Below, piece after piece: positions 1 through 32,000 of a stretch of DNA of 32,000 bases; the first letter of the stretch is position 1, and each line of letters opens with the position of its first letter. This DNA is from Phycisphaera mikurensis NBRC 102666 (lineage in GTDB: Bacteria; Planctomycetota; Phycisphaerae; Phycisphaerales; Phycisphaeraceae). Location: the NCBI RefSeq assembly GCF_000284115.1, contig NC_017080.1, positions 1,200,001-1,232,000 on the forward strand. The letters are read 5' to 3'. Under the pieces are notes generated by a model. That model was not told where the DNA came from and searched no databases. It worked only from the letters and a program-made list of their open reading frames with translations. Both the position numbers and the translations under genes were made by a program.

Positions 1-870
<870 letters not shown>

Positions 871-892
871 GGGGGGCTTCGACAGGCAGGCG

Positions 893-948
893 AAGAAGCG
901 GGGAAGCGGGGAAGCGAAGAAGCGGGGAAGCGAAGAAGCGAAGAAGCG
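893..948. repeat. Tandem 8-bp-period repeat, seven units RRGAAGCG (aagaagcg / gggaagcg)
   Basis: Read directly: 893 aagaagcg gggaagcg gggaagcg aagaagcg gggaagcg aagaagcg aagaagcg 948, just after the glmS stop. It is preceded by a small hairpin, cttcg-acaggcagg-cgaag (877-895). The same GAAGNGNN periodicity recurs at 12201-12490 and 16476-16674. Confidence 0.85.
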
Positions 949-1515
949 GCCTGTGCCGGGGCCTGGACACCGGCCTGTGCCGGGGCCTGGACACCGCGTA
1001 CCCGCGTACCCGCGTACTGGGGCCTGGACACCGCGTACCGGGGCCTGGACACCGCGTACCGGGCCTCGAGAACATGGCCTGCGGGGTGCCGGGGGTGCCG
1101 GGGCCTGGACACCGCGGCCTGTGCCGGGGCCTGGACACCGCGTATCCGGAGATGAAGCACGGCCCGATCGCGCTGATCGACGAGGGCATGCCGGTGGTGT
1201 TCGTCGCGACCGGCGGCAGCCAGTACAGCAAGGTGATCTCCAACATCGGCCTGTGCCGGGGCCTGGCCTGTGCCGAGGCCTGGACACCGCGTACCCGCGT
1301 ACCGGCGTACCGGGGCCTGCGGCGTACCGGGGCCTGGACACCGCGTACCGGGCCTCGAGAACGTGGCCTGTGCCGGGGCCTGGACACCGCGTACCCGCGT
1401 ACCCGCGTACCGTACCGGGGCCTGGACACCGCGTACCGGGCCTCGAGAACGTGGCCTGTGCCGGGCCTGTGCCGGGGCCTGGACACCGCGTGGTGGACAC
1501 CGCGTGGGGACACTG
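949..1515. repeat. Mosaic GC-rich tandem repeat array (REP-like modules), interrupted by a glmS fragment
   Basis: Built from a few modules: GGCCTGTGCCGG, GGCCTGGACACCGCGTACC, CGCGTACC and GGGCCTCGAGAAC(A/G)TGGCCTG. A higher-order unit of roughly 90 bp recurs (about 968-1080 and 1365-1458). ORFs crossing it on both strands (953.., 1074.., 1270.. +; 767.., 795.. -) translate to repetitive PGPGHRV / RGLDTAY strings and are not credible proteins here. Confidence 0.85.
1147..1248 (+). other. Duplicated internal fragment of glmS (copy of nt 542-643) embedded in the repeat array
   Basis: The 102-nt stretch cggagatgaagcacggcccgatcgcgct[g]atcgacgagggcatgccggtggtgttcgtcgcgaccggcggcagccagtacagcaaggtgatctccaacatcg matches glmS 542-643. 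There is one difference (c at 570 vs g at 1175, synonymous Leu). It is flanked on both sides by GGCCTGTGCCGGGGCCTGGACACCGCGTA repeat units. Confidence 0.9.
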
Positions 1516-1621
1516 CATCAGGCCGCAACACCGCAGGGGGCGTTGCTTCTTCGAGACGGTTTCTGTACGGTCCTCCTGCCGGGTCGCCCGACCCGCTTCT
1601 CGCTCCTTCCGGAGGCTCCCT

Positions 1622-2626
1622 GTGGCACGCCGCAACCGCTGCCTGATCGTCGACCCCGACCTCCCGCAGGCGTGGCACGTCAGCAACCGCTGTGCGAGGT
1701 CTCTGTTCCTGCTGGAGCCCGAGGCACAAGACCGCGGGGATCGCGAGCCGGAGGACCACCGCAAGGAGCTGCTGCTGGCGAGGCTGGAGAAGCTGGTGGC
1801 GGTCAGCTCCATCGAGGTGCTGGCCTTCAGCGTCATGGGCAACCACCTGCACCTGGTCCTGCGCAACGTGCCCGAGGTCGGCCACGCCTGGTCGCCGCGG
1901 GAGGTGCTGGACCGCTGGCTCGCCCTGCACCCGCTGCGGAACCGCCAGGGCCCGCGGGAGCCCGAGGCCGGCGAGCTGGAGGCGCTGGTGGCCGACGAAG
2001 CGTGGGTCGCCGCCACGAGGCGGAAGCTGATGGACCTCTCGCAGTTCATGAAAGAGCTCAAGCAGCACGTGGCCGTGGCCGTCAACAAGCTCGAGAGCGG
2101 CAGCGGCGCCTTCTGGAGCGGTCGGTACAAGAGCAAGCCGATCGACGATCCCGAGGGTCACCAGCTGGTGCGTTCGATGGTGTACGTGGACCTGAACCCC
2201 CTGGCGGCGGGGCTGTGCGATCGACCCGAGGACGGCCGCCACACCTCGCTGGAGGGGCGGCTGGGGCGGGACCAGCCAGCAACCCCGCAGCAAGCCGAGC
2301 CCGCCGAGCGGGCACCCACCGCCGCCTTCCGCCGCTCCCGCAGCGCCTCGTGGCTGGTGCCGCTGGCGGGCGAGGATCCCAGGTCGCGGATGCACGAAGC
2401 CGCCCGTGCCGCATCGGCGGCCGTGCCCGCTGCAGGCCGCACCGTCCTGGCCGGTCTGACCCTGCGTCGGTACCTGCGTTTGGTGGACGCCGTTTCGCGT
2501 CTCTTGCGTGCAGGCAAGGCCTCGCTGGACCGCCGGCTCGCGCCGATTCTCGAGCGTGTGGGCCTGGGCCCGGAGGACCTCCGCGTCGGCTTCGCGCGGA
2601 TGGCCACCGGCTCGCCGCACTTCTGA
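1622..2626 (+). CDS. HUH/Y1 single-strand DNA transposase-like protein (IS200/IS605 TnpA / REP-associated RayT-like), paralog 1
   Basis: HUH motif in FSVMGNHLHLVL; FWSGRYKSKPI; putative catalytic-Tyr region MVYVDLNPLAAGL. The GTG start at 1622 was chosen by aligning VARRNRCLIVDPDLPQAWHVSNRCARSLFLL with MARSLRHQILPDATCVVHVVSKISRSLHLL of the paralog at 5537. The upstream part of ORF 953..2626 is repeat array. TGA at 2624-2626. Confidence 0.75.
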   Translation: MARRNRCLIVDPDLPQAWHVSNRCARSLFLLEPEAQDRGDREPEDHRKELLLARLEKLVAVSSIEVLAFSVMGNHLHLVLRNVPEVGHAWSPREVLDRWLALHPLRNRQGPREPEAGELEALVADEAWVAATRRKLMDLSQFMKELKQHVAVAVNKLESGSGAFWSGRYKSKPIDDPEGHQLVRSMVYVDLNPLAAGLCDRPEDGRHTSLEGRLGRDQPATPQQAEPAERAPTAAFRRSRSASWLVPLAGEDPRSRMHEAARAASAAVPAAGRTVLAGLTLRRYLRLVDAVSRLLRAGKASLDRRLAPILERVGLGPEDLRVGFARMATGSPHF

Positions 2627-2820
2627 CGCCAGCGGATCCAGGCTCCAGCGTCCCCGGCCGGTAGGCTGGCGGGTGTGTCATGCGCCACGCCAGCGGCATC
2701 ACCCAAACGCGAGAGCCGCGCGGGCTCGCGAACGGCTGGCGCTTGCCCGCGAGGACGCGGGAGGCCGCGCAGGATGCTCCGAGCGGTCCGATCCGCGTCG
2801 GATGTGGAGGGGGCACCCGG

Positions 2821-2840
2821 ACGGTGTCCAGGCCCCGGCA
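2821..2840 (-). repeat. Inverted copy of the array module TGCCGGGGCCTGGACACCG
   Basis: acggtgtccaggccccggca is the reverse complement of tgccggggcctggacaccgt, the dominant module of the 949-1515 array. Paralog 1 is therefore flanked by oppositely oriented copies. Confidence 0.7.
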
Positions 2841-2855
2841 GATCGCCTTCCAGGA

Positions 2856-4595
2856 ATGCACGACGGATACGACTTCGAGGCGAGCGGCAACTTGCGGCTC
2901 TGGAAGGCGGAGGGTGACTCCGCGGGTCGCTCGTTGGAGCACTACATCCAACCCGCTGAGGAGTACTCCCTTCAAGACCTTGGACTTGAAGAGGCCGGTT
3001 CCACGGTGAAGTTGTACTTGGAGGCGCTCGGGAACACCTCGTCTTGGTGGTTCGGTCCCAACAACGACAGCACGTGGCAGTGGAACAACCCGACCTCGCC
3101 GCAGGCGATCAGCGTCCATGCCGAGCATGAGGATCTTCGGACTCAGATCGGTGACAGCGTCCTGGTGAAACCCATGCTGGTGGATCTGCGGATCGACAGC
3201 GACAACGACGGGACGCTGTCTCTGCGGGATGAAGCACTCGAACAAGCAGAGCCGGGCATCGCGCCCGGTGCATGGTGGGTCATCAACAACGACGACTCAG
3301 ATTCCGACCTCTGGGTCCCGGACTACGCCGACGGTTACGGACTCGCCGCCGCGAAGGGCACCGCCGTCAACGCCGAGGCCGACCAAGTTTCCAACGAGGA
3401 CGAGTTTTACAAGATCAGCACCGACTTCACGAGATACGCGGGCAACGATGCAGAGCGCCTGAAGGTCCGCTTTAACTACGATGCAAACGATCCGATCGCT
3501 GGTGTGCAATTCGATGGCACGCAAGGCTACCGGATCGTTGACGGCGGGCTAATCCGCATCTGGACCACGGACGCTGCGGATCCAGGCCGCGACGGACGGA
3601 AGCTTCAGGACGGCGGAAGTGTCATCGAGAGCGGGTACGCGTACAGCGTCAGCGACCTCCCGGCCGCGGGCCTTTATCTCGAGAGTGTCGCCAGTTCCGG
3701 CTCCCTCGCGGACCTCGACGTGCTGGTGGAGTACCTGCTGGACGGCGTCGTCTTTGCGTCGGACCGCGTCGCAGGCACGAGCGTGGCTTCCAAAGCAGGA
3801 TTCACCACCCAGGCGTTGCAGCGGGCACGCATCAACCCCGACACCTGGGCGCCGCTGGCAGGCTTCCCGTTCAACCAAAACACGGTGCAAGCGGTCTACG
3901 ACTACTACCGCGACACCTACCTTGCCAACCAAGACGACTTCGTCTGGCTGGGCATGGCTCGGATGGCGGGAGGTGCGGTGTGGGACGGGCTCATTACAGG
4001 CGAGCAGGCAATCACCCTCCTTCGTGCGGCGCTTGCCAACCCGCTACAGACTTGGCAGGATCGGCTCGGAAACCTCTATGCACTAGAGATAGCAGAACGG
4101 CAGCAAGTCATGTTCGTCGAGATGCAGAAGGCGATCTTCGAAGATCTCGCATGGCAGCATGAACTTTACGCTGATGCTGGATACGCTGCGTTCGAGATCT
4201 TGAGGACTCATACGCCGAAGGATGTACCTTCCGACGTAGATACCGTATGGAAGCAGATCGATGCGGGTGATGTAGTCAGGGGTAATTTCGCACTGGTCCC
4301 TCGCGAGCAGAACTACATCCTGCAACCTTACTGGGATCAGTTCACGGCCGCCTTTGGCATGCAAGGCGTCGTCATCGGGCAGGGAACAAGGTCTCCGCTG
4401 CCGAACGGGCTCCCATTTGCGTCAACACCGGGGCTCGGCCTCTTCCCGAATGTCGCGTGGTGGCCAGACCGTGAACGGTGGATCGAGCTCGACATGTGGC
4501 CGAAATGGTTGGACTACATCAAACGGGAGCGGGCTGATCTCGTCAAAGCTGGCCTCGGAACGCAGTTAGGGCCGGCGTTCGTCAGCCCAATCTGA
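2856..4595 (+). CDS. Hypothetical large cargo protein (579 aa), Asp-rich DxDxDG-type motif, no signal peptide; function unknown
   Basis: Long ORF with protein-like composition and lower GC than the flanks (line 4081-4140 is 31/60 G+C). ATG at 2856 coincides with the onset of the GC drop. Contains LRIDSDNDGTLSL (DxDxDG-like Ca-binding loop) and VINNDDSDSDLWVPDYADGYG. The C-terminal region FVWLGMARMAGGAVWDGL...IFEDLAWQHELY is not recognised by me. The start (2802 or 2856) is uncertain. Confidence 0.7.
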   Translation: MHDGYDFEASGNLRLWKAEGDSAGRSLEHYIQPAEEYSLQDLGLEEAGSTVKLYLEALGNTSSWWFGPNNDSTWQWNNPTSPQAISVHAEHEDLRTQIGDSVLVKPMLVDLRIDSDNDGTLSLRDEALEQAEPGIAPGAWWVINNDDSDSDLWVPDYADGYGLAAAKGTAVNAEADQVSNEDEFYKISTDFTRYAGNDAERLKVRFNYDANDPIAGVQFDGTQGYRIVDGGLIRIWTTDAADPGRDGRKLQDGGSVIESGYAYSVSDLPAAGLYLESVASSGSLADLDVLVEYLLDGVVFASDRVAGTSVASKAGFTTQALQRARINPDTWAPLAGFPFNQNTVQAVYDYYRDTYLANQDDFVWLGMARMAGGAVWDGLITGEQAITLLRAALANPLQTWQDRLGNLYALEIAERQQVMFVEMQKAIFEDLAWQHELYADAGYAAFEILRTHTPKDVPSDVDTVWKQIDAGDVVRGNFALVPREQNYILQPYWDQFTAAFGMQGVVIGQGTRSPLPNGLPFASTPGLGLFPNVAWWPDRERWIELDMWPKWLDYIKRERADLVKAGLGTQLGPAFVSPI

Positions 4596-4635
4596 GCCTA
4601 GAGACTAAGCGATCCTCGATGAGGACAAAATTCCG

Positions 4636-5232
4636 ATGATCTGCGACTTGACCTCTTCGGTGTTCTCCCTCACGTTTGCCTTCGTCATCGCGACAGCAAC
4701 CGGCTGCGGGAAGATGGAGAAACCTCCCGTTGAGATTGTTGTTCGGACGCTGGAGGATCGGTGGCTGGATGCAAGCCCACCGTTCCGGACCCTTGAGTGG
4801 ACTGGGTTTACAGTCAATTCAAGCCACGAGGCGGGTATAGTAACGATTGGTCCTCCGGATATGACAGCACCCGTGGCCCGATATGCCTATCGAACAGTTT
4901 ACAAGAAGGAGCGATGGTCGCCCGAGAGCCTCGGCTACTACCTCTTCGCGGGTCGGGATGTCATGGAAGCACCGGAGGTCTCTGAACTCGCACTCAGCCT
5001 CATCCGAGCGACGGGCCGGACGGTCAGCGAGCGAGAGGCCACGGCATTAGAAGAACTCGTCACCGGGATCGCATACCGAGAGATCAGCGACGGCTCGGCG
5101 AGCCTCTCGATCTACAAAGACCTGGACACACCCAACGGGATCTCGCTCGACGTCTCCAGGCGCCCGCGGGGCAAGCCCGAGCTGACCCTCGATCTCTACC
5201 TGAGGATCTCGGACCCCGACCCGCTGTGGTGA
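4636..5232 (+). CDS. Hypothetical small exported (lipoprotein-like) cargo protein
   Basis: ATG at 4636 preceded by GAGGA (4620-4624). N-terminus MICDLTSSVFSLTFAFVIATATGCGK has a hydrophobic h-region ending in Cys (non-canonical lipobox ATGC). Low GC like the upstream gene (line 4621-4680 is 31/60 G+C). Confidence 0.7.
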   Translation: MICDLTSSVFSLTFAFVIATATGCGKMEKPPVEIVVRTLEDRWLDASPPFRTLEWTGFTVNSSHEAGIVTIGPPDMTAPVARYAYRTVYKKERWSPESLGYYLFAGRDVMEAPEVSELALSLIRATGRTVSEREATALEELVTGIAYREISDGSASLSIYKDLDTPNGISLDVSRRPRGKPELTLDLYLRISDPDPLW

Positions 5233-5288
5233 CCGCCTCCAGGAGCGGTTTCCCGTGACACTGGATATCGGTCGCTGATGGAGACGCC

Positions 5289-5450
5289 ATGCACTGTGTT
5301 CCTCTTCGTGTCGCCGTTGTCGTCCTGACGGGCGCTCTTGGGCTCCCCGTCGCCGCCGAGCGTGTGGCGGAAGCCGTTGACAGCGGAGCGTCCCCGGTCG
5401 AAGGAGCAGAGCAATCCACCGGAGGAGGCTTCGACTTTAGGAACATGTAG
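5289..5450 (+). CDS. Possible 53-aa secreted peptide (below the ORF-track length cutoff)
   Basis: Hand translation: MHCVPLRVAVVVLTGALGLPVAAERVAEAVDSGASPVEGAEQSTGGGFDFRNM, then TAG at 5448-5450. The N-terminus is signal-peptide-like and codon usage resembles the low-GC cargo. No homology recognised. Confidence 0.2.
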   Translation: MHCVPLRVAVVVLTGALGLPVAAERVAEAVDSGASPVEGAEQSTGGGFDFRNM

Positions 5451-5536
5451 GAACATGGGGTCAAGCCCCTTGCAGAGGTGCTATGGTGCCGTCGCCGAGT
5501 TGCCTCCCGCTCTCCCGCTCCTCCCACACCGCTCCC

Positions 5537-6622
5537 ATGGCCCGCTCTCTCCGCCACCAGATCCTGCCTGACGCCACCTGCGTCGTCCATGTTGTGTCGA
5601 AGATCTCGCGGTCGCTTCACTTGCTGGTGCCCGATGAGGATCGTGCCGGCGCCGGTGCCGTTGGCGACGCGGCCGAGCACCCCGACCTCCGCAAGGAGCT
5701 GCTGCTGCAGCGGCTGGAGACGCTGGCGGAGCAGACCTCGATCTCGGTATGCGGGTTCGCGGTGATGGACAACCACGTCCACCTGATCCTGCGGCGGGAC
5801 AAGGAGGAGGCCGCGGCGTGGTCAGCGGCGGAGGTGGTGGGGCGGTGGCTCGCGTTGCACCCCAAGCGGAATCGGGCGCGGCAGCCGGTGGAGACGCCGG
5901 AGGAGGACCTGGCGGCGATGGTGGCGGACGCGGGCCTGGTGGAGGCGCTGCGTGGAAAGCTGTCGAGCGTCTCGCAGTTCATGAAGGACCTCAAGCAGCG
6001 GACCGCGGAGGCGGTGAACAAGTTGGAAGGCCGCGGCGGGCGGCTCTGGGACGGGACGTTCAAGAGCAAGCTGATCGAGGACCAGGAGCAGCTGGTGGCG
6101 ACGATGGTGTACGTGGACTTGAACCCCTTCGCGGCGGGGGTGTGCGAGACGCCCGAAGAGGGCCGCCACACCTCGCTGGCGGGGCGGCTGGGGCGGGACG
6201 AGCCGGCGGGGGAGGTGAGCAAGCCCGCAGGATCCGCGGACCGCGACCGGGAGGAGGCCTCGGAGGCCGGCGGTCCGCGGGTTGGTCTGCGGTTGCCACG
6301 GCGGAGGTCCAGCGGGGCCTGGCTGCGGCCGCTGGACGAGTCGGCCCAGCGGGCGCGGAAGCGTGGGCAACGGCGGCACCCGCGAGGGCGGGCGGGGCTG
6401 AAAGCGGAGGCCGCGGGAACGGTGAGCCCGGGGCTGTCGCTGCAGATCTACCTGCGGATTCTCGACGCGGTCAGCCGCAAGCTGCGGGCGGGCAAGAAAC
6501 GCCTTGCGGCGGGCACGGCCAGCGTCTTCGAGCGGCTGAACCTGGACGCCGACGCGGTGGTCGGGCGGGTGCTGGCGATGGCGCAGCGGGACGGGCTGGC
6601 GGTGGCGGGCCGGGGCAGCTGA
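5537..6622 (+). CDS. HUH/Y1 single-strand DNA transposase-like protein (IS200/IS605 TnpA / RayT-like), paralog 2
   Basis: HUH motif in FAVMDNHVHLIL; LWDGTFKSKLI; MVYVDLNPFAAGV. Collinear with paralog 1 across the N-terminal ~220 aa, and C-terminal LQIYLRILDAVSRKLRAGK parallels LRRYLRLVDAVSRLLRAGK. ATG 5537 is preferred over ATG 5483 by paralog alignment. TGA at 6620-6622. Confidence 0.8.
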   Translation: MARSLRHQILPDATCVVHVVSKISRSLHLLVPDEDRAGAGAVGDAAEHPDLRKELLLQRLETLAEQTSISVCGFAVMDNHVHLILRRDKEEAAAWSAAEVVGRWLALHPKRNRARQPVETPEEDLAAMVADAGLVEALRGKLSSVSQFMKDLKQRTAEAVNKLEGRGGRLWDGTFKSKLIEDQEQLVATMVYVDLNPFAAGVCETPEEGRHTSLAGRLGRDEPAGEVSKPAGSADRDREEASEAGGPRVGLRLPRRRSSGAWLRPLDESAQRARKRGQRRHPRGRAGLKAEAAGTVSPGLSLQIYLRILDAVSRKLRAGKKRLAAGTASVFERLNLDADAVVGRVLAMAQRDGLAVAGRGS

Positions 6623-6627
6623 ACCGA

Positions 6628-6750
6628 GCTCGCCGGGGCCTGGCTACCTCGCAGGAGGCGTTGCTTCTTCCGAACGGATCCGCCGGGCTCGCCGGGGCCT
6701 GGACACTGTCCGGGTCGGGCCTGCCAGGGCCTGCCCGGGCCTGCCGGGCA
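6628..6750. repeat. Repeat cluster related to the 949-1515 array
   Basis: gctcgccggggcctgg occurs twice (6628-6643 and 6688-6703). gccggggcctggacac (6691-6706) matches the array module. It is followed by ggcctgccagggcctgcccgggcctgccggg reiterations (6718-6748). Confidence 0.7.
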
Positions 6751-7063
6751 TCGCCGGGCGAGGGCTGTTGCGGTGACTGCGCCAGCCGCTTTGCAACGCA
6801 AGGCGGGCTCTTGTCCGGATCAGCGTCGATCCCCGAGGCGGCGTCGCCGGGCTCCGGCCCGCTCAGCGTTGCGAAGCGGCTGACGCTGTCAGCCCCGCCG
6901 GGATCTCGGTGGGCCTGCCTGGGAAGCTGCTCGGATCGTGGGGTGGCACGCCGGAGATGCACGGCCTCGTGGTGATGGCGACGGATCGATCGGTGAACGC
7001 CGGGTTCTCGTTTCCGAGCCCGCGGCTCATCCGCTCGTCGGCCGGTTCCTTACCCTCTCCCGC

Positions 7064-7591
7064 ATGCCGTCCCGCCTTCCAGCAGCCCTGCTGCTCGTTC
7101 TCCCGCTGCTGCTCCCGGCCTGCGTTGCGCCCACGTACGTGAACATCCCCTCGGAGGGCGGCATCGCGGCGAGCGATCCGAACAGCTTCAACGTGCGGGA
7201 CGTGGTGGCGGACTCGATCGCGGCGGCGGTGGAGCGGGAGCCGCTGGAGGGCGTCTACGAGATCCTGCTGCCCGAGGGCACGACGCAGCAGACGTACCAG
7301 GCGGTGGTGCGGCAGATCGGCGGCGGGGCGATCGCGCCCGACACGCTCCGCGACCGGCCGGTGCCCTCGGTCCGCGTGGTCGCGGTGCGGATCCGGAACC
7401 AGGACGCGGAGGTGGACGTGGTCCGCCCCAGCCCCACCGGCCGCTCCGTCGTCCGGGTCTTTCTGAAGTGGTACTACGGCGGCGACTGGGCCGTGCAGCG
7501 GGTGAAGCCGCTGCGGATCCCCGCGGAGGAGCTTCTGCTGCGGACCGCGACGCCGCCGCCGCCGCCGGACGCCGAGGATTCCGGAGAATGA
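7064..7591 (+). CDS. Hypothetical exported protein (signal peptide ending LLLPAC, lipoprotein-like)
   Basis: Internal ATG at 7064 gives MPSRLPAALLLVLPLLLPACVAPTY. GC3-rich codons. The stop overlaps the next start (ATGA at 7588-7591). Confidence 0.65.
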   Translation: MPSRLPAALLLVLPLLLPACVAPTYVNIPSEGGIAASDPNSFNVRDVVADSIAAAVEREPLEGVYEILLPEGTTQQTYQAVVRQIGGGAIAPDTLRDRPVPSVRVVAVRIRNQDAEVDVVRPSPTGRSVVRVFLKWYYGGDWAVQRVKPLRIPAEELLLRTATPPPPPDAEDSGE

Positions 7592-8565
7592 GCCGACGAG
7601 CCCGCCTGGCGCTGGCGGCGTGCGCCGCGACCCTCGGGTGCGGCCCGGCGGCTGCGCAGGAGGAGCCCCCGGAGCGGCTGCCCACGGCAACGGGAATGGC
7701 GGCGGTGGAGCCGCTGCACGCCGCGACGCCACAGCCGCTGCTCCGCCGCGAGGGCGACTTCATCGTGGGCCGCACCGCCCGGATCGTGGAGCTCGCCGAC
7801 GGTGCGCTCGCCGCGGTGTTCGACCGCCCGGACGTCGTCGAAGAGCGGCCGCTGGGCGAGGCTACCGGCGTGGACGACGAGGGCTTCCTCGCGGCTCCGC
7901 CGCCGCCGGAGCCTGCGCCGCTGCTGCCGCCGATGGTGCTCCAGCCGTCCCGCCAGCTCGACGCGTTGCGGGCCGTCCGCGCCGGCGGCGAGCCCGACGC
8001 GGCCTTCGCGCTCTCGGGCCGCGTGCAGCGGTACCGCGGCCGGAACCACCTGCTGCTCACCGGCTTCGAGGGGCGGATGGAGGCGCCCGAGGCGGCGGCC
8101 GCCGCGGGCGCTCCCGCCGCCGCCGCCGCCGCTGCCGCCGAGTTCGAGGACCCCGCGACGGAGTCGGTGGAGGCGCTGATGGCCGACCTCGACGAGGCCG
8201 CCCGCCCGGCCGCGGCGGGTCCGCGGTCGCCGGGCCCCACGCCGCCGGCGGCCGCTTCGCCAAGCGACGCGGCCGGCTGGCGGGACGGCGCTTTGGTCGC
8301 CCGCCGCCTCGGCCGCGTGCTGCCCGGGTCCTCCGGCGGGTCCCTCGCCGGCAGCGTCTTCGTCTTCGACGGCGGCGACCCGCCGCTGCGGCTGCTGCCC
8401 TGTGCCGCCACCGAGCGGGCCGAGACGCTCGAGCTCGGCGACGGCGGCGGCCGCGTCTTCGAGCTCTCCGGCCAGGTCCACGTCTCCGGGCAAGACGCGT
8501 GGGTGCTGCCGGCGTCGCTGCGGTCGCGGCCCGCCGCCGGCCGCGTCGACGAAGCCGACTACTGA
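7588..8565 (+). CDS. Hypothetical exported Ala/Pro-rich protein
   Basis: ATG at 7588 in an ATGA overlap with the upstream stop. N-terminus MSRRARLALAACAATLGCGPAAAQ is signal/lipoprotein-like. Contains a poly-Ala tract (about nt 8096-8140). No family recognised. Confidence 0.55.
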   Translation: MSRRARLALAACAATLGCGPAAAQEEPPERLPTATGMAAVEPLHAATPQPLLRREGDFIVGRTARIVELADGALAAVFDRPDVVEERPLGEATGVDDEGFLAAPPPPEPAPLLPPMVLQPSRQLDALRAVRAGGEPDAAFALSGRVQRYRGRNHLLLTGFEGRMEAPEAAAAAGAPAAAAAAAAEFEDPATESVEALMADLDEAARPAAAGPRSPGPTPPAAASPSDAAGWRDGALVARRLGRVLPGSSGGSLAGSVFVFDGGDPPLRLLPCAATERAETLELGDGGGRVFELSGQVHVSGQDAWVLPASLRSRPAAGRVDEADY

Positions 8566-8586
8566 CCAGCGGCCAAGGATCCCGCC

Positions 8587-9009
8587 ATGGAAAGCTTCAC
8601 CGTCGACACCCCCGGCCGCGACGGCATGGTCGAGATCACCGACCGCGTCGCGCAGGCGATCTCCCGCTCCGCCCGCCGCGGCGGCGTCGCGCAGATCTTC
8701 GTGATGCACACCACCGCCGGGCTCTGCGTGAACGAGAACGCCGATCCCGACGTCGTCCACGACCTGCTCAAAGAGTTCGACCGCCTCTTCCCGTGGGAGC
8801 AGCCGTTCCACCGGCACGCCGAGGGCAACACCGCCGCGCACGCGAAGGCGATCCTCACGGGCAACTCCATCGCCGTCCCGCTGCGGCGCAACGGCCGGCT
8901 CGACCTGGGCACCTGGCAGGGCATCTACCTCTGCGAGTTCGACGGTCCGCGGACCCGGACCGTCAAGGTGGTGGTGCTGGAGGAGGCGAACGACGACAAG
9001 ATCGATTGA
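8587..9009 (+). CDS. yjbQ: YjbQ/UPF0047 family protein (secondary thiamine-phosphate synthase-type enzyme)
   Basis: 140 aa. Family-typical stretches IFVMHTTAGLCVNENADPDVVHDL, HAEGNTAAHAKA and LGTWQGIYLCEFDGPR. ATG preceded by AAGGA (8574-8578). Confidence 0.85.
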   Translation: MESFTVDTPGRDGMVEITDRVAQAISRSARRGGVAQIFVMHTTAGLCVNENADPDVVHDLLKEFDRLFPWEQPFHRHAEGNTAAHAKAILTGNSIAVPLRRNGRLDLGTWQGIYLCEFDGPRTRTVKVVVLEEANDDKID

Positions 9010-9144
9010 GGCCGCGGCCCGGGCGAGCGTCGCCTCGCGGCCTGCGCGGCGGCAGGAGCCGCGAGGGCGGGGCGCCCGCCGGCGAGGAGGGTCCGCCCGA
9101 TCCGGCGTGGGTCGCCACCGGGACGCCCGGAGCGGGCGAACTCG

Positions 9145-10191
9145 CTAGCGCTTCGGCGACTGCCGAAGATCCGCTGCGTCCTCCGCCTTGCTGGACGCCG
9201 CCCGTGAGGCTTCCGCCGCTTCGGCGTTGCGCTTCCACATCGGCAGCTTGATGCGGATGAGCGCGGTGCCGGCGGTCGCGGCGAGGCGATCGGCTCGGGT
9301 CCAGCCGGCGACCTCGGCCGGATCCAGCCCGGCGGCGTGCGGCCGGGGCGCGAAGTCCAGCGGGACGGGCAGCGGGTGGCGGGTGCCGATGGCGTTGAAG
9401 GGGCACACGTCCTGGCAGACGTCGCAGCCGGCGAGCCAGCCGTGGGTGTCCGGGGCCGCGCCCGGCGGATCGACCGACCGCCGCTCGATGGTCAGGTAGC
9501 TGATGCACCTCCGCGGGTCGATCGCGTGGCCGCCCGCATCGATCGCCCCGGTCGGGCAGGCGTCGATGCACCGCGTGCAGTTCGCGCAGCGGTCGGTCGG
9601 CTCGGCGAGCGGGCCGGGGAAGCCGCGGGCGGCGGAGGTCGGCAGCTCCAGGGTTGTGAGCAGCGCGCCCAGCAGCACGAAGGAGCCGTGGCGGGGGTGG
9701 ATCAGCAGCGAGTTCTTGCCCCGCCAGCCCAGGCCGGCGGCCTCGGCGTAGCGACGCTCGTCCAGCGGCGCGGTGTCGACGCAGGCGCGGAAGGCGGCGT
9801 CGGGGAAGGCCGCGGCGAGGCCGTCGCCGAGGCGGTGGAGCTTCTTCTTGAGCACGCGGTGGTAGTCGCGGCCCCAGGCGTAGCGGGCGATCCTGCCGCG
9901 GACCGAGCCGTTCCGGGCCGCAACCTCGGGTCGGTCCGCGGATCCGCCGGCGGGTTGGGTGTTCCCGTAGCTGTCGGCGACGATCACGACCGACCTCGCC
10001 CCCGGCAGCACCGCCTCGACGCCCAGCCGGGCCTCGGCGGAGTCGGCGAGCCAGCCCATCTCGCCGGCCCGGCCCGCCGCGAACCAGGCGCGGGAGCGGG
10101 CGGCCTCCTCCGCGGGGGCGGGCGCGGCGTCGGCCACGCCCCAGAGGCCGAAGCCGATCTTCGCCGCGAGCGCGTCGAGGGTTTCGATCAC
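9145..10191 (-). CDS. queG: Epoxyqueuosine reductase (tRNA queuosine biosynthesis)
   Basis: RIARYAWGRDYHRVLKKKL plus two ferredoxin-type clusters, CANCTRCIDACPTGAI and CDVCQDVCPFN. GTG start at 10191 in a GTGA overlap with the stop (10188-10190) of the upstream membrane-protein gene. The longer track ORF (to 10458) overlaps that gene. Confidence 0.85.
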   Translation of the reverse strand: MIETLDALAAKIGFGLWGVADAAPAPAEEAARSRAWFAAGRAGEMGWLADSAEARLGVEAVLPGARSVVIVADSYGNTQPAGGSADRPEVAARNGSVRGRIARYAWGRDYHRVLKKKLHRLGDGLAAAFPDAAFRACVDTAPLDERRYAEAAGLGWRGKNSLLIHPRHGSFVLLGALLTTLELPTSAARGFPGPLAEPTDRCANCTRCIDACPTGAIDAGGHAIDPRRCISYLTIERRSVDPPGAAPDTHGWLAGCDVCQDVCPFNAIGTRHPLPVPLDFAPRPHAAGLDPAEVAGWTRADRLAATAGTALIRIKLPMWKRNAEAAEASRAASSKAEDAADLRQSPKR

Positions 10192-10922
10192 GCGGCGTCC
10201 TCCGGCTCCGGGGCCGCCAGCAACCCGAGCATCAGGCACCAGAAGGCAAGCACGATGTTCTGCATCGGCAGCTGCAGCGGGAGCGGCAGCAGGTAGATGA
10301 CGCACACCGCGGGGATCCACACCGCCCAGCACGAGCACAGCAGCGGGAAGACTTCGCGGCGGTACCAGCCCCGGCCGGCGTGCCGCCGCCGGAAGCGGCT
10401 CCACGAGAAGCCCGCGTCCTTGAAGCCGTAGACGGCCACCGTCTCGGGCATCGCCCACAGCGGGCAGTACACGAACATGTCCAGGAAGACCTTGCCGGCG
10501 ACGATCGCCGGGCCGCGGCCGTCGCCGAGCAGGCCGTCGAGCCCGCGGTAGAGCAGGTCGACCTGCAGCCCGACCACCGCCCAGAACAGCAGCAGGTACA
10601 GGAAGGCCCCGGGCGACTCGCTCGGCGCCGACGGCCGCAGCCGCTGCACGGCCGCCGGCAGCACCGCCCCGGCGAGCGTGGTCGTGAGCGCCGCGAAGCC
10701 CAGCGCCACCGGCAGCGGCTGCTCGGCCCGCCAGCCGGCGAGCCGCTGCAACGCCGCCCGCATCGGCGGCCAGAGCTCGTACCCCAGCAGCACCGCGATG
10801 GCGAAGGCCGTCAACGCGAGCCCGGGGCCGAGGTTGGCTCGGGCGGCGGCGACCAAGCCGCTCCGGCGCTCGGGCGCACCCAACCGCTCGCCCCCCGCGG
10901 CCTCGGCGGCCGCCTCGCTCAC
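10188..10922 (-). CDS. Integral membrane protein (possibly Mpv17/PMP22-like; family assignment tentative)
   Basis: C-terminal part of track ORF 10188..12536. Several hydrophobic helices (LALTAFAIAVLLGY, FLYLLLFWAVVGL, LLCSCWAVWIPAVCVIYLL, IVLAFWCLMLGLLA). GTG at 10922 forms a GTGA overlap with the stop of the upstream gene (10919-10921). Confidence 0.6.
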   Translation of the reverse strand: MSEAAAEAAGGERLGAPERRSGLVAAARANLGPGLALTAFAIAVLLGYELWPPMRAALQRLAGWRAEQPLPVALGFAALTTTLAGAVLPAAVQRLRPSAPSESPGAFLYLLLFWAVVGLQVDLLYRGLDGLLGDGRGPAIVAGKVFLDMFVYCPLWAMPETVAVYGFKDAGFSWSRFRRRHAGRGWYRREVFPLLCSCWAVWIPAVCVIYLLPLPLQLPMQNIVLAFWCLMLGLLAAPEPEDAA

Positions 10923-12187
10923 GCCGGCAGCGCCGCCGAGGAGGCCGGCCCCGAGGCGGCCGGCACGCTCTCCGCGGCGAGGGACAGGAAGCTGCGGCGG
11001 TACGACGACCACGCCAGCAGCGCCATCGCGGGCACCGCGAGCGTGCCGGCGCCGGGCCAGAGCTGCACGAAGATCAGCAAGAGGTAGCCCAGCCGCACGC
11101 CCCACCGCACCAGCAGCGTGCGGCCGCGCGGCAGGTAGCGGCGGTACGGGGCGATCAGCGCCAGCCGGTACAGGATGATGCCGGGGATGAGCCCGACGAC
11201 CGGCACCGCCGAGAGGCCGGCGCACGCCGCGAGCACCCACGGCAGCCGGGCCTTCACGTGGGCATCGAGGCCGGCGACGTCGGCCGTGCCCGCGAAGGCG
11301 GGGCGGCCGCAGAGGCGGCAGTCCTGCTCGGGGTGCCGCTCGCGGAGCGAGGCGGCGCAGACCCCGCACCGGTGCACCGCCCGCAGCGAGGCCGCGTGGT
11401 CCCGCCGGTCCCCCACGCGCTGCATCTTCGGGCCGCCCAGCAGCCCGACCCGCTCGGCGTCGGGCCGCTCCACGCCGCAGTGCGGGCAACGCAGCGCCGC
11501 CCGGGGCACGTCGTCGCCGCAGGCGTCGCACGCGACGCGGCTTCTCGCCTCCCGCCGCCTGGACCGGGCGTACATCAGCAGAACCACGCACGACGCGATC
11601 ACGACCAGCGCCGCGACCACGACCGGGAAGAGCACGAGCAGGAAGACCCCGAAGACCGACCAGAGGTCCTCGCCCCAGCTGAACAGGCCCAAGAGCCCGG
11701 TGTCGTCGTCCGCGTCGAGCTCCGAAGCGTCGGACAGAACCGCCCGGCGGGCGACCGCGAGGAGGAACGTGCCCGCCGCGACGGCGAGCACCAGCAAGCC
11801 GGTGAAGCCGAGGCCCGCCTGCGCCGGGAGCGACGCCGCGGCCACCCCCTCCGCCGCCGGCCACCCGCCCGCGGCCGACACCAGGCCCGCCACGCCCAGC
11901 GCCGCCGACACCGGCTTCACGTAGGGGTCCAGCTCGTTGAGGATCTCCCGCGCCCCGCCGCTCTTGTGGGCCACCAGCTCGAGCGCCGAAAGCGTTCCCA
12001 GCACCGCGATCGACAGGTCCGAGGTCAGCCAGCCCGGCGCCGCGTCCACCGGCAGCCCCGCGAGCAGCCCGAGCGTCCCGAGCAGCGGGACGTCGGGCCC
12101 GAACCGCACCGCGAGCGCCACCGCGAACAGCGGCAGGAACACCCGGGAGGCGAACAGGGCGGGAAGCGAGAGGGCGGGGAGGAGCAT
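10919..12187 (-). CDS. DUF4126-like membrane protein with an internal double zinc-ribbon segment
   Basis: N-terminal helices MLLPALSLPALFASRVFLPLFAVALAVRFG...LGLLAGL. Central Cys pairs CDACGDDVPRAALRCPHCG and CGVCAASLRERHPEQDCRLCG. C-terminal helices. ATG at 12187 is preferred over TTG at 12202. Confidence 0.65.
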   Translation of the reverse strand: MLLPALSLPALFASRVFLPLFAVALAVRFGPDVPLLGTLGLLAGLPVDAAPGWLTSDLSIAVLGTLSALELVAHKSGGAREILNELDPYVKPVSAALGVAGLVSAAGGWPAAEGVAAASLPAQAGLGFTGLLVLAVAAGTFLLAVARRAVLSDASELDADDDTGLLGLFSWGEDLWSVFGVFLLVLFPVVVAALVVIASCVVLLMYARSRRREARSRVACDACGDDVPRAALRCPHCGVERPDAERVGLLGGPKMQRVGDRRDHAASLRAVHRCGVCAASLRERHPEQDCRLCGRPAFAGTADVAGLDAHVKARLPWVLAACAGLSAVPVVGLIPGIILYRLALIAPYRRYLPRGRTLLVRWGVRLGYLLLIFVQLWPGAGTLAVPAMALLAWSSYRRSFLSLAAESVPAASGPASSAALPA

Positions 12188-12200
12188 GGCTGCACCAGGC

Positions 12201-12490
12201 AAGCGAAGAAGCGAAGAAGATAGGAAGCGAAGAAGTCAGTCCGTCGCGCCATCGCTCCGCTCGGCGGCCTCCCCTCGGGTCGGCGAAGCCGACGCGTTGC
12301 CTGACTTCCCCACTTCGTCGCTTCCCCGCCTCCCCGCTTCCCCGCTTCCCCGCTTCCCCGCTTCCCCGCTTCCCCGCTTCCCCGCTTCCCCGCTTCTTCT
12401 CTTCTCCGCTTCCCCGCTTCTTCTCTTCTTCTCTTCTTCTCTTCTTCTCTTCTTCTCTTCTTCGCTTCTTCACTTCCCCGCTTCTCCACT
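12201..12490. repeat. 8-bp-period repeat element: short purine-rich arm, 61-nt core (12240-12300) containing a 15-nt hairpin, long CCCCGCTT / CTTCTCTT tandem array
   Basis: Left arm aagcgaagaagcgaagaagataggaagcgaagaagtcag (12201-12239). gaagtcag (12232-12239) is inverted at ctgacttc (12301-12308). Hairpin GTCGGC-GAA-GCCGAC at 12279-12293. This is followed by about 20 consecutive 8-mers (ccccgctt x8, cttctctt x5, variants) up to about 12490. Confidence 0.85.
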
Positions 12491-12528
12491 CCCGCCCCTG
12501 ACATCCCGCGCCTCCCGCCCCAACCCCC

Positions 12529-14121
12529 TCAAACAAACTCCCGCCGCTGGCGCTTCGTCCCGATCCCCAGCTGCCCCCGGTACTTCGCCACCGTCCGCCG
12601 CGCGATCGTGATGCCGCGTTCGCCCAGCGCCTCCACCAGCTCGTCGTCGGAGAGCGGCTCGGTCTTGTCCTCGTCGTCGATGACCTCCTTGAGCTTCGCC
12701 TGCACGGCCGTCCAGCTCACGTCGTCGCCGCCGGCGCTCTGCGTGCCGCCGGAGAAGAACATGCGCAGCGGCACGATCCCCCGCGGCGTCTGCAGGTACT
12801 TCTCGCTCACGGCACGCGAGACCGTCGCCACGTGGATCCCGAGCTGATCGGCCACGAGCGTCATCGGCAGCGGCACCAGCCCCGCGTCGCCCTGCTCGAA
12901 CCAGCCGCGCTGGGCGTTGATGACCACGCCGATCACGCGGAGCAGCGTGTGCTGCCGCTGGCGGATCGCGTCGAGCAGCCAGCGGGCCGAACGCAGCTGG
13001 CGGCCCACGAAGTCGCGGGCGGCTTTCTCCTGCGTCTTGTCCTTGGCGAGGTCTTCGTAGTCGGCGCTGATCTGCAGGGCCGGCAGGCGGCCGCTGGTGA
13101 GCAGCGCCGTGTAGGTGTCGGTAAGCTCGTCGTAGGTGATCACGGCGTCGGGCGTGATCGTCCGCGTCACCGGATCGGCGAGGTTGCGGCCGGGGTGCGG
13201 CGAGTACGCCCGCAGCCGGGCGACGGCGTGCTTGAGCTCCCCGAGCCCGCGCCCGGTCGCCTCGACCATCCGCGGGAAGCGGTTGATCTCGATGTCCTTG
13301 AGGTGGTCGCGGATCAGCACCTCCTGCAGGTCCAGCAGGTCCCGGTCCGCGTCGGGGTCACGCCGCTTCGCGTCGATCTGCAGGAGGATGCACTCCGCCA
13401 GCGAGCGGGCGGCGATCCCGGCCGGATCCAGCGCCATCTGCAGGATCTCGATCGCCTCGTCCACCTCCTCGGCGCTCACGTCGCCGAGCTTCGCGGGCGC
13501 CGCGTCGCGCAGCTGCTCGGGGTCGGCCCGCAGGTAGCCGTCGGCGTCGATGTTGCCGATGAGGTACTCGCCCAGGTCGAACAGCCGCTCGTCGAGGTTG
13601 TCGTCGGCCTGGGCCATCCGCCACTGGCCCATCAGCTGCTCGTACAGCGAAGCCATCTTCGCCGGGCTGTTGGCCATCGCGTCCATCTTCCCGTCGCGTT
13701 CGCCCGCGTAAGAGGAAGGACCCGGGCCGGAGAGGAAGCGCTCGGAGCGGTCGGAGAGCCTGCCCTCGCCGCTCTCGAGCGTGTTGCTCCACGCGTCGCC
13801 GTACTGCTCGGAGAGGTTGTCGAGCCGCTCGAAGTCGGCGGCGGACTCGCCCGCCCCGGGCGCTCCGTCGGCGCCGCCCACCACCAGCTCCCGGGTGTGC
13901 TCGCGGTCGTCGCGACGCTCCTGCGCCATCGCGTCTCTGAGCCCCTCGGCGTCCGCCCCCGGCTCCTGCAGCTCGAGCGTCGGGTTGCTCGCCAGCTCCA
14001 ACTCGATGCGCTCCTCCAGCTGGGCCTGCGGCATCTGCAGGATCTCCATCGACTGGATCATCCGCGGCGCCAGCTTCATCTGCTGGCCCATGCGGACGTG
14101 GTTGCCGACGGAGAGGTGCAT
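12529..14121 (-). CDS. rpoN: RNA polymerase sigma-54 factor
   Basis: N-terminal region I MHLSVGNHVRMGQQMKLAPRMIQSMEILQMPQAQLEERIELELASNPTLE. C-terminal HTH and RpoN box ITIARRTVAKYRGQLGI. ATG at 14121 (the 52 aa upstream in the track ORF are Arg/Pro-rich and unlikely to be translated). Confidence 0.9.
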   Translation of the reverse strand: MHLSVGNHVRMGQQMKLAPRMIQSMEILQMPQAQLEERIELELASNPTLELQEPGADAEGLRDAMAQERRDDREHTRELVVGGADGAPGAGESAADFERLDNLSEQYGDAWSNTLESGEGRLSDRSERFLSGPGPSSYAGERDGKMDAMANSPAKMASLYEQLMGQWRMAQADDNLDERLFDLGEYLIGNIDADGYLRADPEQLRDAAPAKLGDVSAEEVDEAIEILQMALDPAGIAARSLAECILLQIDAKRRDPDADRDLLDLQEVLIRDHLKDIEINRFPRMVEATGRGLGELKHAVARLRAYSPHPGRNLADPVTRTITPDAVITYDELTDTYTALLTSGRLPALQISADYEDLAKDKTQEKAARDFVGRQLRSARWLLDAIRQRQHTLLRVIGVVINAQRGWFEQGDAGLVPLPMTLVADQLGIHVATVSRAVSEKYLQTPRGIVPLRMFFSGGTQSAGGDDVSWTAVQAKLKEVIDDEDKTEPLSDDELVEALGERGITIARRTVAKYRGQLGIGTKRQRREFV

Positions 14122-14344
14122 GGGAACGGAGCTTTCGGGGTCCCCGGGTGGAGCGGGGCGGACGCGGTGCGGCCGCCAGTATCGCAGGGTTCCGCGGGGG
14201 CTGCGCCGCGCTCGCGGAGCCGGACGCGGAGCCGGGCGCCGAGGACCGGACCCGCGGGCGGCATGGCCGCCGCTCAAGCCCGCCGGCGCCGCCCTCCCCT
14301 GGCCGGTGCGCCGACGCCGGCCACGCGGCGCCGCGGGGGGGGGT

Positions 14345-15448
14345 TCAGGGCCGCGGGTGGAACCTCGCCAGCACGTCGGCGAGCCGCGAGCGGTCGACGT
14401 GGGTGTACAGCTCCGTCGTCCCGAGGTCCGCGTGGCCGAGCATCTCCTGCACGACGCGCAGGTCGGCTCCGCCGGCGAGCAGCTGCGTGGCGTAGCTGTG
14501 CCGCAGCGTGTGCGGGTGCACGTTGTGCAGCCCGGCCGCCGCGGCGTGCCGCTTGACGACCTGCCACACGACGATCCGCGTGACCGGCTGGCCCGTCCGG
14601 GAGAGGAACAGCCGGCCGGTCGGCTCCTTGAGGAGCTTGGGCCGCAGCTGCTCGGCGTAGCGCTGGATCGCCTGGAGGCAGGGCGTGCCGACCGGCAGGA
14701 TCCGCTCCTTGTTGCCCTTGCCGAGCACGCGGACGACGCCCAGCGTCGCGTCGATCGCGTCCGCGGGCAGCGCCGCGGCCTCGCTCGCCCGCAGGCCGCC
14801 CGCGTAGAGCAGCTCCAGCAGCGCGACGTCGCGGAGGTAGAGCGTCGCGGCCGGGTCCGGCGCCGCGAGCAGCTTCTCCGCGTCGGCGTGGCCGAGCACG
14901 TGCGGGAGCGTCCGCCAGGTTCTGGGTTGGCTCAGCCGCTCGGCGGCGTCGGCGGGCGTGTGCCCCGCCGCGGCGGCGAAGCGGCAGAAGACGCGGATCG
15001 TCGCGGTGTGCCGCGCGATCGAGGCCGTCTGCAAGCCGCCGGCTGCGAGCGACTGGAGGTGCCCGACCAGCCGCTCGTGGTCGAGCTCGTGCCAGCCGCC
15101 CCGGTGGCCCTCCCGCTCCATCCACGTGCGCAGGTCGCGGAGGTCGCCCGCGTAGGCCGCGAGCGTGGCCGGCGAGAAGCCGCACTCCACCCGGCAGTGC
15201 GTGAGGAAGCCGCGGACCGCGGGCTCGAAGGGCGAAACCGCCGCGCGGTCCGCGGGTGGGGCCGGAGGCGTTGCCGGCTCAGCCGCCGGCGAGGAGCAGC
15301 CGCGGGCGGCCCGCGCCGACGGCGGGGAGCCGGCGGCCGACGAGGGTGATGGGGACGAGGCGTCGGCGAGGCGCAGCGGGCCGCGGCTGAGCGTGAAGGC
15401 CGGCCCCGGCGGGCTCCGTCGCGGCGGCGGGGTTGCGGGTGGGCTCAC
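14345..15448 (-). CDS. xerD: Tyrosine site-specific recombinase, XerC/XerD family
   Basis: SAM-like N domain FLTHCRVECGFSPATLAAYAGDLRDL. Catalytic signature LYAGGLRASE, HTLRHSYATQLL, LGHADLGTTELYTHV (R-H-R-Y). Only a GTG at 15448 is available as an in-frame start, giving an Ala/Pro-rich extension of about 70 aa. The start is uncertain. Confidence 0.85.
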   Translation of the reverse strand: MSPPATPPPRRSPPGPAFTLSRGPLRLADASSPSPSSAAGSPPSARAARGCSSPAAEPATPPAPPADRAAVSPFEPAVRGFLTHCRVECGFSPATLAAYAGDLRDLRTWMEREGHRGGWHELDHERLVGHLQSLAAGGLQTASIARHTATIRVFCRFAAAAGHTPADAAERLSQPRTWRTLPHVLGHADAEKLLAAPDPAATLYLRDVALLELLYAGGLRASEAAALPADAIDATLGVVRVLGKGNKERILPVGTPCLQAIQRYAEQLRPKLLKEPTGRLFLSRTGQPVTRIVVWQVVKRHAAAAGLHNVHPHTLRHSYATQLLAGGADLRVVQEMLGHADLGTTELYTHVDRSRLADVLARFHPRP

Positions 15449-15665
15449 GAGCGGGCGGCTCCGTGGAGAGGGGGCGGCGGACGCCGGATCGGGCCCGCCG
15501 CTGGAAGATGGGGCACTCGCCGTGGCCGCCCCCGAAGCAGCGGTACGCGTCGTCGAGGCGGCTGAGCGTGGCCGCGGCGTTGCACTCCGCGGCGCCGCAA
15601 CCCATGTGGGGGCAGGCGCCGGCGGCGTCGATGGGCGGGGCGGTCGGTTCCGTCGGTGCGTTCAT
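15279..15665 (-). CDS. Small Cys/His-rich hypothetical protein (possible metal-binding); 3' part overlaps the xerD N-terminal extension out of frame
   Basis: ATG at 15665. First ~60 codons are strongly GC3-biased and encode MNAPTEPTAPPIDAAGACPHMGCGAAECNAAATLSRLDDAYRCFGGGHGECPIFQ (5 Cys, 2 His). No in-frame stop until 15279, so it overlaps xerD by 170 nt. Confidence 0.35.
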   Translation of the reverse strand: MNAPTEPTAPPIDAAGACPHMGCGAAECNAAATLSRLDDAYRCFGGGHGECPIFQRRARSGVRRPLSTEPPAREPTRNPAAATEPAGAGLHAQPRPAAPRRRLVPITLVGRRLPAVGAGRPRLLLAGG

Positions 15666-15734
15666 CGGGTTGGATGCCTCCGTGGGTCGCCGGAAGAATC
15701 GGCCGAGGCGCCCGCACCGCTGGAAGTTTTCTGC

Positions 15735-16427
15735 TCACCCGGCCGGAAAACGCTCCGCCAGCCCGGCCCGCAGCGTCGCCGCGACGCCGCTCTCGCTCGC
15801 CGTGGCATCGATCAGGAGGTGGCCCGCGGGGTCGGCCTCCGCCTGCGCCAGGAAGCCCGCACGCACCCGCTCCTGGTAGCCGGCGTCGCGGCTCTCCACC
15901 CGGTCCAGCAGCGGGTTCAGGCGTGACGACGCGGTCACCGGGTCGACGTCGAAGATCACGACCAGGTCGGGTCGGCAGCCGCCGAGCGCCACCTCGCCCA
16001 CGCCGCGGATCTCCGCGAGCGGGAGCCCGCCGGCGGTGCCCTGGTACGCCAGCGTCGACGAGAGGAAGCGGTCGGCCAGCACCAGGTGGCCCGCGGCCAG
16101 CGCCGGCCGGATCCGCTGGGCGACCAGCTGGGCCCGCGACGCCATGAACAGCAGCATCTCCGCCCGCGTGTCCATCGCCCCGCAGCGCTCGTCGGGGTAG
16201 TTGAGCACCAGGTTCCGCACGCGTTCTCCCACCTCCGTCCCGCCCGGCTCGCGCACGGTCGTCACGAAGAGCCCGTCCTTCTCCGCCGCCGACTGGAACC
16301 GCCGCAGCTGCGTGCTCTTGCCCGCCCCGTCGGGCCCGTCGAACACGAGGAAGCGGCCCGCCAGCGGGCGCGACCAGCCCGGAGCGGCCGGCGGCGAGCG
16401 GGTGGTGGAGGTCGCGGCCTGCGGCAT
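15735..16427 (-). CDS. tmk: Thymidylate kinase
   Basis: P-loop FLVFDGPDGAGKSTQ, REPGGT, and the LID-region context LADRFLSSTLAYQG. ATG at 16427 (a TTG at 16460 is also possible). Confidence 0.88.
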   Translation of the reverse strand: MPQAATSTTRSPPAAPGWSRPLAGRFLVFDGPDGAGKSTQLRRFQSAAEKDGLFVTTVREPGGTEVGERVRNLVLNYPDERCGAMDTRAEMLLFMASRAQLVAQRIRPALAAGHLVLADRFLSSTLAYQGTAGGLPLAEIRGVGEVALGGCRPDLVVIFDVDPVTASSRLNPLLDRVESRDAGYQERVRAGFLAQAEADPAGHLLIDATASESGVAATLRAGLAERFPAG

Positions 16428-16475
16428 CCCGGCGAGGGTAAAGGCGCAGGGCAGCGGCAAGCCGCTACGCGGCGG

Positions 16476-16674
16476 GAAGAGACGAAGAGACGGAGAGACG
16501 AAGAGACGAAGAGACGGAGACAGGCAGGGAGGAAAAGGGGGCCGCGGTCGGATCTGTCCGTCTTCGTCTCTTCGTCTCTTGCTCGCACCCCATCGGCCCG
16601 CGGATGTCTGCGGCGCGATCCCGACGCCGCGGCCCCCGAATCGGCTCGCCTCGCGCGTCTTCGTCTCTTCGTCC
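16476..16674. repeat. 8-bp-period repeat element forming a long imperfect palindrome (GAAGAGAC units) in a divergent intergenic region
   Basis: Left arm gaagagac gaagagac ggagagac gaagagac gaagagac ggagac (16476-16521). Spacer with caggcaggg (16521-16529). Right arm gtccgtcttc gtctcttc gtctcttg (16556-16581), complementary to the left units (15 of 16 nt for 16500-16515 vs 16566-16581). A further partial copy gtcttcgtctcttcgtcc lies at 16657-16674. Confidence 0.85.
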
Positions 16675-16692
16675 CCGCTCTACCTTCCGCCC

Positions 16693-17331
16693 GTGCCCCA
16701 AGCCCCCGAGCCCCCGAACTATCTCACCCCCTACGTCGACGCGGAGAAACGCCTCGGCCCCGGCTTCGAGGCCACGCTGTGGGCACGCCGGGAGACGCAG
16801 GAGATCCGCTTCCGCGTCTTCGCCGAGCAGCTGGACCTGAGCGGCAAGACGATCCTCGACGCCGGCTGCGGGCCCGGCGACTTCGCGGCGTGGCTGCAGA
16901 CGCACGGCATCGGCTACGGCCGCTACGTCGGCATCGACGGCGTGGAGCCCGTCGTGGAGCACGCCAACGCCCGCGGCCTTCCCGACGCGGAGTTCCGCGC
17001 CGGCGACCTGGTGACCGACGCGGCGCTGCTGGCCACCGGCTCGCCCGAGGTCACGATCATCTCCGGCACGCTCAACACGATGGACCTCGCCACCGCGACC
17101 CGCGTGCTGGAAAACGCCTGGGCCGGCACCTCCTCCGTGCTCGCCTTCAACTTCCTCCCCGACACCGCCGGCCCCGGCGCCACCCCGCAGCTGCACCCCG
17201 CCGTCCGCCTGCCCACGATGCACCTGCTCGCCTGGGCTCTCGCCCAGACGTGGGACGTCCTCTACCGCCAGGACTACTTCGCCCACGGCCACGACGGCAC
17301 CGTCGTGATGCGCAAGCACGCCAGGGCGTAG
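16693..17331 (+). CDS. Class I SAM-dependent methyltransferase
   Basis: Motif I ILDAGCGPGDF, then YVGIDGVEPVVEHA. GTG start at 16693 (VPQAPEPPNYLTPYVD...). The upstream part of track ORF 16201.. runs through repeats and the tmk antisense strand. Confidence 0.7.
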   Translation: MPQAPEPPNYLTPYVDAEKRLGPGFEATLWARRETQEIRFRVFAEQLDLSGKTILDAGCGPGDFAAWLQTHGIGYGRYVGIDGVEPVVEHANARGLPDAEFRAGDLVTDAALLATGSPEVTIISGTLNTMDLATATRVLENAWAGTSSVLAFNFLPDTAGPGATPQLHPAVRLPTMHLLAWALAQTWDVLYRQDYFAHGHDGTVVMRKHARA

Positions 17332-17662
17332 CGGGCACACCCCGTGCGCCCTCTCGGGGCGTCGCGGATCGTGATCGGTTCCGCCGCGGATACGCCACGG
17401 TCCGCGGATCCCGCTTGCTCGGCCTCGGGCCACCGCACACGGCGGGTGTCTGCTGCTCGGGCCGAGCATGAGCGACGGAGCCCCCGGCGGCGCGGCTCGG
17501 CAGCGGGGCGGTGGGGCTGGCGGGTTCTGCCCGCCGGTGCTCGCCGGGGCGGGGCCGCCCGCTCCCTCGCGCGGTGCGCGCTCACCTCCTGATCGTCGCC
17601 CGTGGCCGTGGAACGCCGTCGGAGCGGGCGTTCGACAAATCCGCTCTGCGCGGCCGGCCGGC

Positions 17663-18442
17663 TCAGAACACCTCGTCGTAGCGGACCGCCGCCGCCCGGA
17701 TGCCGTCGAAAAATCTCAACAGCCGCGGGTCCTCCAGCAGGCGGCGGTCGCCGCTGCGGATCGCCGCGGTGCGACCCGGCGGCGCCTCGGGCCCGCACCA
17801 GGCGGCGGCCTCGGCGTCGTCGAGCATCGGGTGGGTCACGAGCAGGTGGCGGCCCGGCGGGGCCGCACGCAGGCGATCCAGCAGGCGTTGGGCCGGGTCC
17901 GTCTCCGCGTCGTCGGCGGCCCCCGGGATCGGCGGGAGCGGGGGGACCCGGCCCTCGACAAGCAGGAGGTTCTCGCGTTCGGCGAGATCGATCAGGCGGA
18001 CCCGCAGGCCCGGCAGCCAGCCGACGCCCATGTGCTCGTCGAGGTACACCGGCCGCAGCCCCGCCGCCCGGACGCGGCCCAGCTGGGCCCGCACCTCCGC
18101 CACCGCTTCCTCCGGGTCGAAGCGCCGCTCGTGCAGGTCCATCGGCGTGGGGAGGAAGCACCCGTCGGGCCCCACGAGCGAGGGCACGCGGCTCGGCGAG
18201 AGCACGGGCCCGAACCGCGGGTGCGTCCACTCGCTGTTGAGGCAGGCGTGCAGGCCGATGCACAGCGCCGGCCGCGTGCGGAAGCGGTCGGCGGCGTCCG
18301 CCAGCGCCGGCCCGCAGCCCATCACCGAGGCGTTCCGCAGGGTGCCGCGGTCGTGGCAGCCGGCGATGGCCGCGTTGGCGCTGCGGCCTGCGCCGGCATC
18401 GTCGCCCCGAGTCACCAGCTCGATCCGCGGGCGGTGGATCAA
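17663..18442 (-). CDS. YdjC/ChbG-family carbohydrate deacetylase-like protein
   Basis: N-terminal LVTRGDDAGAGRSANAAIAGCHDRGTLRNASVM matches the YdjC pattern (ADDFG..s.N.gI......G....s.M). GLHACLNSEW and YLDEHMGV are also present. First start is TTG at 18442 (GTG at 18415 is an alternative). Confidence 0.7.
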   Translation of the reverse strand: MIHRPRIELVTRGDDAGAGRSANAAIAGCHDRGTLRNASVMGCGPALADAADRFRTRPALCIGLHACLNSEWTHPRFGPVLSPSRVPSLVGPDGCFLPTPMDLHERRFDPEEAVAEVRAQLGRVRAAGLRPVYLDEHMGVGWLPGLRVRLIDLAERENLLLVEGRVPPLPPIPGAADDAETDPAQRLLDRLRAAPPGRHLLVTHPMLDDAEAAAWCGPEAPPGRTAAIRSGDRRLLEDPRLLRFFDGIRAAAVRYDEVF

Positions 18443-18612
18443 CGGCGCACCTCCTCCATCCGGCGGCGCGGGTGCGTACGCCCCACCGGGCGGAACCGTG
18501 GCTCCTGCGGCGGCGCGGGTTCGGGAGCCGAGGTAAAGTCTCCGGGCACGGCCTCGGAGCGTCCGGTTTCCGCCCCGCGGAGGCGTGGCGGGTGTCCGGA
18601 GACTCCTCGAGC

Positions 18613-19653
18613 ATGAGCCCCATGGAGCGGATGAAGACGGTGGTGGTCGGGTGCGGCGGGATGAGCCGCACGTGGGTCCAGGAGGCGCTCGCCGCCGAGC
18701 GGATCGACCTGGTGGGTCTGGTGGACCTGGAGGCGGAGCGAGCCCGCGCGATGGCCGACAGCTTCGGCATCGATCAAGGAGCGTGCTTCCGATCGCTGGG
18801 CGAAGCCGTTCGAGCGACCGGCGCCGACGCGGTCTTCGACGTCACGGTGCCCGCGGCCCACGCGGCGGTGACGCTGGAGGCGCTGGAGCTGGGCTGCCAC
18901 GTGCTCGGCGAGAAGCCGATGAGCGACTCGCTCGAGAACGGCCGCCGGATGGTCGACGCGGCGCAAGCGGCGGGTCGGGTGTACGCCGTGACGCAGACGC
19001 GACGCGCGCTCCCGGGCGTGCTCTCGGTCGAGGCGTTCCTGCGGGAGGGCGGGCTCGGGGAGGTGGCGGAGCTGCACAGCGACTTCTACCTGGGGTGCCA
19101 CTTCGGCGGCTTCCGCGAGGAGATGGAGCACCCGCTGGTGCTGGACATGGCCATCCACACCTTCGACAACGCCCGCCAGATCTCCGGCCGCGAGCCGGTC
19201 ACGGTGTACGCGGAGAGCTGGAACCCGGCGCACTCCTGGTACCGGGGGGACGCCTCGGCTGTCGCCGTCTTCGAGATGACCGGCGGGCTCCGCTACACCT
19301 ACCGCGGCTCGTGGTGCAACGAGGGGAACCACACCTCCTGGGCGGGCGATTGGCGGGTTGCCGGGTCGCGCGGCTCGCTGGCCTGGGACGGGGCGGACGC
19401 CATGGAGGCGCAGCGCCTCGCGGCCGATCCCGGCGAGGGCTTCCATCGCGAGCTCGAGACGATCGACGTGCCGCGGGTGACGCTGGAGCACGAGGGCCAC
19501 GCCCACCTCATACGCCAATTCGCCGAGCACGTGTGCTCGGGCGGGCGTACGCCGCTCGCCTGCCCGGCGGCGGACAACCTGCCCAGCCTGGCGATGGTGC
19601 TCGCGGCGGTGGAGAGCCTCCGCACCGGCAACCGGGTGCCCGTGCGCTGGTGA
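18613..19653 (+). CDS. Gfo/Idh/MocA family NAD(P)-dependent oxidoreductase
   Basis: Rossmann N-terminus MKTVVVGCGGMSRTW and the family motif CHVLGEKPM. ATG at 18613 (MSPMERMKTVVVG). Confidence 0.85.
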   Translation: MSPMERMKTVVVGCGGMSRTWVQEALAAERIDLVGLVDLEAERARAMADSFGIDQGACFRSLGEAVRATGADAVFDVTVPAAHAAVTLEALELGCHVLGEKPMSDSLENGRRMVDAAQAAGRVYAVTQTRRALPGVLSVEAFLREGGLGEVAELHSDFYLGCHFGGFREEMEHPLVLDMAIHTFDNARQISGREPVTVYAESWNPAHSWYRGDASAVAVFEMTGGLRYTYRGSWCNEGNHTSWAGDWRVAGSRGSLAWDGADAMEAQRLAADPGEGFHRELETIDVPRVTLEHEGHAHLIRQFAEHVCSGGRTPLACPAADNLPSLAMVLAAVESLRTGNRVPVRW

Positions 19654-19654
19654 A

Positions 19655-19689
19655 CGCCGCCGGGCCGCGGGTCCCGCCACCCGGCGGCG
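19655..19689. terminator. Perfect 10-bp GC hairpin between convergent genes (candidate bidirectional terminator, no U-tract)
   Basis: cgccgccggg (19655-19664) and cccggcggcg (19680-19689) are exact reverse complements with a 15-nt loop. Located in the 71-nt gap between stops at 19653 (+) and 19725 (-). Confidence 0.4.
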
Positions 19690-19724
19690 ACTCGGCGTCT
19701 GGGCGGTCGGCCCCCGCAGGAGGC

Positions 19725-20702
19725 TCACCCGCTCAACCCGGGCTCGTCGAGTCTCACCACCCGGTTTCCCTCGGCCGAGCGGAAGACGGCCTCGGCCACC
19801 CGCATCACCTCCAGCCCCCAGGCGACATCGCAGTGCGGCTCACCTTCGCCGCGGATGGCCGCCCGCCAGCGGGCGCGGAGGTCAACGGCGGGCCGCAGCT
19901 CGGCGGGCTCGCGGTCCTGGCCCAACGACGCCGCGTCGACGCCGCGGCCCCACTCGTCGGTGGCGCCGCCGCCGGCGGTGCCGTGCAGGCCCCTGGAGAA
20001 GTTCGGCGTGGCGCTGCGCCAGGAGCCCTCGTGCTGGCCCACGGCGCCGCTCTTGAACGAGAGCGTCACCCAGATGTGGTCGTTGGCGCGCGGCCCGTGC
20101 GTCAGCGTGGTGCGGGTCACCGCATGAACGGACGACACCGCGCCGGCAACATGCATCATCCAGTCGATCTCGTGGACGTTGACCTCCAGCAGCAGCCCGC
20201 CGGAGCGGCCCGGATCGGCACGCCAGCCTCCGAAGGCGTCGTCGGGGAGAAACATCAGCCGGCGGCTCCAGATCGAGATCAGCTCGCCCACGCGGCCGCT
20301 GTCCAGGAGGTGCTTGAGCGTCTGGGCCTCGCGGGACAGCCGCGGCGAGAAACCCACCGCGGAGGCGACGCCCGCATCGGTCACCGCCGCCGCGATCCGG
20401 CGGGCGTCTGCAAGGCAGAGGCCCAACGGCTTCTCGCAGAAGAGGTGCTTCCCGGCCTCGGCCACGGCGATGGCGTGCTCGGCGTGCAGGAAGTTCGGCG
20501 AGGAGACCACCACCGCGTCGACGTCATCGAGCATCTCCTCGAAGCCGCGGACGTGATGGGCTCCCGTCTCCTCCGCGAGCGCACGACCGGGCCCCTCGGC
20601 CGGATCGGCCACGGCGACCACCTCCGCCTCCCCGGAATCGCGATGCGCGTGAGCGTGGGTCCTCGCGTTGGGTCCAGCGCCGATGATGCCGATGCGGATC
20701 AA
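19725..20702 (-). CDS. Gfo/Idh/MocA family NAD(P)-dependent oxidoreductase
   Basis: LIRIGIIGAGPNARTHAHA Rossmann N-terminus, VVVSSPNFLHAEHAIAVAEAGKHLFCEKPL. TTG at 20702 forms a TTGA overlap with the stop of the upstream GH9-like gene (20699-20701). The longer track ORF (to 21131) overlaps that gene. Confidence 0.8.
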   Translation of the reverse strand: MIRIGIIGAGPNARTHAHAHRDSGEAEVVAVADPAEGPGRALAEETGAHHVRGFEEMLDDVDAVVVSSPNFLHAEHAIAVAEAGKHLFCEKPLGLCLADARRIAAAVTDAGVASAVGFSPRLSREAQTLKHLLDSGRVGELISIWSRRLMFLPDDAFGGWRADPGRSGGLLLEVNVHEIDWMMHVAGAVSSVHAVTRTTLTHGPRANDHIWVTLSFKSGAVGQHEGSWRSATPNFSRGLHGTAGGGATDEWGRGVDAASLGQDREPAELRPAVDLRARWRAAIRGEGEPHCDVAWGLEVMRVAEAVFRSAEGNRVVRLDEPGLSG

Positions 20703-23700
20703 GACGGCTCCTCCGCCTCGCCGCTTCGTTCGCGGGCCGCGAGGTAGCCCCAGGTGTACGCGACGCGGTGGAAGGTCTGGTGGATCGTGTACTCGTTCAT
20801 CGGCGGCCACCCGAAGATGTCCACGTAGAACTCGGAGGTCGGCCACGCGCGAGAGTCGGGGTGCATGACGCCGGCGAGCCGCCAGGTGTGCGCCCAGTCG
20901 AAGGCTCCGCCGGCGAGCTGCGGGTCGCTGGGGCCGTACACGGTGATGCCCGGCGGCGGGGCGTGGCCGGTGTGGTGGCTGTCCATGTGCAGCGGCCAGC
21001 GGGGGCTGCGGTGGCCAAGACCGGTGGTGAGGGTGCGGTTCATCGGATTCGCCCCGGCGGCGAAGTCGCACGAGCGGATGGTCGCGGCGAGGAAGCGCTC
21101 CTCGCCGGTAAGCGCGTGCGCCCGCACGCACACCTCGCTGAGGATCCCCGGCGTGGAGAAGTAGCCGAGCCAGCCCATCACCGGCAGGCTCGGGATGTCG
21201 GTGGTGAGGCCGAAGGCATTGCCTTCGGCGAACGCGATGGCCCGCTCGGCCGCCTCAAGGATCTGCGCCCGGGCGGCGTCGGCCAGCGCGGGATCGGCCA
21301 GCGAAGCCGGCAGCCGCGCGTACGCGAACGCCGCGTCGTGCTGCTCCAGCGCGTTCCCGGGGTGGCCGGCGAGCGTCGAGGTGTCGCGGAACGCTTGGTG
21401 GTACCGCGGCGCTTCGGTGAGGTTGTACAGCTCCACCGCCGCGAGCGAGCGGAAGGTGTCGCGGAGCGCCTCGACGTTGTTGCCGCCGCCACGCGCCGCG
21501 ACCTCCGCGGCGACGCGCGCCTCGTTGGCTTCCGCCCAGGCGAACGCACGCTCGGCGGCCTCGCGATGAGCAGCCGCAAGGGCCGGATCGGCAACCGCGA
21601 GCACGCGGGCGGCCTTGGCGGCCACCGCGGCGAAGTGGTAGCTGCTGACGTGATCGGGCGCGAAGACGCCCACCAGGAGCGTCTCCTGCCAGCTCGCCTC
21701 GCCGTGCCGCGGGTGGGCCGCGGACTCAATGCCGCCGCGGACGCCGCCCTCGGACGTCTGGAGCCGGCGGAACAGGTCGACGGTCCACAGCGCCTCGTTG
21801 GCGACGTCCGGCAGCGCGTCCGAGGCCTCGTCTTCGGGCAGGGCCAGGGAGATCCGCGTGAAGAACTCCGGGTGCAGCTCGACGGCCTCGAGCAACAGGT
21901 ACGCGGTCTTGAGGTGGTTGCGGTTGCGGTCCCAATCGCCCGCGTCCATGTGCCCGCCCCAGGCTTCAGGCGCCACGGTCAGCCGGCCGGTGTCCAGGCC
22001 GTCGCCGAGCTGCCGCTGCAGGTCCTCCAGCACCGCCTTGGCCTCCCCCTCCAGCGTGGTGACGCCGAGCTGATAAACGTCGAAGCCGTCGTCGGGGTGC
22101 ATCGGCCGCGGACGCTCGTACGGCAACAGCGGCGGGCCCAGCGCGATCCCGCTGCGGTGGGCAAGGAGGCCGCGCATCGCGACGCGGAGCGCGTCCATCC
22201 AGGCTTCGTGCCGGATCTCGAAGGGGAAGCTGCAGCCAAGCCCGGGGACGTGGACGCGGTACGTGCCGGGCGTCCGAAAGTCGCTGAAATCCAGGTGGAA
22301 GACGTCGGTGAGGCTGTGATTCCGGTCGCCCTGGAGGCTCTCTGCCGTGTCCTGCGCCACCCCCATCCGGACCTCGCCCCGGAAGACCGTTTCGTCGTTG
22401 CGCTCGTCGAGCAGTTCGAAGCGCTCCACCGCGTCGAAAGCGACGCCACCGCCGTCGCCGGTCCAGTGCGAGAGGTAGGCCCGCTTGTGTGGGTCGTCGG
22501 GGCGGTAGCCGATCTGCGAGACGTGGATGGCGGGGCTCCGCTCGACGCGGGGCGCGTGCGTGTACGTGACCTCCTGCTGCGCCGTGTTCAACCCCGGGAA
22601 GCCGATCCGGACCGTCTGGCCCGCCTCCAGCGGCGCCGGCAGGCGGAGCGCGATGCGGTGCTCCGTCTCCACCCGCTCGGCCGTCTCCAGGTTCGGCGCA
22701 ACGGGGCGGCTCTTGCGGTGGACCTCCTCGGGCTCGACGCCCTCGGCCGCAGCGTTCCCAATGCCCATCAATCGGTAGGCCGCGGGCAGGTCGACCGTGA
22801 GCGGCTCGAGCAAGAGCCCCTCGAAGTCGACCTCCGGCCACAGCACGTCCTGGTCGCCCACCACGTAGCCGGCGGAGCGGAGCTCGCCCTTGTCGTTCTT
22901 CCGCATCAACCGGACGTTCTCCGCCGCAACCACGACGCGGCCGTCCAGCCGGCGCAGCGTCGGGTTCTCGTCGGGCCGCAACTCGTCGCCGGGCTGCTTG
23001 ATGTAGGGCTGCTGCGGCTGCCGGATCGTCCGCCCGGCGTGGATCTCGACCTCCAGCAGATCCGCCCCGACGGGTCGGACGGCCACCACCCGCGGAGCGT
23101 CCTCGCCACGCTGTGGGTTGGCGAGTGCGGCCTCGACGGCGAGGCGGTGGGCTTCGGCTTCCTCGGCTCGCCGCCGCGTCCGCTCCGCCTGCTCGGCGAG
23201 AACCTCGGGCCCGGGCTCCACCAGGCGGATCTCCCGGATCGTCAGGTCGACCGGATCCTTGGTCCAGTCGCCGAGCACCTGCACCGAGGTGATGGCCGCG
23301 GGATCGAACGTCCCGGAGCCCTCCACGCGGCTGGGGTCCTGGAGGGTGGCACCCTCTCGCGGCGTCACCTCCACCTCCTCGGTTCCAGCGTCCCGCGGCA
23401 GGTCGTAGCGGAAGACGTGCTTCGCGTCGTCGGCGAGGATCTGCAGCGTGAGCGACGAGGTCCGGTTCGTTGCGCCGGGCCGGAGCCGGATCTCCGGGAC
23501 CCGCGCACCGAGCCCGGACAGATCCAGCTTCTCGTGGATGCCCGCGCCACCCCGGGCGGTGGAACCGCTCAGCCGCACGCCGCTCTGGCTGCCCCCGGTG
23601 GCGTCGAGCGCGCCGAAGTCGTAGTCGAATCCGTCCTCGGCCCGGAACAGCACCGAGGCGAGCTCCGCGTCCCGCCGGTCCACTTCCACCACCTCCAGGT

Positions 23701-24202
23701 CGTCGACCCAGAGCGTTCCGCGGCCCTGCAGAAGGATCATCAGCAGCCCGTCGGCGGCCCCCTCCGGAACCTCCACCCGGCGCTCGAAGCTGCGCCACGC
23801 CCGCCCGCCCGACCACCGGCTCAGTTCCACCCAGGCGAGCTGCTCGTACGACGCGTCGCGCAGCGACACCGCGACGCTCGCGAGGTCGACGTCGCCGCTG
23901 GAGCGGACCTTCCCTCGAACCAGGAACGCGCCGGGTGCGAGATCTTCGAGCCGCTGCGACACGCTTCCGGAGACCGGCCCGCCCGCGGCTTCGAGCCGCA
24001 GCGAGGCGGGCGCACTCGCGAAGTCGGCGGTGTCGCGGACCACGCTCAGCTCGCCGCGGTCGACGCTCGGTTCGCTCCAGGCGGCGGCCCCCGTGGGGCC
24101 GGCCGCCTCGGTGAAGGAACCGTTCTGGATCGCGGGCAGAGCCCGGCTCGGCACGGCCGCAGCGAGTGCCAGAACAGCGAGCGGAAGCAGGCGCAGAAGC
24201 AT
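20699..24202 (-). CDS. Secreted glycoside hydrolase family 9-like protein with CBM-like N-terminal domain and CelD_N-type Ig-like domain
   Basis: ATG at 24202 gives the signal peptide MLLRLLPLAVLALAAAVPSRALP. The N-terminal NGSFTE...LRLEA...GTLWVDDLEVVEV resembles CBM4_9-type modules. IHVSQIGYRPDDPHKRAYLS resembles the GH9 Ig-like N domain. Catalytic-region motifs WGGHMDAGDWDRN (DAGD) and PPMNEYTIHQ (C-terminal Glu). Confidence 0.8.
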   Translation of the reverse strand: MLLRLLPLAVLALAAAVPSRALPAIQNGSFTEAAGPTGAAAWSEPSVDRGELSVVRDTADFASAPASLRLEAAGGPVSGSVSQRLEDLAPGAFLVRGKVRSSGDVDLASVAVSLRDASYEQLAWVELSRWSGGRAWRSFERRVEVPEGAADGLLMILLQGRGTLWVDDLEVVEVDRRDAELASVLFRAEDGFDYDFGALDATGGSQSGVRLSGSTARGGAGIHEKLDLSGLGARVPEIRLRPGATNRTSSLTLQILADDAKHVFRYDLPRDAGTEEVEVTPREGATLQDPSRVEGSGTFDPAAITSVQVLGDWTKDPVDLTIREIRLVEPGPEVLAEQAERTRRRAEEAEAHRLAVEAALANPQRGEDAPRVVAVRPVGADLLEVEIHAGRTIRQPQQPYIKQPGDELRPDENPTLRRLDGRVVVAAENVRLMRKNDKGELRSAGYVVGDQDVLWPEVDFEGLLLEPLTVDLPAAYRLMGIGNAAAEGVEPEEVHRKSRPVAPNLETAERVETEHRIALRLPAPLEAGQTVRIGFPGLNTAQQEVTYTHAPRVERSPAIHVSQIGYRPDDPHKRAYLSHWTGDGGGVAFDAVERFELLDERNDETVFRGEVRMGVAQDTAESLQGDRNHSLTDVFHLDFSDFRTPGTYRVHVPGLGCSFPFEIRHEAWMDALRVAMRGLLAHRSGIALGPPLLPYERPRPMHPDDGFDVYQLGVTTLEGEAKAVLEDLQRQLGDGLDTGRLTVAPEAWGGHMDAGDWDRNRNHLKTAYLLLEAVELHPEFFTRISLALPEDEASDALPDVANEALWTVDLFRRLQTSEGGVRGGIESAAHPRHGEASWQETLLVGVFAPDHVSSYHFAAVAAKAARVLAVADPALAAAHREAAERAFAWAEANEARVAAEVAARGGGNNVEALRDTFRSLAAVELYNLTEAPRYHQAFRDTSTLAGHPGNALEQHDAAFAYARLPASLADPALADAARAQILEAAERAIAFAEGNAFGLTTDIPSLPVMGWLGYFSTPGILSEVCVRAHALTGEERFLAATIRSCDFAAGANPMNRTLTTGLGHRSPRWPLHMDSHHTGHAPPPGITVYGPSDPQLAGGAFDWAHTWRLAGVMHPDSRAWPTSEFYVDIFGWPPMNEYTIHQTFHRVAYTWGYLAARERSGEAEEPS

Positions 24203-24213
24203 GGGGGGTCCGA

Positions 24214-24489
24214 TCAGGCGGCGGTGTGCACCCGCGTGCAGCCGGCAAGGTGCTCGAAGCTGGCGGCGGCCGACGCGGCCGCGGACCCGGTGGGTTTGTC
24301 GGTCTCCACGACGACCCAGCCGCGGTATCCGCTGCGCCCGAGCTGGTGCTGCACAGCGGCGAAGTCGATCCCAACGTTGCCCCGTCCCAGCTCCACGAAA
24401 CGCCCCCCGCCGGGCTCCTCCCGCCAGTCCTTGAGGTGGATGTGGCGGATGTGCTCCTGGAAGGTCTGCAGAAACGCGATGGGGTCGCA
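24214..24489 (-). pseudogene. 5'-truncated remnant of a sugar phosphate isomerase/epimerase (xylose isomerase-like TIM barrel)
   Basis: Only the last ~90 aa look family-like: DPIAFLQTFQEHIRHIHLKDWREEPGGGRFVELGRGNVGIDFAAVQHQLGRSGYRGWVVVETD. The upstream part of the ORF (24490-24741) is not family-like. Only about 250 nt remain before the neighbouring gene's stop at 24749, so the N-terminal two thirds are absent. Confidence 0.5.
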
Positions 24490-24748
24490 CCGCACCGGGG
24501 GGGGAAAAGGTGACAGCCACCGATTTCCCGGATCTGCCTCCGCCTCTTCTTCTGCCCATCCCTTGATGGAGCGAAGCGTCGCCCGCACGCCGGCCGACCC
24601 CCGCCCGCGGACCATCGAGCCCAGCGGCCGAAACCCGCGACGGTCCGCGGATCTGCGGGTCCGCGAGCGTTTTGAGGAACGGCGTTGAGTGGGTTCAAGC
24701 CAGAAAACGCTTCCAGGGCAGGAAGTCGCAGTTTCCACCATGGGTGGA

Positions 24749-25600
24749 TCAGCGTTTCGAAGGATCCGGCCAGACGCTCTCGTCCACCTCGGTGTATCCC
24801 AGCGGGTCCTCCCGTCGGCCGTTCATCAGGGCGAAGCCCAGCACGTGGACCGGCAGGTACTCCCGCACCTCCACCGGCCGGTCGCCGGGCGTCCACGTGG
24901 TGCTCCACGCGTTCGCCACGGTCGGGTCGATCTCGAAGTACAGCTCCAACTCCAGCCGCTCCCGGTTGACCTTCTGGGCTTCGCCGGCGGGCATCGGGAA
25001 GCTGAGCGTCGCCTTCCGCGAGCCGAGCACCCTTGGCATGCCCCGCATGGTCTTGCTGAACCAGTCGTTGGTCATGGCCAGCCCGACCGCATAGGCCACG
25101 ACAGGCCGCTTCTCGGTGCCACCCGCCGGACCCGGGACGGCCGCCGTCGGCTGCGGCAGGCGTCGGCCGTCCCACCGCTCGATGACGAACGCCGGCCCCT
25201 TCAGGTCCGACGGCTGGCCCGTCCCTCGGTCCACCGCCTGGATGGGGGCAGCGGGCAGCCGGCCGCCGAACGTCCCGTAGGTGACGTCCCATGCGCCCGC
25301 ATCCGCGTCGAACGACCGCTCCCCGAGGTCTTCCTCCGGCATGCGGACGCGGTAGACGACCCGCTCCTCGCCGAAAGCAGCCCGCGCGGCGTAAGCGTGC
25401 GTCGTCTCGAACTCGCCCTTGGGATTTACCACGCCCGCTTCGATGAGGTTCTGCAACTCCGTGCCACGCCGCAACTCCACCGCCTGCGGGGGCGTCGCAT
25501 CTTCCTGCGCCGCAAGCGACGGTGCTTCGAGGATCAGCGCAGCGACCAGCGCCGCTGCGACGAAGACGAGCAGTCTGGAAACGGAAGAGAGGTCGAACAT
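24749..25600 (-). CDS. Hypothetical secreted protein
   Basis: ATG at 25600. Signal peptide MFDLSSVSRLLVFVAAALVAALILEAPSLAAQ. Balanced, protein-like composition. No family recognised. Confidence 0.65.
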   Translation of the reverse strand: MFDLSSVSRLLVFVAAALVAALILEAPSLAAQEDATPPQAVELRRGTELQNLIEAGVVNPKGEFETTHAYAARAAFGEERVVYRVRMPEEDLGERSFDADAGAWDVTYGTFGGRLPAAPIQAVDRGTGQPSDLKGPAFVIERWDGRRLPQPTAAVPGPAGGTEKRPVVAYAVGLAMTNDWFSKTMRGMPRVLGSRKATLSFPMPAGEAQKVNRERLELELYFEIDPTVANAWSTTWTPGDRPVEVREYLPVHVLGFALMNGRREDPLGYTEVDESVWPDPSKR

Positions 25601-25856
25601 CGTTGGAAGGTAGAAGCTCTTCGTCGGCGCGCGAAGCGCCGTGCTAGCGGGAACGGCCCCGCCGCGGTGGACGCTCCGGCGGCGAGCGTCGGTGTGGCTC
25701 TTCGCGGACCGTGCGCGATATTCCGATCGCCTCTGCGGGCGAGTCGTGCTTCTCGCTTCGTCGGCTGCATCGCCCCGCAGGGGCAGGGCTGCTTCGCCTC
25801 CTCACGAGGAACAAGACGCGCGGACGCGGGCCGATCGGAAGATGGCACAAGATGCT

Positions 25857-27032
25857 CTAGTCACGCCCGACGCGCAGCGACGCCGCGGCGACGTGGCCGC
25901 CGAAGCCGGCGGCGAAGACGGCGTGCAGGCCGTCGGGCAGGTCGCGGGTCTCGGGGGAGAGGTCCAGGGGGGTGTCCAGCGGCTGCTCGATCCACGGCAT
26001 CGGCGGGCGGCGGTTGGCTCTCGCGCACAGCGCGGCGAGCACGAGGGAGCCGAGGCCGGCGGCGCCGAGGCCGTGGCCGATGGCGCCCTTGGCGGCGTAG
26101 ACGGCGGGCGCGTCTGCGGCGGCGGAGGCCAGCGCCGCCAGTTCCATCGGGTCGTGCGTGGGCGTCCCCGGGGCGTGCGGGTGCAGGCAGGCGACGCGTT
26201 CGGTCCGGATCACCTCCCCGGCGACGCGGCGCAGGGCGGGCATGCCGGGGGCGGGCCGGAGCAGGTCGAAGCCGTCGGCGGCGACGGCGGTGGCGACGAG
26301 CTCGATGCCGGGGCGGTCGTCGGCCGTCAGCACGACCGCGGCGGCGGACTCGGCGAGCACGAAGCCGCGGCGGGCGGCGGACAGCGGCCGGCCGGCGTAG
26401 TCGTCCAGCGGGGCGAGCACGCCGAGCCTCGCGTGGGCGTGGACGAACAGCGGGAGCAACGCGGCCTCGGCGGTGACGACCAGCGCGGCGTCGAGGCGGC
26501 CGGAGGCCACGCCGCGGGCGGCGGCGTCGAGCGCGACCAGCGAGGCGGCGCAGGCCGCGACGCGGTGGTCGGCGACGGCCACGCCCAGCCGCCGGGCCAG
26601 CCCGCGGGCGAAGAGCGCGTGCGGGCCCATCGCCACCGCCTCGGCGTCGGGCCCGCGGACCGGCGGCGCGTCGGGCCCGCCGAGCAGGCGGTCCGCGGCG
26701 GCGGCGTGGGCGGCGGCGGCGCCCTTGCTCGTGCCCAGGTAAACCGCCAGGCCTTTGGCCTCCACGCCCGCCTCGAGGCAGGCCTCGCGGGCGGCGGTCT
26801 CGGCGAGGTCGATCGCCGGATCCTCGCGGGCGAAGCGGGCGTTGGCGACGCCGCCGATCGCCAGCACGCGCGGCATCGGCTCGGTGTCGGGCTCGAGCTT
26901 CGCGAGCCGGTCGGCCAGCGTCCGGCCCGCGAGCAGGGCCGAGAAGTTCGGCCACGCCCCCGAGGCGAGCGGCGTGACGAGCCCGAGGCCGGCGAGGCGG
27001 ACGCGGCGCGGAAGGGGGGAGGCGTCGTTCAT
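25857..27032 (-). CDS. Beta-ketoacyl synthase (KAS I/II, FabB/FabF-like condensing enzyme)
   Basis: ATG at 27032 (MNDASPLPRRVRLAGLGLVTPL). Active-site Cys context HRVAACAASLVAL, first His in ACLHPHAPGTPTHD, second His in KGAIGHGLGAAG (Cys-His-His triad retained). About 391 aa. TAG at 25857-25859. Confidence 0.8.
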   Translation of the reverse strand: MNDASPLPRRVRLAGLGLVTPLASGAWPNFSALLAGRTLADRLAKLEPDTEPMPRVLAIGGVANARFAREDPAIDLAETAAREACLEAGVEAKGLAVYLGTSKGAAAAHAAAADRLLGGPDAPPVRGPDAEAVAMGPHALFARGLARRLGVAVADHRVAACAASLVALDAAARGVASGRLDAALVVTAEAALLPLFVHAHARLGVLAPLDDYAGRPLSAARRGFVLAESAAAVVLTADDRPGIELVATAVAADGFDLLRPAPGMPALRRVAGEVIRTERVACLHPHAPGTPTHDPMELAALASAAADAPAVYAAKGAIGHGLGAAGLGSLVLAALCARANRRPPMPWIEQPLDTPLDLSPETRDLPDGLHAVFAAGFGGHVAAASLRVGRD

Positions 27033-27171
27033 GGCGGATCCGCGGACCGTCGGCCCCGGCGGCTCGGAACCGCCGCGGTCCGCGGCCGGGGCATCATGCC
27101 ATCCGGTGGCCGGGTCGCGTAACCTCCCGGCCCCCGGGCCGCGGCCGAACGCCTCCCCGGGAGCCCGCTCC

Positions 27172-30100
27172 ATGACCGCGACGCAACGAACGATGACGCC
27201 GCCCACGGGAGCCGATCGGGCGGACGCCCCCGGGCGGATGCTCCGCCTGTACCGCTGGATGGCCCTGGCCAGGGCCGCCGAGAAGCGTCAGCGCGAGCTG
27301 GTCGCCGGCGGCGAGGCGCACTTCATGATGCCCTACCGCGGGCACGAGGGCGTGGCGGCGCTGCAGCTGTTCTTGGGCGAGGACGACTGGCTGCACGTCC
27401 ACTACCGCGACCAGGCCCTGCTGCTGGCCCGCGGCCTGCCGGTGTCGCGCGTCTTCGACTCGCTGCTCGCCAACGCCAACGACACGGCCGCGGGCGGGAT
27501 GATGGGCGGCTTCCACGCCGACGCGGGGCTGCACATCCTCCCGATGGTCGTGCCGACCGGCAACCACGCCCTCCAGGCGGTGGGCGTCGCGCAGGAGTTG
27601 CGGCGGTCCGGCCGGCCCGGGCCAGCGGGCCGTCCACCGCTGGTCGCGTGCGGCTTCGGCGACGGCACCGCCCAGCAGGGCGAGGTGCTCGAGGCCATTG
27701 CCGAGGCCGTCCGCGACCGCCTCCCGATGCTGTTCTACTGCTCCGACAACGGCTACGCGATCAGCACGCCCACCGGCGGGAAGACCTTCTTCGACCTGCC
27801 GAGAGGGTCCGCGTCGGAGTTCCTCGGCAGGAAGATCCACCGCTTCGACGCCCGCGACGTCGGCCCCGAGCTCGGCCGCCTCGGCGACACGATCGCGCAC
27901 GCCCGCACCGCCGACGGTCCGACGCTGATGGTGCTGCGCTGCGAGCGGCTGACCAACCACACCAACGCCGACGACCAGCGGACCTACCGCGAGGCCGAGG
28001 GCCTCGCCGCCAGCGAGCGTGACCACGACCCCGTGGTGAACCTGCGGCGGTGCCTGGCGGACGAGGTCGACGCCACCGAGCTGGACGCCATCGACGCCGA
28101 TGCCGAGGCGGCGGTGGACGAGGCCGCCGAGACCGCCCGCCGCGGCGCCGAGCCGGCCGGCGTCGCCGCCGTTTCCAAGCCCTTCCCCCCGAACCTCTCG
28201 ACCGGCGCCGAGCACCCCCCGGCCCAGCCGGGCGACGTGTTGATGATCGAGGCGATGCGGAGAGTGCTCGACGCCCGGCTCGCCGCCGACGGCCGCGTCG
28301 TGCTTCTCGGCGAGGACATCGCCGACCCCAAGGGCGACGTCTTCGGCGTGACGCGCGGGCTGTCCACCACCCACGGCGCCGACCGCGTCATCAACTCGGC
28401 CCTCAGCGAGTCGACCATCACCGGCACCGCCATCGGCCGCGCGATGGCCGGCGGCCGCCCGGTCGGCTTCGTCCAGTTCGCCGACTTCCTGCCCAACGGC
28501 CTCAACCAGATCCTCTCGGAGCTGGGCACGATCCGGTGGCGCAGCGGCGGGGCGTTCGAGTGCCCGGCGATCTTCATGGTCACCTGCGGCGGCTACAAGC
28601 CGGGCCTGGGACCCTTCCACGCCCAGACCTTCGAGGCCCTGCTCGCCGGCGTGCCCGGCGTGGACGTCTTCATGCCCTCGACCGCGGCCGACGCCGCGGG
28701 CCTGCTCAACGCCGCCTTCGAGAGCGGCCGGCCGACGGTCTTCCTCTACCCCAAGGCCTGCCTGAACGACCGCGGCAACGCCTGCGGGGGCGTGGTCGAG
28801 GAGCTGCTCGCCTCGCCGGGCACCGCCGCCCACCGCCGCCGCGGCGACGACCTCACGCTGGTCGCCTGGGGCAGCACCGCGTCGGTCGCCGAGGCCGTGG
28901 CCGACACGCTCGCCGAAGCGGGCCACGGGGTGGACCTGCTGGACCTCCGCACGATCACGCCGTGGGACCGCGCCGCCGTCGCGGCCTCGGCCGCCCGCAC
29001 CGGCCGCCTGCTCGTCGTGCATGAGGACAACCTGACCGCCGGCTTCGGCGGCGAGGTCGTCGCCGCGGTGTGCGAGGACGTGGACCGGCCGCTCTCGGTC
29101 AAGCGCGTCGCTCGGCCCGACGTGCCGGTTCCGCAGGCCTTCTCCGCCCAGCTGGAGGTGCTGCCCAGCTACCGCCGCGTGCTCGACGCCGCGGCGTCGC
29201 TGCTGGGCGTTGAGGCCGATTGGGCCGCGGCGACGAAAGCCGCCCCGGTCGTCGCCGGCGGTGAGTTCGTCGTCGAGGCCGAGGGCTCCAGCCCCGCCGA
29301 CGCCGCGGTGACCATCACGCAGTGGCTCGTCTCCGCGGGCGACCGCGTGAAGAAGGGCCAGAACATCGCCGACCTCGAGGCCGACAAGGCCGTCTTCGAG
29401 CTGGCCGCCCCCGCCGACGCCGAGGTCGCCGCGGTGCTGGTGGGCGAGGGCGAGGAGGTGCCGGTGGGCACGCCGATTCTGCGGCTCCGCCGGCTGGAGG
29501 AAGCGGGCGCCGCCGCCGCGGACGGCGACGGCTCCGGGCCCGTGAAGCGCACGGTCCGCGAGGACCGCACGCCGCCGAAGCTCTCGGCACCGGCTGCACC
29601 GCTCGCCGCGGACGCGGCGGCCGCAGCCGCTTCCGTCCGCGTCTACCTCTCGCCGATCCACACCGTCGAGGGCCGCAACCGGCTGGACAACTCCGACCTG
29701 GAGCGCCGCTTCCCCGGCCGCAGCGCCGAGGACATCGTCAAGCGGACCGGCATCGAGAGCCGGCCGATCGTCGGCCCCGGCCAGACGGCGCTTTCGATGG
29801 CCGTCGAGGCCGCCGCCGCCGCGCTCGCTGCCGAGGGGCTGGCGCTGGACGACCTCTCGGGCATCGTCTGCCACACCACCACGCCGCCCCTGAACACGCC
29901 GTCGATGGCGTGCATGGTGCTCAACGGCCTCGACGAGCAGCGGCGGGCCGCCGACCCCAAGCTCGCCCCCGCCGAGGCCGTCGTCTACGACGTCAACGCC
30001 GCGTGCTCGGGCTGGCTCTACGCCCTCGACGCCGCCTTCAACACCGTCCGCGACAACCCGCGGTCCGCCGTGCTGGTCGTCACCACCGAGGCGCTGTCCC

Positions 30101-30657
30101 GCGTCGTCGACCCCAGCGACTTCGACACCGCCATCCTCTTCGGCGACGCCGCGACCGCCACCGTCGTGCGCGGCTCGGCGGTCGCGGATGCCGCGGGGGG
30201 AGCCGCCGGCTTGCCCGCCGGCTCGCTGGTCCTCCACAAGCCCGTGCTCTCGGGCAAGGCCGACCCGGGCATGGTGCTCACCGTCGGCTTCGAGGGCGGC
30301 GGCCACGTGCAGATGGACGGCAAGCGCGTCTTCGTCGAGGGCGTGCGGGCGATGACCGAGATGGCCCAGCGGGCCTTCACCGCCGCCGGCCGCCCGCTCG
30401 AAGACGTCGACTGGCTCGTGCCCCACCAGGCCAACCGCCGCATCTTCGACGCCGTCGCCAAGAAGCTCAACGTGCCGGCCGAGAAGGTGATCGACCAGAT
30501 CGCCCACTGCGGCAACACCTCCTCCAGCAGCATCCCCCTCGCCATCGCCCGGGCCCTCCGCGATGGCAGCGCCACACTCGAGCCCGGCCAGACCGTTGGC
30601 GCCGTCGCCTTCGGCGGCGGCTTCACCTTCGGGGCGGCGATCCTCGAAGTGGTCTGA
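27172..30657 (+). CDS. Multidomain fusion: 2-oxoacid dehydrogenase E1 alpha (TPP-binding) + E1 beta + lipoyl-attachment domain + FabH-type 3-oxoacyl-ACP synthase III
   Basis: Uninterrupted frame of 1161 codons from ATG 27172. E1-alpha: MLRLYRWMALARAAE and TPP motif GDG...SDNGYAIS (nt 27658-27750). E1-beta from about 28237: LLGEDIADPKGDVFGVTRGL, SESTITGTAIGRAMAGGRP, PFHAQTFEAL. Lipoyl domain about 29260-29490 with DLEADKAVFEL (Lys codon 29386-29388). KAS III about 29635-30654 with NAACSGWLYAL (Cys 30004-30006), VPHQANRRI (His 30424-30426), CGNTSSSSIPLA (Asn 30514-30516). The start could alternatively be the MLRLYRW Met. Confidence 0.85.
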   Translation: MTATQRTMTPPTGADRADAPGRMLRLYRWMALARAAEKRQRELVAGGEAHFMMPYRGHEGVAALQLFLGEDDWLHVHYRDQALLLARGLPVSRVFDSLLANANDTAAGGMMGGFHADAGLHILPMVVPTGNHALQAVGVAQELRRSGRPGPAGRPPLVACGFGDGTAQQGEVLEAIAEAVRDRLPMLFYCSDNGYAISTPTGGKTFFDLPRGSASEFLGRKIHRFDARDVGPELGRLGDTIAHARTADGPTLMVLRCERLTNHTNADDQRTYREAEGLAASERDHDPVVNLRRCLADEVDATELDAIDADAEAAVDEAAETARRGAEPAGVAAVSKPFPPNLSTGAEHPPAQPGDVLMIEAMRRVLDARLAADGRVVLLGEDIADPKGDVFGVTRGLSTTHGADRVINSALSESTITGTAIGRAMAGGRPVGFVQFADFLPNGLNQILSELGTIRWRSGGAFECPAIFMVTCGGYKPGLGPFHAQTFEALLAGVPGVDVFMPSTAADAAGLLNAAFESGRPTVFLYPKACLNDRGNACGGVVEELLASPGTAAHRRRGDDLTLVAWGSTASVAEAVADTLAEAGHGVDLLDLRTITPWDRAAVAASAARTGRLLVVHEDNLTAGFGGEVVAAVCEDVDRPLSVKRVARPDVPVPQAFSAQLEVLPSYRRVLDAAASLLGVEADWAAATKAAPVVAGGEFVVEAEGSSPADAAVTITQWLVSAGDRVKKGQNIADLEADKAVFELAAPADAEVAAVLVGEGEEVPVGTPILRLRRLEEAGAAAADGDGSGPVKRTVREDRTPPKLSAPAAPLAADAAAAAASVRVYLSPIHTVEGRNRLDNSDLERRFPGRSAEDIVKRTGIESRPIVGPGQTALSMAVEAAAAALAAEGLALDDLSGIVCHTTTPPLNTPSMACMVLNGLDEQRRAADPKLAPAEAVVYDVNAACSGWLYALDAAFNTVRDNPRSAVLVVTTEALSRVVDPSDFDTAILFGDAATATVVRGSAVADAAGGAAGLPAGSLVLHKPVLSGKADPGMVLTVGFEGGGHVQMDGKRVFVEGVRAMTEMAQRAFTAAGRPLEDVDWLVPHQANRRIFDAVAKKLNVPAEKVIDQIAHCGNTSSSSIPLAIARALRDGSATLEPGQTVGAVAFGGGFTFGAAILEVV

Positions 30658-30792
30658 GCGTCATCACGAAGCAGATCACGGGGCTCAAGCTTTCTCCGTG
30701 TCATCGGGCTTGCCTGATGGGCCCGGCGTCCCCCAAGACAGATCGGGCGGGCCCGATGCCACGGCTTCCAGGATCCGTCCTCGGGGTGCGGG

Positions 30793-31434
30793 TCAACCGA
30801 GGGTTCCGCCTGGATCGTCGGACGCGGCGAGTTCGCAGAAGTGCGCCAACCGCGCCGGCAGGTCCTTGTCGCGGTGGAAGCGTCGAGTCCTGATCAGGCG
30901 GAGGAGGTTTTGGACCGTCTCCAGGTCGGAGGCCGTCGCCACGCGGATCAACATCAGGAGGTCGATGCGGTCCTGCAGCCGACGCTCGCTCTCGGAGAGC
31001 AGCTTCAACGCGATGAGGTGCGGGACGCTCGCCGTTGGCACCGCGAGGCCGGGGGCCACCCGCACCGGCGTCGCCGCGTCCACGCACTCCGCTTCGATCC
31101 CGCTGGAAGCGAAGAGGACGTCGACCATCGGCACCAGCCCTTCGTCCACCTGCCCGTCCCGCGGAGTCGGGGGCCGGAGGCGGAGGGTGCTCAAGCGATC
31201 CACCGCCGTCTGCTTCAGGCTGCCTCGGAGCGCGTAGCCGCCGCTGAGGAAGCACCGGGCGACGGCCTCCGCCTCCGCATCGTCGGCCACCGCGATCGCG
31301 AGGTCGACGTCTCGGGTGAAGCGGATGGCCGTTCGGTTCGCCACCGCGATCCCGCCCACCGGGCAGGAACACGCGTCCGCGAGCGTCAGCACCTCGATGG
31401 CGCGTCTCGCACCGGCGTGGAGGCTGGCTTCCAC
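30793..31434 (-). CDS. Pol-beta-superfamily nucleotidyltransferase-fold protein (AbiEii/DUF1814-like features; assignment tentative)
   Basis: hG[GS]-x(n)-DxD signature in CPVGGIAVANRTAIRFTRDVDLAIAV, further acidic MVDVLF, C-terminal HLIALKLLSESERRLQDRIDLLMLI. GTG start at 31434, or GTG at 31392 which overlaps the upstream ORF stop (GTGCTGA). Confidence 0.5.
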   Translation of the reverse strand: MEASLHAGARRAIEVLTLADACSCPVGGIAVANRTAIRFTRDVDLAIAVADDAEAEAVARCFLSGGYALRGSLKQTAVDRLSTLRLRPPTPRDGQVDEGLVPMVDVLFASSGIEAECVDAATPVRVAPGLAVPTASVPHLIALKLLSESERRLQDRIDLLMLIRVATASDLETVQNLLRLIRTRRFHRDKDLPARLAHFCELAASDDPGGTLG

Positions 31435-31646
31435 GAGGTGGGCCGGAGGAACGGATCACCGGTGTCCAGAGGACGCTCCATCTCCTCCCGGAGCAGCCGC
31501 GTCCGCTCCTGGGCCTCGATCCCGGGGTGCTCCCGATCGATCCGCTCTCTGAGCATCCAGATGCCCGCTTCGAAGGTCTCGAACACGGCGTGCATCCGTG
31601 CGGGGAGCTTCGCCGGGTCCTGATCCTGGAAGAGCGGCGGCTGCAC
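31386..31646 (-). CDS. Small hypothetical protein upstream of and overlapping the nucleotidyltransferase gene (possible cognate partner)
   Basis: GTG at 31646 or ATG at 31595 (MHAVFETFEAGIWMLRERIDREHPGIEAQERTRLLREEMERPLD). Charged helical composition. The stop at 31386 lies inside or abuts the downstream gene start. Confidence 0.35.
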   Translation of the reverse strand: MQPPLFQDQDPAKLPARMHAVFETFEAGIWMLRERIDREHPGIEAQERTRLLREEMERPLDTGDPFLRPTSWKPASTPVRDAPSRC

Positions 31647-31703
31647 GGAACGAGCGTACCCGGCGTTTCTCCCGCACCCCCGGCCGTGCTCTAGCTTGAA
31701 CGC

Positions 31704-32000
31704 ATGCCCGCCGCCAACACCTTCAGCTGCCCGTCCTGCGAGAAGACGTACCGGCTGAAGGAGGGCATGGCGGGGAAGAAGGTCGGCTGCAAGTGCGGCG
31801 AGCGGTTCCGCATCCCCGAGGCGGCCGCGGAGGATGAAGAGGGCGGGCCGCTGGAGCTCTCCGACGGCACGCCCGCCTGGCTGGCCGACGCGGCGCCGGC
31901 CGCGGCCGCCGCGGAGTGCTCGCGCTGCAACGCCCCGCTCAAGCCCAGCGCGGTGCTGTGCCTGAACTGCGGGACCGACCAGCGGACCGGCGCGGCCGCG
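31704..32000 (+). CDS. Zinc-ribbon protein, N-terminal part (runs off the window end)
   Basis: Hand translation from ATG 31704: MPAANTFSCPSCEKTYRLKEGMAGKKVGCKCGERFRIPEAAAEDEE...ECSRCNAPLKPSAVLCLNCGTDQRTGAAA. Two CxxC...CxC / CxxC...CxxC ribbons, open to nt 32000. Not in the ORF track because no stop is reached. Confidence 0.6.
   Translation, partial: MPAANTFSCPSCEKTYRLKEGMAGKKVGCKCGERFRIPEAAAEDEEGGPLELSDGTPAWLADAAPAAAAAECSRCNAPLKPSAVLCLNCGTDQRTGAAA

What the first reader, a model, noticed from the sequence alone, without database searches (positions are those of the whole stretch)
871..7063. Accessory island immediately downstream of glmS: two diverged direct HUH-transposase paralogs bracket a low-GC two-gene cargo
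Between the glmS stop (870) and the next core-like gene (7064) lies about 6.2 kb that looks foreign. Cargo lines at 4081-4140 and 4621-4680 are each 31/60 G+C, against 47/60 for a typical flank line (9601-9660). The cargo is bracketed by two same-orientation paralogs that are clearly diverged, with roughly half of the aligned residues identical by eye, so they are not a recent duplication.
The 3' flank of glmS is the classical attTn7 hotspot for Tn7-like elements and other islands. No tnsABCD or integrase genes are present here, so a different mechanism (HUH-mediated or recombination between paralogs) would be responsible.
Basis: partly seen in the sequence, partly recalled or inferred. Interest (0 to 1): 0.65.

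Follow-up and report, generated by a model that had tools for sequence, protein, structure and literature searches.

The report
Transposon-built gene island after glmS
About 6 kb of extra DNA after the glmS gene of Phycisphaera mikurensis is a real insertion, made of two recently active single-strand-DNA (HUH/Y1) transposase elements of different types and a foreign, toxin-like two-gene cargo; the parts are of known kinds, and their arrangement and side products are moderately interesting.

Summary
The window is Phycisphaera mikurensis. Two relatives keep the order glmS, lipoprotein, 325-aa gene, yjbQ, queG with only 147-212 nt after glmS, so about 950-7063 is an insertion. The cargo (2856-5232) has 60% GC and GC3 of 0.72-0.75, against 74% and 0.93-0.98 in the flanks.

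The two paralogs are 49% identical. Both are intact Y1 HUH proteins (HUH motif, YVDLNP; best fold match E. coli TnpAREP, 4ER8). They fit the long TnpA_Y1 subclass 2.3, also described as "TIRYT".

They are not an old duplicate pair. Each belongs to its own multicopy family in this genome, at least 3-4 copies at 95-99% identity.

Paralog 1 is flanked by inverted copies of a 19-nt motif. The motif also flanks its 72%-identical homolog in another species. Paralog 2 has a 5' hairpin end preceded by a short stutter repeat. One of its copies elsewhere carried off 666 nt of this locus, including 225 nt of the neighbouring core gene.

The cargo's C-terminal domain also tips an RHS toxin, and a small lipoprotein gene follows it.

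There is no Tn7 machinery. Nothing shows that the HUH genes moved the cargo. The best reading is stepwise accretion at a hairpin-rich spacer.

The parts
1..870 (+). glmS, C-terminal part (context; left flank of the island)
   Evidence: SIS domain at E 1.4e-47. The full 660-aa gene is in L002. It is 90-93% identical to glmS of the relatives L127 and L128.
885..949 (+). 8-nt purine-rich tandem repeat (GAAGCGGG/GAAGCGAA)n; probably native spacer, not island
   Evidence: Tandem Repeats Finder period 8/16/24. The same GGGGAAGCG array lies 3' of rpoN at 12313-12484. A similar array plus its complement fills the glmS spacer of L128.
950..1520 (+). Array of 11 same-strand copies of the type-1 end motif (TGCCGGGGCCTGGACACCG) with higher-order repeats
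   Evidence: There are 11 + strand matches of GGGGCCTGGACACCG in 958-1488, against 0.28 expected in the whole window. Families D1-D3. The array does not fold better than shuffles, z +0.5 to +0.8.
1147..1248 (+). 102-nt, 99% identical copy of glmS 542-643 embedded in the motif array
   Evidence: Direct repeat D5. The junctions show 2-3 nt of microhomology, read from the sequence.
1532..1560 (+). Conserved box in the type-1 5' leader (CGCAGGGGGCGTTGC...)
   Evidence: 21 nt are 95% identical to 6650-6670. The same CGCAGGGGGTTGC directly follows the motif in L005.
1622..2626 (+). Paralog 1: type-1 Y1 HUH transposase-like gene (334 aa)
   Evidence: HUH at H75/H77 and YVDLNP at Y188. AlphaFold2 model with pLDDT 80, best PDB match 4ER8. 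Y1_Tnp 21.1 bits and REP_Tyr_transpos 41.9 bits, both below cut-off. Cluster of 6 near-identical proteins, about 4 genomic copies.
2815..2840 (-). Inverted copy of the type-1 motif (right end of the type-1 unit); also one arm of the 25-nt inverted repeat with 6691-6715
   Evidence: The only - strand match in the island. Inverted repeats I4 and I16-I20. L005 has three - strand copies at the equivalent position.
2856..4595 (+). Cargo 1 (579 aa): unique N-terminal half plus a helical C-terminal domain related to DUF2515
   Evidence: GC 0.607, GC3 0.745. No Pfam or NCBIfam hit. The C-terminal domain is found in 562 representative clusters, often at the extreme C-terminus of long proteins, including an RHS protein. 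The identical protein is on record from 2 contigs, the longer being the 3.80-Mb contig.
4636..5232 (+). Cargo 2 (198 aa): small lipoprotein-like protein, an orphan
   Evidence: GC 0.601, GC3 0.724. Signal-peptide-like N-terminus with ...ATGC. Its cluster has one member. No family hits.
5438..5500 (+). Type-2 left end: (TAGGAACATG)x2 stutter, hairpin GGGGTCAAGCCCC and conserved leader
   Evidence: Tandem repeat at 5438-5457. Homology to both L129 copies starts at 5450. The L129 copies have a perfect 8-bp stem, GCAAGGGG-TCAAG-CCCCTTGC, preceded by (GGAAGCAAGGGG)n arrays.
5534..6622 (+). Paralog 2: type-2 Y1 HUH transposase-like gene (362 aa; NCBI calls 5537-6622)
   Evidence: HUH (NHVH) and YVDLNP. 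Y1_Tnp 22.6 bits and REP_Tyr_transpos 46.9 bits. 95-99% nt identity to two copies in L129.
6627..6715 (+). Solo remnant of a type-1 left end: partial motif 6632-6643, leader box 6650-6670, motif plus small hairpin 6690-6715
   Evidence: (D17, I4). The 22 nt GGGCCTGGACACTGTCCGGGTC are missing from the L129 copy.
6716..6759 (+). Short tandem repeat (CGGGCCTGC)n
   Evidence: Tandem Repeats Finder period 10/19.
7064..7591 (+). First core gene after the island (175-aa lipoprotein); its first 225 nt were copied to a second locus together with paralog 2
   Evidence: Orthologs lie directly after glmS in L127 and L128. Window 5450-7288 matches L129 5167-6998; the 7064-7288 stretch is 98.2% identical.

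Best explanation
The roughly 6.1 kb between glmS and the 175-aa lipoprotein gene is a mosaic insertion. It most likely built up stepwise in a hairpin-rich intergenic spacer and is not one Tn7-like or composite transposon.

**Three modules**
1. A type-1 unit (about 950-2840). It holds a Y1 HUH transposase-like gene of the long "subclass 2.3 / TIRYT" kind, bounded by inverted copies of a 19-nt motif. The left copy has expanded into an 11-copy array.
2. A horizontally acquired, lower-GC gene pair (2856-5232). It encodes a protein whose C-terminal domain also occurs at the tip of RHS-type toxins, followed by a small lipoprotein. I read the pair as a candidate effector-immunity pair.
3. A type-2 unit (about 5438-6625) of the same protein family, with a hairpin left end preceded by a stutter repeat. 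It is followed by a solo remnant of another type-1 left end.

**Shown**
- The segment is an insertion relative to two relatives.
- The cargo deviates in composition.
- Both proteins keep the catalytic motifs, and paralog 1 models with the Y1 HUH fold.
- Each type is multicopy at 95-99% identity.
- The inverted motif is conserved across species.
- One type-2 copy carried 666 nt of this locus to another site.

**Inferred**
- These proteins nick and rejoin single-stranded DNA at their end motifs, as IS608 and TnpAREP do.
- New copies land next to existing ends or hairpins. That would explain tandem copies, solo end remnants and stutter arrays.
- The cargo arrived separately. Alternatively it was carried along by imprecise end usage.
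For: - **Insertion.** L127 (glmS 90% identical) has 147 nt between glmS and the lipoprotein gene. L128 (93%) has 212 nt. Downstream gene order is the same in both.
- **Composition.** Cargo GC is 0.604 against 0.739 +/- 0.032 in the flank, and cargo GC3 is 0.72-0.75 against 0.93-0.98.
- **Protein family.**
  - H75, H77 and Y188-D-L-N are invariant in 41 homologs.
  - The model has pLDDT 80.3 and pTM 0.82. Its best PDB match is 4ER8 (TnpAREP), followed by the ISDra2, IS608 and IS200 transposases.
  - The YVDLNP motif, the roughly 111-residue HUH-Y spacing, the length of about 330 aa and the multicopy state match subclass 2.3 of PMC6006769.
  - Full-length 27-34% matches fall in Pseudoalteromonas, Shewanella, Catenovulum, Aeromonas, Vibrio and Photobacterium.
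- **Recent activity.** The type-1 cluster holds the window copy, BAM02345, the adjacent pair BAM02677 and BAM02678, and MBB6442794, which appears to be the draft assembly's counterpart of BAM02677. All are 95-99% identical at the protein level. Type-2 has three copies at 95-99% nt identity.
- **Ends.**
  - The motif occurs 11 times on + upstream and once on - downstream of paralog 1.
  - In another species (L005, protein 72% identical) the same 16-mer occurs once on + upstream and, with 1-2 mismatches, three times on - downstream.
  - Across 60 metagenomic family loci a GGACA(C/G)NC core is 11-fold enriched upstream on the + strand. It is 4-fold enriched downstream on the - strand.
- **Imprecise 3' end.** Window 5450-7288 matches L129 5167-6998, with 98-99% identity downstream of the gene (6623-7288). 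The match ends at an end-like hairpin.
- **Solo ends and stutters.**
- **Cargo domain.** It sits at the C-terminus of an RHS protein and of other giant surface proteins. The other two type-2 copies also follow RHS-like or DUF6973 proteins of lower GC.
Against: - No second copy of the cargo or of the whole block was found, so its mobility as a unit is unproven.
- The genome-wide number of motif copies could not be measured. The genome scan returned only chance hits in other taxa. None occurs in roughly 70 kb of other P. mikurensis sequence.
- The motif arrays do not fold better than shuffled sequence, so a hairpin substrate is not evident for type 1.
- The window's type-2 copy has no recognisable right-end hairpin.
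- Pfam and NCBIfam scores fall below the curated cut-offs.
- The order of events cannot be derived from one genome.
- The exact structure of the 950-1520 array rests on one draft assembly.
Confidence: 0.6

Rival explanations
1. One-piece arrival by integration of a circular or tandem intermediate. The whole block (motif, leader box, paralog 1, cargo, paralog 2) entered by a crossover or strand transfer inside a type-1 left end. This left direct repeats of that end at both sides, about 1470-1560 and 6632-6677, like attL and attR.
For: The partial motif plus leader box recurs in direct orientation downstream of paralog 2: 21 nt at 95% and 35 nt at 80% (D17, 24). Adjacent tandem type-1 copies exist elsewhere in the genome, BAM02677 and BAM02678.
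Against: The paralogs have near-native GC3 (0.90-0.91) while the cargo has 0.72-0.75, which argues for different histories. Type-2 copies exist without type-1 or this cargo. The repeat is short and imperfect. No circular junction or second copy is known.
Confidence: 0.15
2. A giant REPIN-like or composite unit. The 25-nt inverted repeat 2815-2839 / 6691-6715 delimits a mobilisable unit (cargo plus paralog 2) that the type-1 protein moves in trans, the way RAYTs are thought to move REPINs.
For: The inverted repeat is 25 nt long and 96% complementary. It brackets exactly the low-GC cargo and paralog 2 (I4). Each arm contains a small 7-bp hairpin.
Against: The one documented duplication from this locus (5450-7288) starts inside the unit and runs across the right arm, so it did not use these ends. 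The right arm's 22 nt are an indel flanked by GGGCCTG repeats, consistent with slippage. The two L129 cargo-plus-type-2 modules have no such inverted repeat.
Confidence: 0.1
3. An ancestral region lost from the relatives. The block was present in the common ancestor and was deleted in the lineages of L127 and L128.
For: Only two relatives were examined, and their branching order relative to P. mikurensis is unknown.
Against: The cargo's GC3 lies far below that of core genes. The paralogs are young multicopy elements. The two relatives have different, intact hairpin fillers in the spacer rather than deletion scars. The closest foreign homologs of paralog 1 sit at another site, upstream of rnd.
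Confidence: 0.05
4. A remnant of a Tn7-like or other site-specific glmS-targeting element whose transposition or integration genes have been lost.
For: The position is right: foreign DNA begins within about 80 nt of the glmS stop codon.
Against: The segment has no TnsA/B/C/D, integrase or recombinase domain. All four genes are accounted for. The end repeats belong to the Y1 elements. The only recombinase nearby, at 14345-15448, is Xer-like and lies 7 kb away beyond conserved core genes.
Confidence: 0.02

Closest known systems
TnpA_Y1 subclass 2.3 (Quentin, Siguier, Chandler and Fichant 2018, PMC6006769)
   Same: Shared features are the YVDLNP tyrosine motif, the HUH-Y distance of about 110 residues caused by a roughly 55-aa insertion after beta3, and a length of about 325 aa with a long C-terminal tail. 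Several copies per genome is also typical. Full-length matches fall in Alteromonadales and Vibrionales replicons.
   Different: This is Planctomycetota, not Chromatiales or Alteromonadales. The HUH motif reads NHLH/NHVH rather than NHYH. Copies within each type are 95-99% identical, whereas the paper reports about 75% on average. The paper found no REP-like flanks for this subclass, while here a conserved inverted motif flanks type 1 and a hairpin precedes type 2.
TIRtrons / TIRYT (Di Nocera et al. 2013, PMC3733652)
   Same: A RAYT-like tyrosine transposase gene is flanked by inverted repeats that are not classic GTAG REPs. Some of the published inverted repeats share a GGGGWSAS motif and occur as dimers or clusters. 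Here GGGGACAC lies at 1505-1512, the L129 remnant has GGGGTGAG and L004 has GGGGTGAC.
   Different: The left end is expanded to 11 copies and has a gene fragment inside it. Copy number and activity look IS-like. Membership in one of the paper's four TIRYT groups was not tested.
REP-RAYT systems (E. coli TnpAREP, PDB 4ER8; REPINs)
   Same: 4ER8 is the best structural match. The gene is flanked by its cognate repeat in inverted orientation.
   Different: These genes are multicopy rather than single-copy and domesticated. The motif is not a GTAG-tagged palindrome. Genome-wide dispersal of the motif was not seen in the sequence available. The NCBIfam RAYT model scores 42-47 bits against a cut-off of 80.
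IS200/IS605 insertion sequences (IS608, ISDra2)
   Same: They share the Y1 HUH fold and a subterminal hairpin at the left end (type 2). They also share near-identical multiple copies and, by inference, a preference for inserting next to a specific short sequence or hairpin.
   Different: The proteins here are more than twice as long, carry extra domains and have the Y...NP rather than the Y...Q signature. There is no tnpB. Type 1 has inverted ends rather than same-strand ends.
Tn7 and Tn7-like elements at attTn7
   Same: The location is the same: immediately 3' of glmS.
   Different: There is no TnsABCD/E and there are no Tn7 ends. The elements and the chemistry are different.
One-ended or read-through HUH elements (IS91, ISCR, Helitrons) and Rhs loci with 3' IS copies (cited from my own knowledge)
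   Same: A copy of the type-2 element took 666 nt of 3' flank with it, which resembles 3' transduction. RHS or toxin genes lie next to several family members.
   Different: Those elements use Y2 or Rep-type HUH proteins with rolling-circle replication. No such mechanism is shown here, and recombinational repair could give the same product.

Membership tests
Y1 HUH (IS200/IS605-superfamily) transposase fold | HUH metal-binding motif on beta3 and a single catalytic tyrosine on a C-terminal helix | tested here: met
   H75-L-H77 and Y188 in paralog 1, NHVH and YVDLNP in paralog 2. These positions are invariant in 41 homologs.
Y1 HUH (IS200/IS605-superfamily) transposase fold | Three-dimensional fold matching solved Y1 transposases | tested here: met
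   Paralog 1 model: pLDDT 80.3. Foldseek gives 4ER8 at E 1.6e-4 with target-normalised TM-score 0.67, then 2XM3, 2EC2, 2A6O and 2F4F, all at probability 1.00.
Y1 HUH (IS200/IS605-superfamily) transposase fold | Pfam PF01797 (Y1_Tnp) at its gathering score | tested here: not met
   21.1 and 22.6 bits against a cut-off of 23. The shortfall is small; the inserted domain splits the match.
RAYT / TnpAREP (REP-associated tyrosine transposase) | NCBIfam NF047646 at its cut-off | tested here: not met
   41.9 and 46.9 bits against 80.
RAYT / TnpAREP (REP-associated tyrosine transposase) | Gene flanked by its cognate repeat in inverted orientation | tested here: met
   Met for paralog 1: + copies at 958-1488 and a - copy at 2822-2836, with the same layout in L005. 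Not seen for paralog 2.
RAYT / TnpAREP (REP-associated tyrosine transposase) | The repeat is a palindromic REP (stable hairpin, usually GTAG-tagged) | tested here: not met
   There is no GTAG tag. Arrays and ends fold no better than shuffles, z -0.65 to +0.84. Only the copies at 2815-2840 and 6690-6715 contain a small 7-bp hairpin.
RAYT / TnpAREP (REP-associated tyrosine transposase) | The repeat is dispersed in many copies through the genome | tested here: inconclusive
   No copies occur outside this locus in the rest of the window or in L003, L004 and L129.
RAYT / TnpAREP (REP-associated tyrosine transposase) | Single-copy, vertically inherited gene | tested here: not met
   About 4 type-1 and 3 type-2 copies at 95-99% identity, plus two more diverged paralogs.
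TnpA_Y1 subclass 2.3 (PMC6006769) | YVDLNP motif, HUH-Y distance of about 110 residues, length of about 325 aa, insertion between beta3 and alphaC, specific C-terminal tail, several copies per genome | tested here: met
   YVDLNP is present. H77 to Y188 is 111 residues. Lengths are 334 and 362 aa. Helices 84-157 lie between beta3 and the next strand in the model. The genes are multicopy. The HUH motif reads NHLH/NHVH instead of NHYH. The subclass HMM itself was not available, so assignment is by signature.
TIRtron / TIRYT (PMC3733652) | RAYT-like gene flanked by terminal inverted repeats unrelated to GTAG REPs | tested here: met
   A 19-nt inverted motif is conserved between two species. Family-wide strand-specific enrichment of a GGACA(C/G)NC core is seen in 60 loci.
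IS200/IS605-type insertion sequence | Subterminal hairpins at both ends on the same strand; defined, repeatable ends among copies | tested here: inconclusive
   All three type-2 copies share a left-end hairpin, and homology to the window copy begins at window position 5450. The 3' limits differ: 6625 in one copy and 7288 in the other. End-like hairpins lie downstream only in L129. Flanks of the other type-1 copies could not be fetched.
Tn7-like element at attTn7 | tnsA/B/C plus a target selector (tnsD or tniQ) and Tn7-type ends | tested here: not met
   None of the four genes has such domains in Pfam or NCBIfam. The ends were not searched for specifically.
Composite transposon | Two copies of the same IS bracketing the cargo | tested here: not met
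   The flanking genes are 49% identical and have different end sequences.
Polymorphic toxin-immunity cassette | C-terminal domain shared with the tips of RHS or other delivery proteins, followed by a small cognate gene | tested here: inconclusive
   The domain (residues about 310-570) sits at the C-terminus of the RHS protein P0246 and of giant surface proteins. A 198-aa lipoprotein gene follows it. Cargo 1 itself has no RHS repeats or recognisable delivery domain. Toxicity and immunity are untested. Its fold matches nothing solved.

The most novel reading that the evidence does not exclude
The long subclass-2.3-like Y1 HUH genes are active autonomous elements. Their ends are recognisable (an inverted GGACAC-core motif or a hairpin) but loosely used, so they repeatedly land beside existing ends and carry neighbouring DNA with them. 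That would make them a vehicle for moving and shuffling RHS-type toxin and immunity cassettes in Planctomycetota. The glmS island, the second ruvX-gltA island (L129), the captured glmS fragment and the transduced lipoprotein-gene fragment would all be products of this one process.
Probability: 0.2. Interest if true: 0.7.

Novelty: new member of a known kind. Interest (0 to 1): 0.45.

Why it matters
The finding turns a vague "island at attTn7" into a dissected example of how Y1 HUH elements of a poorly studied, long subclass behave in a planctomycete. The published survey of that subclass found no end structures for it.

Here a conserved inverted end motif and a hairpin end are visible. Each type has several near-identical copies. 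There are concrete traces of imprecise end use: stutter arrays, solo ends, a captured gene fragment and 666 nt of transduced flank.

If these traces reflect the enzyme's own activity, this locus and its sister locus (L129) give testable substrates for a first biochemical study of the subclass. They also hint at how toxin-like cassettes spread in high-GC marine bacteria. If not, it is simply a well-documented small genomic island.

Tried and rejected
- **Genome-wide motif count.** REP-like dispersal therefore stays untested.
- **Other type-1 copies.** Look-ups of P0001 and P0179 found no record, so type-1 ends could not be defined by copy-to-copy comparison.
- **Cargo 2 in other contexts.** The exact look-up found nothing.
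- **RNA families.** Only a 27.8-bit chance hit to a human lncRNA model.
- **Defence-system models (PADLOC).** No hit for any of the four proteins.
- **Viral contigs.** No relatives of the paralogs.
- **Sequence search of solved structures with paralog 1.** Nothing. The fold search was needed.
- **Cargo 1 structure.** Mean pLDDT is 49.9; only the C-terminal helical domain is confident. There is no meaningful PDB match.
- **Cargo homology between loci.** The window cargo and the L129 cargo are not detectably related.
- **RHS association.** A motif count gave 2 of 36 family loci against 0 of 120 control loci. That is suggestive only and I do not claim it.
- **Hairpin substrate for type 1.** Folding of arrays and ends is not better than shuffles.
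- **Promoter and terminator scan.** Uninformative.
- **The 885-949 repeat.** I first took it for an element stutter. I reassigned it to native spacer after finding the same array 3' of rpoN and in L128.

Full report

Yes. The glmS C-terminal part ends at 870 (SIS domain). Four + strand genes follow: paralog 1 (1622-2626), cargo 1 (2856-4595), cargo 2 (4636-5232) and paralog 2 (5534-6622). The next gene starts at 7064.

The cargo has 60.4% GC. Ninety-eight 500-nt flank windows average 73.9 +/- 3.2%, with a minimum of 67%. Cargo GC3 is 0.745 and 0.724, against 0.93-0.985 for core genes and 0.90-0.91 for the paralogs. The paralogs are 49% identical, E 3e-77.

**2. Source and the empty-site test**

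The window is contig JACHEL010000008.1 of Phycisphaera mikurensis, assembly GCA_014207395.1. All four island proteins are on record from two contigs each. One of those is the 3.80-Mb contig, which I take to be the complete genome of the strain.

Two metagenome-assembled relatives keep the order glmS, lipoprotein, about 320-aa gene, yjbQ, queG. Their glmS proteins are 90% (L127) and 93% (L128) identical to the window's. They have only 147 nt and 212 nt between glmS and the lipoprotein gene. The segment is therefore an insertion.

In both relatives the short spacer is a long, highly significant hairpin. L127 has two inverted GTAG-tagged stem-loops, a REPIN-like doublet (z = -8.9). L128 has a purine-rich 8-9-nt array with its complement (z = -6.2).

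The window's 885-949 purine repeat is the same kind of array. It recurs 3' of rpoN at 12313-12484. It is probably native, so foreign DNA begins near 950.

**3. What the paralogs are**

- Pfam Y1_Tnp and the NCBIfam RAYT model both hit, but below their cut-offs.
- A 41-sequence alignment has invariant H75, H77 and Y188-x-D-L-N.
- The AlphaFold2 model of paralog 1 has pLDDT 80.3 and pTM 0.82. Its best match is E. coli TnpAREP bound to a REP hairpin (4ER8), followed by the ISDra2, IS608 and IS200 transposases.
- The YVDLNP signature, the 111-residue HUH-Y spacing, the length of about 330-360 aa and the multicopy state fit TnpA_Y1 subclass 2.3 of Quentin et al. 2018 (PMC6006769).
- Full-length 27-34% matches fall in Pseudoalteromonas, Shewanella, Catenovulum, Aeromonas, Vibrio and Photobacterium.
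- The family is common in metagenomes: 567 relatives among the first 600 candidates. It is absent from viral contigs.

**4. They are not just an old pair**

- The type-1 cluster holds the window copy, BAM02345, the adjacent pair BAM02677 and BAM02678, and MBB6442794, which looks like the draft assembly's version of BAM02677. All are 95-99% identical.
- Type 2 has three copies. The other two are both in locus L129, between ruvX and gltA. They are 95-99% identical in DNA to the window copy.
- Two more diverged paralogs sit elsewhere, in L003 and L004.
- The two window genes therefore represent two different, recently active element types.

**5. Ends**

*Type 1*
- The motif TGCCGGGGCCTGGACACCG occurs 11 times on the + strand at 958-1488, once on the - strand at 2822-2836, and once more on the + strand at 6694-6708. 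The expected count for the whole window is 0.28.
- In L005, a different species whose homolog is 72% identical, the same 16-mer lies once on + about 100 nt upstream. It lies three times on -, with 1-2 mismatches, 240-340 nt downstream. The leader box CGCAGGGGG(C)GTTGC follows the upstream copy in both species.
- Over 60 metagenomic loci a GGACA(C/G)NC core is 11-fold enriched upstream on + (median 124 nt from the gene). It is 4-fold enriched downstream on -.
- This is the "TIRtron" layout of Di Nocera et al. 2013 (PMC3733652). Quentin et al. reported no flanking structures for subclass 2.3.

*Type 2*
- The left end is a hairpin, GCAAGGGG-TCAAG-CCCCTTGC, perfect in L129 and degraded in the window.
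- It is preceded by stutter arrays of its left arm: (GGAAGCAAGGGG)n in L129 and (TAGGAACATG)2 in the window.

**6. Traces of imprecise activity**

- Window 5450-7288 matches L129 5167-6998. Downstream of the gene the match is 98-99% identical. It runs past the stop codon, through the spacer and 225 nt into the core lipoprotein gene. It stops at an end-like hairpin. The 111-aa ORF in L129 is that captured fragment. Relatives have the lipoprotein gene next to glmS, so the window is the donor.
- The other L129 copy ends 3 nt after the stop codon and is followed by two solo left-end fragments.
- Downstream of paralog 2 lies a solo type-1 left-end remnant (6627-6715). Its 22-nt motif part is an indel between the window and L129, flanked by GGGCCTG repeats.
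- Inside the type-1 array sits a 102-nt, 99% identical copy of glmS 542-643, with 2-3 nt of junction microhomology.

These features fit repeated nicking and rejoining or template switching at element ends. Replication slippage and recombinational repair are not excluded.

**7. Cargo**

- Cargo 1 has only remote relatives, and only in its C-terminal half.
- A full HMMER search finds that C-terminal domain (motif IFxDLAWQHE) in 562 representative clusters. It is often at the very C-terminus of proteins of 1200-2300 aa. One of these is an RHS-repeat protein; others carry fn3, Big_13, PA14 or TSP3 domains. It is weakly related to DUF2515.
- Cargo 2 is an orphan lipoprotein-like protein.
- The other two type-2 copies also follow lower-GC genes for RHS-like, DUF6973 or dockerin proteins.
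- L005 has RHS genes upstream.
- Of nine metagenomic loci whose largest upstream ORF was scanned, two have RHS proteins and two have lectin-dockerin or RTX proteins.
- A cruder count is only suggestive: 2 of 36 against 0 of 120.
- An effector-immunity reading is plausible but untested.

**8. Mechanism and rivals**

Best reading (0.6): stepwise accretion of two Y1 elements and a foreign gene pair in a hairpin-rich spacer. The Y1 proteins are assumed to act on single-stranded ends, as IS608 and TnpAREP do.

| Rival | Confidence |
|---|---|
| One-piece arrival by integration within a type-1 left end, leaving direct repeats near 1470-1560 and 6632-6677 | 0.15 |
| Giant REPIN-like unit bounded by the 25-nt inverted repeat 2815-2839 / 6691-6715 | 0.10 |
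| Ancestral region deleted in the relatives | 0.05 |
| Tn7-like remnant | 0.02 |

The REPIN-like unit is weakened because the only documented duplication ignores those ends.

**9. Comparison with what is known, and novelty**

The parts are known kinds: a subclass 2.3 / TIRYT-type Y1 gene, inverted end motifs, and a toxin-like cassette. The island is a new member of these kinds.

Four points go beyond the published descriptions:
- a conserved end motif for this subclass;
- high within-type identity between copies;
- flank transduction and fragment capture;
- the recurring toxin-like neighbours.

**10. Limits**

- The genome-wide motif count failed.
- Other type-1 loci could not be fetched.
- The array structure rests on one assembly.
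- No experiment is available.

Noticed in passing
window 12200-12484: A second, longer (GGGGAAGCG / GAAGAGAA)n purine 8-mer array lies 3' of rpoN, in the sense of the minus strand. A short complementary arm sits at 12200-12235. This explains the strong GC skew there. It looks like a dispersed repeat family placed after genes.
   Followed up: partly
L127 4196-4342: The glmS spacer of the relative is a REPIN-like doublet: two inverted GTAG-tagged stem-loops (GTAGCCCGGCAAC...GTTGCCGGG). It folds at -61.6 kcal/mol, z = -8.9.
   Followed up: partly
L128 11810-12021: The glmS spacer of the second relative is a purine-rich (GGGGAAGAG)n array with its complementary arm, z = -6.2. It is the same kind of array as window 885-949.
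   Followed up: partly
L129 2124-11300: This is a second island-like stretch in the same genome, between ruvX and gltA. It holds a 714-aa DUF6973 protein plus a 203-aa protein, a type-2 copy, the captured lipoprotein-gene fragment, a 724-aa RHS/dockerin-like protein, a second type-2 copy and two solo left-end fragments. The cargo genes have GC 0.51-0.65.
   Followed up: partly
L005 9827-10330: A truncated classical Y1 transposase ORF (HWH, YVERNP, ending ...AEDWRWV) abuts the type-1 motif at 10209. The gene caller fused it with the type-1 homolog into the 499-aa protein P0002. This is a nested insertion of one Y1 element next to or into another.
   Followed up: no
window 14345-15448 (- strand): A Xer-like tyrosine recombinase (Phage_integrase plus the SAM-like N-terminal domain) follows rpoN. 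In the relative L127, recR follows rpoN instead. It is most likely a housekeeping xerC/D gene, but the gene order differs.
   Followed up: no
window 6694-6715 vs L129 about 6426: The 22 nt GGGCCTGGACACTGTCCGGGTC (the motif plus its small hairpin) are present in the window and absent from the otherwise 99% identical L129 copy. The indel is flanked by GGGCCTG direct repeats.
   Followed up: yes
L003 9989-10001: The diverged paralog P0003 starts 12 nt after the stop of a 1187-aa AAA_11/AAA_12/UvrD-type helicase gene. The two may form an operon.
   Followed up: no
L004 9788-9911: The paralog P0006 (between argJ and fba) has two direct copies of the palindromic CATGGGGTGACACCCAC upstream. This matches the GGGGWSAS motif of published TIRYT repeats. 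No inverted copy lies downstream.
   Followed up: partly
L005 and L006, upstream of rnd: Two different metagenome-assembled genomes each carry a family member at the same site, upstream of rnd-mqnA. The two proteins are only 49% identical, and one of them is N-terminally truncated.
   Followed up: partly
window 16476-16670: CTTCGTCTCTTC-like 12-mers occur on both strands, twice each, within 200 nt. This may be another inverted repeat element.
   Followed up: no

Follow-up and report, generated by a model that had tools for sequence, protein, structure and literature searches.

A partial copy of glmS in a tandem repeat array beside a RAYT-like HUH transposase gene of Phycisphaera mikurensis

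A 102-bp internal segment of glmS, the gene for glutamine-fructose-6-phosphate aminotransferase, is found a second time in a tandem repeat array downstream of the gene in Phycisphaera mikurensis NBRC 102666, beside a gene encoding a RAYT-like HUH transposase. The explanation that we favor, with a probability of about one half, is that the segment is a neutral partial copy of glmS left by an error of replication or repair in an unstable array. We infer that host replication or repair, rather than the transposase, made the junctions and that the copy is without function; the transposase may or may not have been involved in the junctions. The window referred to below is the whole 32-kb stretch of DNA that was analyzed, and coordinates are those of the window unless another locus is named (Table 1).

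Table 1. Features of the glmS-array-transposase region, in window coordinates
Position	Strand	Feature	Support
1-870	+	3' part of glmS (glutamine-fructose-6-phosphate aminotransferase; isomerase/SIS domains)	stop codon 868-870
542-643	+	donor segment in glmS; encodes (A)[33 protein letters not shown]	alignment with residues conserved in solved structures of GlmS/GFAT
885-948	+	8-nt tandem array (GAAGCGGG / GAAGCGAA) immediately 3' of glmS	
949-1146	+	array part of duplication unit 1; mosaic of GGCCTGTGCC, GGGGCCTGGACAC, CGCGTACC, GGCCTCGAGAACATG	module parse
1147-1248	+	copy of glmS 542-643	101/102 identical
1249-1437	+	array part of probable duplication unit 2	collinear with 949-1146
1438-1531	+	rest of array and variable part of left end, with GGACAC repeats adjoining the element	
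1532-1621	+	conserved left-end sequence of HUH element	92% identical to L144 5910-6000 and 7535-7626
1622-2626	+	HUH Y1 transposase gene, RAYT-like, 334 aa; BAM03177.1 of P. mikurensis NBRC 102666	identical to cluster member P0052
2627-2842	+	conserved right end of element	94% identical to L144 7006-7219
5537-6622	+	divergent second paralogue of HUH gene 1622-2626 (49% identical)	tblastn
6624-6715	+	solo left-end remnant (6624-6677), then inverted right-end-type motif (6691-6715)	

The duplicated segment and its donor

The two segments lie in direct orientation, 605 bp apart from start to start, and their flanking bases differ, so that identity ends at both edges. A sequence-only reading of this DNA had reported the copy and its 101 identical bases, and direct comparison within the window bears this out; the distance from glmS, given there as 280 bp, is about right, with 277 bp separating the stop codon from the start of the copy. 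Apart from array sequence and the pair of HUH paralogues, this is the sole long duplication in the 32-kb window.

The assignment of the donor gene is supported by a Pfam SIS match (E 3e-53) and by full-length alignment of the isomerase domains of GFAT1 and E. coli GlmS to positions 1-870 (E 1e-76 to 1e-77); the best match in a GlmS homologue search is 83% identical, and GC3 of the gene is 0.98. Because the segment sits within the conserved isomerase (SIS) domain, glmS is, on the evidence of sequence comparison, the donor and the array the recipient, as had been proposed for what was correctly recognized as an internal piece of the gene. An imperfect palindrome at 512-553 spans the left donor breakpoint.

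The sole mismatch, C at position 570 of glmS and G at 1175 of the copy, falls in the third position of a leucine codon (CTC/CTG) and is synonymous in the glmS frame. Both outgroup glmS genes (n = 2) have G at this site, as does the array copy, so the substitution probably arose in glmS and not in the copy. Its synonymy is thereby explained and says nothing about recency, which removes the earlier argument that a synonymous difference implies a very recent event. Divergence between copy and donor is low, and we take the copy to be evolutionarily recent.

The repeat array

The main array occupies positions 948-1515 and consists of amplified copies of GGGGCCTGGACAC in a mosaic of irregularly spaced 8-15-nt modules. 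The motif is counted 14 times, where chance alone would give 0.28. A 29-nt repeat unit had been described earlier; it is a common combination of modules and not a fixed repeat. A higher-order repeat of about 100 nt is present in three copies (972-1076, 1265-1364 and 1365-1463), the second and third of which have a 55-nt perfect match in common, and other irregular short-homology joints and local duplications of 8-24 nt are abundant. All reading frames are open through the array, as is expected from modules that lack stop triplets in a genome of 72.5% G+C. No promoter-like site, terminator-like site or Rfam match was found in or around the array, and a k-mer scan revealed no donor for the GGCCTCGAGAACGTG module within the window.

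Short tandem arrays also form away from HUH genes in this genome, an observation that is in keeping with slippage and weighs against an active ssDNA capture site and against the transposase as maker of the junctions. Two short-period arrays, at 12144-12487 and 16476-16580, are remote from any HUH gene, and the 8-nt type of array immediately 3' of glmS is also present elsewhere in the window with no HUH gene nearby.

Two familiar systems, one suggested by the repeat-insert-repeat appearance and the other by the position next to glmS, were considered and rejected. CRISPR arrays have identical, regularly spaced repeats of 23-47 nt, many unique spacers of similar length, and cas genes nearby; the array described here has only one unique insert, of 102 nt, among irregularly spaced modules, and a Pfam scan of the neighboring ORFs, several of which have no Pfam match of any kind, detected no Cas family. 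A Tn7-type insertion 3' of glmS was rejected on a scan of the neighboring ORFs that gave no Pfam or NCBIfam match to Tn7 proteins. In two relatives, ordinary genes are found downstream of glmS.

Junctions and probable block structure

On its left the fragment is preceded by ...GGCCTGTGCC GGGGCCTGGACAC CGCGTAT C, and on its right it is followed by GCCTGTGCC GGGGCCT.... The short microhomologies previously noted at both junctions are confirmed. The left junction overlaps by CGG and the right by CG, with probabilities of 0.027 and 0.09 from base composition alone; the overlaps are suggestive, though each is weak taken singly.

The array that follows the fragment is collinear with the array that precedes it. 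In a global alignment of 949-1146 with 1249-1437, 165 positions match, 8 mismatch and gaps form 5 runs; an alignment score of 245 compares with a mean of 129 (sd 22) for shuffled modules, none of 2000 shuffles scoring as high. The best alignment register begins at exactly 1249, the first base after the fragment, and blastn aligns 947-1149 with 1247-1439 at E 1e-41. Unit 2 ends in GTACC|GGGCC, the sequence that the array should have had at the breakpoint before the rearrangement. From this collinearity it follows that 1147-1437 would be a duplicate of (542-643)+(949-1146), and that the fragment is probably the leading edge of a block of about 291 bp rather than an isolated insert. The sequence-only reading had placed the fragment exactly between two repeat units, and array modules do stand on both sides of it, but the position is more probably the edge of the duplicated block. 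Substitution density is 8/173 in the array part of the block and 1/102 in the glmS part; the array part is not significantly higher (Fisher p = 0.16), which is consistent with a single age for both. The second halves of the two duplication units differ by replacement, with GGCCTGTGCC repeats in one and CGCGTACC repeats in the other.

An error of replication or repair could generate such a block in the following way. A new strand that had copied the array to position 1146 would re-anneal 605 nt upstream in glmS at the 3-nt match CGG, copy 102 nt of glmS, re-anneal a second time 305 nt further on at the 2-nt CG, at the first array base, and there resume copying, with 1147-1437 as the outcome. 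The same product could be reached in two steps, by a 605-bp tandem duplication of 542-1146 and subsequent deletion of 644-948 (305 bp). Its many short direct repeats would make the array prone to both slippage and template switching. More than one switch per product is typical of FoSTeS/MMBIR-type events.

At this locus the donor is retained, a direct copy lies nearby, the junction homology amounts to a few bases, and there is no target-site duplication of fixed length, all of which is consistent with template switching. In E. coli, tandem duplications bounded by short G-rich microhomology have been attributed to long-distance template switching (Slack et al. 2006, PMC1428787), and these resemble the glmS copy in direct orientation, in a nearby retained donor, in junction homology of a few G-rich bases, and in needing no special enzyme. 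The scale differs, at 0.6 kb here versus 7-32 kb in the E. coli amplifications, as does the microhomology, at 2-3 nt versus 4-15 bp (PMC1428787). Unlike in the E. coli cases, each junction has one of its ends inside a tandem array, and the event is reconstructed from one genome rather than observed. Another parallel comes from Salmonella, in which Shyamala et al. (1990) reportedly found tandem duplications joined at REP sequences. There too an endpoint falls in a cluster of intergenic repeats, but in Salmonella both endpoints are in REP, whose repeats supply the homology, whereas here each junction has one endpoint in unique coding sequence and only 2-3 nt of homology.

Several points stand against the block duplication. 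Overlaps of CGG and CG are weak in a genome of 72.5% G+C, and an enzyme cutting at CG would leave the same appearance. Replacement of the second half between units needs an extra event. Given the ~100-nt higher-order repeat in three copies, the collinearity could also stem from an older duplication of the array, the 102 bp having entered afterwards where two units meet. In three loci, arrays lie specifically at the ends of this element, so that the transposase may have a part in making them unstable. Lastly, the junction evidence comes from one assembly of one genome.

The HUH element and its terminal motif

The neighboring gene had been read as an HUH single-strand transposase, and the assignment to the RAYT/IS200 kind is upheld by conserved residues and fold, with profile scores that are sub-threshold. 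Across 16 homologues, H74 and H76 (NHLHLVLR) and Y187 (YVDLNP) do not vary, whereas the 334-aa protein scores below the cutoffs of Pfam PF01797 Y1_Tnp (21.1 bits vs 23) and NCBIfam NF047646 REP_Tyr_transpos (41.9 bits vs 80; E 8.5e-11), and a profile search of PDB sequences reached IS200-type transposases only at E ~0.8. For an AF2 model with a mean pLDDT of 76.9, the top Foldseek match in the PDB is 4er8_A, the E. coli RAYT bound to REP (E 2e-4, TM(target) 0.68), a match of the core only, the query being about twice the length of the target; the next matches are the TnpA proteins of ISDra2, IS608 and IS200. The divergent paralogue at 5537-6622 is likewise sub-threshold for both families (Y1_Tnp 22.4 bits, cutoff 23; REP_Tyr_transpos 46.9 bits, cutoff 80). 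The complete genome encodes at least four proteins that are >97% identical, plus more distant paralogues, and a metagenome scan of up to 600 candidate stretches confirmed at least 568 relatives.

Judged by where it recurs, the array motif GGGGCCTGGACAC, with its core GGACAC, is the terminal motif of this multi-copy RAYT-like element. It is present in inverted form, as CGGTGTCCAGGCCCCGGCA, at 2822-2840 in the right end, where it makes an inverted repeat with every array motif; it recurs in a 72%-identical homologue (locus L056), and as a GGACAC/GTGTCC core in distant relatives. Among 80 distant loci compared for this core, GGACAC is found upstream of the gene in 28/73 and GTGTCC in 4/73, whereas downstream GTGTCC is found in 16/77 and GGACAC in 5/77. 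The window element has 11 motifs in the + orientation upstream and one inverted motif downstream, and L056 has one upstream and three inverted downstream. Arrays are found at element ends in three loci, namely the window, L056, and L144, a locus with another P. mikurensis copy of the element, which has a right-end array of ~300 nt and tandem head-to-tail copies of the element; the arrays differ greatly between near-identical element copies. The sequences GCAGGGGG(C)GTTGC and GTACGGTCC are common to the left end and L056, and 6691-6715, beyond the divergent paralogue, forms a 25-nt inverted repeat with 2815-2839. A classical REP hairpin was rejected, as the motif units fold no better than shuffles: z is +1.3 and +1.2 for the two strands of the 31-nt unit and -1.25 at best for longer units. 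The end regions also fold no better than shuffles.

The arrangement resembles the REPtron (Nunvar 2010, PMC2817692; Ton-Hoang 2012, PMC3333891) in that a Y1 HUH gene is flanked by inverted short repeats and the motif is clustered in variable arrays, for which enzyme models of array amplification and fragment sequestration exist (PMC3333891). However, the protein, at 334 aa, is twice as long, carrying a C-terminal extension and ~95 aa inserted between its HUH and Tyr motifs, and the array units are head-to-tail rather than alternating. REP is a 20-40-nt palindromic hairpin, usually with a GTAG/CGTC head, whereas the motif described here has no significant hairpin and no such head, and no GTAG/CGTC-headed palindrome was seen. 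The REPtron consists of a single gene copy and hundreds of dispersed REPs, compared to at least four near-identical gene copies here.

With IS200/IS605 the element has in common Y1 HUH chemistry (HUH plus one catalytic Tyr), multiple copies with ends that are 92-94% identical between copies, and a modeled structure similar to the TnpA of ISDra2, IS608 and IS200. The ends of IS200/IS605 elements carry subterminal hairpins and lack terminal inverted repeats. Here the ends as provisionally delimited carry an inverted motif (GGACAC ... GTGTCC), which may set the element apart; there is no TnpB, and the score lies below family thresholds.

Search for further captured fragments

The array had been proposed to be an active site of ssDNA capture, a view that would gain from other arrays of the same modules carrying captured fragments, and the arrays examined do not support it. 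A k-mer scan of the window array against the whole window returned glmS and array or element motifs only, with no second foreign fragment, and none was found in the right-end array of L144 or at the ends of L056. A coarse self-duplication screen of 85 related loci, most of them short and distant, returned element-flanking repeats and gave no clear case of a gene fragment within an array. A scan of a genome collection with CCGGGGCCTGGACACCGCG yielded 55 single chance matches in unrelated high-G+C genomes; the source genome was not returned, nor was any Phycisphaera. The terminal motif was not found inside glmS, either as GGGGCCTGGACACCG with up to two mismatches or as GGCCTGGACAC with up to one, and its matches are confined to the array, the ends of the element, and sites at kilobase distances. 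No recognition motif or significant hairpin is present at or near the glmS breakpoints.

Alternative explanations

An unlikely alternative is that the transposase itself made the junctions. Bound at the GGACAC motifs, it would have cut ssDNA at low-specificity sites (for example, after CG) in the array and in distant glmS and rejoined the ends; priming from a cut 3'-OH would give the 605-bp duplication and excision between two cuts the 305-bp deletion, leaving the fragment as a footprint of transposase-driven sequestration of flanking DNA. The E. coli TnpAREP enzyme, which has the closest solved fold to this Y1 HUH protein, has a low cleavage specificity, a bare C|T dinucleotide being cut a considerable distance from the binding site, and the authors of that work have presented models of BIME amplification and proposed that the enzyme can sequester flanking gene fragments (PMC3333891). 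The conservation of the terminal motif from the array to the distant loci, and the great variability of terminal arrays between near-identical copies, would also fit such an activity. All four breakpoints (541/542, 643/644, 948/949 and 1146/1147) can be written as CG|R, but in a G+C-rich genome this barely exceeds the junction microhomology itself, and a CG|R cleavage specificity for this family is hypothetical. Module boundaries cannot separate enzyme cleavage from microhomology, because the phase of a tandem repeat is arbitrary. Also against the transposase are the bare glmS breakpoints, the lack of a second foreign fragment in the arrays examined or of a clear case in the 85-locus screen, and the arrays formed far from HUH genes. 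Slightly more doubtful is the fuller proposition that the HUH enzyme made the junctions and that terminal arrays grow, shrink, and sometimes sequester pieces of neighboring genes.

It is also improbable that only the 102 bp was added, by a template switch to glmS and back, to an array in which the three ~100-nt units already existed, the account that corresponds to the sequence-only reading. The insertion point would then have happened to be a unit boundary, with CG left on either side. This account draws on the homology of the three units, on the perfect match shared by units 2 and 3, and on the CG flanking the insert on both sides, and it dispenses with the second-half replacement between units. 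On the other hand, it makes a coincidence of the 189 nt after the fragment aligning best from the first base of the array (949) in a register of exactly 1249, it requires one event more than the block duplication, and CGCGTATCCGGCCTGTGCC, the junction that would have existed before the insertion, is without the GGCCTCGAGAACGTG module seen ahead of the other unit starts.

That glmS reads were misjoined into the array by the assembler is very improbable: repeat arrays are difficult to assemble and the junctions are known from one assembly, but the single differing base of the copy is the state of both outgroups, the duplicated array part has diverged (8 substitutions, 5 indels) as evolution and not a chimeric join would have it, and both junctions lie at microhomologies in consistent register. 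Hardly credible is a function for the fragment, for instance within a transcript that pairs with or mimics glmS mRNA or in the homing or targeting of the element, for while it has the orientation of glmS, just 5' of the transposase gene, in an array with open frames, those frames are expected of stop-less modules, promoter-like and terminator-like sites and Rfam matches were not found, other copies of the element have no such fragment, and we know of no use of long guide sequences by HUH Y1 elements.

Implications

The locus most likely records an ordinary microhomology rearrangement in an uncharacterized element family and not a new capture system, and the fragment itself, as a small and probably neutral rearrangement scar, carries little weight. 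As a unique tag inside a repeat array, however, it makes the history of the array readable as a block duplication with two microhomology junctions. Its context is a widespread and uncharacterized branch of Y1 HUH proteins, about twice the size of RAYTs, with a conserved inverted GGACAC terminal core. In Phycisphaera these elements are present in multiple copies, and their terminal arrays are hypervariable. Should such junctions prove to be the work of the enzyme, the locus would offer direct genomic evidence of transposase-driven array dynamics and capture of flanking sequence. It would then represent a natural in vivo footprint of the model of cleavage at a distance and flanking-sequence sequestration, and would extend that model, so far derived mainly from the biochemistry of E. 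coli TnpAREP, to a new multi-copy branch.

The glmS copy and its donor

The copy of a glmS segment in the array is real: 1147-1248 matches 542-643 at 101/102 positions, in direct orientation and 605 bp downstream, with identity stopping sharply at both ends. The only difference (570 C vs 1175 G, third codon position, Leu CTC vs CTG) is synonymous, as the sequence-only reading had stated. The product of the 3' part of glmS (1-870; Pfam SIS match, E 3e-53) and the isomerase domains of E. coli GlmS and human GFAT1 align end-to-end (E ~1e-76 to 1e-77). The 33 residues encoded by the duplicated segment correspond one to one to ELKHGPLALVD..., a stretch conserved in these solved enzymes. Because the segment encodes this conserved stretch, glmS is by sequence comparison the donor, as had been proposed, and the array did not supply the segment to glmS. 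Outside the array and the HUH paralogue pair, the 32-kb window contains no other long duplication.

The variable site is G, as in the array copy, in the glmS genes of two outgroups (83-84% DNA identity over the stretch), and downstream of glmS in both relatives there is neither an HUH gene nor a 948-1515-type array. The substitution was most likely a change in glmS that followed the duplication, a direction that rests on two outgroups and a third-codon position and for which the evidence is moderate. A change in glmS would account for its synonymous nature, and the array copy would then most likely be an unchanged fossil of an earlier glmS allele.

Probable block structure and junctions

The fragment had been described as inserted between repeat units, and array sequence does lie on both sides, but it is probably better regarded as part of a larger block, 1147-1437, that would be a copy of (542-643)+(949-1146), since the array after the fragment (unit 2, 1249-1437) is collinear with the array before it (unit 1, 949-1146). 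Full-length alignment of the two units gives 165 matches, 8 mismatches and 5 gap runs, with a score (245) reached by 0/2000 module shuffles of the downstream part (mean 129, sd 22), and the best register among those tried starts at exactly 1249, the first base past the fragment. Independently, blastn returns 947-1149 vs 1247-1439 as the top internal match of the stretch (E 1e-41). Substitution densities in the array part (8/173) and the glmS part (1/102) are compatible (Fisher p = 0.16).

At junction 1, array ...CGCGTA(T)C[CGG] meets glmS ...GCCG[CGG]AGATG, and unit 2 closes with GTAC[CGG]GCCTCG, which is how the array should have read at the pre-event breakpoint; at junction 2, glmS ...AACAT[CG]AGG meets the boundary between 8-mer and mosaic arrays, ...GAAG[CG]GCCTGTG. 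The microhomology proposed at these joints is a reasonable reading; the CGG and CG overlaps are statistically weak (chance p = 0.027 and 0.09). All four breakpoints can be written as CG|R, which in so G+C-rich a genome (72.5% in the window) adds hardly more than the microhomology itself. An imperfect palindrome at 512-553 (25-nt arms, 80% complementary, centre GGCATGCC) overlaps the left donor breakpoint, 541/542; quasi-palindromes are known to favour template switching, and this one may have done so.

The simplest history would be a tandem duplication of 542-1146 (605 bp) followed by deletion of 644-948, and the same product would result from two template switches within one replication error. 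A small segmental duplication, accompanied by an internal deletion or a second switch, within an unstable array is the better description, and the event is of a known kind.

Origin of the junctions

Host replication-type block duplication is the reading we favour, at a probability of about 0.5, because short homologies in the array mark many further irregular joints, duplications of 8-24 nt occur locally within it, short-period arrays lie distant from any HUH gene in the same genome (12144-12487 and 16476-16580), the donor site in glmS has no copy of the terminal motif, the other arrays looked at (within the rest of the P. mikurensis genome, paralogue loci L143 and L144 were covered) contain no foreign DNA, a coarse self-duplication screen of 85 related loci yielded no clear case of a captured fragment, and E. 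coli tandem duplications with a few bases of G-rich homology at their ends have been ascribed to long-distance template switching (PMC1428787).

It is unlikely that a transposase-catalysed event made the junctions. The arrays are specific to the ends of this element and very different between near-identical copies, and E. coli TnpAREP cuts far away from its own site, at nothing more than a C|T dinucleotide, its authors' models including array amplification and sequestering of flanking gene fragments (PMC3333891). The motif-free donor, the arrays far from HUH genes and the lack of foreign DNA in the other arrays examined all weigh against it, as does the coarse 85-locus screen. The suggested capture by a dedicated mechanism was not borne out. 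Just as doubtful is an isolated 102-bp templated insertion at a unit boundary after an older array duplication, with which the ~100-nt higher-order periodicity of the array (three units) and a replacement distinguishing the second halves of units 1 and 2 would agree. An assembly artefact is highly improbable, because the base distinguishing the copy from glmS agrees with the outgroups and the duplicated array part has diverged, and a functional role for the fragment is less probable still.

Repeat features discussed in the text (window positions unless a locus is named)
Feature	Position	Make-up
8-nt unit run	885-948	units GAAGCGGG/GAAGCGAA
Mosaic array	948-1515	four modules GGCCTGTGCC, GGGGCCTGGACAC, CGCGTACC, GGCCTCGAGAACGTG
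25-nt inverted repeat	2815-2839 and 6691-6715	96% identical; contains the element's right-end motif
Low-G+C island	2850-5480	55-65% G+C vs 72%
Solo left-end remnant	6624-6677	gene-1-type, no gene attached; 94% identical to L144 left end
Inverted 8-nt arrays, intergenic	12188-12235 vs 12305-12487	GAAGCGAA/GAAGCGGG vs complement CTTCCCCG/CTTCTCTT
Inverted 8-nt arrays, intergenic	16476-16523 vs 16561-16580 and 16658-16675	GAAGAGAC units paired with their complement
Two head-to-tail elements	L144 6001-7695, JACHEL010000012.1	~300-nt inverted-motif array between, 10-nt sub-modules CCGGCAGATC, GGCAGACACC
Element left end at truncated RAYT gene	L056 9780-10210 and 6853-7473	adjoins exactly after ...GACTGGCGGTGGG
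Repeat 3' of glmS	L142 1412-1500	CCCCCGGAAGTTC x2 in tandem, then G+C-rich hairpin

Element ends and arrays

By sequence, the array is the amplified terminal motif of a mobile element with an inverted GGACAC core at its ends, since the motif recurs inverted at the right end, in two further loci (L056 and L144) and, as the GGACAC/GTGTCC core, in distant relatives. GGGGCCTGGACACCG has 11 + orientation copies in the array and 1 inverted copy at 2822-2836, just 3' of HUH gene 1 (14 matches in the window vs 0.28 expected by chance), and the 19-mer TGCCGGGGCCTGGACACCG forms a perfect inverted repeat between the array and 2822-2840. A metagenomic homologue (L056, 72% identical) carries the motif once upstream and three times, inverted, downstream. 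The second P. mikurensis copy (L144, assembly GCA_014207395.1) has a conserved left end 92% identical to 1532-1621 and a right end 94% identical to 2627-2842, the latter followed by an inverted array of GACGGTGTCCAGGCCCCGGCAGATCC and then by the second element. Among 80 metagenomic relatives (L061-L140, 28-41% identity), GGACAC occurs upstream of the gene in 28/73 loci (complement in 4/73) and GTGTCC downstream in 16/77 (complement in 5/77), an enrichment that indicates deep conservation of the inverted core in this HUH family.

Longer flanking repeats occur in many of these relatives (e.g., L070, L109, L121, L125), and the left flank of L144 has other repeated modules (GCGGAAAAGGTGACAGCCACG x2). 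The 25-nt inverted repeat encloses 3.9 kb comprising the low-G+C island, whose two ORFs have no match in Pfam or NCBIfam, and the second HUH paralogue, and may represent a composite or cargo-carrying arrangement; the solo remnant lies directly past the stop codon of that paralogue. In L056 the 3' remainder of the truncated classical RAYT gene was not found past the element's right end, and this RAYT is flanked by an inverted repeat of its own, GGTCCGCGAAGGTGCCAGGTACATTCAA, and also has separate short tandem modules, GGGGTCCGCC.

Both inverted 8-nt array sets surround a short unique centre and would fold into very long hairpins; they are of the unit type found beside glmS, yet no HUH gene is near. 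Tandem arrays of period 8 seem to characterise the P. mikurensis genome in general. Repeats after glmS are not unique to this species, since a related Phycisphaeraceae MAG (L142) has a tandem repeat there, though without an HUH element.

The transposase and its family

The protein of HUH gene 1 (1622-2626) is identical to BAM03177.1 of P. mikurensis NBRC 102666, an organism that the 72.5% G+C of the window also fits, and at least four near-identical proteins (>97%) are found in the complete genome. The HUH histidines, H74 and H76, and a single tyrosine, Y187 (YVDLNP), are invariant. Among solved structures its AlphaFold model (mean pLDDT 76.9) is closest to 4er8, the REP-bound RAYT of E. coli (E 2e-4; target TM-score 0.68), with the ISDra2, IS608 and IS200 transposases next. 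The predicted mode of the element is RAYT/IS200-type, but it departs from the formal family definition at several points: scores fall below threshold for Pfam Y1_Tnp (21.1 bits, threshold 23) and for the NCBIfam REP-associated tyrosine transposase (41.9 bits, threshold 80). The element departs from textbook RAYTs in that its protein has about twice their length, the gene is multi-copy, the array units are head-to-tail, and the repeat unit folds into no significant hairpin. The object of greater interest is not the glmS copy but the surrounding element family, in which long RAYT-like Y1 transposases go with an inverted GGACAC core that is conserved at the termini and with terminal arrays that are hypervariable.

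What the first reader, a model, noticed from the sequence alone, without database searches (positions are those of the whole stretch)
27172..30657. One 1161-aa polypeptide joins 2-oxoacid dehydrogenase E1-alpha, E1-beta, a lipoyl domain and a FabH-type KAS III, with no E2 catalytic core
All four modules sit in a single uninterrupted frame with their diagnostic residues intact:
- TPP motif GDG-x27-N (nt 27658-27750).
- E1-beta pyrimidine-binding and C-terminal regions (about 28237-29200).
- Lipoylatable Lys in DLEADKAVFEL (29386-29388).
- KAS III Cys/His/Asn triad (30004, 30424, 30514).
In canonical complexes the lipoyl domain belongs to E2, whose acyltransferase core (DHRxxDG motif) passes the acyl group to CoA, and FabH then uses the acyl-CoA. 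Here no DHR-type E2 core is present between the lipoyl domain and the KAS III.
This suggests (inference) that the acyl-dihydrolipoyl arm made by the fused E1 hands the acyl group directly to the KAS III cysteine. That would be a CoA-independent channel from a 2-oxoacid (for example a branched-chain one) to a fatty-acid or polyketide starter unit. I cannot tell from the sequence whether this architecture has already been characterised. No E3 or ACP gene is visible in the window.
Basis: partly seen in the sequence, partly recalled or inferred. Interest (0 to 1): 0.85.

Follow-up and report, generated by a model that had tools for sequence, protein, structure and literature searches.

The report
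E1–lipoyl–KAS III fusion lacking E2
One 1161-residue protein joins a 2-oxoacid decarboxylase (E1 alpha+beta), a lipoyl swinging arm and a FabH-type condensing enzyme with no E2 core. It belongs to a large family with no published study that I could find, and probably feeds 2-oxoacid-derived starter units into fatty-acid synthesis without an acyl-CoA intermediate.

Summary
One uninterrupted ORF (27172-30657, +) gives six Pfam domains in the predicted order: E1_dh, Transket_pyr, Transketolase_C, Biotin_lipoyl, ACP_syn_III, ACP_syn_III_C. There is no E2 catalytic core and no E3-binding domain.

It is not an assembly artefact. An independent assembly is identical, and at least 592 species genomes encode the same architecture. 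These include Planctomycetota, Verrucomicrobiota, Spirochaetota, the Rhizobium tropici group and Thermoleophilia.

All catalytic residues are invariant in 197 family members.

Three findings favour direct transfer from the lipoyl arm to the KAS cysteine:
- The residues of canonical FabH that clamp the CoA adenine (Trp32, Arg151) are never present in the fusion. The ACP-docking Arg249 is kept.
- In Fibrobacterota the system is split into an E1 alpha-beta gene and a lipoyl-KAS III gene. The KAS III therefore occupies the place of the E2 core.
- ACP-like genes are adjacent in two lineages.

The substrate (pyruvate or a branched-chain 2-oxoacid) is open, and so is whether this is the cell's only FabH. 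No paper or solved structure was found. Direct transfer is favoured but not proven.

The parts
27172..30657 (+). Whole gene, 1161 aa plus stop (alternative ATG at 27193 gives 1154 aa)
27250..28149 (+). E1-alpha module (E1_dh, aa 27-326)
   Evidence: closest solved chain is T. thermophilus branched-chain-type E1 alpha, 1UM9_A, 101 bits
27658..27750 (+). ThDP motif G163-D-G ... N193
   Evidence: G163 and N193 are invariant in 118 and in 79 family members
27958..27960 (+). E1-alpha catalytic His263. It aligns with the second His of human BCKDH 'GHHSTSDD' and sits in the loop of G. stearothermophilus H271 alpha
   Evidence: invariant 118/118 and 79/79; alignment; role in reductive acylation from PMC2663715
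28243..28761 (+). E1-beta pyrimidine-binding module (Transket_pyr, aa 358-530)
   Evidence: 1UM9_B 206 bits
28618..28620 (+). E1-beta His483, equivalent to G. stearothermophilus H128 beta, the proposed proton donor for reductive acylation of lipoate
   Evidence: invariant 118/118 and 79/79; alignment; role from PMC2663715
28819..29154 (+). E1-beta C-terminal module (Transketolase_C, aa 550-661)
29203..29262 (+). Flexible linker 1 (about aa 678-697). The gene boundary of the natural split forms falls here
   Evidence: pLDDT 63-75 with a dip below 50 at aa 692-695; family length 26-40 aa; split pair aligns to aa 25-679 and 709-1159
29263..29493 (+). Lipoyl domain (aa 698-774; Pfam hit 713-772)
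29386..29388 (+). Lipoylatable Lys739 in E-A-D-K-A
   Evidence: invariant 118/118 and 79/79; the DKA context is the lipoyl type, not the biotinyl type
29494..29634 (+). Linker 2 (aa 775-821), rich in Ala, Pro and Arg and mostly disordered
   Evidence: pLDDT 44-75; family length 49-109 aa
29545..29577 (+). Conserved motif K792-R-x-x-R-E-D-x-G-x-P802 inside linker 2, function unknown
   Evidence: no Pfam hit
29635..30654 (+). KAS III (FabH-type) domain, aa 822-1161
   Evidence: Pfam; NCBIfam PRK09352 256 bits against a cut-off of 249; Foldseek TM 0.90-0.94 normalised to FabH structures
29731..29733 (+). Asp854 at the position of E. coli FabH Trp32 (CoA adenine stacking)
   Evidence: D100/E14 with no W in 118; no W in 79; canonical stand-alone KAS III has W in 56/58; role from PMC4606726
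30004..30006 (+). KAS III nucleophile Cys945
   Evidence: invariant
30121..30123 (+). Phe984 at the position of E. coli FabH Arg151 (other face of the adenine clamp)
   Evidence: F113/Y4/L1 with no R in 118; no R in 79; canonical has R in 50/58
30424..30426 (+). KAS III His1085
   Evidence: invariant
30439..30441 (+). Arg1090 at the position of E. coli FabH Arg249 (ACP docking; that role is from my own knowledge)
   Evidence: R112/K5 of 118; R78 of 79
30514..30516 (+). KAS III Asn1115
   Evidence: invariant
25857..27032 (-). Divergently transcribed FabF-like ketosynthase (391 aa). It is a conserved neighbour within Phycisphaerae only, so it is a possible partner but not part of the core system
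   Evidence: Pfam and NCBIfam; same arrangement in L001, L002, L006, L008, L010, L011; 100% identical to a Phycisphaera mikurensis protein

Best explanation
The protein is a self-contained enzyme that converts a 2-oxoacid plus malonyl-ACP into a 3-ketoacyl-ACP. A KAS III domain has taken the place of the E2 acyltransferase core of a 2-oxoacid dehydrogenase.

Proposed cycle:
1. The fused E1 alpha-beta, probably a homodimer that mimics the alpha2-beta2 tetramer, decarboxylates a 2-oxoacid on ThDP.
2. It reductively acylates the lipoyl group on Lys739 of the tethered lipoyl domain.
3. That domain swings on its two flexible linkers. The S-acyl-dihydrolipoyl-lysine arm enters the tunnel that binds the pantetheine arm of acyl-CoA in ordinary FabH.
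4. The acyl group moves by transthioesterification to Cys945.
5. His1085 and Asn1115 decarboxylate malonyl-ACP, which docks at Arg1090, and a Claisen condensation gives the 3-ketoacyl-ACP that starts type II fatty-acid synthesis.
6. A free dihydrolipoamide dehydrogenase (E3) encoded elsewhere re-oxidises the dihydrolipoyl arm.

Shown here: the domain order; the absence of an E2 core and a PSBD; invariance of all catalytic residues; loss of the CoA-adenine clamp; the split forms; the taxonomic spread.

Inferred: steps 3 and 4 (direct transfer), the ACP acceptor, the E3 partner, the dimeric state, and the substrate. The substrate is pyruvate or a branched-chain 2-oxoacid and may differ between lineages.
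For: - Six domains in order, with no E2 core or E3-binding domain.
- ThDP motif, E1-alpha His263, E1-beta His483, lipoyl Lys739 and the Cys945/His1085/Asn1115 triad are invariant in 118 database homologues and in 79 genome-derived homologues from six or more phyla. Both E1 histidines are the ones assigned to reductive acylation of lipoate (PMC2663715), so the E1 is built to load a lipoyl arm.
- In E. coli FabH the CoA adenine stacks between Trp32 and Arg151 and H-bonds Thr28 (PMC4606726). Among 58 stand-alone KAS III representatives these residues are W in 56, R in 50 and T in 52. In the fusion the same positions are D/E, F and R/Y/K; they are never W or R in 197 sequences. The tunnel residue Asn247 and the ACP-docking Arg249 are kept (N117/118, R112/118).
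- A natural split form exists. A 661-aa E1 alpha-beta gene overlaps by 4 nt the start of a 442-aa lipoyl-KAS III gene (L087-L089). The pair is collinear with window aa 25-679 and 709-1159. The lipoyl-KAS III protein forms at least 120 clusters, mainly in Fibrobacterota. Its triad, lipoyl Lys and Arg249 are invariant, and its CoA-contact positions are again non-canonical: W32 to Y in 120/120, R36 to V in 119/120.
- An 81-aa PP-binding gene lies 6 nt downstream of another lipoyl-KAS III gene. A PP-binding gene lies directly upstream of the Tautonia sociabilis fusion.
- The lipoyl domain sits between two disordered linkers of conserved minimum length, as in the swinging arms of E2 proteins.
- No conserved operon partner exists. 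The gene sits in housekeeping contexts: after rpsL-rpsG-fusA, next to aconitase, next to ptsP. That fits an enzyme needing only generic partners.
Against: - There is no biochemical evidence of any kind. Transfer from a lipoyl thioester to a ketosynthase cysteine has no precedent known to me.
- No E3 gene lies nearby and there is no E3-docking domain, so re-oxidation of the arm is assumed.
- I could not test whether genomes with the fusion also hold an E2 core or a stand-alone FabH. Rhizobium certainly has a normal FabH (my knowledge), so at least there the enzyme is accessory.
- Arg36, a pantetheine/phosphate contact, is kept in most fusions (R99/118). Some CoA affinity therefore cannot be excluded.
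- In the split family Arg151 persists in 53/120.
- The coordinates of the AlphaFold model were not available to me, so the reach of the arm to either active site was not measured.
Confidence: 0.6

Rival explanations
1. Proximity only. The fused E1 and lipoyl domain are served by a separate E2 core encoded elsewhere, as corynebacterial OdhA borrows the lipoyl domains of another E2. That E2 makes acyl-CoA, which the KAS III domain then uses like an ordinary FabH.
For: Use of lipoyl domains in trans has precedent (OdhA, my knowledge; its structure 8P5V appears). Arg36 is mostly retained. I could not test whether the genomes lack an E2 core.
Against: The CoA-adenine clamp (Trp32/Arg151) and Thr28 are absent in all 197 fusions but present in 86-97% of stand-alone KAS III. 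No E2 gene lies near the gene in any of the neighbourhoods examined. The split form keeps the lipoyl domain on the KAS III, not on the E1.
Confidence: 0.12
2. The KAS III domain acts as a non-condensing acyltransferase, a true functional surrogate of E2. It takes the acyl group from the lipoyl arm and passes it to CoA or holo-ACP without a Claisen condensation.
For: The first half-reaction of FabH is a reversible transthioesterification (established knowledge). KAS III-like acyltransferases exist in polyketide pathways (my knowledge).
Against: The decarboxylation and condensation residues His1085 and Asn1115 and the GGGF oxyanion loop are invariant in 197 sequences. The KAS III-like acyltransferases known to me have altered triads. 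NCBIfam places the domain just above the KAS III subfamily cut-off.
Confidence: 0.12
3. The chemistry is the same but the role is accessory. The enzyme primes a minor or specialised lipid or polyketide rather than bulk fatty-acid synthesis, alongside a normal FabH.
For: - In the Rhizobium tropici group the gene lies between an OlsE-type FA_hydroxylase gene and an OlsC-like/CrcB/ClC block (olsC-sycA adjacency in PMC5936775).
- Phycisphaerae keep a dedicated divergent ketosynthase next to it.
- Rhizobia have a canonical FabH (my knowledge).
Against: The gene stands alone in housekeeping neighbourhoods in most lineages. It is spread over at least 592 species genomes. The KAS domain is closest to true FabH enzymes.
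Confidence: 0.3
4. Assembly or annotation artefact: separate E1-alpha, E1-beta, lipoyl-protein and fabH genes were merged by frameshift errors.
For: None beyond the general risk in DNA of 75% G+C.
Against: An independent assembly is identical. Hundreds of full-length orthologues at 42-87% identity, from genomes of very different G+C content, share the same order. GC3 is 0.96 in one frame along the whole ORF. AlphaFold gives mean pLDDT 90.6.
Confidence: 0.01

Closest known systems
Branched-chain 2-oxoacid and pyruvate dehydrogenase complexes with heterotetrameric E1 (T. thermophilus 1UM9, P. putida 1QS0, human BCKDH 1DTW, G. stearothermophilus PDH 1W85)
   Same: ThDP-dependent E1 alpha and beta folds; the GDG...N motif; both histidines used for reductive acylation; a lipoyl domain with a DKA lysine on flexible linkers.
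   Different: Alpha and beta are fused. The lipoyl domain is attached to E1-beta instead of to an E2. There is no E2 catalytic core, no peripheral subunit-binding domain and no E3 in the locus. A KAS III follows the lipoyl domain.
FabH / KAS III priming fatty-acid synthesis from acyl-CoA, including the BKD-plus-FabH route to branched-chain fatty acids in Bacillus, Staphylococcus and Listeria (my knowledge)
   Same: Cys-His-Asn triad, oxyanion loop, ACP-docking arginine and overall fold (TM 0.90-0.94 normalised to FabH structures). The overall logic of 2-oxoacid to primer to 3-ketoacyl-ACP is also the same.
   Different: The CoA-adenine clamp residues Trp32, Arg151 and Thr28 are replaced in every member. 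GDGAGA becomes GDAATA. There is a 14-residue insertion before the Cys strand. The domain is covalently tethered to its presumed acyl donor. It misses the TIGR00747 fabH cut-off (220 against 292 bits).
QncN/QncL/QncM of quinocarcin biosynthesis (recalled from Peng et al., PNAS 2012; not checked here)
   Same: A ThDP E1-like enzyme loads a two-carbon unit on a lipoyl arm, and the unit is delivered to a carrier protein of an assembly line rather than to CoA.
   Different: In that system an E2-type acyltransferase domain does the transfer to ACP and no condensation is involved. Here a condensing enzyme is the acceptor and no E2 domain exists.
Corynebacterial and mycobacterial OdhA/KGD (E1o fused to an E2o core; structures 8P5V and 2YID appear)
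   Same: It is a precedent for reshuffled modules of a 2-oxoacid dehydrogenase in one polypeptide. Its E1 part is the longest structural match to the model (TM 0.46-0.47 normalised to the query).
   Different: OdhA keeps the E2 core and lacks a lipoyl domain. This protein keeps the lipoyl domain and lacks the E2 core.
Two-gene form found here: an E1 alpha-beta gene followed by a lipoyl-KAS III gene in Fibrobacterota (Chitinispirillum alkaliphilum, Chitinivibrionales, Fibrobacter sp.)
   Same: The same four modules in the same order, with the same invariant catalytic residues and a non-canonical CoA-contact signature.
   Different: It is split at linker 1. Identity to the window protein is only 28-30%. 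Position 32 is Tyr and the GDGAGA motif is kept. This form is also uncharacterised as far as I could find.

Membership tests
2-oxoacid dehydrogenase E1, heterotetrameric alpha/beta type | E1_dh, Transket_pyr and Transketolase_C domains above the Pfam gathering scores | tested here: met
   104.6, 87 and 92.8 bits against cut-offs of 22, 27 and 25.9
2-oxoacid dehydrogenase E1, heterotetrameric alpha/beta type | ThDP-binding GDG-x(26-28)-N motif | tested here: met
   G163-D-G ... N193; G163 and N193 invariant in 197 sequences
2-oxoacid dehydrogenase E1, heterotetrameric alpha/beta type | Active-site histidines needed for reductive acylation of lipoate (alpha His next to the regulatory Ser/Thr; beta His128 in G. 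stearothermophilus numbering) | tested here: met
   His263 and His483 are invariant; alignments; roles
2-oxoacid dehydrogenase E1, heterotetrameric alpha/beta type | Assignment to a substrate class (pyruvate or branched-chain) by a curated equivalog model | tested here: not met
   All NCBIfam E1 hits fall far below their cut-offs, e.g. PRK11892 210 against 454 and TIGR03181 150 against 411. PDB scores lean toward the branched-chain type
Lipoyl domain | Biotin_lipoyl fold with a lysine in a D-K-A (lipoyl, not M-K-M biotinyl) hairpin | tested here: met
   52.5 bits against 22.1; E-A-D-K-A with K739 invariant
Lipoyl domain | Actual lipoylation of the lysine | not testable with these tools
   Needs mass spectrometry of the native or co-expressed protein
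E2 dihydrolipoamide acyltransferase | 2-oxoacid_dh catalytic domain with the DHRxxDG motif | tested here: not met
   No Pfam hit; no DHRxxDG in any frame of the window
E2 dihydrolipoamide acyltransferase | Peripheral subunit (E3/E1)-binding domain | tested here: not met
   No E3_binding hit in the whole protein or in six family linkers at E<=10
FabH / KAS III | ACP_syn_III and ACP_syn_III_C domains with a Cys-His-Asn triad | tested here: met
   68.6 and 103.2 bits; Cys945, His1085 and Asn1115 invariant
FabH / KAS III | Curated family score | tested here: inconclusive
   It passes the PRK09352 subfamily model narrowly (256 against 249) and fails TIGR00747 fabH (220 against 292)
FabH / KAS III | Acyl-CoA primer site: adenine stacked between Trp32 and Arg151, with an H-bond to Thr28 | tested here: not met
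   The positions hold Asp854, Phe984 and Arg850. W and R are absent at the first two in 197 family members but present in 56/58 and 50/58 stand-alone KAS III
FabH / KAS III | ACP-docking arginine (E. coli Arg249) | tested here: met
   Arg1090; R112/K5 of 118 and R78 of 79
FabH / KAS III | Condensation of a primer with malonyl-ACP | not testable with these tools
   Needs an enzyme assay
Complete 2-oxoacid dehydrogenase complex (E1+E2+E3, acyl-CoA and NADH as products) | E2 and E3 components encoded with E1 or recruited by it | tested here: not met
   No E2 or E3 gene in the window or in the neighbourhoods examined. Presence elsewhere in the genome was not tested

The most novel reading that the evidence does not exclude
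A lipoyl swinging arm delivers its acyl group straight to a ketosynthase cysteine. A large set of bacteria would then start fatty-acid synthesis from a 2-oxoacid with no acyl-CoA intermediate. This set covers most PVC lineages, many Spirochaetaceae and, in the split form, Fibrobacterota. In many of them this enzyme would be the only FabH. That would add a third acyl-donor type (lipoyl, besides CoA and ACP) for ketosynthases. It would also give a new initiation route for type II fatty-acid synthesis that ties primer supply directly to pyruvate or branched-chain amino-acid metabolism.
Probability: 0.45. Interest if true: 0.88.

Novelty: new variant of a known kind. Interest (0 to 1): 0.78.

Why it matters
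Textbook initiation of bacterial fatty-acid synthesis needs an acyl-CoA primer. The known exceptions (FabY, malonyl-ACP decarboxylase routes) are few.

An E1-lipoyl-KAS III enzyme would commit a 2-oxoacid to lipid synthesis in one protein. It would bypass the CoA pool and the E2 core, and it would show that a lipoyl arm can serve a condensing enzyme.

The family is large: at least 592 species genomes carry the fused form, and at least 120 protein clusters exist for the split form. It covers ecologically important phyla whose lipid biosynthesis is little studied, so a single expression experiment could settle the question.

It would also matter in three practical ways:
- for interpreting iso-fatty-acid biomarkers;
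- for annotation, because these genes now carry names such as 'beta-ketoacyl-ACP synthase 3' or '2-oxoisovalerate dehydrogenase E1 component';
- for engineering CoA-independent starter-unit supply.

Tried and rejected
- **Literature.** One search failed on a term that was too short. Subscription journals are not covered, so an existing description cannot be excluded.
- **Solved structures.** No solved chain spans more than the E1 part or the KAS part, by sequence or by Foldseek on the AlphaFold model. The afdb50 library was unavailable.
- **Conserved operon partner (E2, E3, ACP, lipoate ligase).** All-against-all clustering of 1127 ORFs from 85 loci plus the window found only lineage-specific neighbours.
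- **Remnant E3-binding domain in linker 2.** The conserved KR..RED.G.P motif recalls the GRITKEDV end of a PSBD, but Pfam gives nothing even at E<=10. The idea was dropped and the motif is left unexplained.
- **Model geometry.** AlphaFold2 gave a confident model (pLDDT 90.6, pTM 0.70), but the coordinates are not exposed. I could not measure distances from Lys739 to the ThDP site or to Cys945.
- **Substrate from homology.** This was inconclusive.
- **Other checks.** Rojas-Jimenez 2005 on the R. tropici sycA-olsC region is not held in the library. The window has no Rfam or tRNA features.

Full report

Yes. GC3 in that frame is 0.96, typical of real genes in this roughly 73-75% G+C DNA.

Pfam finds six domains in the predicted order, all far above the curated cut-offs: E1_dh (aa 27-326), Transket_pyr (358-530), Transketolase_C (550-661), Biotin_lipoyl (713-772), ACP_syn_III (939-1002) and ACP_syn_III_C (1071-1159). 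It finds no 2-oxoacid_dh (E2 core) and no E3_binding domain. NCBIfam places the C-terminal third just above the KAS III subfamily cut-off (PRK09352, 256 against 249 bits). It is below the stricter fabH model (TIGR00747, 220 against 292), and no E1 model reaches its cut-off.

No DHRxxDG motif and no ACP-type serine motif occurs in any frame of the window. None of the other ORFs I scanned is an E2, E3 or ACP.

**2. Is it an artefact?**

No. The neighbouring ketosynthase is 100% identical to a Phycisphaera mikurensis protein on a 3.80-Mb contig, so the window is that genome or a near-identical one. An independent assembly of a public sequencing run (Logan SRR12223476, L090) is identical to the window from 25784 to the window end, and the same 1161-aa gene is called on it.

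A protein search returned more than 120 full-length proteins with the same six domains at 46-86% identity. Only the best 80 loci were returned, and their labels divide as follows:
- 26 Planctomycetota
- 22 Verrucomicrobiota, including Kiritimatiellia, Pontiella and Opitutaceae
- 13 Spirochaetota
- 11 Alphaproteobacteria (cultured R. leucaenae and R. lusitanum, several other Rhizobium strains, Devosia)
- 4 Actinomycetota (Thermoleophilia, Miltoncostaeaceae, and one doubtful MAG label)
- 1 Sumerlaeota
- 3 others

An exhaustive HMMER search with the lipoyl-KAS half found about 45 clusters (at 50% identity) of full-length fusions, down to 31% identity, before ordinary 320-aa FabH proteins begin.

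**3. Anatomy and conservation**

In an alignment of 118 full-length homologues the following are invariant: the ThDP motif (G163, N193), the E1-alpha His263, the E1-beta His483, the lipoyl Lys739 (E-A-D-K-A) and the KAS triad Cys945/His1085/Asn1115. The same holds for 79 genes taken from the genome loci of other phyla.

The two histidines align with the residues assigned to reductive acylation of lipoate in G. stearothermophilus E1p, H271 alpha and H128 beta (PMC2663715; alignments). The E1 is therefore built to load a lipoyl arm, not merely to decarboxylate.

AlphaFold2 with a 78-sequence alignment gives a confident model (mean pLDDT 90.6, pTM 0.70). Disorder is confined to the N-terminus and to the two linkers flanking the lipoyl domain. 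Across the family, linker 1 is 26-40 residues and linker 2 is 49-109 residues, rich in Ala, Arg, Val and Pro. This is the hallmark of a swinging lipoyl domain.

**4. Evidence on how the KAS III gets its primer**

(a) *The CoA-binding signature is lost.* In E. coli FabH the CoA adenine is stacked between Trp32 and Arg151 and H-bonds Thr28. The pantetheine is held by Arg36, Asn209 and Asn246 in the numbering of PMC4606726. I aligned the family to E. coli FabH. That sequence was recalled from memory and checked against the published residue numbers.
- The position of Trp32 is Asp or Glu (114/118), never Trp.
- The position of Arg151 is Phe (113/118), never Arg.
- The position of Thr28 is Arg, Tyr or Lys.
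- The GDGAGA motif has become an invariant GDAATA.
- Asn247, the oxyanion glycines and the ACP-docking Arg249 (R112/K5) are kept.
- The 79 genome-derived sequences show the same pattern: 0 Trp and 0 Arg at those positions.
- As a control, 58 stand-alone 300-360-aa KAS III representatives from the same search have Thr28 in 52, Trp32 in 56 and Arg151 in 50.

The nucleotide-binding half of the acyl-CoA site has thus been lost specifically in the lipoyl-linked enzymes. The tunnel, the triad and the ACP site are intact.

(b) *Natural gene fission.* In three metagenome contigs a 661-aa E1 alpha-beta gene overlaps by 4 nt the start of a 442-aa lipoyl-KAS III gene. The pair is collinear with window residues 25-679 and 709-1159, so the break lies in linker 1. 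This lipoyl-KAS III protein is itself a large family of at least 120 clusters at 56-63% identity, named by sources as Chitinispirillum alkaliphilum, Chitinivibrionales, Chitinispirillales and Fibrobacter sp.. Its triad, lipoyl lysine (ESAK[SA]) and Arg249 are invariant. Its CoA-contact positions are again non-canonical: Trp32 to Tyr in 120/120, Arg36 to Val in 119/120, Thr28 to Ile or Val. The lipoyl domain therefore travels with the KAS III just as it travels with the E2 core in normal complexes. The KAS III occupies the E2 position.

(c) *Links to ACP.* Another lipoyl-KAS III gene is followed 6 nt later by an 81-aa PP-binding gene. The Tautonia sociabilis fusion is preceded by a PP-binding gene.

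**5. Genomic context**

There is no universal neighbour.
- Phycisphaerae, including the window, keep a divergently transcribed, highly diverged FabF-like ketosynthase.
- In a Pirellulales contig the gene follows rpsL-rpsG-fusA.
- In Spirochaetaceae it is next to aconitase, and in Pontiella next to ptsP.
- In the Rhizobium tropici group it lies between an FA_hydroxylase (the superfamily of OlsE) gene and an Asp_Arg_Hydrox (OlsC-like)/CrcB/ClC block. This block resembles the published olsC-sycA locus (PMC5936775; PMC12971839).

Stand-alone placement in housekeeping surroundings fits an enzyme that needs only generic partners (malonyl-ACP, E3, the lipoylation machinery). The Rhizobium context hints at membrane-lipid function.

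**6. Most likely mechanism (confidence about 0.6)**

E1 decarboxylates a 2-oxoacid and reductively acylates lipoyl-Lys739. The domain swings, and the S-acyl-dihydrolipoyl arm enters the former pantetheine tunnel of the KAS III. The acyl group moves to Cys945. Malonyl-ACP is decarboxylated and condensed to give a 3-ketoacyl-ACP. A free E3 re-oxidises the arm.

The modules, their intact catalytic equipment, the missing E2, the lost adenine clamp and the split forms are shown. The transfer step itself, the ACP acceptor, the E3 partner and the oligomeric state are inferred.

**7. Substrate**

This is unresolved.
- By PDB similarity the E1 is nearer to branched-chain-type enzymes than to pyruvate-type ones. 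T. thermophilus 1UM9 gives alpha 101 and beta 206 bits, and human BCKDH gives 78 and 166. G. stearothermophilus PDH gives 60 and 157, and human PDH gives 56 and 112.
- Pontiella and Kiritimatiella, whose relatives carry the gene, have i-C12:0, i-C14:0, i-C16:0 and i-C18:0 as major acids (PMC7356697). That would fit 2-oxoisovalerate.
- From my memory of its species description, P. mikurensis has 14:0, 16:0 and 18:1 as major acids. That would call for an acetyl primer and therefore pyruvate, if this enzyme primes bulk synthesis there.
- The acyl-pocket residue at the position of E. coli Phe87 is Thr or Ser, which is not diagnostic.

**8. Rivals**

- A trans-acting E2 that makes acyl-CoA for the KAS domain (0.12) is disfavoured by the lost adenine clamp and by the split architecture.
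- A non-condensing acyltransferase role (0.12) is disfavoured by the invariant His/Asn pair.
- An accessory rather than primary role (0.3; compatible with the same chemistry) is certain for Rhizobium and open elsewhere.
- An artefact is excluded.

**9. Comparison with what is known, and novelty**

The protein works like a 2-oxoacid dehydrogenase complex up to the acyl-lipoyl stage and like FabH from the acyl-enzyme stage. It is not a member of the E2 family: core and PSBD were tested and not met. It is an atypical member of the KAS III family: fold and triad are met, the CoA site is not met, and the curated score is borderline.

Precedents for parts of the logic exist. From memory, the QncN/QncL/QncM system moves a lipoyl-borne unit to an ACP, but through an E2-type domain. 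OdhA fuses E1 to an E2 core without a lipoyl domain (its structures appear).

Ten full-text searches and two kinds of structure search found no description of an E1-lipoyl-KAS III enzyme (22, 23, 55). Databases hold the family only under automatic names.

I rate it a new variant of a known kind. The modules are known, while their wiring and the predicted lipoyl-to-ketosynthase transfer are not. A description in a journal outside the searchable library remains possible; I estimate this at 15-20%.

**10. Open items**

- The conserved K-R-x-x-R-E-D-x-G-x-P motif in linker 2 (nt 29545-29577) has no assigned role.
- The 14-residue insertion before the Cys945 strand is unexplained.
- Two questions decide how important the enzyme is, and the tools could not answer them here: whether the carrier genomes lack a normal FabH, and whether they lack a spare E2.

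Noticed in passing
window 953-2626 (+), 5483-6622 (+) and the stretch between them: Two paralogous genes with a weak IS200-like Y1 transposase signature flank a stretch of lower G+C (0.57-0.63 against 0.70-0.77 elsewhere). That stretch holds two ORFs (about 2900-4595 and 4636-5232, +) with no Pfam assignment. It may be a small inserted island.
   Followed up: no
window 25857-27032 (-): A highly diverged FabF-like ketosynthase (82 bits to the fabF model against a cut-off of 494) is transcribed divergently from the fusion gene. Its sequence shows an apparent Cys/His/His triad. It is 100% identical to a Phycisphaera mikurensis protein. The pairing is conserved in Phycisphaerae but not in other phyla.
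   Followed up: partly
L046, L050, L058, L063, L070, L073, L074 (Rhizobium tropici group), e.g. L074 8752-9744 and 13773-16817: The fusion gene sits between an FA_hydroxylase (OlsE superfamily) gene and an OlsC-like Asp_Arg_Hydrox / CrcB / ClC channel block that resembles the published olsC-sycA acid-tolerance locus. This hints at a link to ornithine-lipid or other membrane-lipid remodelling.
   Followed up: partly
L087 2662-5972, L088, L089; proteins P0214 and P0389-P0507: Fibrobacterota carry a two-gene version. An E1 alpha-beta gene overlaps by 4 nt a roughly 440-aa lipoyl-KAS III gene, and that protein forms a family of at least 120 clusters. It has its own non-canonical CoA-site signature: Tyr at the position of Trp32 and Val at the position of Arg36.
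   Followed up: yes
L086 18-1621: A 450-aa lipoyl-KAS III gene is followed 6 nt later by an 81-aa PP-binding (ACP-like) gene. Its KAS domain has HPGSKR in place of HQAN. The contig is too short to show what lies upstream.
   Followed up: partly
window 29545-29577 (aa 792-802): A conserved K-R-x-x-R-E-D-x-G-x-P motif lies inside the otherwise variable lipoyl-to-KAS linker. It is present across phyla and in partial sequences, and it has no Pfam match.
   Followed up: partly
window 30793-31434 (-) and 9145-10458 (-): An AbiEii-like nucleotidyltransferase toxin gene lies just downstream of the fusion gene. Further upstream is an ORF with two CxxCxxCxxxCP ferredoxin-type motifs, which from its sequence looks like an epoxyqueuosine reductase.
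   Followed up: no
window 15738-17328 and L001 6007-7493: The thymidylate kinase and methyltransferase gene pair lies upstream of the fusion locus both in the window and in Algisphaera agarilytica. This shows local synteny within Phycisphaerae.
   Followed up: no
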